From Torpedo marmorata (lineage: Eukaryota), in the NCBI GenBank assembly GCA_977017645.1, contig OZ360222.1:61256001-61320000 (forward strand): a DNA stretch of 64,000 nucleotides, given 5' to 3'. The notes below the pieces were generated by a model that worked only from the letters and a program-made list of their open reading frames with translations, was not told the DNA's origin and did not search any database. The translations under genes were made by a program, and so were the position numbers. Below are positions 1-64,000 of the stretch, in pieces (the stretch's first letter is position 1; each line of letters opens with the position of its first letter).

Positions 1-878
1 ACGAATCTTCTACTTTGTCCACTCTGTCTTTGTAGTCCACCAAATCTTCATCGTGTTCCTCAACCTTTTCTTCAATTTTCTTAACCCTCGATGACACTTT
101 ATCCACAATGATGGAATGCTTCTTCATATCCTCTTTAACAGCTTTTATTTCTTCCCTAATTGCTTTAAAACCATGTTGCATACGTTGATTCAGTGATGCA
201 ACTTCTTTTGTTAATCTGTCCATTGCTTCTATAGGTGACTTTGCTAACTCTTGCCCACCTAAAAGCATTGGAGCCTCCCCTTCATCACTTTCTTCTTCCT
301 CCCCCTCTCCCTCCATCTCTTGTAATCCTCCTTCCCATTCATGGTCTTCTTGTTCCTCTCTTCTTCTTTCCTCTAGATCTGCCGACGTTAGAATATCCTG
401 CTCAGCTTCATAGCTGAGCGTTAACGTTGATCTGTCACTGTCAGCTGTGGCTGACAGTTCTCGATCGTCTTCGCGCATGCGCGGCGGGTCCGCCGGAAGT
501 TGTGCGACCGGAAGTTGTAGTTCTTTACTACTCCGGGCCCCAGCGCCATTTTCCCCAGTTCCCCGGGAAGACGGCGTTGGTGCTCCAGGTACCTTCGCCG
601 TCTTCTTCTGCGTCGTCCGCGGGGGGAGAGGAGCTTGATGTCGAGGCTCCAACACTAAGGTAGGTCAATTTTTTTCCTGACCTAAACTTTCCCTAAACAC
701 TAATTTCTTTACTTTCCCTTCCTTCATTCTCTTACTAGACATCCCTGAACCTTTCTTCCACACTTTAACTTTATCTTAATAACTCTAACTTTCTTTTAGT
801 CTATTTTTAATTAATTCCGATGGGAGAGGTGTAATTACCCGTCTCCACCTCACGTCATCACGTGACACTCCCCCCCTC
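1..878 (-). mobile_element. 5' end of an L1/Tx1-type LINE (5' UTR plus disrupted ORF1 N-terminus and coiled coil), continuing left of the window
   Basis: Minus-strand translation of 1-200 gives a heptad coiled coil (NQRMQHGFKAIREEIKAVKEDMKKHSIIVDKVSSRVKKIEEKVEEH). A likely ORF1 ATG lies at 742 (MSSKRMKEGK). The element begins abruptly (GGGGGGAGTGTCACGTGATGACGTGAGG) right after an A-rich stretch in the Gypsy gag. Confidence 0.7.
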
Positions 879-2048
879 TCTTCTTTTTCAACACTGGACA
901 GCTTGCTAGCATATGACAAGCCTTCCTACAGTAGTGGCAAATGGGACCCGAAGCGTTTTCCCTTTTCCACTTTCCTTCATCTCTTTCCTTAACACCACTT
1001 CCAAATTTACTTTCCACTTGTTTGGGATTATCCACAGTGACCTTTTGGAAAATTCTGCCTGACGTCCACTTAGGCTTGTGGGTTAAAGCATATTCATCTG
1101 CTAACTTAGCTGAATTTTGCCAACTTTCACCTCCTTTTCATCTAAGTATGCCTTAATATCCTCAGGAACACACCTTTTTATCTCCTCAATTATTATCAAT
1201 TCTCTCAATTGATTGTAATCATTGTTTACCGCCTTAGATGTGCACCACCGGTCAAAACACACAACCTTTTCATAGGCAAACTCTGTGTAAGATTGGGTTG
1301 CTGATCTTTTTAAATTTCTAAACTTCTGTCTATAAGCCTCTGGAACTAACTCATAAGCCTGGAGTATAGCCTTTTTCATCATTTCATAATCAGCAGCTTT
1401 CTCTGTGGTAAGAGTAGAATAAGCTTGCTGAGCTTTTCCTTTTATTACACTTTGTAACATAAGAGACCATTGGTCTTGTGGCCATTTTAATTTCACAGCC
1501 ACCTTCTCAAAATGTTGGAAGTACTTATCTATTTTCGCCTCCTCAAATATAGGAACCAACCTAACTTCTCTACTGGCCAAAAACCTCTCAACAGGATGAC
1601 GAATTTGATCTTGGTGCTCTTCTTGTCTCCTCTCATTTTCCAACTTAATCTTTTCCAGCTCATATTGCCTAATTTTCTCCTCATTCTCTAATCTCTTTTG
1701 TTCTCTGTCTGCCTCCAAGTCTAATCTCTTTTGTTCCAATTCCCTGTCTAATTTCTTTTGTTCCCTGGCTACCTCCAAGTCTAATCTCTTTTGTTCCAAT
1801 TCCAATTTCTTTAGTTCCAACTGTTTGTTTTCAGAAGGTTTACCCTTGGGAAACTGCTCTAACACACTCTCTTCAAACTTTTTTCCTTTTGTATAGTATT
1901 TGACAATTTTTCTCCCAATCTCTGCCTTTTTCATTGATGGTTTTACAGAAGCAATGCCCAACTCTGTTACTATAGCCACTAACTGTTCCTTTTTAGCCTT
2001 TTTTAAAGTATCAGGTTCAGGTGATTCCAAAAAAATTTCTACATCCAT
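879..2048 (-). pseudogene. gag: Gypsy (Gmr1-like) gag with SCAN-like capsid domain and CCHC zinc knuckle; frameshifted near 1130 and cut by the L1 insertion
   Basis: ORF 1101-2078 contains YFQHFEKVA..KWP..QW..LQSVIKGKAQQAY..YELVPEAYRQKFRNL..RWC..LRELIIIEE. ORF 850-1035 contains CHYCRKACHMLASC (CX2CX4HX4C). Confidence 0.88.
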
Positions 2049-2161
2049 TGTTGGTGGGTTTTTTTTTGGTGCACACACACTAGCTTTTAATTAGCTTTAC
2101 AAAAGGAATGTCTTAAACCAGACTGGGATTCCTTCAATTACCAAGATGGATCTTGATTCAA

Positions 2162-2180
2162 ATCCTATGACGAGCCCCCA
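2162..2180 (-). promoter_or_regulatory. Primer-binding site complementary to the tRNA-Pro 3' end
   Basis: Minus strand reads TGTAACA-aat-TGGGGGCTCGTC(ATAGGAT). The first 12 nt match the canonical Pro PBS TGGGGGCTCGTCCGGGAT, 3 nt after the LTR end. Confidence 0.88.
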
Positions 2181-2183
2181 ATT

Positions 2184-2317
2184 TGTTACAAATTCAAACC
2201 AACAATGACAGAAGACGTAATGCAAAGGGGGTAAAATTGAAATTTATATTTATTAAAAACAATTAATCATATAATTTCACAACAATTAACCCCACTATAA
2301 ACACTATTCTTATCTAA

Positions 2318-2375
<58 letters not shown>

Positions 2376-3069
2376 GCCCAGACCATTACAGTCTGTGCCC
2401 AACCCTCATGTAAAAATAGAAAACCTTCCCCAAAACCCCCAGGTCAATCATAAAAATAAGTCAGTCCCAAAAATACAGTCCACAAAAATTCACTCTCTAT
2501 GTTCAGGGTCCAAATTCAGCTCCGTGTGCTGGCAAGAAGGACTTCTTAATGAACGTTGGAGAGAGAGACAATGATTGTTTAAGCTTACGAATGCTTGGCC
2601 TGCTTTTCTTCTCTGATGACTTTCCCTTTTGGTACATTCACGAGGATTGCGACTCCAAATCAGTATACCACTGATTGAGGCGTGTACTTGGATCTCACAG
2701 CCTGTCTCACTGATCTCACACCTGTTCTTCACAAAAGTTGCTTTAACTCAGGATTTTGCTGATACAGGAGGCCATGTGCTATTCTCCCATCCTTTTCCCC
2801 TGGGATGCACAAGTCTGGATGTTGCTATGTTCTCCAGCCTTTGCAACTCCAAACACAACTGAACCTCAATGCTTTTTGCAGAGGTTTGCACCTGCTTTTG
2901 CAAAAGTGCAACAAAGTATCCCTCCACATTCTGTCTCTCTCTCTGTGTGAGTACAAGAAGTCCTGGGCAAGTTAACTCTTTCAGTACTAGGTCCCAGTGT
3001 GTACTCCAAAGTACTTCATCCTTCCTGCTGACCGTCCGCAGTCCAAATGGTCAGTCATGGTCCATAACA
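2184..3069 (-). mobile_element. 5' LTR of the Gypsy element (~886 bp)
   Basis: Termini are TGTTATGG...TGTAACA on the minus strand, the PBS is adjacent, and L1 ORF2 coding sequence resumes exactly at 3070. Confidence 0.8.
2320..2372. repeat. (GT)n microsatellite inside the LTR
   Basis: Direct dinucleotide run. Confidence 0.97.
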
Positions 3070-5992
3070 GTCTGGACCTATGAATCCCTTGTTTAGAAGT
3101 TCCTTTTTGTAGTAAAGTATACATGGCTGAAGTGAATTTCTTTATATGTCTATTCCGAATCGAAATTTTAATATCACTAGATTTCGATAATTACATTGTT
3201 GGGCCCAATTTACCTCTTAAGTATGCTCTTAACTGAAAATAACAAAAAAGTGTACTATTCTGTATCCCATATTTATTTCTTAATTGTTCAAATGACATTA
3301 ATTTATCCCCTTCATAACAATCTTCTATGCATCTAATTCCTTTACGAGACCATATGTTTAAAAGTTGATTATCCATTGTAAAAGTAATAAGTTGATTTTG
3401 GATCAAAGACATTTTTGATAACAGAGGTCCCCTCATTTCATCATCAATGTTTATCTTATTCCAAATATTAATCAAATGTTTCAACAAAGGGGTTTCTCTC
3501 TCACCCGTTATTAATTTAGATTCCCATTTATATATAAAATCTTCTGGTATTTTCTCTCCTATCTTATCTAATTCTATTTTGATCCATGCCGACTTCTCTC
3601 CTTCTTCAAAGAAAGAAGCAATGAATCTCGTATGAGCTGCTTTATAATAATTCTTAAAATTTGGAAGCTGTAAGCCTCCCAACTCAAATTTCCATGTTAA
3701 TTTTTCTAAAGAAACCCTCGACATCTTGCTCTTCCAAAGAAACTTTCTTCTATATTTATTTAATTCTTGAAAAAACTTTTGTGGTAACAATATCGGTAAT
3801 GTTTGAAACAAATATTGTACTCTAGGAAATATATTCATTTTAACACAATTGACTCTACCCAATAATGTTATTGGTAACATCATCCATTTATTGAGAACTT
3901 CTCCAATTTTCTTCAGTAAAGGTAAATAGTTCAGTCTATATAAATTGTTTAAATTATTATCTACTTGTATACCTAAATATTTTATACCATTCATCAGCCA
4001 TTTAAATTGGGTTTCTCTTTGATACTGATTATAATCCCCTCTAGTGAGGGGCATAATTTCACTTTTATCCCAATTTATTTTATAACCCGATACTTTCCCA
4101 TATTCTTCCAGTCTTAAATATAATTTACATAATGAACTTACTGGTTCTGTCAAATAGATCAAAACATCATCAGCAAATAAATTAATTTTATATTCCTTTA
4201 ATATCAGGATCAGATCAGACCAATTCTGCAAGTGGTTCTATTGCTAAAATAAATACAGCTAGTGATAGCGGGCATCCTTGTCTACTTGATCTTGTTAACT
4301 GAAATGGTGCAGAGATCTGCCCATTTGTTACAACTTTAGCCTTGGGCTCATTATACAGAGCTTTAATCCAATTTACAAATGTCTGTCCAAACACATATTT
4401 TTCCAACACCTTAAATAAAAAGTCCCATTCCAATCTATCAAACGCCTTTTCTGCATCCAAAGCCACTGCTACACTTAAATCTCCCCTTTTCTGTGCCAAA
4501 TGTATTATACTAAATAATCTAGTTACATTATCTGCAGGTTGTCTCTATTTTACAAACCCTGTTTGATCCATATTTATCAATTTTGGTAAATATTCCGTCA
4601 ACCTATTTGATAAAATCTTTGCAATTATCTTATAATCTGCATTTAGCAACAAAATAGGCCTATACAATGACGTTTTTAAAGGGTCTCTATCCTTTTTTAG
4701 TATTACTGTTAATATCGCTGTAGAAAAGGATTCCGGGAGGGTATGTGTCTCTGCTGCTTGTTGCACTACCTCCATAAATGAAGGAATCAACAAATCTTTA
4801 AATTCTTTATAAAATTCAGGCGGAAAACCATCCTCTCCTGGAGATTTATTACTTTGTAATGAGCTCAATGCTTCGCCCACCTCTTTTGATGTAAAAATTG
4901 TTCTTGAGGTTTGCTCTGCTTTCAACTGCCAAGCAAGAACTTTATGGGCTCTCTCACCTAACTCATAGTATCTCTGTTTAATTTGCATTATTGCTTTTTC
5001 TGTTCTATATGTTTGTAATGTATTATATTGAAGTTTCTTACTAATAAGCCACCTACGTTTCTCCTCAGAGATCCGTCTTTGTGAATCTTTCTCTAAATAT
5101 GTTATCTCCTTCTCCAGTTGTTCTAGCTCCTTCATATATTCCTTCTTAATTTTCAAAGTATAACTTATAATTTGTCCTCTTAGATAAGCTTTCATCGCAT
5201 CCCATAGAATAAATTTATTATTAACCGAGTTAGAGATTGTCTCAAAAAAGAATTAAATTTGCCTTCTAATTAAATCACAAAAGTCTGGTCTTTTTAACAA
5301 CGTTGAATTAAATCTCCATCTATAGACTAATTCTTCTTTATCCAACCTTATGATTGTCATTAACAAAGGTGAATGATCTGATAATATTCTAGCTTTATAA
5401 TCCGCCTGTTTAATTCTACCTTGAAGATGTGCTGATATTAAAATTAAATCTATCCTCGAATAGGAGTCATGCCTCTTTGAATAAAATGAGTAATCTCTTT
5501 CCCTTGGGTAGATTCTTCTCCATGCATCTATTAAGTTCAAATCTTTCATTAATATCAAGGTTGCTTTCGCTGCTTTTGTTCTTGTTATAACTGTAGTTGA
5601 TCTATCTAAAACTGGATCCAAACAAATAAATTTTTCATCATCCACATTCGGTGCATATATATTCATAAAAGTCCATAATTCAGAAAAAGATTTGACAGTG
5701 TACTACCACGTATTTCCCTGCAGGGTTAATTATTATATTCTGTATCTTGACCGGAAGAGTTTTCTTTATCAAGATTGCCACCCCTCTTGCTTTTGAATTA
5801 AATGAAGATGCTGTAACATACCCTACCCAATCTCTCTTTAATTTCTGGTGCTCTGTTTCAGTTAAATGGGTCTCTTGCAAAAAACGCTATGTCTACTTTC
5901 ATTTTCTTAATATATGTCAATATTCTTTTTCTCTCCACCGGTCCATTTAGCCCGTTAACATTAAAACTTAAGAAATTTAATGTATTACTCAT
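3070..5992 (-). pseudogene. L1/Tx1-type ORF2 (APE endonuclease plus reverse transcriptase) with frameshifts, stops and internal deletions
   Basis: Starts MSNTLNFLSFNVNGLNG at 5992. Motifs: QETHL, NIYAPN, YSRID, SDHSP, KSPGEDG, YRPI.LLN.DYKI, DQTGFV, LDAEKAFD, RQGCPLS, FADD, KYLG. Confidence 0.93.
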
Positions 5993-6324
5993 TGATAAAT
6001 TTGATTCATGTCTATGATATTTCCCCCTCACCTCTCTCCTTGCACCTCCCTGAGAATCCTATATTTATAATCTACCATGTTACAGTGCGTCCTCCTCAAC
6101 CATCCAGGTAAAAAGAAAAGAAAAGAGTTATATAAAGAACAACAAAAAAAACCCTATTAATGTTACTTAAATAATTCGCAACACTACCCCCCTCCATTTT
6201 ACGGGTTGTGGCTTCTGCCACAAATACACACATGATTCCGTAGTAGTCAGTCCATATCCTCTCCAACCCCCGGATGTTTACCAGATATAGATCCATCTTT
6301 AACATCATTGTTGATCAAAAACTT

Positions 6325-7090
6325 TTACAATTCTGCCTGCTGGTCGTCCGCCTGTCCGTTATCTGGTAACGTGTTCACGTATTCCTCTGCATGTGCATAA
6401 TTTGAGAAAAATTTATTTTCCCCCGTTCGTAAGAAAATCTTCAGAGTAGCAGGATGTCGTAAAACAAATCTATAACCTTTTTTCCACAGGGCTTGCTTCA
6501 CATTGTTAAATTCTTTTCTTCTTTTCAACAACTCAAAACTTATATCAGGATAAAAGAAAATCTTGTTTGCACCAAACTCCAATGGGCCTTTTCTCGCTTT
6601 AGCTCTTTGCACTGCTGCTGCTAATATTTTCTCTCTACCTTGCTAACAAAGACATTTTATCAATATTGATCTTGGTTTTTGATCTGGTGGTGGCCGTGGT
6701 CTCATTTTGTATTCCCAGAACTTCCGGGATCCAATTTTGAAAAGACTTTATCGGTTCTTCACCTTCTTCACCTTCTTAAGGCCAACAATTTTAATATTAT
6801 TTTGTCTACTGAAGTTTTCTAATAAGTCTATTTTTCCCAGAGTTGTTTTCTTTCATTAACCCATGCATCTGTAGTATTTTCCATATGTCCCATTCTCTCT
6901 CGCACTTCTTCCATTTCGATCTCCAGATTTTTAACTTTATCATCAACTATGTCCAATTTATTTTGCACTTTCATTCCCATATCAAAATATTTCTTCCTTT
7001 CTACTCTCATTTCTCTTAGTTCTTTCATTAATTGTACAGATGTATATTATTCTTCTCCTTTCAGCTTAAGTTTCCTACCTTTATCTTTGG
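6325..7090 (-). pseudogene. L1 ORF1 (coiled coil, RRM and C-terminal domain), 5'-truncated
   Basis: Coiled-coil ORF 6828-7028, then ENFSRQNNIKIVGL, and a CTD-like FFYPDISFELLKRRKEF..LRHPATLKI. Lies upstream of ORF2 with a ~330-bp spacer. Confidence 0.85.
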
Positions 7091-8230
7091 AAACTTGTAG
7101 ATGGCATTGGAATTGTGCCTGGCCACACAGTCATGGGTGTACAACGAGTAGAGCAGTGGACTAAGCATGCATCCTTGGGGGTGTGCCTGTGTTGATAATC
7201 AGTGAGGAGGAGACTTTGTTTCCAATTTGTACTGACTTTGGTCTTCCGATGAGAAAGTCAAGGATCCAGTTGCAGAGTGGGATACAGAGGCCTAGAGTTC
7301 TTGACCAGCACTGAGGGAATAATAGTATTGAAGGCCGAGCTGTAGTCGATGAAGAGCAGCCGTAAGTATGAATTGCTGTTTTCGAGGTGATCCAGAGCTG
7401 AGTGGAGAGCCAGCGATATTGCATCTGCTGTGGAGCGATTGTGACGATAGGCAAATTGCAGTGGGTCCAGATCTTTGCTTAGGTATGTGTTAATTCTGGC
7501 CATGACCAGCCTCTCAAAGCATTTCATCACAGTAGAAGTTAGTGCTACTGGGCGGTAGTCGTTGAGGCAGCCCACACTACTCTTCTTGGGTACTGGGATG
7601 ATTGATGCCCTTTTGAAGCAGGTGGGATCCTCTGACTGCCGCAATGAGAGGTTGAAAATGTCCGTGAACACTCCAGCTAGTTGGTTGGCGCAGATTTTCA
7701 GTACCCTGCCAGGTACGCCGTCAGGGCCTGACGCCTTGCGAGGGTTCACCCTCTTGAATGATGTTCTGACGTCGCCCTCAGAGACAGATATCACAGGGTC
7801 CTCAGCCTTTTCAGGGATTCTAGTAGGCACTATTTTGTTATTCTTCTCAAAGCGGGCATAGAAGGTGTTCAGCTCATCGGGTAGTGAAGCATCACAGCCA
7901 TCTATAGTGTTCGCCCTCGCTTTGTAGGCTGTAATGGCCTGCACTCCCTGCCATAGCTGGCGTGTATCTGTCTCTGTCTCTAGCTTCCTCCGGAATTGCC
8001 ACTTTGCTTCAGAGATGGCCTTCCGCAGGTCGTGCCTGGACTTTTTGTAAAGATCCCGGTCCCCGGCCTTAAACGCCCTTGTTCTCGTCCTCAGCAGGTT
8101 GCGAATTCTCTGATTCATCCAGGGCTTCTGGTTGGGGAACACCTGGTATTTGCACGCAGGTCTTGATGAAGTCGGTGACACCTGTTGCATATTCATTTAG
8201 GTCTATGGCTGAGTGCTTGAATATGTTCAT
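7090..8230 (-). mobile_element. Rex1/Babar-type LINE reverse-transcriptase fragment
   Basis: [77 protein letters not shown]. Confidence 0.9.
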
Positions 8231-9109
8231 AATGACAGGACTGGGATGATCAAATAACTGCCATAAAGAATATATACCATCATAGTTTGCTGAAACCTAT
8301 GGTGTCAATACTTCCAGCTGAACTGATTTATTTTACATACAGGTGTTTGCAACACATCTAATGCTAGATGTAACACATTTATCTTAGTTCAAACACATTG
8401 CGATAGAAAATGGCTCCCTAACCATTTGAGCCACTGCAGTTCAGGGCAAAAGTATTGTGTCTTTTTGCTGTTACACATATATAATTCTTGTAAAAATCTG
8501 ACAAGAGTACCAAGAATAGTCGCATGTGATGTTGCCGGTAAGGGATTAATCTGGAATTATGCTTTCCTTGAAATTTACCTGAAACCTTTCAACATACTCA
8601 TTTGAACAAATGTGGAATTTTCAATGGATCAATTTTGCCTTGTTTTTGTTCATTTTGGTGCCTTTCTGTGTGCTCCCCTTGGGTGTTCATTTTTCTTTTC
8701 TGTTCACGCAATCTTATCTCTTCTTTTCATAATTCCACATCTATCTCTGACCAAATGACCCAATCTTCCAGCAATCAGTCATCCCATTTTGGGATGGGCA
8801 AGCCGCATAGGAATGGGTGTAGACCATTTATCCCCTCAAGTCTGTGCTATCTGGTATGATCATGGCAGATCTATGACCGACCCACATGAGGATTTTCAGA
8901 ATTAGAATTTAGAATTTATTGTCATGAACAAGTCATGAAATTCGGTGTTTCTATTACCTAAAATATATTAATTTCACATTTAAAAATTGCCTTGATATCT
9001 GTGGCATTTTTGAAGTTTCTGTCTGTCTGTGCAAAAGCTCCTTATCTTTGAACATGAAACTCCAAACGTTAGGTTATGTTCCCTGTTCCAAAACATCTCA
9101 ACCTGCCAA

Positions 9110-11250
9110 AATAACATGATAGGGTATAACAGTGGAAGATTTCAACTTCCACAATATTATCTGGGATCTGACTGTTAAATGCGGGGAGGGGGGCTGTTAA
9201 ATATGGGGAGGGGGGTCAGAATTTTTAAAGTGCATCCAGTCGAGGTTTTAGATCCACTTTGCAGAAAGTCCTAAAAGAGGAGTAATGCTGAATCTACTCT
9301 GAGGGAAAATAGTTGGGCAGGTGGAGGGAATGTTCAGAGAAGCTGAATATGGAGAGAGAGAGAACATAACTCCTAGAGACCCTTTGGTCCACCAAATCCA
9401 TGCTGAACATTGTGAACATTGTACCCATCTTCCTATAATCCTTCCTATAATTTTGTATATCTCTATAGGGTCACCCTCAACCTCCTCTGCTTCAAGGAAG
9501 AATAAAACCTTCTAAAGGTTGTTATGGAGAATGACAAGAATCAACAAGAAATTAAAGAATTGGAGAAAGGCTGATTTTAGTATGAAAAGACAAGACCTGG
9601 CAAAAGTGGACAGTGAGCAGTTACTTGCAGATTAACCTATGGGCAACCAGAGGGAGGCATTCAATACTGAAAAAGTAGAAGCTTCGGGTCAACATTTTCC
9701 CATAATGGTGAAAGATAAGGCCTGCAAGTCTAAGGAAGTCTGGATGTCAAGGAACATTGAAGGAATGTAAATCAAATATAGCTAGTGGCAGGTTTAGAAA
9801 ACAGAATACATGTGAAGTTCATGGGAGTTTAGATTGTGTAGAGGGATATTTTGAACATTTGGAGGGTGAAGCATGCATAGATGGCACTGGCAGGCAAGAG
9901 TAAGGAAACCCCAAAACATTTTACAGGTATATTAAGAGCAAAAGAGTAACAAGGCAAAGAGTATGGCCCATAAGGAACCAATGTGGCAATAATTGCATGG
10001 AGCTTGGATAAAGTCATAAATGAATACTTCTCATTGTAATCACAATTGAGAAAGATATTATGGTTTTAGAATTCAGGCAGGGGGTGATGGAATTCCAGAA
10101 CAAATTAACATACATGCCCTCTTCAGACCATGATCCCGGTAGATCACATCAAAGTTGGGGAGGGAGACTCTAGTGATCCTCTCTGCCACTCTTATGGTCC
10201 TGTGGATTGTCATCTGATCCATTTCTCTGCAGCAACAGTACCACACTGTGATACAGCCGGCCAGGACGCTCTTGATAGATCTCTTTGTAGAAGGTTGACA
10301 TGATAGTGGCTGGTAGCATTGTCTGCTTCATTCTTCTCAGCAAGTGCAGAAGCTGTTGTGCCTTCCTGACAAGTGAGGAGATGTTGTGTGTCTACGATAG
10401 GTCACTAGTTAAATGGACTCAATGTAACTTGATGCTCTCTACTCTCTCCACTACAGAGTTATTAATGCTTAGTGGAGGGTGGTGGTTCCTGGTCCACCTG
10501 AAGTCCACGATCATCTCCTTCATCTTATCCACGTTGAGACTTAGGTTGTTACTCTCGCACCATATCACAAGATTTTTCACCTCTTCTCTGTAGTGTGACT
10601 CATTGTTGTTGCTGATGAGGCCAACTATTGTTGTGTCATCTGCAAATTTAATTACACTGTTGGATCTGGATCTGGCAATGCAGTTGTGGGTCAGTAGCGT
10701 GAACAGGAGTGGGCAGAGCACACAGCCCTGAGGTGCGCCAGTGCTCAGCATGACGGTGCTCGCCGTTCTGCTGCCAACCCGGACAGACTGTGGTCTTTCC
10801 GTTAGGAAGTCCAGAATCCAGTTACAGAAAGAATGCAGGATAATTGGCTTTATTAGCTTGGGAACATAATTTAGAGCAGGGAAGTTATGCCACAACTTAA
10901 ATCAATAGTTCAGTGGCAGGTGGAGTATTATTTGAAAGACTGGTCACCATACCATAGAAAGAATGGGATTGGACTGGCAACAGGGTGGAGGATATTCACC
11001 AGGATGTTGCCTGAATTGGAACAATTTGGTTTGAATGGAGACTGGACAAGATTAGTTTGTTTCCTTTGGAGCTCAGAAAACGGAGGCATGGCCCAAAATT
11101 AGAAGGAGCATAGATAAAGGAACGTTTCCCCTTAGCAGTGGCCTTATGTTTAGAGATAGGATATTTAAGGGGGAAATCACCCAGAAGGCGGTTGCAATCC
11201 GGAAAGCATTGTTGGGGCGATGGGGGCAGGTGCTCTCGGGACGTTACACA
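9110..11250 (+). mobile_element. Degraded CR1-type LINE, interrupted by a Rex1 insertion
   Basis: Decayed GDFNF..I.W endonuclease motif near 9135 and K..PK.FYRYIKSKR near 9905. CR1-like 3' sequence (TTCACCAGGATGTTGCCTG) resumes after 10840. Confidence 0.65.
10112..10830 (-). mobile_element. Rex1/Babar-type LINE RT fragment
   Basis: [51 protein letters not shown]. Confidence 0.88.
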
Positions 11251-13308
11251 AGTAATAAAAACAGAAAATGCTGAAAACGTTCCGAAGGTCAGACAGCATC
11301 CATGAGGTTAATGTTTCGGGTCCGTCACAAATCAATTTCAGTTTTTATTTCAGTTTTACAGCCTGTCTGCTTTTAAATGCAAGAGATGTTATAGTTGAAC
11401 ACGTTAAACGCCATGGCATAGAAATCTATGCGCCGACTGCTCGTGATGGGAATTGGTATAGATACAATTGATAGCCGATACAAACATGGTGAGCCGAAGG
11501 GCCTGGTTCTGTCCAATGTGACTATGACTCGAAAATCCACGCTATCTGCTCCCGTTCATGGCGTTAAACCTGATCTCGGTGTCACTGGTTACTCACGTTG
11601 CTGCTCGCCGTACATTCCAGAAAGTACACTCCACTTCCTTGCTGGATATACTGTAAAAACAAAAATTGCAAGACCCACCGCATTCCCTTCCATCCCCCGT
11701 GCCTTTGCTCTGAAGTTTGAAATAATCTGATATAGCCCATTGGTCTCCTTACATTGAGGAAAGACCCATGTGTTTCGGGAGCTGGACTACATGTCTTCTT
11801 CCTGCCCCCTCCATGGGTCGGAATACGACTAGCGATTTTTTTAACAGATTCCTGCACATGCAGCGTTTGGCCCTTCCATCCAGTGGTCTTTACGCAATCC
11901 CGGCAAAAAAGGCGAACTCTGCAAATGGACACCCCCCCCCCCCCCCCACCAAACCCATCGATAATTTTGGGTGTATTTTATTGAGAAGGTAGAAGGCGAG
12001 AGGGGTGTTGTTGTACCACTCGGCTCCCAGGCAGAATTAAAGTTTTCCCAAACATGAGGGTTTCAATTTGGTTCATGAGCTGCACTTTTATGTTTTTTGG
12101 TCTCCTGCCGCTATATTCAGTCACCACTCATAAACAAACGCGGTGCTAGTGGGTCCCAATTCTCAGTGGTTACTGGAGCCAAGTGGACGTGGATTTCGGG
12201 TTCTCGGGCCTTCCGATAGAGACAATTTCTTCCCATCATCTTGGCCTTCCGTTGTATGTATCCCGATCATTCGTTTCCGTTGCCGGAGATAGTTATTCGT
12301 TACGTCCATTCTGAATCATTGTGTTATTTAAGTTTGGGAAGGAGAAAGGAACAGAACAGAGAAACGTGTTTTCCGACATGGAGTGGCTCCAATGGAGTGC
12401 AAATGCCTGCAGTAATAAATTGGGCCGCATGGCCTGTTTATTCCCAGTAATTGTTTGGTGTTACTATGGACTAAACGCATTCGATGTCATATTTCTGGTC
12501 TTTTCGTTTTGAGGGCACACTGCATTTTACGCTTTCAAATTCTTTCTGTGATGGTAGGTTCGAACGGATAGCAGACCATTTATCCTTCATATTCTGCATT
12601 AATCCATTAGTCAGAGCTTTTACCCCTTTGTCTAATGGCCACTTTATTTATACTGAACTCATAAGTTCTAGATTACTCACGCAAGGGACGGGGTAAGTAA
12701 ACACATTAAGACCGTGAGCATTTTGTTATTGATAATTCCATCATTTAACTAAAAGACAAGTCGACAAAATATTCACTGTAAATTCAAACACATTAAGCTT
12801 GGAGGAAGGCGATCTGGACAGCTGGATAATAATTAATGTTAAATGTTTTTCCGAGGTATTAAAGAAATTACCATGTGCAAGCATTGTGTTTGGAAACTAA
12901 GGTTTATAGCAGCCGACGTTTGTAAATGTATGATTTTCGAATTAAAAATAGGACATTGAAAATTCATTTTTTACCGAAAGAGCTCTATTCGTGTTATTTT
13001 ACCTACTCTTCGTTCTTGCCATCAGCCCAATTATTTGAATATTTATAATTGTTGTGGTAGATACTTTTGTGCTTTTCCCTAGAAATTATGCAGAAATATT
13101 TAATCCATGTTTGAAAGCATGTTCTAGGGCAGTGATCCACGTTTTCATGGCGTTTAATGTAAGGACGTTGTCATGGGTGCTTTGTATAATAATGTTTTGC
13201 TTGCGGTATTGTGATTTTTTTCGGTTGATATTGCTGACTGTCACACTTTGATTGCAGCACTTAGAACATAGAACAATACAGCACAGGCCCTTCGGCCCAC
13301 GATGTTGT

Positions 13309-13394
13309 AAAAACATACAAATGCTGGAGGAACTCATCAGGTCTCGCAGCGTTCATGGGAGGTCCAAAGAAGTCTGCAGACTTTCCAGTTTCTT
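13309..13394. mobile_element. 86-bp PLE-terminus-derived mini insertion with a 13-bp target-site duplication
   Basis: CCCACGATGTTGT at 13296-13308 and 13395-13407. The insert resembles the PLE end (AAATGCTGGAGGAACTCATCAGGTC). Confidence 0.75.
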
Positions 13395-13709
13395 CCCACG
13401 ATGTTGTGCCGACCTTTATAAACCTACTCAACAATCTAAACCAGTGGTTTTCAAACTGCCCCCCTAAACTCACATTCCACCTTAAGCAATCCCTATGCCA
13501 TAAGTGCTCTGTGATTAGTAAGGGATTGCTTAAGGTGGTATGTGAGTGGAAAGAAAAAGTTTGAAAACCACTGTTTTAATCGTACCTAATTGACTCGTTA
13601 TGAAGTAAAACACGAAAATCTGTAGACACCGTGGTTGAAGTAAAAAACACAAATGCTGGAGAAACTCAGCAGGTCAAACAGTGTATTTTACGTAGCAAAG
13701 GTAGAAATA

Positions 13710-13750
13710 CATAACCGACGTTTCGGGCTTGAGCCCTTCATCAAAGTATG
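13710..13750 (-). ncRNA. Minimal type-I hammerhead ribozyme motif in the PLE 3' repeat (variant core)
   Basis: Minus strand: CATACT-TTGATGA-A-GGGC-TCAA-GCCC-GAAA-CGTC-GGTTATG. Stem II is 4 bp, stem III is the palindrome ACGT, the cleavage triplet is GUC, and stem I pairs CATACT with GGTTATG. Confidence 0.75.
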
Positions 13751-14730
13751 AGAAAATGCCGGCAGGCGTCCGAACAAAAGAGTGAGGGGGGGAAGGGGGT
13801 GGCAAAGGCAGGAGATGATAGGTGGAGAAAGGAGGGAGGGGACAGCAGCAGAGGGGGAGGAGGGATGGCTGGGTGGGTGGAAAAAAACTGGAAGGACAGG
13901 TGAGGGGGGAGGGGAAGGAAAAGACAAGCAGGTTTAGTGGAAAGCAGAAAAGTCAATGTTAATGCCATCTGGCTGGAGAGTGCCCAGACGGAAAATGAGA
14001 TGTTGTTCCTCCAATTTACGGGTAGTCTGCATGGGATAGTACATAAGGCCATGGACAGACATGTGAGTGTGGGAGTGTGACTCAGAATTGAAATGGCTGG
14101 CTACTGGGAGGCCGCTGTTGTTGCGGACGGAGAGGAGGTGCTCAGCAAAGCGATCCCCCAATCTGATGTAGAGAAAGCCACAAAGGGAGCACCGGATGCA
14201 GTAAATAAGTTCTCTGGATGTACAAGTGAAGTGTTGCTTCACTTGAAAGGCCTGTTTGGGGCCCCGGACCGTGGTGAGGGGGGAGGTGTGGGCGCAGGTG
14301 TTGCACCTCCTGCGAGCACAGGGGAAGGTGCCGGGGGTGCGATGGGTGGGGAGGGATGAGAGCACGAGGGAATCGCGGAGGGAGCAGTCCCTGCAGAAGG
14401 CCGAGAGGGGAGGAGAAGGAAAAATGTGTCTGGTGGTGGGATCCTGTAGTAAGTGCCGTAAATTCCGGCGGATAATGTGTTTGATGCGGAGGCTGGTGGG
14501 GTGGTAGGTGAGGATGAGGGGGGTTCAATGTTTGTTGCGTCTGGGGGCAGAGGGGGCCAGGGCAGATGAGCAGGAAATGGAGGAGATGCGGGTGAGGGCT
14601 GAGTTGATGGAGGTGGAGGGGAAGCCACGTTTGTGGAAGAAGGCAGACATTTCAGAAGATCTGGACTGGAACACCTCATCTTGGGAACAGATGCGGCGGA
14701 GACGGAGAAATTGAGAGAAGGGGATGGCGT

Positions 14731-15597
14731 AATGGAGGCGCTGCCAGAGCCGCTGTAGCGGCAGCGCTGCCGCTGGTGCGGACCCGCGGGGAGCATGGGA
14801 GCGGAGATACAGCACTCCCGCGGGGTCCAGCCACCTAGTCGACTGCCGTCGGTTCCGCACGGGCTTTGAACGGCCCGTTAAAGGAGCCGACAGTGGTTTT
14901 ATTTAAGATCCCGTGAACACGGGGTCTGCGCCCAAGATGGCAGCGCCTTTTAACCGGCAGCAGCCACGAGGGGCTGCAGATTCCGGGGAAGCGGAGGACT
15001 GGAGCAGGGCACCAGAGGATGGGAAGATCACCCCCCCCCCCATCTGAGAAGGAGAAGCAGAGGAGACGACCCACGGGACGGTGACCACGGCGGCGGACCG
15101 GTGAGGAGCTCTGAGGCTGAAGGACCAGTGCATGCGGCGGGCTGCTGGCGAATCGAGGCGAGGAACCCGCGGAGGCTGTGGGCTGCTGGAGACTGCTGTC
15201 GGGGGACCCACACCGGGCTGCGGACTACTGGAGGCTGGCTCGAACTGGCTGGAGGAGTACCAGGTATCGGAACCGGGATGCGAGGGGGTGCCGAGGGTGA
15301 CCTGACCGTGTTGGAGGTTCGGATCTGGAGCTCGGGTTGCCGATGGTTTGGACCGGACTCTGTGTGGCTGCGGAGGCTGCAGAAGTGCTGGAGGTGAATC
15401 TATGGACACTCGGTGACTCTGGGGGGACTCTCTTTTGCTTCTCTTTCTCTGACTGTAAGGAATGTTAGAGGCGCTTAGGCAATTTCTGCCGGTGGCGAAT
15501 CTGTCTGCCTTGCAGCAGGCAAAAAGAAATTTCATGGAATATGACACTGTCTTATTACTATGACAATAAATTGTATCTTGAATCTTGAATCTTGAAT
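14731..15597 (+). mobile_element. GC/CpG-rich non-coding retroposon with a Rex1-like (ATCTTGA)n tail, inserted in the PLE
   Basis: Removing it restores the PLE frame (..PCKD|AIPFSQF). It ends in CAATAAA-TTGT-(ATCTTGA)x3. No recognisable protein. Confidence 0.75.
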
Positions 15598-18500
15598 CCT
15601 TGCAGGGGACAGGGTGTGAGGAAGTGTAGTCCAGATAGTTGTGGGAGTTGGAGGGTTTGTAGTAAACGTCGGGGGAAAGCTTGTCTCCTGAGATGGAGAC
15701 AGAGAGATCCAGGAAGGGAGAGTGTTATCGGAGATGGACCAGGTGAGTTTGAGATCGTGGTGGAAGTTGGATGCGAAGTGGATGAAGTTGACAAGCTTAT
15801 CGCAGGTGCAAGAGGCAGCCCCGATGTAGTCGTCGATATAACGGAGGAAGAGATGAGGGGTCTTGCTTGTGTGCACGGTTTCATAACTTCAAAGGAAATG
15901 GGCCAATGACAATTTTTCTCAAGCAAAATATTTCAGTAACAATTGGGTCTCGAGCAGTGGTTCTCAACCTTCCCTTCCCACTCACATACCACCTTAAGCA
16001 ATCCCTTACTAATCACAGAGCACTTATGGCATAGGGATTGCTTAAGGTGGAATGTGAGTTTAGGGGGGCAGTTTGAAAACCACTGATCTAAACCTTCCCT
16101 ACCTCACACCCATAATCCTCTATTTTTCTTGCATCCATGTGCTTGTCTAAGAGTCTTTTAAATGCTTCTATTGCACCAAACTCCATCACTACCCCTGGCA
16201 ATACATTAATATTATTTATTCCGAATATTACTCCAAGAATTACTCCAATAACTCTATTTATTTCCTCAGTGTCTCCCAAACTCTTTACCAAAAGACCAGG
16301 ACGTTAAGTGAGTGGAGAGACAGCATTCAGGAGGTTCCCATGCACAAATAGTTCTGGCCTGGAAGTATATTGCTGTTCTTTCATACTGTTGCTAATTTCA
16401 CACTTGAAAGGTATGGAGCCCACTGGAGTAGATTGACAAATGCATAACAGCAATGATCTCATTGAAAGCCAGAGGTTTAAAGTGCTGAATAGTTCATATC
16501 TATTCCGATATTCGTATTCCAAATGTTTACATTTTCTCTACTTTAACCCTTGTGTCTATAGTGGTCAGAAATGTATAAATAATATTGACTCTAAAACAAT
16601 ATTTTCTTATTTGAATATGGTAATAGCATTGTTGTACCAAGACAGTATATTGCCAAGAGTGGCTCTACTATGTCCCATTTTGATGCATGACCACATCTAA
16701 TATATGGGTTATATTCATGATTTATTGTGTGCTCACCTTGTCAGGTTCCAGCTCAAATCTCAAATGTGAAATTGTTAATCCAATTACTGGAGAAAAAGTA
16801 AGATTTTTCATCTTTGTATTTTCCCCTTATTGGTGGACTTTAGCCAAGGATAAAGGGATATCAATGATGAAGACCAGACATACTGGATGCGTAACCTTAT
16901 TGGAGATCCAGGATTTAAAGCTGGTACACCAGCCTTTGCTCTCTGGGTCAGGCTAGTGTGAAAAAGGATTACTACTACTGACTGACTGGTAATTAATTCT
17001 GGATGCAGGTATCTGACAGGTTGTTGGCTCAATAGATATAGACTATATTACAGCATCTATATATCAGGACATTTTTGAATGGGGATCAAATCATGTATCT
17101 TCTAAATCTGGAGCAGAAATCATTCCTGTGGGCTAGAACTCATTCCATCCAGATATAAATTATTCATTTGAAGTCAGCCCAATATTTAAAAACCATATAT
17201 CCAGTCTTCATTCTCAAGGTTGTCTGAAGCTTGTCACCTTCTGACTCTGAATCGGGAATATAACTACTGGGCAAGTGGTGACTACATACTGATACAATTA
17301 GATCACTATTTGTCAATTCAATATTTGGTGACCAACATTCCACGGACTTGTTGGAAGCTTGGAAAGGCCAATAGGCCACTGGCTAACTATTACCTTTGAA
17401 CAATTACTGGATTACTTGATGTGGTGTTATAACAAGTAAATATAGTCAGAACTATATCTTGTCACTTTTTTAACATACCACCAGGTAATAATGGACATAT
17501 TCTGCTAGAATGAAATAATACATTGCTGGAAAACAAAAGTATCAGGTAGTACTTTCTTTGCTGATTTTTGTTAGAATATTACCTTTTACCACACTTTCAT
17601 ATTATTCTATGATAGCATCATATTTTATAGATTGGTGGCATGTTACTAGAGATAACAGGTGTACTTTGTCAAGTTTTTTTTTTACATTCCTTATTATAGC
17701 CCAGATACAGCATCAAACAATAGCAAGATTGCTGGGAAATCAAATTTGGGTCCTGTCACAGTTTGATATCACAGTTATGTATTGGAACCAACATCACTAG
17801 CTCACAGAATATATATTTTCTGATTTTTGTATTATCGTGCAGTGTACATATTTTGTTCTCTGTAACACGCTGCCTAGAATATAAAATGTTTTACTTTTTA
17901 ATATTGCACATTTGATAATTAATGACAGCAACCTATGAATTGTAATAGATAAGTATATGCCTCACACTTCGAAGATCGCTTCCTGGACATTATACCTCTA
18001 TGCTTTGTCACATCTAACCATGCTGTAGCTCAGCGGTAAGATATAGGCTATGTTATCTTACTTAACAATCCTCTGTGTTGTAATGCACTGCATAGTGAAA
18101 CATGAGTAAAATGTCGCAGATAGTGTTTTTCACAGTGTCACATGATAATATATACTGCCAAGCAATTATACCAGAGTTTGATGGCAAAATAGTTTACTCT
18201 GCTGAGTTTGGCGAAGTGTACTAAATAAAATGTAAGAGTGCGAGAGTTTAATTTTCCGTCACTGGCCGATATCATTCGCGTCGATGTTATCATTCCATAC
18301 AGTGTTGTCAACATTTAGATATGTTGTTGCACTGCTTCTTTTTAAAGATATGCTTTAGGTGGGACAACGGCACACTTTGTGTGAAACCAATGATCTTTGT
18401 TGTGGTTAAAAAAACCCAGCCATTTAGTTACCCTACCGGGGAGGGGAACAGGAGGTTTTCCAAGTTTAAATGTTGGGGGCCAGGTAACATTTAGAGTAAG

Positions 18501-21000
18501 CTTTAACTTTTTATATTGTTAATTAAAAACACAATTAAAAACATTGTTCCGTTTCATCAAACCTGAAATTACCAGAAGATGAAAGAAAAACAACATCGGA
18601 ATGAAGTTCTATCTTGCTTGATGTTGCAATGATTTTGGTTGTTTTCCTGTTTGGCAAGAGCTGACAAAAGGAAAACAAACATTCGGGGTGGCTGATGCAT
18701 AGTCGGGAGAAAGCTGCAGCGAAGACGCTGAGTACATCCCTTGCGGGAAGGAAGTGGATGCTGAAGAAGGAAAACAAAAGATGGCAGCCGCTCTGACCGC
18801 TGCTTGAACCAGACATCGTCGCCACCAGCTGCTTCCCAGAACTTCCCATTACCTTTCCGTGACACTTTACCCTCCTCTTTCAATAGCAAACGCCAATTTG
18901 TTCACTTAATTAAAACGTAAAGACCAATTCAACCAAGACCCATCTCTCATGTAACTTATGTAAATCTTTTTTAAGACTACGCAATCCATAACCATTCAAT
19001 ACGTCGATCTTCTGTGATTCGACCCGTTATGTAGTTGCATTCACAGCTTTGTTTTTCTTTTTTCTTTCCCTAAGCCCCACGATGACTGTTGGGTTTCCAG
19101 GGCAGGCAGGGACTTGCTTTGCACGGAAATCCAAAACATGGTTTTTAAAAAACCCAAAATCCTTTAATTACTGTAGTCTCTTTACACGGCAACATTGTTT
19201 GGTGAAACATTTGGAAATATAGCGAACTAATGAGAATGTAGACTTGTACTTCTTTGTGCAGGGCGAGGAAAGCGAAGTACACCGCATCTGCCGTCCTCAC
19301 ATATTTAAACAGTAGCTTCAGTTGTTAGCACAATACATTGGATCATGAGAGGTCTCGGACGACTTGTTTTATTGTTTACCAAAGAAATCAAACTTGGTCA
19401 AGTTGTCACCGCACTATCAAAGAACTCAATGGCTGCTTATGTTTGTACAACGCAGCATTCGTATCAGAACCACTGCATATTATGTCCTGTTTACGTTTAA
19501 TCGTATAAAACAAGATAAGTATAATTAAAAATAAGTTGCTTGGAAATGGGTTCAGTTTAATTAAAATGTTAGATAAATTTTATTGAACCATCACTGATAC
19601 ACGATAAAAAATTGGCGTGGAAACAAAGCAGTTTATTAAATGAAGGAATTGCACTGATCTGTTTCCGAAATCACACAATGCAGAACATGATATGTTTTGC
19701 CGATCAGCGAAAGCTACTTCTAAAAATAAACTTTTAAAAATGCGAACGGTTGACCAGATAAGGTACTGATTTATAGTCTAACATCAATACCCAATGCGAC
19801 ACCAGTCATCCCCAAATTTCTGCTCAGGTATACCATCAATTCACGACATCAACAAATAACTATTTCAATCAGACATTGGGAAACGCATTCAATTCATTAA
19901 AATTAATGAACGAATAGAGAGGCTGTTGCAAACAGCTGTTCTCGATACATATTTTACATCACAATCAGATAAAGCGTTTATGCAACGTTTAATTATTTAA
20001 AAATAAAAAAAATCCAGGATAGGCGACTGGCTAACATTAGTTTGGAAAGCAAAACACGTACATCTTTCTCTTATAGTGATATGTAAATAAGCTTTCAGAG
20101 TGGCATACCTAATTACATTTTATTTAAAAACTCGTTTGACCCTAATATGTCGTTTCCCCTGTACTTTTTTTTGCTTCGTGGTTGTTTTCGTATGTTGGTT
20201 TACAGGTATTATAAATGTGTCTATTGTCTGTTTGAATTTTCTATGCAATGCATGTGAATACTCTGGATTTCAATAGAACTGAGTTGTTAATTACATAATA
20301 TTTCCCCGATCAAATTTATAGCAGACAATATTTTCCCAATAAGTCGACTTCAAATAAAGAATACAGTAATAGGAAGGCACCCCTTTGACGGTCTTATTTG
20401 CAAAGCCCTTTAATAAATTTAATGTAACAAGCACATATCTCAGATAGGTAGATGCATAATTGTTAGGGGGAAACGATCGATATTTGTAATAACGATTAAA
20501 TCATTAAAGTTTATTCAAAGAGTTTGAAAATTAGCATTGATTAAAATAGCATACTACTTTAATATCTTGCGTAACTTCATTTTGATCTATCATAATTTCG
20601 TGACAAATGTTAGAATTGTGCTCGAAGTTGATTAAATGCTCAAAACGTTATATTTTTACATTCAAAGTGAAATCAATGAGGAAATAGCCCTAACATGTGA
20701 AAGCTGTTTTAACTATCGTTCGTGCAGATTATTCATGAAACCAACATGTCGTTTAAGTCAGATGTCGTCGATTAAAAGCATACCAATGCATTCTGAATCC
20801 TAAACAAATACTTCGTGAATGTAGCAAAAATCAATTAAAAAAAACACTGAAGGTGCTGGAAATCTAAAATAAAAACGGAAAGGGTCGGAAAGGCCGCATC
20901 AGGCATTTTCACTTTCTATTCAGATTCTGAATTTGGTGTGTTTCTGCCCGTTGTGAAGCCATTCAAATACTCCTATTTAATATGAACGTTTATCTTCTGT

Positions 21001-21164
21001 NNNNNNNNNNNNNNNNNNNNNNNNNNNNNNNNNNNNNNNNNNNNNNNNNNNNNNNNNNNNNNNNNNNNNNNNNNNNNNNNNNNNNNNNNNNNNNNNNNNN
21101 NNNNNNNNNNNNNNNNNNNNNNNNNNNNNNNNNNNNNNNNNNNNNNNNNNNNNNNNNNNNNNNN
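21001..21164. other. Assembly gap (164 N)
   Basis: Run of N. Confidence 1.
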
Positions 21165-24153
21165 TATCATAACGCTAAACAGCAGTGGACGTTTCTGGTG
21201 CAGTGGAACTTGAATACTCTGGGTTAGTCTACAATATAAAATCTGCCTTGCACAAACGCGATAATAACGTCAAAAAGTCGAGACCTTCCGGCTTTCGTGA
21301 GTTTGGAATCAAAACTTCAGCCATTTTTTCTTTTGTTCCTGTGTTTCCTGGCGGTAAATCCCTTTTCTGAAATAAAGACATTCGACAATTGAAAAGACGC
21401 TGCGAGTCTTATTAGCTTTTTCTGAATCAAAAATAATGAGAAACATCTTTTGATCAACATCAGAAAAAGACCTTCTATAGATAAGTCTTTTGTTTTTGTT
21501 GACTTTATTTAAGTTCGTTTCTTGCGGCCAGCAAACAAAATATAAACAATTTCGTCCCTCTTCTTGCACTGTTGTTGATGCGTTGGAATATATATTATTA
21601 AGAACTAAACTGGATAAAGATTTGAGTCTTAAAATATTTAAGAAAGCACATTTCAAAGAGTTACAGTCTGCATGTCATAATAAGTTCAAGAAGGAATATA
21701 TTTACAGCAACGAGCCTATTTTAGCAGACTTTGTTGATTTTACAGTGACCGAATTTTACCTAGCACGCCTCATCCCACCTCTCTTGCACAAACATTCCAA
21801 CTCAATTTGTTTTGAGCTTGACAGTTTCCACGGCTCTTCATTTAGAGGGAAGTCATACAGGAATGTTTAAAAATTAGATAAAGCCCTTTCACTCAAATGT
21901 GCCCCCCTCAAATATCTAGTAAGACGTACATCGAATAATTGTCGAATTAATTCATTGATACAATGTAGGATGGGTTCGTGTTTATTTGTGACAATCATTA
22001 TTTATTTTTATATATCTTCATATTGATTTGAATACCACGCAACACTCAAATAGAAAGGCACAATGCAACTCAAATTGAAGTAAACAGTAACCTCAGAGGC
22101 AGTTTAAGACAAAATTTACATTATTTGGCTATGAACATCTAGCTGTGATTTTAAATGCAGATGTACAACTTTTACCAAACATACCAATTTCAGCTAGCGT
22201 ATACTTTGTTCAACAAACCTGCAGACATGTACAAGGTGCATTTGGGTTATTAGCTAAGTCACGCTGAAAAACCTAAATATTATATACGAAGAACAAGCGG
22301 ATCAATAGATTGACAGGAACTATGCTTATATAAGATTATATTAATTTCATTAGAGTTGTTCCCGTCAATTGAGTGACAGTAGCACTTTCTGTTTTATTTC
22401 ACAATATCAGCATCTGCAGTCGTTCAATTTCAATATCCTGGAAACTCCGGAGTTTACATTGGTGCAATAAAGTTCATTTTCCTGCCCATTTGCCACTGTC
22501 CCGCATTTGTATATTTATGTCATTTAATTACAAATGTAATCAAAAGATTTCTGCGATGTTTATTTCTCTGTCAACGACTTAAGTCAGCACAACAATTTAT
22601 AAAGATGGATCACTTGTCCACAATATATCAATGTATTACGTAAGCCATGATCTATCGCGCGTTAAAATCAGGCACTTAACTTGTAAGATAATAACATAAC
22701 CAATCAGACATTATCTGCGGGATACTAATGTAGAAGGAATATTATACAATAATGTAAGCTGTAGCATATTATAGGAGAATAATGAGGGGGGGGGTATTTC
22801 TAAAGGTTGACAGATTAAATGGCGTCATATAAAGAATATTAATATGTGGCAATCATAAACCTTTGCTCATAGTTCGCTTAAGAGTATGGAACAAAAATGG
22901 GAAATTACAGGCCATTGTTTTGGAGAAATACTATTTAATGATTAACTAACGTAACTGGGTTTAATCATCATGTTGTTCTGTTTTGGTGCGATTACTAGTT
23001 TAACAGACGGTAGTGTTGTCTGTAGTTAAATGATCTGAGTAATTCAACATAATGAAAATAAAGCAATTGAATAACAGTTTTCAGCTCAAGATTTCAGTCG
23101 TGTCAGATCCTCCATTTGGTTCCAAAGCTGCTTGGCGTTGGACAAATGAATGCAAATCTTCTCTACGACATGCTGTATATAGTTGTAACAAGGTTTACTG
23201 TCCGCTTCTTTTACTTGCAACCCCTTACAAATGACATGCGCTGTATTGATAAAGTTTACAGATGAAACGTATGCTGGTGAAATCTAAAGAATTCACAGTT
23301 CATTTTTGGAAATTGGGGAAATTTTAAAGAAGTTGTTTACTGTCGATCATTTTATAGCTGCGAATAAAATGTCTATGGTGTCAACGATTCAAGCACAGTC
23401 ATTTTTGACCAGTTGGGTTATCTGAATGCTTATTTTTTTCTCAATTAAGGTGATAGATCGAGAAAAATCCCAGTCACATCCACTCCAAATGGCACCATTT
23501 CCTGGTTAAACTGTGGTCCGTATTCTTTTGCGCATTGTGACTGCAAATTGACGCAAGTGGACCTGTTGCGGTTTTAAAGTTTGGGTGCGTCATTCTGCAC
23601 AGAGACAGAAAAGGTTTGTTGCAGTTTCTTAACCTTGCGATACCGTAAAGGGGTGGGGGTTTCGAACACGCAGAGAAAATATCTAATTAAATGAGTTTTA
23701 AACACGCAGTTTCCCCTTCCGCTGCCTCCCTGTACACTGGTGATAACTGTGATTTGATCTAAGCAAGCATTTTCAATAACCACTCAGCACAGTAATTGCC
23801 AACAAGCTCTTGGTAGAGATGCAGTGGCTTTAAAGCTGCCATTGGCACCGATCAGGGGAATACAGTATATTGTTCTTGTCACGGTGCTGCTGTTCTCTCG
23901 TCTCAGGCTTCAGGCGCCCTTAACAGTATTGATTATGGCAGACAAACCGGGAAAAAGATGAATATGATATTCGACAGACGTTGCTCATTCGTGAATAACA
24001 AGTTCAGTGAATGATGTATTTGTGCCATTATCCTGTAAGTTAATCGAGTAAAATTTATTTTCCGAAATATCAAGATCTATTTATAGCAGAGGGCCGTTGG
24101 GTTTGTGTGTTTGACCCTCAATTATAGCAGCCACGATCAGAAGACACCATACA

Positions 24154-24155
<2 letters not shown>

Positions 24156-24195
<40 letters not shown>

Positions 24196-24215
24196 CGTGC
24201 GCGCGCGCGCGCGCG
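24156..24215. repeat. Compound (TG)n-(GC)8 microsatellite
   Basis: Direct inspection. Confidence 0.95.
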
Positions 24216-27200
24216 AGTATGTGTCTGTTTCTATGTTTGCATGACAGGATTTGTTTGTCTGTGCATCCGACTATGGTCGCAGTGTTTGAGCATTTAGTGT
24301 AGCATATAGTGAGTGTGTGCGTAATACGTGCCCAAGTGTGTGCGTCAGTCTCCACGTGTGTCAGTTTCAGTGCCTGAGTGTATATGTCATGTAAATATTT
24401 ATGTTATGTCTCAGTATCTGAATATATCTGCGTCGGCAGTGTCTGTGTCCCTCTGTCCGTGTGTGTGGCATCTTTCTCGGTGACGGCGTGATGGTCACGC
24501 TTTGTAGTTCTATTCCATTTATCCACGCTTATATTTACAGCCTACTGTCGATGCTGAGCAGGTGTAAGAATAAAGTTATACAGAGGAAACATCTTTCCAC
24601 AAAGGTTGCAAAGCAACTAACTGGACCCAGTTGACTAAATCCATTCTGGAAGAGCTATACATTTAAAACAGAATTAAGCCACTAACACATTCAAGGATGT
24701 GTTCGTGTTAGGAATCACGTCATGAGCTGTGTAACCTGTTGCTTGGTTTGTGGCTTATTCAATATGAATGAATGTCCAAAAGATGGACAGATAAAGTGTA
24801 TAGGTCAGATCAGCCACCACTTGAACTATAAAAGTGGAACGACGTCGCGCCCTCCCATCACTATTCATTTTGCAAAACTTCAAAACTTAGTGACTATCTT
24901 TTATTAATAAATGATAGATACATTGTATGTCAAAGGAATTCGTTCTTTTTTCCCCCCAAATTCATTAAACAAAACAAATGAAAGTGGGTTAGAATTGATT
25001 GTAATGTATCCCTTTATTAAAAATAATTATACAATTTAATTACCGGCAGGGATTCCCCAAAAATATCAATTAATTCTAAATGCGCATGGTGTGAAGCAAG
25101 GATGAGCCGGCGAATCTTGATTCTTTACAGTGCAGCGTAATTCCGAATGAATTAATGTAAAGTGTAAGCATTAAGATTATAGCATTGGGGAGAGGGGTCG
25201 ATTTTTTTGGTGGGGAGGACTCGTTTGTCATTCTCACACGGTATAAAGGGGGCTGTAAACTGGGGAGTTCTATACAGCACATCCCATAATGTCGCTGTTC
25301 TGTGTTTTTTTCATATTTTGATCCTTTCTGGGTTTTTTTAAATCCCTAAATGCATTCTTAAATGAAGGAGAAGCAACGCAACAGGTGAGGAGACGGGCGA
25401 TGAGAATGAGTATAAATGAAAATTGTGACCGAGAAAGGAGAGGAAACGGAAGGAATGAGCACTTGAGAGTTTGCAATGTCTCAGTAAGATTGAGTGTTGC
25501 AAAAAAATGAAATTCTAATGGTGTGTAAGATGAAGAACAAAAGTGTCAGCGGAAAACAATGCGAACCTGTCTGTGAAAGAGAAAAGAAACAGCACTGAAA
25601 GTAAGAGGGCAAGCAAGAGAACAGTGGGGCAAGGGTAGTCCGTGTGCTTAAGAGCGAGGAAGTCAGAAATGGAGAGCGAAAGAATTAGAAAACTGACAAC
25701 AGTCTACACTCTCGTCTAAACGAGCTGTGGCGTAACAAACGGCCAGATTATGTATGATGAAGAGAATTAACAATTGATGGCAAAAATATTAAAATGAAAT
25801 ATTTTCAATAAACCTTAAATATGAAGTAAGTTGGCAGCTGAAGTTTTTTTTTAACAGGGTGATAAGCATCTTAGGTCAATTCCTTCTTGAATGGTTACTT
25901 CGTTGTATCAGCCCTGTTGTCCTTAATTATTTAACTTCTTTACTAACTTAGAAAACGTTAAGCATTTTATACATGAATGAATTATGCATAAATTATGAAT
26001 TCTACACAGATTATTGGTGGACAACAATATAGATTCAAATCAACTTTGTCGCCAGACTCTGACAGCATGGTAACATGTAAAATTAGCACTTCACGAAGTT
26101 CATGGATTTATTGTTATATTACGCCGTGCTCCCTTCAGTGCAACTTTCTTCACATTTAGCTATTACTATACATTTTTATAACAGATTAGATCGCTGTTTA
26201 TTTAGATTACTTTGTATGCGTCCATATGTCTGATGTCGTAATATGTTCGTGATTACGTTTTGCGGGTTTGAATAATCTCGCACCGGCATAATTAACTTGA
26301 TCCATTAACGTCGAAAGGTGGTGAAAGACTTCAAAACGTCAAACTTCAAATATTATTCGTTGGACACATCAGGAACAGCTTTTGATTACATTTGTAATTT
26401 CATTGATGGATGTGATTCCCAGAGTAATCTTATTTCTATAAATTCAAGTTGACGTGTTTTTGTCTCTTTTTGCTGATCTGAAGATACAAAATTTGACTGA
26501 CATTAGCTTTGAATCTTGGACAGTTTCTTGCTGGAGCAGAATTTACAGGTGTTCCGTTTCTGGGAGAAAGGAGGGTTGGAGGGCGCGGGATGGTGAGGGC
26601 CGAGAGCTGGTGCCTTGAGGAGACGGAGCTTCAGAACTCCCATGTTAAGGACAGCGTCCTCTGCAGGTGACTGAGGACATATCTTTCCTGTTAAACCCAA
26701 ACTCCAACCAAAAGAAACTAAATTATACTCTTCCGCAGAGTAACAAGGTTCCTCGCTTGTCAGTAAGCCATTGCTTTTAGCACTTAAAATGCCAGAGCAA
26801 TTATCAGTATATGCACACTTTTTATCAATAAACATTATTAAAATCCAAGTCGATTGCTGTATGAAACGAGAGATTTATAAATTCATCTATCAGTATGACT
26901 GACGTTTTCATACTAAGAACCCCGCAACACATCTATGTGCTTGCCTCTATCCATTCTTCACTCCTCAACACTTACTACCCAGGATTGTTTTAAATGAGAG
27001 AAGCGAAGGCACAAAAATGAAACAGGTACACCCAAAAGGCGTAGAACAATGTCTATCCCATGCCAAAACAACTTACTCTATAAAATCTTAGATGCAGGTG
27101 GCTGATTGGATTTAAAACCAATGATAAAATGTGTAATGCTGTACAATGGGAGGGATGCAGTTTTATTCGCTTACTTCTCGGCGGAATCTGGCCATTAGTT

Positions 27201-28053
27201 TAGTCGCAGGACTGTAATATTAGTGACTGTATCATTAACAGCAATTACTCGGGTAGTTCTAATCAGGGATAACGAGGGAAACTGTAACGTAAATCTTACA
27301 GCATTACTCGGCGATGAAATATCTCCGTGGGTTATTTATCAGACCACTGGAAGTGTGATTCGCATCTATTAATATAAACGGGTAATGTTTAGAAGTTTAA
27401 ATGTATTCTCAACAATCACTTCTGGCAGAGACTGCTGTTCGGTGCGATTCAATAAGTAGTGGCGTTACATTTCAAGTTCAGCATTTAATATAAATTAGGT
27501 TTAAGGAGGACGGACATATTCTAGTGACGGTTGGTCTACTTCAAAGGTGTTAGCATTTTGGAAACACAGTAAGGTATCCGAGAGTTATGATGATTGTGTT
27601 TGTGTGTTGTGTTTATGCGCATGTGCCACGTTCTTGTTTGATATCTGTTACTTGTTCTATATCGCATGATAATAGCACGAGAATTACGTTCTGTGTCTCA
27701 TGTTCAATTTGTGTGCAGCGTGTGTTCGTTGTTGTATGTATTCGTGGTCTTCTCTTGCTTTGTGCTGAGTCTTTATTAAATAGGCCATTCTGCCTAATGT
27801 CCTTGCCTCCACTCTGAAGAGGCGCACCATTGTTTCCATTCCTTTTACCTTTAGACTATTGCCATTTCAATATTTTTCGAATCGTCCTTTCAATAACATT
27901 TTGAATTATCACTCCTCCTATCTCTGAGAAGGCGTTTCATCTCATTACAATCAGCCGTGTACACATATTCCTCGTAATATCTTCTTTCCAGAGTTACTGC
28001 ATTTTGAATATAAATATATTGTATGTATGACCATAATTTAAACATTATGTGGC

Positions 28054-28223
28054 GTAAAACACAAAAGTCTGCAGACACCGTGATTGAAGTAAAAACACAA
28101 TGCTGGAGAAACTCAACGTGTCAAACAGTGTACTTTATATAACAAAGATAAAGATACATAACCAAAGTTTCGAGCATGAGTCCTTCATCAAGGTATGAAC
28201 AAAATGGTGGGGGAGGGGGGAGG
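28054..28223 (-). mobile_element. Solo PLE 3' terminal repeat with a decayed hammerhead motif (28157-28197)
   Basis: Homologous to 13605-13760. Minus strand CATACC-TTGATGA-AGGACTCATGCTC-GAAA-CTTT-GGTTATG, with stems II and III mutated. Confidence 0.85.
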
Positions 28224-28994
28224 TGTTCAGTTTGCGTAGTGTATATTTTTGGTAAGTTGCATGTTTTACTTTTATACACCATTTGTTCGTCAGTATCATG
28301 TAGCACTAAAGATGCTGGTGGTCCATTTTGCCTGTGCCGGCATGCCTTCAATCTTTGCATTAATATTTATACTTTCACCTCACTGACATCTGCGTAAATG
28401 TCTTTCACTGCACGTCTGAACATTAAACTGTTTTATTGAAGTGATCTTTGTCTATGGTCGTTTTGTGAATGCTTTAATCCTAGACTTCGTCGATATTCTA
28501 TTTCTAAGGTGGCCAGAAATGGAAATTATAACATCTGAAGATTTGGGAGTGAAACCATATTCACGAAAAGTTATTGCACCTTTTATTGCATAATATTTAT
28601 TTGTGAAAGTGCATTTTTATTGTTTGATGTACATCTTTTCGTGTTTTTGTGGAACTATCCTTCTGGGTTTAGTTTTTGAATTTCAGTAGTGGTTGCATGA
28701 TTGTAATTATATTAATATATTGGGTTTACTAACTTCCTTGATCAGTGTAAAGTTCCGAGGACAAGGAAGGGACAATGTAAATATTTTTTAAACTTTTTTT
28801 TTAGGTGGCGTTTTCTGTGTGAATATATAGGGCCTCATCATTTACTCCCAACAGGTATGGTGCTACTAAACTAGGGAATGCCAAGGTGTTTCTTGTCAAT
28901 CTACAACCACAGCAACACGTGTATATTATTTGATGGTGCTTGAATATTTTATTTAGGGTAATTCCAACTACTGTATAATGTTATATTTGTCTTA

Positions 28995-29145
28995 GAAACA
29001 TAGAAACATCAAATAATAGTAGCAGGAGAAGGCCTTTCGGTCCTTCGAGGTTGCTCCGCCATTCAATATGATCATGTCGGATCCTCCATCTCAATATTCT
29101 AATTCTCTCCCTGTACACCTTGATGCCTTTTGTGTCCAGAAATAT
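28995..29145 (-). mobile_element. CR1-type 3' tail fragment
   Basis: AGAAACATAGAAACAT tail and GCTCCGCCATTCAATATGATCATG. Confidence 0.65.
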
Positions 29146-29841
29146 GTGTTGCTAAGACTGTTCATTCTGAAAGGAAGGAAAGTGATCTTTCTTCAGCAAT
29201 CCCAATGAAGAAGAACTGAAGCTTTACTGAAGACTATAAGATGTAGCAAATTCATTCTCAACCAGAATGGTCAAAGGACGGGCTGAGAGGAGATGGCGCT
29301 GAATAATGGAGTTGCAATTTTATAAAAATCTTGTGATTCGAAGCAAAAGGCCTATGGACCTCACATACACGTCTGAATGTAGATCCGAATGTATTTACAA
29401 AAAAAATAAAGACATGCATTTATTTGATCAAAGCCTGGATGTCCTATTGGGTGGATCGAGCGTTTGAAGTAGAACTTGAAGTTTGAAGTTGCTACCAATA
29501 AAATGTTTAAAAATACAATTGCAACATTTCTTCAGCGCCATTCTCTCTACGTTCAACACATTCGCCACACTTGTTTCGAATTAACTCGCAACTCGTGGTA
29601 GGTTGTTAACTAAACGATAAATACATTGCTGTTGATACGAATGTGTACATGTTTGGCACAATCATAAATTGGGGATTCCGGCCTTCTTGGAGTATTGCCA
29701 TGGACATATCTGGAGAAAAGATGTTACTACTAGTGGATTGCCTCACGTAAACTCAAACAACCGATGAAACACAAGCTAAACCTTTTGCAAACATCAATCT
29801 CTGGACAGCTGAAGTAGAAGATCAATCAAATGTTCATACAA

Positions 29842-29889
<48 letters not shown>
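29842..29889. repeat. (TATC)n microsatellite
   Basis: Direct inspection. Confidence 0.97.
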
Positions 29890-29969
29890 CTTGGCCACCC
29901 AACCATCGTATGCACCATTGCATTATCTAATCACACCTGGAAATGTCAAGAGAAATTTATATTTTTATC

Positions 29970-30194
29970 AGTAGTAAAACACGAAAATCTGTAGACATCG
30001 TGGTTGAAGTAAAAAAACACAAATGCTGGAGAAACTCAGCAGGTCAAACAGTGTCTTTTATGTAGCAAAGGTAGAAATACATAACCGACGTTTCGGGCTT
30101 GAGCCCTTCCCGAAACGTCGGTTATGTATTTCTACCTTTGCAACATAAAAGACACTGTTTGACCTGCTGAGTTTCTCCAGCATTTTGTGTTTTT
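29970..30194. mobile_element. PLE-derived fold-back element (~87-bp near-perfect inverted repeat) with a ~14-bp TSD
   Basis: Arms 30011-30097 and 30109-30197 differ by one mismatch and one indel, with an 11-nt loop. TTTATATTTTTATC occurs at 29956-29969 and 30195-30208. Confidence 0.88.
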
Positions 30195-30349
30195 TTTATA
30201 TTTTTATCCTTCTGTAATTGAGTTTTTAACGCATGGAAAAGATTAAATATTATTTAACGTAACTTTTCTATGTACATTTACTTACATACGTGGAGATCGA
30301 TGTGGAAATGCAATGTAATTCCAATTAATTATAGTTTTAAATATGAGAA

Positions 30350-30975
30350 ACGTTGCTGCACAAGTGGATATGGTGGTGAAGAAGGCATAAGACATGCTTG
30401 CCTTCTCGCGTAAGGGCGTCCAGTATAAAACTTGGCAAGTCATGTTACAGCTGTGTAACACTTTAGTTAGGCCACATTGGAAGTGCACTTTTTGTGCCGT
30501 TCTGGTCATCATATTTTCAGAAATGGTGGGGGGGGGGGGGTCGGTTGGAGAGGGTGTCGAAGAGGCTCGACATGATGTTGACTAGGTTAGGGAGGAGTAG
30601 CTATGAGGAGAAATTGGACAAATTTGAATTATTTTCGCTGGAGCGTTGGAGGCTGAGATGCATCGACAGGGTAAACAGTCTTTTTCTCAGGATTGAAATG
30701 TCAAATATAAGAAACCATAGCTTTAAGTGAGATTTTGGGAGACTTATTTTTACAAAGATAGTGGTAGGTGCCTGGAAAGCTCTGTCTAGGGACAATGGTG
30801 GAAGCAGATATGATTGTGACGTTCAGGGAGCATTTAGACAGACAAATGAACCCTCAGGGAGTAAAGGGATATGAACCTTGTGCAAGCAGATGGATTAGAT
30901 TGGCATCGCGGTCGGCATAGACATAGTGGGCCGAAAGGCCTTTCTTGGCTTTGCTTTGCTGGATTGTTCTATTGC
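30350..30975 (+). mobile_element. CR1-type LINE 3' fragment
   Basis: KKA..MLAF..G..YK..VMLQL..TLVRPH, YEEKL..LFSLERWRL and a GGGCCGAAAGGCC tail hairpin. Confidence 0.85.
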
Positions 30976-31816
30976 CCTATCATCACAGTTGTATTGCCCT
31001 TTAATCTCGCATAATATTGGCACTTCGTGAAAAACTGGTGAGGTCCACCCGTGCTTTACTCTGGCATAATTAACAGAAATAGTATATCCGCAAAAAGAAC
31101 GCATAGCATTTGATGCTGCGGTTTTGACGGCAAAACTGTAGCAATGTCTTCATTATTTACGCATAATAAACAAAAATATTTTTAAAAACTAGCTACGTTG
31201 CGGATTAATCCTGCGTATAGCTACATATCTCAAAGGATGATTTGTGATGATGATGATGATAATGATGATGTATGGATTGCAGGGCAATCAGGAACATTTG
31301 GGAAATCGCTCCGTGGTGCCAGAACTTGGCTTGTTACTATTTTGTTACAAAATACGCGAACGGAATTTCTTTAGACAATAGTGGATAATACATGGAATGG
31401 ATGGCTACCCACGAAGAGTTCATAAAACAAAGCGGTATATTCGAACAGCAACGGAAGCAGTCATGGGCAGAGAACCTCATTTCACGCATACATCCACCAA
31501 TCACAAAATTCGCAGAACAATAGGGAAAACATGGCCTAGTTGAGCAATAATGTCAATGATGCAAATTTGGACAATTGTTATCGGTAGAGCGAATTGAGTC
31601 TGGATATTATCTTGTTAAGTCCAAGTATGTACAAAATGTGTTGGTGCAAGTCTTTGATTTTCATATCATGCCACCGAAGTGGTATTTGCGCTCACTGCAA
31701 ATGGGCTTAGCACAAGTCCCTGGCATCTGCGGATTGAATCATTGGTATATAGATAATACTACGAAAGAATTCAAGAAGAAATAATATAAGATAAGAGGAC
31801 ATTAGAAAATTATTGT

Positions 31817-32064
31817 AGTAAAATACGAAGGTCTGCAGACACCGTGATTGAAGTAAAAACACAATGCTGGAGAAACTCAGCAGGTCAAAAAGTGTACTTT
31901 ATAGAGCAAAGGTAAAGATACAGAACCAACGTTGGGGGCTTGGTGCCTGCCTACATTTTACTCATACCTTGATGAAGGGCTCAAGCCCGAAACGTTGGTT
32001 ATGTATCTTTACCTTTGCTCCATCAAGTACACCTGCTACGTTTCTCCACCATTGTGTTTTTATG
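31817..32064. mobile_element. Second PLE-derived fold-back element with a 13-bp TSD; the right arm carries a complete hammerhead motif
   Basis: AGAAAATTATTGT at 31804-31816 and AGAAAGTTATTGT at 32065-32077. PLE termini are inverted. Confidence 0.82.
31963..32003 (+). ncRNA. Minimal hammerhead ribozyme motif (variant core)
   Basis: CATACC-TTGATGA-A-GGGC-TCAA-GCCC-GAAA-CGTT-GGTTATG. Confidence 0.7.
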
Positions 32065-32299
32065 AGAAAGTTATTGTTTGGCGACTTGAATTGGCAATGA
32101 ACATTAACATAGAATATTGTGAGGTTAAACGCGTAGTGGTTAAAAATAGAAGCACAATCTACACTTTGGAAAAATAAGAAAAAAATAAGGAACAAGAGGG
32201 AAGGATATGAAGATCCAAAACACATTAAAAACAACGCAATGTAAAATGCGAACACGCTGTAAAATGTTCTTCCAGTCAAGAGAACACAATAGTAGTGAA

Positions 32300-33500
32300 A
32301 TTAATGAAGCTGGACAAATTGTAACCAGTTTTGGACGCCATAAAGGAAGAGATAGAGGGATCTTCGAAAAAAAAATACAAAAGAGACATGTGATGGAAGT
32401 AACGAATGAGCGATCAGAATTTCAGAAAAGGGAAAAATTAGATTTGACCTGATAAAACTCATCAATGTTATAAGTGGAATCCGGGGGCAGTTTGGAAAGA
32501 GCATTCCCACAGTGGGTGGGATCATCTAAAACATCGATAGAAATCACGAATGCATCTTATTGGAACTGGAGCTTTCCTCAGAAAAGGGTGAGAGTGTTCC
32601 TTCACCGTCACAGTAATTGCTTGGGATAAAAAAACTTGCATATTTTAAGAGAAAGTTAAGGAATTACACGAGGGAATGGAGAATAGCCAGACTGCCATGA
32701 ATTAGACCAATTAGGAGGAAAGTCATGTGATGTGGACATTATTGCAAACCATTTCAGCGTTGTATATTGTATGTAAATCTATGAAATGTTGATAATGGCA
32801 ATGAGATGGGATTTTGTTTCGTTTATAAAAATATTTTGCCTGATATTGGAAAGTGATAAGTAGAATTTAATCAAGAGAAGAGAGGTAATGAAATTTTGGG
32901 AAATGGAACTGACCACAGAGATATATAATAAATGGGAGAATATTGAGTAAAGTGTAGGAACAAAGCGACCAGGTGCCCTACTAAGAGTAGCAAGACAGGT
33001 AAATAAGGTGGTTACAGTGCCATGGGGGATGTGTTTCTTTATTAGCCGACCCATAGGATAAAGGCAGGGAGGCAATGCTAGAACAATATACAAATGACTA
33101 CAGCATGTGTCCATGTACATTTCTGGTTACAACATTGCGCAAAGACAGAATGGAACATATTTACAGGGATCCCGAGAGGACTAATCGAGAAATTTGCAAT
33201 TATCAGAAAATCTGGGATTGGTTGCTTTGGAACAGAAAAAGGCTGAGGTAGATTTGGATTTGATTTGAAGTAATTACGAGATTTAGCAGGGAGATGAAGA
33301 TTATTTTTACCAAAATGGTGTATGGAATTCACTCAATGATGCTGGAAGTAAACACACTCATCGTGTTTAAAGAGACCTTGAATATGTCCATGGCCTGCTG
33401 AATCCGGGCACTAGCAATGGAAATTGCCATCAAGTTGAGGAAATCCTTTTCCATCCAGCATGAACATGATGGACCGAGTGGACCCCCTTCCCTGCCATGA
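32300..33500 (+). mobile_element. Highly degraded CR1-type 3' fragments
   Basis: Remnants such as AATAAGGTGGTT, AAAAAGGCTGAGGTAGATTTG, TATGGAATTCACT and ATGATGGACCGAGTGGACC. Confidence 0.55.
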
Positions 33501-33792
33501 TTTTTCTTTAATGCAATAGTTCCATAACTGGTACTATAATTGAAAGAGATATAGTCAAGTAGATAAATAGATGCATGTCAGTCAACTGAAAAGGAAACAT
33601 AGTTCATCTAATCAACAAACTAAAGTGCATAAACATATAACCTTTTAACAAATCAGTCTCTAAACTATTTTCTACATTTGACTTTTGAGTTGGCAATGAC
33701 TTTGACTCAGTTGACAATTGTGGAAAAGGGAGGTGTATTCAGTAAAATTACTGCCAAGCTGAAAACCTTATTTATCTTCGCGTTGCTATATG

Positions 33793-33795
<3 letters not shown>

Positions 33796-33854
<59 letters not shown>
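33796..33854. repeat. (AT)n microsatellite
   Basis: Direct inspection. Confidence 0.97.
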
Positions 33855-33858
<4 letters not shown>

Positions 33859-34908
33859 CCCAATGTGTTTGTAGATCTATGGCGAATGATGGGTCTACTG
33901 GTAGCCACGTGATTTAGGATACCGTCAACTCTCTGTACAGGTAAAATATTACTTTTACATAGTTTCAAGTCCGAGTCTAACTGGCAAAGAGTTTCAAGAA
34001 ATTAGAAAAATAAGATTATTAATTGGACTTCTTTTGTGTAAAGAGTGAGGACGAGAAGTGGGATAAAAAAATAATTGACCCTTTCATCCACTAATCATAA
34101 CAAGCACATCTTCGCACTTCACATGAACAGTCTGAAAGTTCAAACCTGCAGCAATATCACACTGAACACATTCGACTGAGACTCGGCACCAGCTTTGTAT
34201 TTAACACTGATCATACTGATGCAACAACATTTCATTATAAAGCAATATACGGCAAATCTGTGCAACTTGCTGATCGTAAGCCACTGTATTTTCACGTACG
34301 TTGAGTATGATTTGTGATGAAATGGGAAATGAAAGAAGAAGAAATTATTTTCCTGGCATTATCGTGCCCTACTGATCATACGGATGAATGCTAAACATGG
34401 CTTCCCTGTGACCTATAGCGTTTTTACCTGATATATGAAGCGTTGTTCTTCTGTCTGCTGATAGGTCGTGGACATTGAAATAACTAAAACAAGTTTTAAT
34501 CGCGCTGAATCCTTGATGAATGACCACTTGCACACTCGAATATTAGATCGCAAAGTGAAGTCACCCCTATTCCAAAAGTTATCCGGTCAAGATACACAAT
34601 CTTCCCCACCCCCCACCCCTTGAAATTATCCATCATTGCTTGATTTCATCAAATGTATACTCTAACTACAGTGCAAATACTGTAATTAAAAGCAACGGTT
34701 TATTCAACTGAGTATCGGGTCCATATATTATTATGATTAGTCATTACAACAGTCTATATGGTATATATGGTTAAATCAGTCAGCAGTGAGAAAATAGTTT
34801 GCCTCCTCGTGTAACTGATTAAGTAATCGTTGGACAAATCAACAGTCCTTCAAATCTTTCAACATGTCGCTATATAAGAGTACTAATTTACACAAGAATG
34901 CAATGGGA

Positions 34909-35289
34909 TTCTTGCATACCACTGGAAAAATTGCTTAAAATTTACGTAATAAATATCATTTCTTTTTGAAGTTATGGAGTCCATATATAAAAACTGCAGG
35001 TTTAAAGATTTGAAGATCTCTTGATATCGGATCTGACTGGCGAACCTGTGTTCCACAATAAAATTAATGTATAGTTGTTTTTTTCTTTTACATTGACATT
35101 CTCCACATTCTATTCTTTTTTTTTCTCTTTCTCTTTATTTTATTAGAATAGTAGAGGTGGGTGGGTTAGGGAGGGGGAGGGGAGGGAGGGCATGGTGACA
35201 ATATATCACATGTATTTTGATAATTTTGGAGTTTGTAAACATGTACTATCGTGTGATTAAAAATTTTAAATAAAATATTTAATAAAAAA
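34909..35289 (+). mobile_element. 5'-truncated L1 (ORF2 C-terminus, 3' UTR, A-tail) with a 15-bp TSD
   Basis: AAGAATGCAATGGGA at 34894-34908 and 35290-35304. Translates SCIPLEKIA*NLRNKYHFFLKLWSPY, followed by a T-rich tract, a G-rich tract and AATAAA/A-tail. Confidence 0.85.
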
Positions 35290-38200
35290 AAGAATGCAAT
35301 GGGAATCGACAAAGAATTGTTATGAGAATACTGCTGCTGTAGAAAGTGGAATATAATTAGTTCAATGCTTGTCATAATTCGTCATGCAAATACTTGGCAC
35401 CATTGTAAACAAAACACGTGGTTTCAACTATCCATTGTTTAGATTTTAAAACTGTTAAATTGATAGAAAAAGCAATGAGAGGGTAGGTTACCATTTCTCA
35501 ATTTTTGTCACTACTTTTGTAGAACGTTTCTCTTTTCTAATTTCATACAGGTAGTAAGTTCAGTGGATCGTGCTTAATACCGGTGCTTAGGCGAAGATTA
35601 ATCATGGGGATAGATTCCCGAAGCTGATTTAACTCATGTGTGCTTCATTTGGATTTTATATCAAAGCGGGTATTCATTCAACACGTTTTTCTGCCTCAGA
35701 ATTCGTCCTCTCCGCCTTTTGAATGAAATCCAGCCCGTGCAATGGAAAACAATTTGAAAAGATCATGATGTTATTATTATTTTAATTCTATGCTGTCACA
35801 CAGACTTTTGATTCCTAACTGGCACCTGTAACTAAACAATAGTTGTAACCATAACAATAACGTATTATTCCTTCGATCTGTTCATATTCAAACAGTAACA
35901 GTTCACCACTTCAGTTTTATTCAAAAGTCCTCCCCTTCCACACACAGGGCAGATGAGAGCATTGGCGCACCACAGTTCCGAGGTTTGCGAGAAAACTTTG
36001 TCAAAAGGAGCATGCGGGACTTTAATCTCAGTGTTGTTAAGCACGCTGTTTCCTTTATAGTCGGAAATATACAGGGTTGGTAATAATTTTGAAGAATTTG
36101 ATAAAGCAAACGTAAATTATCGCAAGGCCGATTAATATCTGTGGTAAGAAATTGTAATGTGATTAGCCATACATTTAAATATTTAGTAATTTCTTCACGA
36201 AAACGTCCTGTAAGGTTCTTACCCTTCCATGTGGAGTGGATATGCCAATTATTGGTTAAATAAAGTATATTATGCTCCTTCAGCGGAAACATACGCTTTA
36301 ACTTTGAGTATATTACTACATTGGCAAATAGATTTTTTGGAGAAGTATATTGCCCCAAAACTCCGAAGACGGAGATCCTGCTTTCTCATTCATGTATTAG
36401 TATTAATATTATTATTTAGTGAAGTGGCACGATAATCCTCTAGCGTTAAAACCTTGCGCTTGACTGACTCATCTGTTGAGTGCAATGCAGGCGATGGAAA
36501 TCAATGTATCTGCTGCAGGCTAGGCTAATGGATTAGAATTAGTCTATAGTGTCGAGTGTTCGATAGCATGGGGGATGGTGATTCCTTTGCCAGGATTGTG
36601 TAGCCCCCGTTTATCTATAACAAGCTGTCCGTAATCCAAATAAAGTAATCATCACCAGCGTGTAAAGTTCCGGCAGCATTATTTCCTTACAGTAAGGAGG
36701 TAGTTCTCACGCGCACAACTTAATGAAGACGCTCAGCTAATGAAACGGGAACGGATTTGGCAAATTGTTCTTTCATCATCTGTCAGAGGCTTTTTGGAAT
36801 AAAACAACATTAAAAGGAACCTTTTATCCTCGTTTCGATCTCCCTCGGGGAGCACTATACATTTGTTTCGAATAATTTACTTTAAGATTTCAAAAGACTA
36901 ATTGATTTTTAAGTGCTAACTCAGTGGGGGGAAAGCACAATGCCATACGCCAAAAGCAAGCAATTGGCAATCGAAAGGTTGCCTGAATTTCATAGCAATC
37001 GAGCATTTTTATTCGGGAGAACTCAAGATGGGCATCTGCTTTGGGCCGCTCGAGGGACCGATTATGTAGAAGCAGTTAAGTCAACTTTTTTTGACTAAAG
37101 CAGATTGAAATGTCAAGCCGACTGACCAATGAGCCATGATAGCACCATATGATATTATATTGTGTTGAACTGGATTCAGTGCTTTTATTCATGTAACTAA
37201 TTCGTTTTGACACATACACACATAACCCAGTAGCAGGAAGCCCGGCCTTCACCCTTCACCCTCGTCTCCTCCCAGCAACCTCACCACCATCCCCATTCCC
37301 ACCCCCACCATCCATCACCACAAAAACGCGGCTACATTTCCTGGGCTTGGACTCACAGCTTTGTTCAATTCATTAGAAGTAACGAGTTGACATAAGTAAA
37401 TCTACGGTAAGGCGCCTTTATTTCTTGTCTATAGGCGGCCTCATTAAATATCGCTAACAAGGCGTGCAAATCTCCTGACTGGACAGATTTCGTGTAACGC
37501 TCTGCCCCTTGCAGGATATACATTTAACGAAGGCCACAGGAAAAGTGACAGGCAAGAATTTGCAAATTCCCAAAGAGTGAAAGTTTTTCAACCATATCAT
37601 TTGATACCTGTTCCCACTCTCGCCACAAACTGCGCATTCACTTCTGCCAAACAGAGGTTGATTGTAAACACGATTGTAAAAGCAAACTGCTCCTTCCAAT
37701 CTATCAGAATCTCATTGTCTTAAATGATATTAACATGTTCAAATCCACAGCGCAGGTGACTTAGTAATCAGTGTTCCTTTCAAATACAAATTTAAAGATA
37801 AAGCATTCCTTCCCAAATCGTTTGATTATTTAAATTATCGCAATTCTAATTACAACACTAAAAAGATTGGTGATTTTTAAAAAATCAGCATCGGTCTTCG
37901 GCTGCTACTCCACATAGACTTCGATTTAAAAAGTCGCAGCTGTGTTTTTAAATCCCTCCGTGAGCTCCTCGAGGCTTACCCCTGTCATCTTGACTGCAGG
38001 ACTCGAAATGTCTGCCTTTCTACATTAAGCATTCCCGATTTTAATCGCCGCATCACTGGAATTTGTGACTTCCACTTCTGGGACTTAAGCCTCAGAATCG
38101 CTCTGCCTCCAGAAAAATAAACTTCTGCAACCCCTTACCTCCTCTGAAGGGCTCCTTGAACAAGCTTTGGGTCATTCGCCCTAATATCTCTTTATGTGTC

Positions 38201-41200
38201 CCGAGGTTAAGTTTTGCTGGTTACATTGTGTCACATTTAAGGAGGTATATATTTAAAAAGTTGATTCGGTGATTGTTCTTGATAACCGGCTTTGCATCGC
38301 GCTGCAACTATAGGGTTAAAATTTAAACGCTCACTGTTCAGTCGAGATCCGTGAGCGCGACTTTAAATTGAAACTTATTCCGCTCAGGTCCCCAACGTAA
38401 GGCTGTTTATCGGTTAAATCTCACTGTAGTCGCAATAATACCGGCAAAGAATTGTCTGAGAAGGGAGAAAGTTGTATATTTCTTAATAAATTGCTGAATG
38501 TTACGAAGGCGTCAATTGACATCCAATAGGTTACCTTAACCTATTGGTTTTACTTTTACTTACTCCGTGTATTACAAGGGCCGGAAAAGCAACCTTATTG
38601 AATATATGTAATTGGATTGCACACTTGCAAGTTATGCAAAATTAAAATGAAACATTGTGTCTTTAAACATCCAATTAACATAATATTTAATAGAATAAAT
38701 TAATCAATGTAACCTATGCTTTTGGCTTTAATGCTTTCCTACATTGTATTTCAGGCGTACTGAAGTTTGTTTTTAGAATGATTTAGATTTTCAATTAATA
38801 TTTAGATGTTTATTTTAACATACTTTTAATTGCCTTTCATTGAGTTGTCGCCGCATGCATTTAAATGATTTAAAGTGCAAACGCTACCCTGCTTCATCCG
38901 CGATAAAACCAAATGAAAGGCAGTCGCTGCAGCTTCACATGTAAACGCACTCCAAAAACTGCTTGTTAGCGAATAGAAATCATACAGTTAATTTAAATAT
39001 TTAATCCACGATCTGGTGCGGTCATATCAGGAAAATACAATTAAGAGTGCATGCAAAACTAAAAATGAATCATATAAGTAATATGTTTCTGCGCTGAGGA
39101 TTACGGGCATACTGTCCAGGCAATAGATGAATCTGAACTGTTTGTGCCCCGTCTTGGTATTAAAAATAGTGACGAGGATACAGGCCCAGAGGAGATCATA
39201 TTTAACCAGCTACCTTAAAGAGACAAGGTCAATACAAGAGGAAAGAATAAAGGAAACAATAGTGGAGTATACGAAACAAATCACAAATTTAACAAGCAAC
39301 ACAAAACAAAGCAGAACAAACGCCAAATTAATGGGTCTAATTGAATTTGAGACAGCAGTACCGATAACAGTGTCATGACAACACCAAAATATTAAATAAT
39401 GAATGAGTCAATTCCACATCATGAAAAAGGTAACGTGTATCAATGCAATGCGACGTACATTGTTTTGATAAAAAGAAAACACAATGGAAAGTTCAACCTT
39501 TATCATTATGTTATTATTAACCGACACACATGGTATTCCAACAGACAGAATTAATTATTTTCATAATATTGTTATTAAATACATATGATTTCAGCATTAT
39601 TTTGAAGTACCCACACTTCCGCTCCTTCAGCTGTGCAAACCTTTCTGGTTGATCAAGTCCCACCGGACTTTTAATGTTCCATGTTAACCAGGTTTTAATA
39701 GTTTGCAAACACTGGCAATTAAACTTCAATCCTGTGCTGCACTCTTCTATGTTATGAAAAGTGCAAAGCGGTCGGACCCAGTGAAGGCTACATGAACTTA
39801 AAACGATTCTAATGAAACAGAAACTTGCAGGAAATTAACGAAAAACCTCTCCGAGGAAAGAGTCCTGGAATTATTCAACCTCTGCTCTGTCACATTGTCA
39901 ATTTCCCCAATTTCTTAATATCTGTGAAACTTTAATGTTTCTTTCCATGGGGGGGGGGGGGGGTGGTACAGTTATTTTGAGCCGGACAGAATTCCGAGCT
40001 TTGAATGAAGCCGTTTCATTGACGGTCGCTGCTACAAACAGAAGCGGCCAGCTGCCGTCATTAAAAAGCCATTTACACCCAGTACTCTTCGCACAAAGAT
40101 TGGGTGAATAATTATGTGCTTGTAGCTTTATGAATGTGTCTCGAATAGGCTCCGACGACCGAGTAGTGCTCTGCTTTTATTCTTAACACCTGCAAATGTA
40201 TACACTTATACAGAGAAAACAATATATAGAGAAAAAACTATACAATTTCACTTTTCGACATCCTTGCATAGAATAGAAAATAAATGTTGATACCACCTAC
40301 CAGTTAAAATTATTTATGTTGAGATGCGTTGCTGGTTGTTCGCAAGCCTGTGCGACGCAATGTACAACGAAACCTTTGCCTTTTTAAGACGCTCTCCTGC
40401 AGCGAGCGGAAAACGGAGGCTCCCATGTGCCTGAAACCAACAAATAAATAAATAAAAACGGATTACTACGCACCTCACAGGGTTAATCTACAGGAACAAT
40501 AATTCAACTTTTAAAGAAACATTTCGCCAAACATTCTTTCCCCACCCTTTGTTTTGTGAAGCAATGAACGAAAATTAAAGTGATTATACAAGTAGAGATT
40601 ATGCTGCTAGGAGCTTCCTATCCTCTTGTTTTGTCCCTGAATGAAACAATTTAGAGTATTTAAATGGGCGTTGATGATACTTTTTAATAGAAATCTACAG
40701 CGAATGTGTTATACAGCATCGCAGTTTCCAGTTGAACAACCTTCCCAAGTGGATCTATTCATGTGCCATTTGGAATTACTTCATGCGGAGTAGGCTATGA
40801 TAGGAGCGCAAACATTTTGCAGTCCACTACAGAACCCATACCACCCATTAACGTTATTATCTTTGTGCAAGACAGATACGCTCTCTTCCCGTTTTTTAAA
40901 AATTTGCAATATCTTTTTACATGTGAGTTTGGAAAGCAGATTGGACCATTGCCGTACACCTCTCATTTCCTCCGATCTGCATTGGAATGTGGAAGAGAAC
41001 TAAAAAAAGTTTTGAATTCCTCAATGATTTTTCCCCCGTAGAAAGGCGGCTTAGGATAATTATTTCAGCTTTATTGAAAGCAGATTAGTTGAAGTCTGGA
41101 TGCTGCGTTTCAATACGCGTTGTACAATCCGGTACAATGTCCGTATTGTTCGCTACTGTGTGTGAACCCATTCAAAATATACACTTTTTAACACCAAGCA

Positions 41201-42110
41201 AAGTCCTGTCTAAATATACACAGTAAGGCTGGAAAGACATCCATGACCCGTACAAATCTTTGTAAATCACACTTCCATAGTTACAGAAGCCAAACAAAAG
41301 AGCCAACAGCTCAAGATGCCGATTAAACCCTTCTTAAAAGGCAAACATACCTAATCACAAAATATAGTTACACGGCACCGATTACTAATAGAAAGCCTGG
41401 CGCTGGTACCAATCGAATAATAACATTAAAATATAAAACATGAATTCAGCAACTTCAAGCCAATGATTTAAAATGAAATATTTTTTTATGATACAGCGTG
41501 TAACATCTACCTGCGGACTATCCACATTCGTTCCTTAGATTCCCACATAGCCCTATCTGCGCGAAGTCCTTAACCCAAGCTTCAATGATCCACACTCAAT
41601 GCCATAACAATGTACAGTATCATTACTGCAGGATCCAGGAAAACCGGCTTCGGGTTGGCAGTTACGCTATTAATTAAGAGGAGTTACGAGCACGAAGAAA
41701 GCGCGGTACTAAAGGCAGATTAAACATTCCCCTTCTAGATATATAGCCATGACATAAAGATGGGTCTAATGATCTCATTTTTCCTTTATTCTCCAGTACT
41801 ATTAATGCTCATACCAGCAGAATAAAATGAAACTACGTGCAAATCATGTGTAAACTGTCTCAGTTAGGAACCCTCGATTCCAACGAGGATTACAGGCTCT
41901 CCCATTTACTTTCCCCCCTATCTTCTAGACTTAACGAGAATCGTTAAGATAACTGTATATTTTCGCCCTCTAATTACTCATCCCATTCAGCAAATATGTG
42001 CGCCGAGGCTTTCGCATCTGAATTTTTCGAGAGGTAGGTGGGCGATATTGAGATTTATTTCAGATAACCCCCACGCAGGCCCAAAGTGGTGAATGCCTAT
42101 ACGTTCTGCC

Positions 42111-42190
42111 GGTTGATTGGCACACTTGACAGTGATTGACAGCAGCACTATGGCAACGGTACAACGACACCGCCAAGACCAATAGAAAAA
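42111..42190 (+). promoter_or_regulatory. Six3 proximal promoter
   Basis: ATTGG 42116-42120, TGACAG 42127-42132, TGATTGACAG (Pbx/Meis) 42133-42142, CTATGGCAAC (RFX half X-box) 42148-42157 and CCAAT 42179-42183, about 130-200 bp upstream of the ATG. Confidence 0.75.
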
Positions 42191-42315
42191 GCGGAAAAAA
42201 AAATCGGCGCTCCACACAGTATTTTGGGGATATAATATGAGGGAGTGTGACATTAGTCGATTTCGTTGCATCTGACACGTTTTTGTGTTTTAAAAAAAAA
42301 TCATCAGGTCAGTCC

Positions 42316-42998
42316 ATGGTGTTCAGGTCCCAGCTAGAGCTTTACAGTGCTCTTCCTCTCCTGCCAAACTCAAGCGAGCGCGCTTTCCTCTTCCTAGCTA
42401 GCTCCCAGTCACAAGAAGAGTTGTCAATGTTCCAGCTACCGACCATCAATTTCACTCCGGAGCAAGTGGCCAGCGTTTGTGAGACGCTGGAGGAGACGGG
42501 CGACATCGAGAGATTGGGACGTTTTCTCTGGTCTTTACCTGTGGCGCCGGGGGCATGCGAGGCGATCAACAAACACGAATCGATCCTCAGAGCCCGGGCG
42601 GTAGTAGCCTTCCACACGGGCAACTTCCGAGACTTGTACCATATCCTGGAGAACCACAAGTTCACCAAGGAATCCCACGGCAAGCTGCAGGCGATGTGGC
42701 TCGAAGCGCACTACCAGGAGGCCGAGAAGTTGCGGGGTCGCCCTCTGGGGCCAGTCGATAAATACCGCGTCCGCAAGAAGTTCCCCTTGCCCCGAACCAT
42801 CTGGGATGGCGAGCAAAAAACGCACTGTTTCAAAGAGAGGACACGCAGCTTGTTACGAGAGTGGTACTTGCAGGACCCATACCCAAACCCTTCCAAAAAA
42901 AGGGAACTGGCCCAGGCAACCGGCCTCACCCCGACGCAAGTGGGGAACTGGTTTAAAAACCGTAGGCAGAGAGACAGAGCAGCCGCCGCCAAAAACAG
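42316..42998 (+). CDS. six3: Homeobox protein Six3, exon 1 (SIX domain plus K50 homeodomain)
   Basis: MVFRS N-terminal extension, [31 protein letters not shown] tetrapeptide, [35 protein letters not shown]. Phase-2 donor AG|GTTCGT at 42998/42999. Confidence 0.97.
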
Positions 42999-44649
42999 GT
43001 TCGTGGTTCCATTCGAAGTTACTCCTCTCCAGCGCGTCAAATTAACATTTTAAATAATGTTGCAGGGACCCAGCAGGTCAACAGTAAGCCACGGTAAATA
43101 ACGTCAAAAGACAACCCTTATTTTTAAAGTGCCAGCGAGTTTGCAACTTTATTCAGAAAATAACGTAGGGTCACTTTGGGTAACGGCCGAAGCAAAATGG
43201 AATCACAAGCTAAACTTTGTAAGCAGTTCGGTCAATAAAGAAACTTACAAATTGATTTAGGAAGAAGTTGATGGATGTTTTGGGAGCAATAATTTATTAG
43301 CATTTGTAAAACAGGCATACAATAGCGACACTGCTACCTCGGGTTTGACAACAAAAATATACCAGCAAAAGCCAAATGCGATTTTATGAAAATAAAAACA
43401 TTGAAAGTTTTAGTTTAAAATTGTGCTTATTTGGGTCAGGACTGTTGCATAAGACGTTCGCAATTCGTCTGAAAATTCACTGCAAACATTTAAAAGACAT
43501 ACCTATGTCGCTGTAGTAAAATATAGCACAAACATTTTGGAGTGAACCCAATTAAAATAAATTAGATTCTTCTGAATCAGAGACACGCCATAAGCCACGA
43601 CTGATAGCAATGGACAAGAAATAGCCCTCCATCCTCTTGGTTTTGTGCAAAAACTGAATTTAGAGCAAGGAAAGATTGAACTATATGACAATGTGGATTT
43701 GTAGCTTCCGGGAAAACGCGATACTTTCAAACTTAAGTGAACGGATATCTAAACCAACGATTGTTTTTTTTAAGAAACAAAGATAGACATAATTGAAATG
43801 AGATAAAATAAAAGGGAAACAGACGCTGAAAACTAAAAACGCAATGCACATTGTAGCATGAAAAGCGAAATCGCTCCAATATGTTGTCATCGGTGTGCAG
43901 CAGAACCGGCTCCCGCGTTTGGATAATTTGGCAGAAATAGACCAGTGACAGGGAATTACTACCTCCTACCTTTTAACAGTTATTGGGAAATCATCTCAAT
44001 ATTATAAAAATATATTTTTTCAGCACAGCAAATAATATGTATTTGGCGGTCATTCAAATTACTATTGTACATTATTTGCTTTGATGACTATTACAACACT
44101 TTTATCCAAAATAACCTTTAATGTCCTTCTAAGCACTGCCAATTGACATGAGAAATATTAATTACTAAAAGGGTGCATCTTATACACCGGATTTATGCAT
44201 ATGTGGAAACATGTGCCTTTGGATAATGAAAACAAATAAGACCACTTTAAAATTTAGCTTCCGAGATTTAGTTTCCTATGTAGCGTGGCCATGAAACCAA
44301 CGATAGCTTCTGAAACATTATGGGGTGCAATTGTTTACAGAATAATGTGTTTCGTTTGGGAACATCATGTTAGCTGAAACTGGCAAGGAAATTGTAAGAT
44401 AATAATTTAATGATCGCATATGTAAGTTTCTATCAACTTCTAAATAAGATTTTAGTCCAACGTATTTTCGAACAAACATATTCTGTAAAATGCCCACTCA
44501 ATTTAATTTGAAAACGCGGGACTGTACAGCAGCGCCCGATTTTGTAAATAATTAAATCCCTTGGATTTCTTGTCGCGTATAGGTGAAATTGCCTAATTGT
44601 GTTATTTGTCTTTCTCCTACTCTCCTACTTTGTTGTTTGTCTCGGATAG
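42999..44649 (+). other. Six3 intron (1651 bp, GT-AG, phase 2)
   Basis: GT at 42999, a pyrimidine-rich tract at about 44605-44643, and AG at 44648-44649. Splicing restores KNR-LQHQ. Confidence 0.93.
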
Positions 44650-44842
44650 GCTGCAGCATCAGGCAGTAGGACAGAGTGGGGTTTGTACTCTATCGGAGCC
44701 GGGCTGCACTGCTCACAGCACGGCGGAATCTCCATCCACAGCCGCCAGCCCCACCACCAGCGTCTCGAGCATGACAGAGCGAGCCGAGACGGCCACATCT
44801 ATCCTATCGGTAACCTCCAGTGACAGTGAATGTGATGTATGA
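44650..44842 (+). CDS. six3: Homeobox protein Six3, exon 2
   Basis: (R)[39 protein letters not shown], the Six3-type C-terminus. Total CDS 876 nt, 291 aa. Confidence 0.97.
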
Positions 44843-45420
44843 TACAAAAAAAGACAACTCGTAATACATTCACAAAGGAATTATGGACCTGAGATGTAAG
44901 AAAAAAAATTAAAAAGACATTTAATGACCATTTTTAAAACACAGAAAAAAAATACATTCGAGAGGAAAAAAAAAGTGACAAACAGTTCTTGGACCAGCAC
45001 GTCTGATCCAGCGCTTTCCATGGAGGCAAACGTCTTGCATGATGTATTTTATATCTGAGGAAATAATAATCTACATTAATATTTTTTACAAGGAACTGCA
45101 ATGAAGAGCGAATGAGAGAATTTTCGTCGCCTTTGTTGCTCTCTATAGTCCGAGTGCTGGTCAGACTCAGACCCCGAAGCCAAGCTGCAATCGTTTTTCT
45201 GTTCCGCAGACAATCATTTTTCGTAAGCACCTTTTTCTACACTTCTGTTACTGCGTATGTGGGTACTGGTTATGTGAAAGAATAGTTATGACTGTAACAG
45301 ATTTTTATTTTTATTTCAAAATTTTATATGAATTATGTATATCTAATGACGCGATCATTCTCCCTGTTTGTAATATATGTGTAGAAATGCCTGTATATGA
45401 AATGCTTTTGTTTCTTCTTC
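44843..45420 (+). other. Probable Six3 3' UTR
   Basis: Follows the stop codon. The U-rich block at 45200-45410 resembles, from memory, the conserved vertebrate SIX3 3' UTR. The 3' end is uncertain. Confidence 0.6.
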
Positions 45421-48400
45421 CTTCTCTATCGATCTGGATCACAGACTCAGTGTTTTTGCATATTGTGTCAGCGTCCGACAAAAGTGCTGCGTTCTCAACA
45501 AAATGGGAAGATGGGTTGATGCCCAGCTAGATAACTCTCGTGCGATGTAACTTTATGCAGAGTGCTATTTTTGGGTATTTTCAGTAAGAATGAAGTTATA
45601 TAATATCACTCCAGTTCATGTTGGGCGCTTATTAGTCACTGTTTCTTCGACTACGTGTTTATCTATATGTAAAAAAGCCTTTCTAACTCAAAATATAGTA
45701 TTCCGTTTTCTTATATCTGCTAGTTGCTGTGTCTTTCTCTTCAAAGTATTATAATATACTTATCCATAGAAATGTAGTAAACGACGCCGAGACTGCCAAA
45801 GTGGAAAAAGAATACCGGATTTGTCTCTTATGCTGGATCTTGTAAACAAAAGTTTTTGAAGTTATAAACGCTAAACATTTAGCGTTTATGAACCTTGGTT
45901 TCAAAGACGGGATGGAGGACTGCACATGCGATTTTTTTTTCTAGGTAGACTATTTCACACAGTAACCACATTTGAGGAACATATTTGCAGCAATTGATAT
46001 AGGCTAATTATACAAGAAATGGGGATTGAGACACTAACTTCCTCCTATTTATGGCGGCAAATGAAAACAGTAAATACGGGGACTCGCCATTTAATCAGCT
46101 AATCATATTACAGCTCCTCCCCGTGAATCTTAAGTTCATTGTGAAGTGTTGAAAGAAGTCTTTATTTGCATGACCAACAGTCCACCAGCAGCACCTTCGC
46201 ACTAATGTCGTTCATTGCCCCGGGCTGTTAATTCAAGCGTGAATTAAAAATAGAACTGAGCCCTGAACTTGTTTTCACTTGTGAAGTTTTTGAAATCTAT
46301 CCCTGTGTGCTTTGGATAACTGATGGAGAATTTCCATGACGAATTTTCTGGCAACTAAAACGAGATTTAAACGAGGCCTAACGGTTAAATGAAGAAGCTA
46401 ACAAGCATAACTAAACGACCAATCGTTTTGCAATTTGATTGATAAGCATTGATTAATCTTGCTTATACAAAAGTATGCAAGTACATAGAATTATAATAAA
46501 CGTCATAGAAATAGGGATAAGCTTTCCAAACTTTCGAAAGTTATGAATACTTAGTAGGGACAAGTTGATTTTCTGTTACTTTGGCGATGAATAGAGAGAT
46601 TCCTATTTTGTTCTGTTTCTATAAATGTAGTTATTATTAATTAAATTATTATAGCTACAACCACGAACATAGGACCAATGCCACTGATGAGCTATTATTT
46701 GTTTTTTTTTAATGTAAAGTTTGTTTTGACGCTAATCTTTTTGACTACTTGGCAACGATGTGTTTCTCGATGACAGTTGAATCTTTTTGTACTATGGGGT
46801 TTGTGTGAGGGACGTAATCTTTCCGCCGCGGACGTCTATTTCTATTGAAATCCATCTGAGAAGTAAAACTCTTAAAAAGTGAAAAGAAGTTTTGATTACA
46901 TAATTAAATTGCGATGCTTTAATAGTAGAATTTTGATATCACCTCTCCTATTCGGTTAATTATTTCTTTTCTTGATTTTGAAGAAAGCAAGTTAGAATTT
47001 ACGAAGTCAACACAGTGTTTGGATATTTCAAAGTTAAACCTGTTCAGAACATTGGGTCATAATTAAACTATATTTTAAATACTGCACTATGTTAAGATTA
47101 TATTTTTAAATGTTTGCAATATTACACTGTATTAATACCTGGGTTGGGAAGTTTTATTGTTTAATATACGTACATGGGTGTAAACATTATTTATGAGATG
47201 CAATTCAGAAATATCTGAAAGCTCTATTAATGGATTTAGATTCAACCTTCGGTAGTTTTATTCATTTTTCATCGAATATACCACACCGGAGAGAAAGGGG
47301 ACCCAAATAAAAGCCCGCCACACAAAAGTGACTGCAGCTTTTGCTTGAAATCCTGCACAAATGTCGGGCAGACTGTGTTGATTGAGGGCAGGGAGAGAGA
47401 AGGAGCAAAATGCGGAACTGGATTCTTTCTGGAGCTGGGTTTGCAGGAAGGAAGCAGTACATGGCTCCGCGGAGAGGCTGCGAGCATGCGCTCTCTCGCC
47501 CTGCTACTTTCAAAGAGTGAGCTGAGCTCAGCTGCCAGAACAAATCGTGTCAGGCAAGGAGAGATAACATCCACTTATTAGTGAAATCTCCTTGAAATAA
47601 TAGCCTGTAGTTTGAAAGTGGTTGCGCTGGCACTATATGCCTTTAAATAATGTTTTTCAATGGAGATCTTAGGACGTTTAATTGAAGAGTAGAGAAAGTC
47701 CACTGATTTTGGATTCGTTTGTTCTTGGGTAGTCGATTGAGACGTAAATCAATGAAAATCCGAATCTAAGCTTTCTGACTTGCTAAATCCCCCTGCCCCA
47801 GAAAGATATGGCCTATCGCACGTACCGAGCTTGAGCAGCTTCCTTCTGCTTGCCCAATACCGATTATTATCGACGGGTCTTCTTCAAACCTCCATTAGTT
47901 TATTATCCATGATGAGTCTAGCTGTTGATTAAGATGAAATTAATCTAAAGCCAATGAGCTTTTATTCACCCTGCTCAAGACTTCGGCCTGAGATACAAGT
48001 CAAACAGATGGCATGGGCTGCATTTGACTTTGATATTCCACTTGGGCGCTGATGTGCCAAATGCACTAACTCACTCAAGAAGCGCAGCAAGGGGGCTGCA
48101 GCTGCTGCCTCTCGGTGCCTGAGTGCGGAGTATGGGCCCTGAAACCTTAAATATAACATACCATCGAAAAGGCCCTTCCACAACCACAGCAACGTGGCCA
48201 TTTACTACTTACACGAGGAGGCGCCTAACTCTGCGTCTATTTACAGCATCCGCCGTTCTGTTCAGAATCCAGAAGTCTACAAGACGCACCCACCCTCCCA
48301 TTTGAACAGTCTTATTGCCAAACAAATACACGCTTGCAAAATATTTTGCTACCACACTATCATAATGATTTGATGGTGATTCATTTATTTACTGAATGGT

Positions 48401-51400
48401 TTCAGCTTGACTTTAAACTGGCTCATTGCGGTGGCCCCAAGGGAAAAAAATAGTTGAGCTATGATTTTGGTCTGTTCTGATCTTACGCTGATTTGGCAGT
48501 TTAGGAGAGCAGTTATTTTATTATTCGTGTTTAGTCATGCAGTTCATACTGCAGCACTATGGTGAGCTCGGGTGACTTAGGGATAGCCGGGCAGCTGGAG
48601 ATTTTCCAGAAAGGGAAGAAAGATAAAGGTACTGTATTATAATATTCCGATAGCTCTAAGTCCAATGAATTCCACGGTATTTTTCAGCACCGTAAAAATC
48701 GCACACATACGTGATGTCTTTCCCGCGGACACATGACATTTGGTGTTTTTTTAATGGAATGGAATGATGGCAATGTCTAAAAAAATTAGTAGCTTTTAAT
48801 TCATTTTAATTTACAAAAAAATGATCATGAATAATGGGAACAAGCCGTTTTTTATGAAATTTAAAATTTTCATTAAAACCACCATAAAACTTATTTAAAT
48901 CATCCTATTTGTTCACCTAATGTTGGTAGCACATTGCCGATTACTAGCTTTTTTAAACATTAAAACATGCGTGGAGACGCTGGCAGCTACACGTATAACG
49001 GAACTTCATGGTACCCCGAGATTCTGCAACTTTATATCAGCATTTAAAAAATGTACTTTTAAGATGTATAATTTAATAAGAAAAATTATTCTGGATTTGC
49101 CGAATAACTTGTCGCTTCCTTGTTTCTAATTATAATAAATTTCTCTTCTAACTTTAGAAGATTAGGGTGCACAATTGTTTTAATTAACTAGTGTATACTT
49201 TCTTGCCCCAGGATTTTCAGGGTCGTTTTTATATTTTACATGTTTTTTTTTATTGGAGAGGCAGTCGTGGGATATGCAGGTGGTAAGAGTTGTAGGGTGG
49301 CTCTTTGAGTGAAAATTCAGAACATTAAAGCACACGCACTCCAGCAATCTCAGAGTTTGTTTCTGTGTTCATCAGCAATGCTTCGAATCGCTGAGACATC
49401 TTTAATCGAAAATAATTACTTTTAATTAATAAGCAGAACGTTTTTCCATAAAGTTTGTATTGCTAATTAATATCAGAAAACATGCGGTGGTGAATTTGTG
49501 CTGAAAACGTTATCTGTCAGTCGATTTCTTTCACTTCACTGCACAACACATTTGATTCTTCTTTCGCTGTTATTGCTCATTCTTTACATAAAAATGTTTA
49601 AGACTATTCGGATTTAAAACTGTAATTCTATTAAATAGTAATTGAAGGATATGATACAGGATCAACTACTACATAAGCCGTCCGTTTGAACTTTGATTTG
49701 TTGCCTCACACAGATGGGATCATGGCCTTTCCAGGCAGATTGAGAAATCCAGACATGCAAAGTCTGCAACAACCGTTTAATTAATTTTTCTTCATTTAAA
49801 CGAAGAAAATTAATAGAATATTCGCTCCGTTTCGAGACAATTTCGGAATGTTAATACTTCGCCATCCCTTTTGTGGATTAGTTTGAATTAAACACTTTTT
49901 TTTTTGTAGATTGTAATTTAAATATTGGATCCCGTATCTATAACTGCTATTACTCCTCAAAGATAGACTATTTGTCGATGATTTCATTTCGGTTGTTTGT
50001 AGATGAAGATTCATTCGTGTGTTCTGGACCATTTCCAAGTGGCGGCTATAAAGTTTATTGTTGGATCTATACTGATCGCCAAATCCGAAAAAAACATCAT
50101 CATTATATTGGTATTCTCAGGAGGATTATAAAACGATTTGTTGGTTGGTTTATTATTAATTCGCAGGTTCATAGATTGTTTTCATCAGTAGCTTCGAATC
50201 CTGATATTAATCTGACATGAAGCAATAAGCCACTGATGTAACATAACGAAATAAATGAGCTATTCTCCATTTAACTTTTCAGAGGTAGAAGAATTTTACC
50301 TAAAATATAAATTAATTTGAAATAATACAAAACTTAAATGTGACTTTTTCAATGCAGTATCTAAATTATGAAATAAATATACCAAAGCTTATGAGCGCAA
50401 AAAATCTTGATTATTAAAACTTCCACCAAGTTTACTTAACTGTGCGCTGTGCGGGTATGTGAACACCTGGTTTTAATTTTTCAAATGTCACTGTTACATC
50501 TTTGAATATATCAAATATGGAGTGATCTATTTTTATTTTCCTTATATCAAAAATCTGATGCGATTTTTAAAATATATTATAAACCTTGCTTTTTCATGTT
50601 ATCTTCCCATCTCTACGAACATACAATATATATATATATATATATTATACATAAAGAAACATATTTCACACCATATACTCAAACTACTTCCTTTAGATAA
50701 GGTTAAAAGTTGCAAACATTTTTATCAGCAAATCTTAAGTAAATGGTTACAGACGTTCAAAAAGTGCCAGTACTGTTGTTTTACGTTGAATTTTAATTAA
50801 TTATAATTACGAAAAAACATCAAGTTACGGAAAGAATAATTTCACATTGGCTTGCAGTTACGTATTTAAATCAGTCAAACGGGAACTCCGAGCTGCCTGC
50901 ACAGAAACGACGAGGTCGATGTTGTATGAGTCATGTTAGATAATACATAATACATCAACAAATTGAAGTATTAAATATTACAACACATTTCAGCACTATG
51001 TTCATTATATTCAATGCTCTAATAGGTCCATTTTATCTTCTTGTGTTTTGAAATACAATCTACTTTGACAGGTCGAAGGCACACATTTGCTATGGCGTTT
51101 GGATGTGTAACTAAGCAACACGCATTACTCACTAATAATGTGCACAGATAAGTGCATGATATGTCTTTAGAGTTAAGGAAACGATACAAGTTTTTGGAAA
51201 GTTGCATGTTGTTGTAAAACAGTGTGCTCATCAATCGTTTAGATTTTTCTATGATGTCCAATATATGTGCTCTCTTTCTCTCTGTTTAACGTGTGGCTTT
51301 CCTTCTTCGCTTCACAAGGTTTGCCTATTCAATTATTCGTTTGGGAATGTTTTTGAATGGACTTCATATGATATATCCTCTTCCGAACAACATACTTCGT

Positions 51401-52619
51401 TGTCTCACCTCCGCAATTTCGCTTTCCCTGAGCCAATCTATTTAACCACTTGTGTGCCTAAACCTTGCTCTCCAATCCGTCTTAGTTGTTTTTTGTGAGC
51501 ATAAGAGTACAGGTGGATGTCTGATGACCTGCAGTTCGCGAACCCTCCATCTTGTGGATCAAAATAGGCAAAGTAAGTTCTTCCAGTACATCCGCGTTAG
51601 CGGTTTCTCGGGGAAGCCAATTGATGCACAACGGACGAGTTTCCAATTATTCTTCCCCTGTTTCCTGCTATTTACAAACTGGACATTTACATCTTACTCG
51701 GTGCAGAGGGACTGCTGCCTGGTTATCTGGACTATCGGGAAATATGTCCACAGTTTTGCATGTGGTTATGTACTTGTCGAAGTGTGTGGTTAGGTGCACT
51801 TGTACAAGAACGTAGTATATGCACGCTCATGCTCAACTTACCCGTGTATGTGGTGAATAGGTATTATTTTCTTGATTATTTTCTTCATTCGTCTGACTGC
51901 TCCCTTTTCAAACAAACACTTGTAGAAACACCGCTAAAGTACAGGAGGGTAAAACAAAACTGACTGGTATGTAACTACATCTTTCTTCTCAGTTGAGCTG
52001 CCCGTACACACTTGGACATTTCACCCGAGAAAATCCTCACTTGATCAATTGCAAGTCCTCTTGCTGACCTCCTTGTCTGGCTGGATAATTGCTCTCTATC
52101 CATATATATTGTTTACAAATTTATGAACGTTTACACATTTCGACTTCTGTCTGTAACATTGATTTTGCTATTCATGTATTTGGACAAAATAATGCACATC
52201 ATTAATGCTCTCCTGGGACTCCAGGTATATTTTGTAAGTGTATTTCTGGCCCTCTGTGTTAGGCGTTAGGTTTTGTGCTTTATGAAGATATTATACAGTA
52301 CCCGTATCTTGCCTTAATGCGGCCCTCAGTCTCATTCTCTATTGGAGGTGGTGGAGAAGGGTGAGGGTCGTTAAAAAGTCTGCCCGCGGTTCTCATTTTC
52401 ATCCAACCCGCGAGTTCTGTTAAACGCAGAGAATATTTGCGCATTCAAGCTGGAGCGGCCGCAGCAGGCGGGTCAGGACAATAATTGAAGAACTCAGTCT
52501 CGAATATTCAAATTTGCACATCCGCAGGATTCGCCTTGACAGGAAAGGTAGCGCCCCACCCTGAATCCGGACTTGCAGTGGATATCATCAACATTGATAC
52601 AAAATAATCAAATGAATAG

Positions 52620-52915
52620 GTAGGGGAGGTGGTAAGAATCTTTTTTCTCTTGTTGAGGGTGTCTTAACTGGAGAGGGAGGCTGGGAGATTTAAAACGGAA
52701 ATTTTTTCACATGTAGAGTGGTTGGAACGTGGACTGTACTGCCCCGGGTGGGTGTCCGCATTAAGGTATTATCTCAATATCTCAACAAACATCCAGACAA
52801 GCACTTGAGTCGCTAAGGCAAGTGAGCTACGGGTCAGATGCAGGTAAATGGGATTAGCAGAGTTGGCATGGACACAATCGGCTGAAAGGCTTGTTTCTTT
52901 GTTGTACGAATCTAT
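52620..52915 (+). mobile_element. Old CR1-type 3' fragment
   Basis: TTTTTTCACATGTAGAGTGGTTGGAACGTGGA..., GCAGGTAAATGGGATTAG, GGCTGAAAGGCTTG. Confidence 0.65.
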
Positions 52916-53637
52916 GACCCTCTACGTTTAATGTCAGTTGTCCAGCATCTCCTCTTGCACACATATGTTTCCAACCAGGAATATTTGTTGCCAGCTACTT
53001 CCTGATTGGAGAGCCTGTTTGAGTCGGTATGGACAGGTTCAGTTAGTCTCCATGGGAAGGACTCCAGTTTCTGCTGCTAACCTTTGCCAACTGCGCTGAT
53101 GCAACAGACACTGACACAGATGACACAGCATCGAGTCTGTGGCAAATCCCCATCTCTGGCCATCAAGCCTGTGAGAAGATTTGAGGGAGGTTGGGACTGT
53201 TGTCAGCGAACCCACCGTAACCCGGAGAACCAGCACAGTTCCTGTTTGCGTGCGACCGTGTGTGGAACAAGTTTAACTTCAGCACTTTCATGTATTCTGG
53301 GCTTTGCATCAACACTATACGTATGCATCATAAATTAGATTTGAACGTGTTTAACTTTGGACGTGAGCGTAAAGCCAAGCTGGCCGTCATCGCTCCTCGA
53401 AGGGGTTTATTTTATCTTCCGTCTGGCTGGGCCTCGCTCTTGAGTTAAAATGAGACTGGACATTCGGTCTACCCAGCCGCCCTCCGCACCAGCTGGTTAT
53501 ATTGTTCTGCCCTTTTCCCCCTTTCCACTCTTTTTCCATCCACCTGTCCAAACTACTTTTGAACTTTGGCACAGATTTTGTATGAACCCTTCGAAGCGGC
53601 TGCCACAGTCCCACAAGATGGAATTGATACTAAGATC

Positions 53638-53995
53638 GGGCCTTTTCACACCGCCGATTCCTGCCAACCCTCCAAGGAACCGGGTAAAGTTCCCGGGAAG
53701 GCCTTTCACACTGCAGCATGAATTACCTGGTAAATCGGCAACCGGGGATTTTAAGCTCCAGCGGTGACATTGCGAGAGCAGGTTGTGCTTTCACATCGCC
53801 AGAAGGTGATTGGCGGGTTAACTCTGCCAGGCTCCGAGACTATCCCCCCCCCCTCCCCCCACCTCCCCCATGTCTCCCAGCAGGTTGAATTTGACCTGCC
53901 CTGTCCAGTTGGGATGTTTCACACCGCACGATTACTGGGTACATTACTGGGTAAATTGCCCGGTTAACCCACATGTACTCAGTGGTGTGAAAGGG
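53638..53995. mobile_element. Non-autonomous DNA transposon (MITE, PIF/Harbinger-like)
   Basis: Imperfect TIRs GGGCCTTTTCACACCGC / GTGGTGTGAAAGGG, internal repeated TTTCACAC and CCGGGTAAA-like motifs. TSD not clear. Confidence 0.55.
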
Positions 53996-54282
53996 AATAC
54001 AGTCTATATGGGAATATGTGTGACTCTTGGTGTAATGGAAGCTTATGAGAGTGAGAACAGTGTAAATGTGAGCAATTACATTTATGAACAAAATATCTCA
54101 AGTGCGTCTGCGTTTGTTAATGCCAATGCAATTGGGAGCATGAACATAGGAGCCGTCTTATTGGTGTAACACTGAGAAGATATCTTACTGCAGCCGAGAT
54201 TGCACATGGATCTAAGATAATGTAGTGCAAATTAACCAAAAGCAAGTGATTGTGAAATAGCTTCTCTTAACATTTATGTAAA

Positions 54283-54680
54283 TATCAAAGACCCACACCA
54301 CCCAGCACACACTCTGTTCTCTCTGCTGCCATCAGGAAAGATGTATAGGTGCCACAAGACTCGCACCACCAGGTTCAGGAACAGCTGCTACCCCTCTATC
54401 ATCAGAATCCTCAACGACAAAGTCAATCAGAGACTCATTTAAGGACTCTTGTGCACTTTATTGATTTTCTTTGCTCTCCCTGTATTGCACAGTCAGTTTG
54501 TTTACATTCGTTATCTGCTTACAGTTCTTTTGATTGTTTACATGTTTACGCTGTGTACAGTTTTTTTTTGCACTACCAATTAGTGGTAATTCTGCCGTAC
54601 CCTCAGGAAAAAAGGAATCTCAGGGTTGTATGTGATGTCATGTATGTACTCTGACAATAATAAATCTGAAATCTGAAATA
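54283..54680 (+). mobile_element. Rex1/Babar-type LINE 3' end
   Basis: IKDPHHPAHTLFSLLPSGK..RTTRFRNSCYP and a short-repeat tail AATAAATCTGAAATCTGAAA. Confidence 0.85.
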
Positions 54681-55865
54681 TATGAGCTTGGTAAAACTGC
54701 GTGTGTGAAATATCTGTGTGAGTCTGAATGTTAAAATGAGCTCAGCGTGTCAGTGAACTGAATGTACTCGCTATAACAGCTCAGTCTAAATATAAATTAG
54801 TTCCATGTGACTGGATTATACATAAGCCAAATGGTAACTCTGAGAGTGAAGTATAAAAATTAACTCAGAGTAACTTGATGAGAATGCGCCATGTGACCTG
54901 AATGAGCTCAGTGTGACTCTTGGTATATAAATAAACATGGCGTGACTGTGCGCATGTGTAATTGACCTCAATATGACAGTGAATGTGTGAATGAGTACCG
55001 TCTCCATGAGTGTATAAATGAACACTGTGTGGCTCTGAGACATTGTGGAGTATACTTCTGTGTACATAATAGTGTGTATATAGGTTCGGCTGACAACACA
55101 CCAGTGAGTTAAATGTTGCTCTGGGCATGTAAAAGAGCTCAGAGTAACTATGAGTGTAAGTGTAAGTGTGCAAGTGCAAATATCATTTGCGTAAGACCTC
55201 AGTGTGATGATGTATGAATGTTCATTGTAAATATGGTGTATAAATGAACTCTATGGTTTCTATGTTATCATGTAAATGAGCCTGATATATCCGTGAATGG
55301 AATATATAAGTGAGCTCACAGACTATGAACATTAACAAATTCACAGTACCATAAACAGACAGTGGCAATCATATTGAAATAAGATCACTGTAACTCTGAG
55401 TGTGTAACCTCCATTTAACTTTGTGTGAATAACGTCTGTGTGGCTCCGTGTGAATGGGCTCAGCATGGCTCTGGGAATGTGCTTAGTGATATTCAACATT
55501 CATTCCAGCTCAGTATAACAGACAATGTGAAGAGCTTAGTGTAAACAAGCCAAGTTTAACTGCAAATGTGTAAAAGTGTTCAAAGTGTATAAGTGTGCAC
55601 ATGAGCGTACCATAACTGTGAAGGGGAGTGTGGATGAGTTCATTGTGCCAGTGAGTTGGCAAATGAGTTCAATGTAACAGCCGGAATAAATGAGGCCAGT
55701 GAAACTGTGAGAACATGAATGACTGTATAACTGACGTTGGTATAACAGTGTAAATGAGTTTCATGTGTTGTGAGCATGAAACTTACTTGAGCTCAGCATA
55801 ACTGTGAATAGTGTCTCAATGAGCTTATTTATAGTGTACCAAAATGAAAATGTGTATAAAATATC

Positions 55866-57430
55866 TCTGATGCTATAGCCTTGTCGCTTCAATCCATCCT
55901 GGCCCATCTGGAGAACAAGGCCTCATATGCCAGGCTGCTGGTCATTGACTTCAGCTCGGCGTTAAATACCATAATTTCCCAGAGGCTGGTGGAGAAGCTG
56001 TCCTCACTGGGACTCAAAACCCCTCTCTGTAACTGGAGCCTGGACTTCCTAACGGAAAGACCAGTCTGTCCGGGTCGGTAGCAGAACGTCAAGCATCGTC
56101 ACGCTGAGCACTGGTGCACCTCAGGGCAGTGTGCTCAGCCCGCTCCTGTTCACGCTACTGACCCACGACTGCATCGCCAGATCCAGCTCCAACAGTGTCA
56201 TCAAGTTTGCAGATGACACAACAGAGCAACGATGAGTCGCACGACAGAGAAGAGGTGGAAAATCTTGTGAAATGGTGCGAGAGTAACAACCTGATTCTCA
56301 GTGTGGACAAGGCGAAGGAGATGATCATGGACTTCAGGAGGACCAGGAACGATCACCCTCCACTACTCATCAACTACACTGTAGTAGAGAGAGTGGAGAG
56401 CGCTAAGTTCCTTGGAGTTCACTTAACTAGTGACCTATCGTAGACACTCAACATCTCCTCACTTGTTAAGAAGGCACAACAGCGACTGGGCTTCCTGAGA
56501 AGACTGAAGCGGGCAAGGCTACCAGCCACCATTATGTCAACCTTCAGGAGCTCTATCGAGAGTGTCCAGGCTGGCTGCATCACAGTGTGGTACGGTTGCT
56601 GCAGAGAAATGGATCTGAGGTCAATCCACAGGACCAGAAGAGTAGCAGAGAGGATCACTGGAGTCTCCCTTGCCCCCATCGACATGAGCTAGCAGGATTG
56701 TTGTCTGAAGAGGGTGGCCAAAATCATTGAGGGCCCATTCCACCCTGCACACAACATCTTTCAGCTGCTCACGTCGGGGAAGAGATCCAGGTGTATCAGA
56801 GCCAACACCGCCAGGCTAAGGAACAGTTTCTTCCCACGGGCAGCGAGAATGCTGAATGACCAAAGGAAATGCTCACACTAACCATCCCAGACTCTCAAAT
56901 GTACAAAACAATATTTTGTAATGGCACTGATTTACCACAGCTTACAAACAAATAAAGAATACACTCACTCGTTTCTTTCAGCACACCATGAAGTCGATTT
57001 TCTTTTATTATTCACTGGACACAACATTGCATTCTTCAACTCCCCAAACACCACCCAGCTAAACTCCTCTGACCACCTCATTGTCTCATTGCCACACGGG
57101 TGATCCCGACACTCTCACTCTCCTCCTCCTGCATCTGAGACTCATCACCTGTATACTGACGCTTAATACACCCGCGCGTGCGCGCTATTACCCCCACGTG
57201 TCGCGTCGCTTACGTCATCAGCGGCGGTCGGCAGCGCTCCTGACGAAGGTAAGTACGCGACTGTGACTATTTATTTGTATAGATGAAATACTTGTCCTGC
57301 ATATGTATTGTTTGTATGTGTATTATGTCTGGTTGTGTGTCTGCATGTTTTCCACCGAGGACCGGAGAACGCTGTTTCGTCGGGTTGTACTTGTACAATC
57401 AGATGACAATAAACTTGACTCAACTTGATT
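55866..57430 (+). mobile_element. Rex1/Babar-type LINE, RT to 3' tail (split by a solo LTR)
   Basis: [52 protein letters not shown], and a CAATAAACTTGACTCAACTTGA tail. Confidence 0.9.
56917..57268 (-). mobile_element. Probable solo LTR (352 bp) with a 4-bp TSD
   Basis: ATTT flanks both sides (56913-56916 and 57269-57272). Ends are TGTAAT...GTGACT. Minus-strand TATTAA and AATAAA are present. The Rex1 3' UTR is continuous when it is removed. Confidence 0.68.
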
Positions 57431-57997
57431 ATGTCAATTAAGTCAGTGGCTGTATTTTATGAGAATGAGTCAGTGTGACAGCAGGTGTGCAAATGAGCCC
57501 AGTGTGAGTATGATTGTGTAAATGGGATCAGCATATTTCTGAAATCACAAAAGGGTTTGACTTGATATGTAAATGAGCTCAATATAGCCACAAGTGTTTA
57601 TATGTGAGCAAGTAAATGAATGTAGCTGTGAAGGCAATGAGTAAACTAACTATGGCTGACAGGTATCTAAGATCAGAGAAGCAGCTGATGTTTTAGGTCT
57701 GGTCTCTTCATCAAAAGTAGGAACGAGAGTGAAATAATTTCACAGGAGTGACACTGAGTGAGTAAACACGTTCAGTGTAACTGAAAATGACTTCTGTGTA
57801 TCTGTGTGTGAATGTTCTGTGTTACAGTAAAACTTTGGTGAGACATTGGATTAACAAATTAAACTCTGTATGACTATGTAGATAAGCCTGATGTATGTGT
57901 ACTGTATATACTTTCTATGTAACTGTGTGTGAATAACCTCAGTATGATAGTGTGTGAATGCGTTAGGTGTTACTGGAAGCATTTCATTAGCTTTGTA

Positions 57998-59800
57998 GAA
58001 ATCATAGAATAGTTACAGTACTGAAGGAGACACTGCTCTATGTAAGAGTGATGCAGATAGTTACATTTCTGCCCCTATCCCCACAGGCCTGCAAATTCTT
58101 TTTTTTCTGATATTTATCCAGCGTTCTTTCCAATGCTACCATTGAATCTCTCTTCATCCCTACCTTGCCAGTGCATTCCAGACTCCAGCCACTAGCTATA
58201 TAAAAAATAAGTTTCCTCATGATGATTTTGGCTTATTTGGCAACCTTCTTCATTCTATTCCCCTAGTTCTTAACTACTGGGAGCAGTTTCTCTCAATCTA
58301 CTCTGTTTCTACCATTCATGATTTTAGATACCTTAATTAAATTTCCTCACAATCTTTTCTATTCCTTGGAGAACATGTTAAAGTTAACTTGAGGTTAAAA
58401 AATGTTTGCAGCTGTATTTGTGTTTGTTTATCAAGCAACGTCAGGGCCACTTTAACATTTGGCATAGTCAGCAGGATCTCAAGACAGGAATCACTGATCA
58501 AGTTCGGGCTGAATAAGTGGCCGGGCCGGCAACAGAGAAACAGAGGGAGATAGGGCCCGCAAGGTAAATTTACCTTGACCTCCCTCCATCGATCCCCTGG
58601 TGGCACGGTCCCTTGCCCGAGGTTGGTTGATCAACCGGATTGCCTTGGCGGGATCCAAAAATGGACCTGCAGGAAGGAATACAAATTGCACGAGGTTAGT
58701 GTATTTTAATTGAGCAGAGAGTTCAGGATACTCAGTCAATTGAATGGAACTCAGTCTATTGGGAATAATTGGCCAGTGAGTCTTGGAACTCAGTCTATTG
58801 AGAAGTGGGAATAATTGGGCAGTGTGTCCAGGTGAACTCAGTCTATTGATGGAAGTGGGAATTGGCCAGCGAGTCTGGGGACAGTCTATTGGGAAGTGTG
58901 GAAATGGTAAAGTGGACCTGAGGTTGCTTGATAAACAAACACGAATACAAAAGTTTTTAAAATTCACTTTGCAAAGCGTGAGAACTCTATTACAGCAAGA
59001 AGCACTGCCACAAGCAGCTAGTATCACCCCAAGAGTGTCTGGCTCATGGCTCACAGGTTGCATATTTATACAGACAAGCTTCCAGTTTTGCAGAATATTC
59101 AAATAAACATTTACCATATAAGTACGTTTATTAGAATTCTCTTGGGATTTGTAAACCATGGTCGTGTCCCTTGCCCAATGGTTAATAGTCTTTTACTGTC
59201 TTTGCCAAATAAGGAGTTCATAATCAGCCTTAGGGTTCATAATCAGCATTACCCTTGCTGAAGTATAAACAAGAGAATGGAATGTAGTTAGTCTCTCTTT
59301 CTCCCAGTCGACATTTTGAAATTCACATTCTCAAACATCCCCAACTTCTCAGGACTATCAATAAAACTGAAGTCCCCTATCCCTTGAATCATTTTGGTAA
59401 ATCTCATCTCACCCTATCCAAGGCCTTCATATTTTTCCTAAGATAGTCATAATACTCCATTTGTGTTGGAACCAACATTTTATAAATGGTCGTCTTGGTA
59501 ATCATGGTCATCATTGCTCCCTTTTGGGATTTATGCCTCTGTCTAAAAAGTTCAGAACCCCTTACACATTTCTTTAGCCATTTTCCTAATCACCTCTGCC
59601 ACTTTCAATGGCAGAGTTGGTAAAGAAAATGGTTAAAAATGTGAACAAAACGTTCCAACCTAGCTGCTCTTGTCACTTTTAGAATTCTTCCTCTTATATA
59701 CAGCTTCTTCTCATTCTTCTTACCAAATGAAATACTTCTCATCATTAAATGTCATATGCCACATATAAGCTCAATCCACGGTCTGTTTTCATCTCCTTAA
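57998..59800 (-). mobile_element. Degraded CR1-type LINE 3' region, split by an LTR
   Basis: TAGAAATCATAGAA tail. The sequence GGAGAACA|TCCCCAAC is continuous across the LTR insertion. Confidence 0.7.
58376..59333 (-). mobile_element. Solo LTR (958 bp; ERV1- or Gypsy-like) with a 4-bp TSD
   Basis: TG...CA termini (minus strand TGAGAA...TTAACA). AACA at 58372-58375 and 59334-59337. TATAAA on the minus strand near 59066. Confidence 0.8.
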
Positions 59801-59807
59801 CTACAAA

Positions 59808-60535
59808 GTTCAATGTTCAAATTTATTGTCAGAGTACAGTACATGCATGATATCACATACAACCATGAGATTCTTTTTCCTGCGGGCCAGAATTTCTACT
59901 TATCAGTGGCTGTAAATTGTACTCAAGAAGAATGATATGTATACAAGAGAGAAATGTAAACAAAGAAAGAAACGTAAACAAACTGACTATGCAAATACAG
60001 AAAAAATATATATTCAGTGATAAATAATGAGCAAAGTAAGTGTCCTTAAATGAGTCTCTGATTGAGTCTGTTGCTTAGGAGTTAGATGGTTGAGGGGTAA
60101 CAACTTTTTCTGAACCTGGAAGTACGAGTCCTGTGGCACCTATACCTCTTTGCTGATGGCAGCAGTGAAAACAGTACATGTCCTGGGAGGTGTGGATCCT
60201 TGATGATTGCTGCTGCTCTCCGACAGCAGCATTCCATGTAGATGTTCTCAATGCTGGGGAGAGTTTTGCTTGTGATGTACTGGGCTGTGTCCACTACCTT
60301 TTGCAGGGCTTTCTGCTCAGAGGTATTAGTGCCCCCACACCAGGCCTTGATGAAACCAGTCAGCACACTTTCCACTACACATCTGTGGAAGTTTGCCAAG
60401 GTTTTCATTGACACACCGAACCTCCGCAACTCCTGAAGAAATAGAGGCGCTGACATACTTTCTTCACAATGACATTAGCATGATGGGTCCAAGAAAGGTC
60501 CTATGAGATAGTGACTCCCAAGAATTTAAATGTGC
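59808..60535 (-). mobile_element. Rex1/Babar-type LINE 3' end
   Basis: ORF 60082-60456 (LRRFG..L.NF.RC.VES.LT..WCG..IIKDPH.PGH.LFSLLPS.KRYR) and an AATAAATTTGAACATTGAAC tail. Confidence 0.87.
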
Positions 60536-60599
60536 TCATCCTTCAGATCTTCAGAACTAAGAAAGTGAGTCAAAAAGCTCTCAGGAGTGACACTGAACT

Positions 60600-61085
60600 T
60601 GCTGTTCCACTTCAGTTTTCCACTCTGACCTTTCGGCTTCCTGCTCTGTTATGATCATGCCCAACCCAAACTTGAGAAATAATGCTTCATTTTCCATTGT
60701 GGCACGCCAATATTGAATTCTTCAACTTCTTTTATGTCTGTCTCAGAACTGACATTTTCTGCCTACCGTTATTTTTGCTTGTTTTTTCTTAATTGATTCA
60801 CATAGACTGCCTGCCTGGCATGCACTACAGTCTCACTGTTAACAACACACAGAAGCGTGATGCACTTATTACTGCCCTCAGTCATCTATTTGGACTCACT
60901 CTGTCAGGATAATCTGTTTCTGCTACCCATCTCCATTCCACCTTTTCCATTAATGTAAATTAACTTATTATTCCCTCTTTTTGACAAAGGGACCCAGACA
61001 TTAACTCTTTCTCTTTCCATGGATGCTTCCTGACATGCTCAGTATTTCCAGCATTTTCAAGTTATTATTTCAGATTTCCAACATC
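60600..61085 (+). mobile_element. Old, degraded PLE 3' end
   Basis: Decayed GIY-YIG end (..ATTGAATTCTTCAAC) and terminal GATGCTTCCTGACATGCTCAGTATTTCCAGCATTTT. Confidence 0.5.
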
Positions 61086-61119
61086 TCCAGTTTATTGGCT
61101 TGTATTTATCTCTTTGGAG

Positions 61120-61500
61120 TCAATTATTATTTTCTTTACTGTTCATTATGCCTTCATTTGTACCCACCTTCAAATCACTAATATATATTAAGAAAAGCAT
61201 CGATTCAGGTACTGACTGCTGAGGATGTCTCCCTTGTACACTTCCTTCCAATCTATAAACAATGTTTCCCTCCTCCTCTTCTGTTTCCTGTTGTTTAGCA
61301 CATTTTCTATCCATTCTGCATCAGTTCCTTTTATTTCATGGCCTTCACCCTTAATGACAAGCTGATTATGCGGCACTTTATCTGGTGCCTTTTGGAAGAC
61401 CACATATACCACATCAACTACATTTCCCTAAATGGCCCTTTCTGTTACTTCATCAAAAAAACTCCATCAAATTAGTCTTGTCATAATGTTTCTTATCCAT
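61120..61500 (-). mobile_element. CR1-type RT fragment
   Basis: VDVVYVVFQKAPDKVPH..L and WIENVL.NRKQ. Confidence 0.75.
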
Positions 61501-62987
61501 GTGACTGCTTATTCTTCCCTGATTATTGTTTCTAGATTTTTTTTTCACCACCAACGTTGAGTTCAGCGTTTCAGTTTATTGTTTTGTATACCAAGATACG
61601 GTGAAGATGTTGGTTTTACATGCTACCCAGATATTGCAAAAAGTTGTCATGCTCCAGTGCCATTTTGGATTTAAAATTCACAATAACTACAGTAAAAGCA
61701 AATTAACAAGGTTAATCGTGACAACGATCGGACTGGGTTTCATCAGATTCATTCACAACAGCTTCCTGCCATCTCAGGAGCTATTCAGTCATGCAATTGC
61801 TGGTCTATAGATGCTGGATTTACCATCACACATTTTCTGAGGAGCAATGTAACATTTATGTTTTTCTGGTTCTCACCCCTGATTTTGCAGATGCCGAGAC
61901 GATTATGACCAGGGTCTCTGCAATTTCCTCCCCCTTCTCAACAAAATTGGATGTAACTCGTGTAATTTATCCACTTCAAACACAGCTTGTCTTTCTGCCA
62001 ATTCCTGTTTATCATCTTTTAGCCCACCTTGTATCTCAATTATATCTTCCTTCACTGAGACTCCAGCAGCTTCTTCATTCTTGGAGACACTTTATGTAAT
62101 CATTTAGTTCCTCAACCATTCCAATTGTCTTCGAATACATTTCTATTTTGGTCACTTCTGCACTTAAACTCCATTTATTGTTTGCTTTCCTGTAGAAAAT
62201 GTGAATATGAGTGTGTAAATAAGGTCAGTGAATGAGCTTGGAGTGACAACGTGTGACATTGTGTGAATGAGCTAAGAAAACCATGTATTCATAAGCTTGG
62301 TGTAACTGTGAATGAATCCAATGCTAATGGATTGTATGCGTCAGCTTAGAGTTACATTGTGTATCAGTGAGCTCACTGCAACAGGGTGTGCAAATGTGTT
62401 CTTTACGATAGTGTGTAAGTGAGCTCAGTGTGTCTGTGAATGCATAAGTAAGCAGTGTGATTGCAAATGTGTAATTGAGCTGAGTATGACTGGTATTGTG
62501 TGGATGTGCATGATGTGACAAGGTGTATGCATGAGCTCTGTGTGGACTTTATTTGGAAAATGAGTTTGGTGTAAATTAGCTTAGTCTAAGAGCAAATATG
62601 TAACTGAAATAGCATGACAGGGGAGGTTGAGAATGTTCATGGTGTGACAGTGAGTGCGCAAAGCAAGCTTAGTGTAACTGCGAGAGTCTGGATGAATTCA
62701 GTCAATCATTTATTCAGTCTATCTATGCATTTATTACATCAGTGAATCAGTGTATGTAAATAGGCCCAGTGTGATAGTGAGTCTGTCAATGAGTTTAGTC
62801 TCATAAATTGTGTGTAGAAGACTGTGCATGAGCTCAACATGGCATTAGCAATGTAAATAAGTGCAGAGTGATCAGGACTATGTGAGTTGTGTGTGATTAT
62901 GTCTGAATGCAGTCAGTGTAACAATTGTTGCATGGGTGAATAGATTGTATGTCAGTTAATAAATGTGAATGGATATTGTGAACGCAG

Positions 62988-63248
62988 TAGTAGTCTACTG
63001 CATTTAGTGCTCTCAGTGTGGCCTTCTCTCCAGTGAGGCCAAATGCACATTGAGCAACTGCTTTGCTGAGCACCTGTGCTCTGTTCACCAGTGCTGGTCA
63101 GAACCCCTGGTTGCCAGCTGTTTTACTTCCTCTCACCATTCCCACTCAAACCAGTCATTCCTAAACCTCTTCTACTGCCAGGGTGAGGCCAGATACAAAC
63201 CTGAAGAACAGCATAGCATATTCTACTTGAGCCTAAAACCCAATGGCA
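62988..63248 (+). mobile_element. PLE GIY-YIG endonuclease fragment
   Basis: VYCI*CSQCGLL..CFAEHL.SV..PLVA..F..HSHS..EEQH.IF.L..KPNG. Confidence 0.8.
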
Positions 63249-64000
63249 TAAGAACATAAGAAGTAGGATCAGGAGTAGGCCATCAATTTGATGGTGAGTA
63301 CACATATAGGTTTAGCAGTGGAATTCAATTTGTTTGTGAATGTGCAAGGGAATATCAGTAAGTATGATTGAACTCAGTGTGACTGCAAGAATGAATTAAG
63401 TCAGTGAAAAGGTGTAAACAATTTGAATGTAGATTGAATAATGCAAGTGCATGGATGGGTTCGGTGGAATGATAAATGTATGAAAGAGTGAATGTCCTCA
63501 GTATGATTGTAAACATTTAAATGAGTTCAATGTGACAGTGAGTGTATAAATCAAATCAGCTTAATTTTGACTGTGCCAATGAGCTTAGTTGCCTGTGTAT
63601 GCAATAGAAATTTTTGATGGGAATCATTCAGTGAGCTTAGTGTGACAATGTGAATGTGCATGATTTCAATGTGACAGTGAATCCATAAATTATCTCAGTG
63701 TGGTAGTATATGTGTGGGTGAAGGAATTATGTGTAAATAAGATCAGTTTTCCTATGAAAGTTAAACGAGGTCAGCATGATTGTGAGCATGCAAATTATTT
63801 CAGTGGAGTAGTGAGTGCTTAAATGAGCTCTGTGATGTAATGGGGTGAAAATGAGCTGGTTCTGACTGTGTAAGTGACTTCTGATCAAGTGTTCAGATGA
63901 GCTCAATGTGAATATAACATTAAAAAACAGAAACATTCAGTCCCTTCCTTGTATCAGCTCTGCCATTCAATATGACCATGACTGACCTTTCACTTCAGGG

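What the first reader, a model, noticed from the sequence alone, without database searches (positions are those of the whole stretch)
13603..13760. Penelope-like element family carrying a minimal hammerhead ribozyme with a non-canonical UUGAUGA core
Seen: the PLE 3' repeat reads CAUACU-UUGAUGA-A-GGGC-UCAA-GCCC-GAAA-CGUC/GGUUAUG on the minus strand (13710-13750). Related copies lie at 31963-32003 (+) and 28157-28197 (-, decayed). All three have U, not C, at core position 3 with G8 retained, plus an extra A before stem II, so the variant is a family trait rather than one mutation. Established: PLE terminal repeats carry minimal type-I hammerheads whose loop-less palindromic stem III (here ACGU) forms in dimers, and C3-G8 is a conserved tertiary pair. 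Inference: this is a U3-G8 wobble variant that may cleave slowly or only as a dimer, with predicted scission after GUC (between 13717 and 13716).
Basis: partly seen in the sequence, partly recalled or inferred. Interest (0 to 1): 0.8.

Follow-up and report, generated by a model that had tools for sequence, protein, structure and literature searches.

The report
Mismatched-core hammerhead in a successful retrotransposon
A still-young jumping gene with over 100,000 copies in this genome carries a hammerhead self-cutting-RNA motif whose normally fixed C-G core pair is U-G, and the stems around it were repaired by matching changes afterwards, so it is likely a slow ribozyme kept by selection, although cutting is untested.

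Summary
U3 with G8 is the family state: 547 of 77,333 exact genomic copies have C3; a general minimal-hammerhead pattern gives 105,341 U3 against 3,267 C3; 26 of 26 copies found without looking at the core have U3. The carrier is a Penelope-like element (RT + GIY-YIG, about 3.8 kb unit, ribozyme at both ends); its youngest copies are 99.6-99.8% identical, one has an unbroken 1,159-aa ORF, and all have U3. Related C3 families exist; the closest has the same tail and is one base shorter before the core, so U3 likely came with a one-base insertion. After that, helix I grew from 4 to 6 pairs by compensatory changes, twice, while only position 7 of the core varied. Against: C3 mutants are poor cutters in print, insertion ends show no trace of the site, no RNA evidence. 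The extra A is ordinary for these elements, and a U3-G8 row already stands, uncommented, in a 2014 supplement. Verdict: new variant of a known kind; cleavage untested.

The parts
13710..13750 (-). Minimal type-I hammerhead motif, subfamily F1 (U3, U7, G8, site GUC)
   Evidence: sequence; 77,333 exact copies of its central 24 bases
13745..13750 (-). Helix I, 5' strand (positions 2.6-2.1); 2.1 is U here, C in older subfamilies
13738..13744 (-). Core U3-U4-G5-A6-U7-G8-A9 (U3 = 13744, G8 = 13739)
   Evidence: U3 in 26 of 26 core-blind copies
13737..13737 (-). Extra A between A9 and G10.1, usual in Penelope-type hammerheads
   Evidence: PMC4209133
13725..13736 (-). Helix II, 4 pairs with a 4-base loop
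13718..13724 (-). G12-A13-A14 and the ACGU palindrome (13721-13718) predicted to form helix III between two copies
   Evidence: kept in 9 of 9 family consensus sequences; dimer model from PMC4209133
13716..13717 (-). Predicted scissile bond after GUC (inferred from hammerhead numbering, untested)
   Evidence: sequence; inference
13710..13716 (-). Helix I, 3' strand with one bulged U
13603..13709 (-). Tail of the terminal repeat; most genomic copies end about 113 or about 75 bases past the predicted site; in full elements it runs on into the ORF's 5' leader
13751..13933 (-). Pyrimidine-rich 3' untranslated region of the element
13934..14730 (-). 3' part of the ORF: RT thumb, C-X4-C-X2-C linker, GIY-YIG endonuclease (damaged), residues 891-1159 of an intact copy, 90% identical
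14736..15593 (.). An unrelated 0.86-kb dispersed repeat inserted into the ORF
15594..15876 (-). RT fragment (YIDD motif), residues 797-891; the element is 5'-truncated here
31963..32003 (+). Hammerhead motif of the older subfamily F2 (2.1 = C, U3, site GUU)
28157..28197 (-). Decayed F2 hammerhead motif (U3 and G8 kept, helix II and palindrome damaged)
29968..30195 (.). Inverted pair of 5'-cut terminal repeats lacking the first half of the core
31815..31942 (-). 5'-cut terminal repeat, inverted partner of the 31963 copy

Best explanation
This is the terminal-repeat hammerhead motif of a Penelope-like retrotransposon lineage in which U3 with G8 is the fixed state, and it is likely a slow, pair-dependent ribozyme that selection has kept. 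Shown: full elements carry two same-strand copies 3.8-4.2 kb apart; U3 is in the youngest, ORF-intact copies; the nearest C3 family has the same tail and one base fewer before the core; across U3 families helix I has compensatory changes and only position 7 of the core varies. Inferred: (1) U3 came with a one-base insertion (a U, or a C followed by C-to-U) in an ancestor whose C3 was prone to pair with the GG after the cleavage site; the old C3 became the closing pair of helix I. (2) In a transcript that spans both repeats the two motifs would pair through ACGU, swap helix I strands and cut after GUC/GUU at a low rate, U3 holding G8 by a wobble. (3) The unit-length RNA would be re-joined and copied more than once round, which gives the partial tandems; genomic ends lie 75-113 bases past the site, so the priming template is uncut or re-joined there, and a low rate would be enough. 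The copy in the window is a dead single insertion.
For: U3 fixed: 93 of 100 listed non-main copies; 26 of 26 found by a tail-only profile in 464 kb. Active carriers: L319 unbroken 1,159-aa ORF with RT and GIY-YIG hits; 5 dispersed F0a copies 99.6-99.8% identical over 2.46 kb; both ends identical in 3 of 3 F0a tandems. C3 relatives: family K 96 of 98 C3; family M and U3 family F5 share the tail; spacing goes with loop type (11:5 against 7:72, Fisher p 1.2e-6). Selection after U3: helix I 4 pairs (F5), 5 (F3), 6 in two branches; a C.A mismatch mended once as C-G (F2) and once as U-A (F4t); an A-U pair turned to U-A; the closing pair went C-G, U.G, U-A. On 37 distinct real copies 3 of 6 helix I pairs change on both sides; 0 of 500 shuffles reach the paired share, cell count or covariation score; slid partners fall to 5-48% paired. 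Position 7 takes C, G, A and U; 0 of 14 other core/palindrome columns vary against 56 of 88 tail columns. In folding models C3 of a family-M copy is drawn into helix I, and U3C deepens a misfold in 8 of 8 U3 copies. Minimal Penelope hammerheads cut weakly and only as dimers in vitro (PMC4209133).
Against: No cleavage or RNA data: no run on record as RNA, contigs only. In a canonical hammerhead all single changes in this motif gave low activity (PMC9901934). The better pair U3-A8 never became a visible family although G8 sat in a mutable CpG in F5/F3b: 1,640 scattered copies of mixed types. The youngest subfamily has weakened G10.1-C11.1 to G.U (13,230 copies). Both recent changes (C11.1U, G1.1A) are CpG transitions, so chance can explain them. 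No copy starts at the site (0 of 87; nearest -3 and +2) and 30 of 30 core-anchored copies run through it. The modelled active dimer is less stable than competing folds for every representative (F1: -15.1 against -25.0 and -32.4 kcal/mol). The number of co-varying pairs alone is not above shuffles (156 of 500), copies were hand-picked and related. Ten of the 14 core columns were fixed by my own filters. Family order is only partly resolved and M is not measurably older than F5 (0.094 against 0.121). Naiad elements spread without such ribozymes (PMC8557442).
Confidence: 0.55

Rival explanations
1. The fold is kept but no longer cuts: after U3 it serves as a structural signal (RNA dimer contact, binding site for the element's RT, or part of the promoter/terminator in the terminal repeat).
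For: Explains helix I repair together with U3, the unfixed U3-A8 rescue, G10.1.U11.1 and the absence of a footprint at insertion ends. Another block of the tail (GACC..GCTGAG..CTCCAGC) is also kept across families, so non-catalytic constraint exists in this repeat. PMC4209133 leaves other functions open.
Against: The pattern of change is the catalytic one: only position 7 is free and takes all four bases, position 17 stays C or U, and G5, G8, G12 and the palindrome stay although three of them lay in CpG sites.
Confidence: 0.25
2. A relic under relaxed selection: U3 killed the ribozyme, the element does not need it, and the motif has simply not yet decayed.
For: C3 change is damaging in canonical hammerheads; Naiads do without; the newest changes are CpG decay; short motif, few lineages.
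Against: Since U3 arose 56 of 88 tail columns changed among family consensus sequences and none of the core except position 7; helix I gained pairs and mended one mismatch in two different ways; the core-blind sample shows no family with a shared core change.
Confidence: 0.12
3. The register is different: the C before UU is still C3 and the extra U is an insertion inside the core, like the salt-pond hammerheads with insertions next to C3.
For: The likely origin is a one-base insertion at this place; natural variants with insertions near C3 cut slowly at high Mg2+ (PMC3088659 section 9).
Against: That C pairs with G1.1 and co-varies with it (C-G, U.G, U-A); in F1 and F0, the largest and youngest families, it is U, so no C is next to the core.
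Confidence: 0.08

Closest known systems
Minimal hammerheads (min-HHR) in the pseudo-LTRs of animal Penelope-like elements (Cervera and De la Pena 2014, PMC4209133; read: main text parts 1-3 of 4, supplement parts 1-2 of 3)
   Same: Type I, no loop 3, palindromic 15.2/16.2, extra base after A9, G10.1-C11.1, short helix I, position in both terminal repeats, mostly solitary 5'-truncated copies.
   Different: U3 with G8 instead of C3-G8; about 105,000 pattern matches against 4,000-9,000 in coelacanth and frog; a bulged 6-pair helix I whose rebuilding can be followed family by family.
Saccoglossus kowalevskii (1) row of Fig. S3 in the same paper (core UUGAAGAA, next to a partial Penelope-like ORF)
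   Same: U3 with G8, extra A, ACGU palindrome, Penelope-like context: the same core variant, already printed.
   Different: One representative row, not commented on or assayed in the text I read; other phylum, other helices, so an independent origin is likely.
U3-A8 core variant (Schistosoma Cercyon elements, PMC4209133; PMC3088659 section 8)
   Same: U at position 3 in natural hammerheads.
   Different: U3-A8 keeps a Watson-Crick pair and is known to be active; here G8 stays and A8 is only a scattered 1,640 copies.
Salt-pond hammerhead variants with insertions next to position 3 (PMC3088659 section 9; one is written U2a-G2b-U3...G8 in PMC7151607, passage only)
   Same: A natural U3...G8 core and an insertion at the helix I / core junction.
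   Different: Prokaryotic/phage, two-base insertions left unpaired; the section I read reports assays only for the C3 form (HHmeta).
Neptune (or Nematis) clade of endonuclease-bearing Penelope-like elements (PMC8557442, passages)
   Same: Single ORF, RT then GIY-YIG, DKG motif, C-X4-C-X2-C linker, partial tandems and inverted 5' pieces.
   Different: Clade not tested by a tree; long proline-rich repeat region in the N-terminal half of the ORF.

Membership tests
Penelope-type minimal hammerhead | Core CUGANGA ... GAAA ... NUH | tested here: not met
   All positions met except C3, which is U with G8 kept; hence filed as a variant, not a plain member
Penelope-type minimal hammerhead | Extra base between A9 and 10.1 | tested here: met
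   A in 9 of 9 family consensus sequences
Penelope-type minimal hammerhead | Helix II opening with G10.1-C11.1 | tested here: met
   G-C in F1-F5; G.U in the youngest F0 subfamilies; no double change in helix II among U3 copies
Penelope-type minimal hammerhead | No loop 3; palindromic 15.1-16.1 | tested here: met
   ACGU in 9 of 9 consensus sequences; many source loci were fetched with patterns that contain it, the core-blind sample agrees
Penelope-type minimal hammerhead | Helix I supported by compensatory changes | tested here: met
   3 of 6 pairs change on both sides; hand-picked related copies
Penelope-type minimal hammerhead | Lies in both terminal repeats of a Penelope-like element | tested here: met
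   10 full elements with two same-strand copies 3,809-4,225 bases apart
Penelope-type minimal hammerhead | Self-cleavage as a dimer | not testable with these tools
   No assay; folding models do not favour the active dimer; no RNA reads
Endonuclease-bearing Penelope-like element | One ORF with RT and C-terminal GIY-YIG | tested here: met
   L319: RVT_1 E 5e-6 and GIY-YIG E 5.5e-4, both just under Pfam's cut-offs; DKG and YIDD motifs
Endonuclease-bearing Penelope-like element | Partial tandems, inverted 5' pieces, 5' truncation | tested here: met
Neptune clade | CX2-5CXXC linker between RT and endonuclease | tested here: met
   C-X4-C-X2-C at residue 1027; motif as given in PMC8557442
Neptune clade | RT groups with Neptune elements in a tree | not tested
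   No reference proteins were fetched
U3-A8 compensated variant | A at position 8 | tested here: not met
   G8 in all consensus sequences; A8 in 1,640 scattered copies

The most novel reading that the evidence does not exclude
U3-G8 is an adaptive down-tuning: a one-base insertion freed the core from mispairing at the price of a wobble, and this slow ribozyme, needed only to cut and circularise a small share of transcripts, has since carried the most successful retrotransposon lineage of this genome. The dated series K, M, F5, F3, F4/F2, F1, F0 is then a natural record of a ribozyme being broken and rebuilt, and a direct way to test what Penelope hammerheads do.
Probability: 0.3. Interest if true: 0.75.

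Novelty: new variant of a known kind. Interest (0 to 1): 0.52.

Why it matters
The role of hammerheads in Penelope-like elements is open: they cut poorly in vitro (PMC4209133) and one paper suggests they may merely ride along (PMC8557442). Here a core change expected to be crippling sits in a recently active family with intact ORFs, next to C3 relatives in the same genome, and the stems around it kept being repaired. That gives matched natural pairs (C3 against U3, same tail) for a clean assay. If they cut, the C3-G8 rule has a large natural exception and C3-based searches miss about 97% of such motifs in this genome (3,267 C3 against 105,341 U3); if they do not, the hammerhead fold is under selection for a job other than cutting.

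Tried and rejected
Rfam scan of the window: no hammerhead model matched at E up to 5. 'U3 copies are decayed C3 copies': rejected; several of the 20 C3 copies of the main word that I read are single T losses or T-to-C changes in U3 families. 'Extra A is family-specific': rejected from print. Footprint of cutting at insertion ends: none (34 of the 87 copies ran past my 400-base reference and had no start placed; tail-anchored sampling cannot see copies ending at the site; the core-anchored 30 all ran through it). An apparent pile-up of 5' ends about 32 bases before the site (4 of 87) is too small to call. RNA evidence: no RNA holder listed; contigs cannot show ends; one search listed no base differences at all on the 60-base stretch, so it says nothing on C3 shares; it only shows contigs of organisms B and D aligning through U3 and going on with the older helix I strand. 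Copy tree on the tail (216 rows, 97 F1 copies left out, 140 columns): only two deep splits are firm (SH-aLRT 100 and 96); F5, M, K and O are unresolved, no root test was run. Divergence medians come from pattern-picked copies and are only a rough age guide; the F2 group was mixed with F1 and was redefined. The 97-copy tally includes loci chosen beside core matches and is not fully core-blind; the 26 of 26 tally is (2 of the 26 are window copies; 58 tail hits in all, 32 lacked a readable first half of the core or belonged to M, K, O). A U3-A8 subfamily: not visible in the 100 listed rows or in 4 such copies among my loci; a small one cannot be excluded. Literature: ten searches found no paper that describes or assays U3-G8 in a Penelope element or hammerheads of cartilaginous-fish elements; Luense et al. 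2017 (small hammerhead variants of Penelope-like elements), Przybilski and Hammann 2007, Nelson and Uhlenbeck 2008, Martick and Scott 2006, Hammann 2012 and Arkhipova 2017 were not held, so measured U3-G8 rates and a possible earlier description remain unseen. Perreault's supplementary figures gave no searchable text; the preprint's supplements are closed. No complex or protein fold was predicted; not needed.

Full report
Observation. The window lies at G000:C11:61,256,001-61,320,000 in a 6.22-Gb genome and holds two Six3os1 conserved regions, so the host is a vertebrate; that it is a cartilaginous fish is my recollection from the look of its repeats and was not tested. Rfam finds no hammerhead here.

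The carrier. The motif ends a 5'-truncated element (15876-13603, minus strand) with an RT fragment, a cysteine linker and a damaged GIY-YIG domain, split by an unrelated 0.86-kb repeat. Other copies give the whole element: about 3.8 kb, one ORF, and the ribozyme plus a tail of about 113 bases repeated at both ends in the same direction, with variable extra 3' sequence or an inverted piece in front. Ten full elements have two motifs 3,809-4,225 bases apart. L319 has an unbroken 1,159-aa ORF with RT and GIY-YIG hits just under Pfam's cut-offs and a C-X4-C-X2-C linker, the mark of Neptune elements in PMC8557442 (passages). No tree was made for the clade.

U3 is the rule. The central 24 bases occur 77,333 times; 547 of these have C3, and 30 of the first 30 have U3. 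A general minimal-hammerhead pattern finds 105,341 with U3 and 3,267 with C3 (controls 52 and 44). Leaving out the main loop type there are 21,251 matches, 93 of the first 100 with U3. To avoid leaning on the core I searched 400 kb of blind blocks plus the window with a tail-only profile: 58 hits; the 26 of the U3 lineage with a readable first half of the core all have U3, the 8 better-kept copies of families M, K and O all have C3, and no family shares a core change. The youngest subfamily, F0a (A7, U11.1, A1.1), has five dispersed copies 99.6-99.8% identical, against 95.0-98.3% for seven F1 copies; it makes up 24 of the first 100 of 13,230 matches with U11.1. So elements that moved very recently carried U3-G8.

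Where U3 came from. Real C3 families exist: K has C3 in 96 of 98 matches, with its own helix I; M has C3 and the same tail as the U3 family F5 but is one base shorter between the upstream GC and the core. In the first 100 of 981 matches to a pattern that allows both spacings, the CCAG loop goes with the short C3 form (11 short, 5 U3, 2 CC) and the UCAG loop with U3 (7, 72, 3); Fisher p 1.2e-6 on the first two classes. The simplest reading is a one-base insertion that turned the old C3 into the closing base of helix I; a C insertion followed by C-to-U, or a loss of U from F5 to M, is not excluded. In a folding model the C3 of an M copy is itself drawn into helix I by the GG after the site (a second M copy folded otherwise). 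The tail tree separates F0-F2 (SH-aLRT 100) and F4 (96) but leaves F5, M, K and O mixed, and rough divergences put K and O oldest (0.136, 0.170) but M (0.094) below F5 (0.121). The order is therefore inferred, about 70% for the insertion.

What happened after U3. Nine U3 family consensus sequences (3-100 copies each; the first 40 used where more) show helix I with 4 pairs in F5, 5 in F3a/F3b and 6 in F2, F1, F0 and in F4t, F4, always with one bulge. The outer C.A mismatch of F3 is C-G in F2 and U-A in F4t; an inner A-U is U-A in F4; the closing pair reads C-G in F2, U.G in F1 and F0b, U-A in F0a. Position 7 is C, G, A or U; position 17 is C or U; the other 14 core and palindrome columns do not vary while 56 of 88 tail columns do (Fisher p 4e-6, inflated because my filter fixed 10 of the 14; the blind sample agrees without that filter). 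On 38 hand-picked real copies (37 distinct) 90% of cells pair, 3 of 6 helix I pairs change on both sides, and 0 of 500 shuffles reach the paired share, the number of doubly changed cells or the covariation score; the count of co-varying pairs alone is reached by 156 of 500, slid partners give 5-48% paired, and helix II has no double change. Copies are related, so these are not probabilities. Still, this is the pattern of a hammerhead under constraint, and it post-dates U3.

Against activity. In a saturation mutagenesis of a canonical hammerhead all single changes in this motif, which includes C3, had low activity, and only the G-C swap was rescued (PMC9901934, passages); no rate for U3-G8 was found in papers I could open. 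U3-A8, the known active pair, is one CpG transition away in F5 and F3b yet appears only as 1,640 copies of mixed types. The youngest families trade G10.1-C11.1 for G.U. Nearest-neighbour energies put the active dimer above competing folds for all 8 representatives (F1 -15.1 against -25.0 for two misfolded monomers and -32.4 for the best co-fold; only F3/F4 monomers fold with the core free), without counting tertiary contacts; U3C lowers the monomer energy by 0.6-2.4 kcal/mol in 8 of 8 by pairing position 3 into a wrong helix. Insertion ends do not mark the site: 0 of 87 tail-anchored copies start at it, 3' ends cluster near +75 and +113, and 30 of 30 core-anchored copies run through it. No run on record as RNA was listed and only contigs could be laid, which is no evidence either way.

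Mechanism. I commit to a slow, pair-dependent ribozyme (0.55). A transcript over both repeats would bring the two motifs together through ACGU, each core taking the cleavage strand of the other, as modelled in PMC4209133, and cut after GUC/GUU; the unit-length RNA would be joined and copied more than once round. The identical 5' and 3' repeats of young copies and 5' repeats that reach back variably into the endonuclease region fit a circular template but also fit template switching on a terminally redundant RNA. Rivals: kept fold without catalysis (0.25), relic (0.12), other register (0.08).

Known and new. PMC4209133 (main text parts 1-3 of 4; supplement parts 1-2 of 3) describes this class, the extra base after A9, weak dimer cleavage and U3-A8; its Fig. 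S3 has one Penelope-associated row from Saccoglossus with U3 and G8, which the text does not mention. PMC3088659 (sections 8, 9) and a passage of PMC7151607 give U3-A8 and salt-pond variants with insertions next to position 3, one written with U3 and G8. The 2026 preprint 10.64898/2026.07.22.740005 (parts 1-2 of 5 and passages) includes one cartilaginous fish and does not discuss the core; PMC7229834, PMC6765202 and PMC3884650 were seen as passages only. Ten searches found no description or assay of U3-G8 in these elements, but Luense et al. 2017, the paper most likely to hold one, could not be opened. Earlier notes of this scan concern U3-A8 only (empty). So the core variant is not without precedent; what is new here is its fixation in a huge, recently active vertebrate lineage and the readable history of its origin and repair. 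New variant of a known kind, interest 0.52.

Noticed in passing
G000:C1:705,865-748,726 (locus L124): A satellite of about 43 kb built from 26-28-base units that begin at the ACGU palindrome of this ribozyme and take in the cleavage site and the start of the tail; it lacks the core.
   Followed up: partly
G000:C1:126,306,000-126,326,000 (L300, L301): At least three F0a ribozymes in head-to-tail array 3,809 and about 3,855 bases apart, flanking near-intact ORFs, 99.8% identical: a candidate source locus.
   Followed up: partly
window 14736-15593: A 0.86-kb dispersed repeat with short tandem repeats at one end, inserted into the RT-endonuclease ORF; 14 matches at 67-93% identity in 400 kb of blind sequence. 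Type not determined.
   Followed up: no
window 13440-13573 and 15955-16083: Two copies of a palindromic element of about 130 bases with CAGTGGTT ends flank the Penelope insertion in opposite directions; they look like sub-terminal parts of a DNA-transposon derivative into which it inserted.
   Followed up: no
window 37364-37624 and 40953-41142: Rfam Six3os1 conserved regions 5 and 7, above gathering score: the window lies beside the Six3 locus.
   Followed up: no
window 62990-63250 (+), 61014 and 13307-13363: Remains of older, more distant Penelope-like families: an endonuclease piece at 44% identity and two decayed tails.
   Followed up: no
window 1101-8196 (-): A run of five long same-strand open frames (149-348 aa), probably one broken retroelement; not translated.
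   Followed up: no
L319:1705-5181: The N-terminal half of the intact ORF holds a tandem peptide repeat of about 19 residues and a long proline-rich stretch whose length varies between copies and sets the 3.8-4.2 kb unit size.
   Followed up: no
window 13640-13665 (-): A block of the tail (GACC..GCTGAG..CTCCAGC) is kept in all C3 and U3 families and can form a small hairpin; a second constrained element in the terminal repeat.
   Followed up: no
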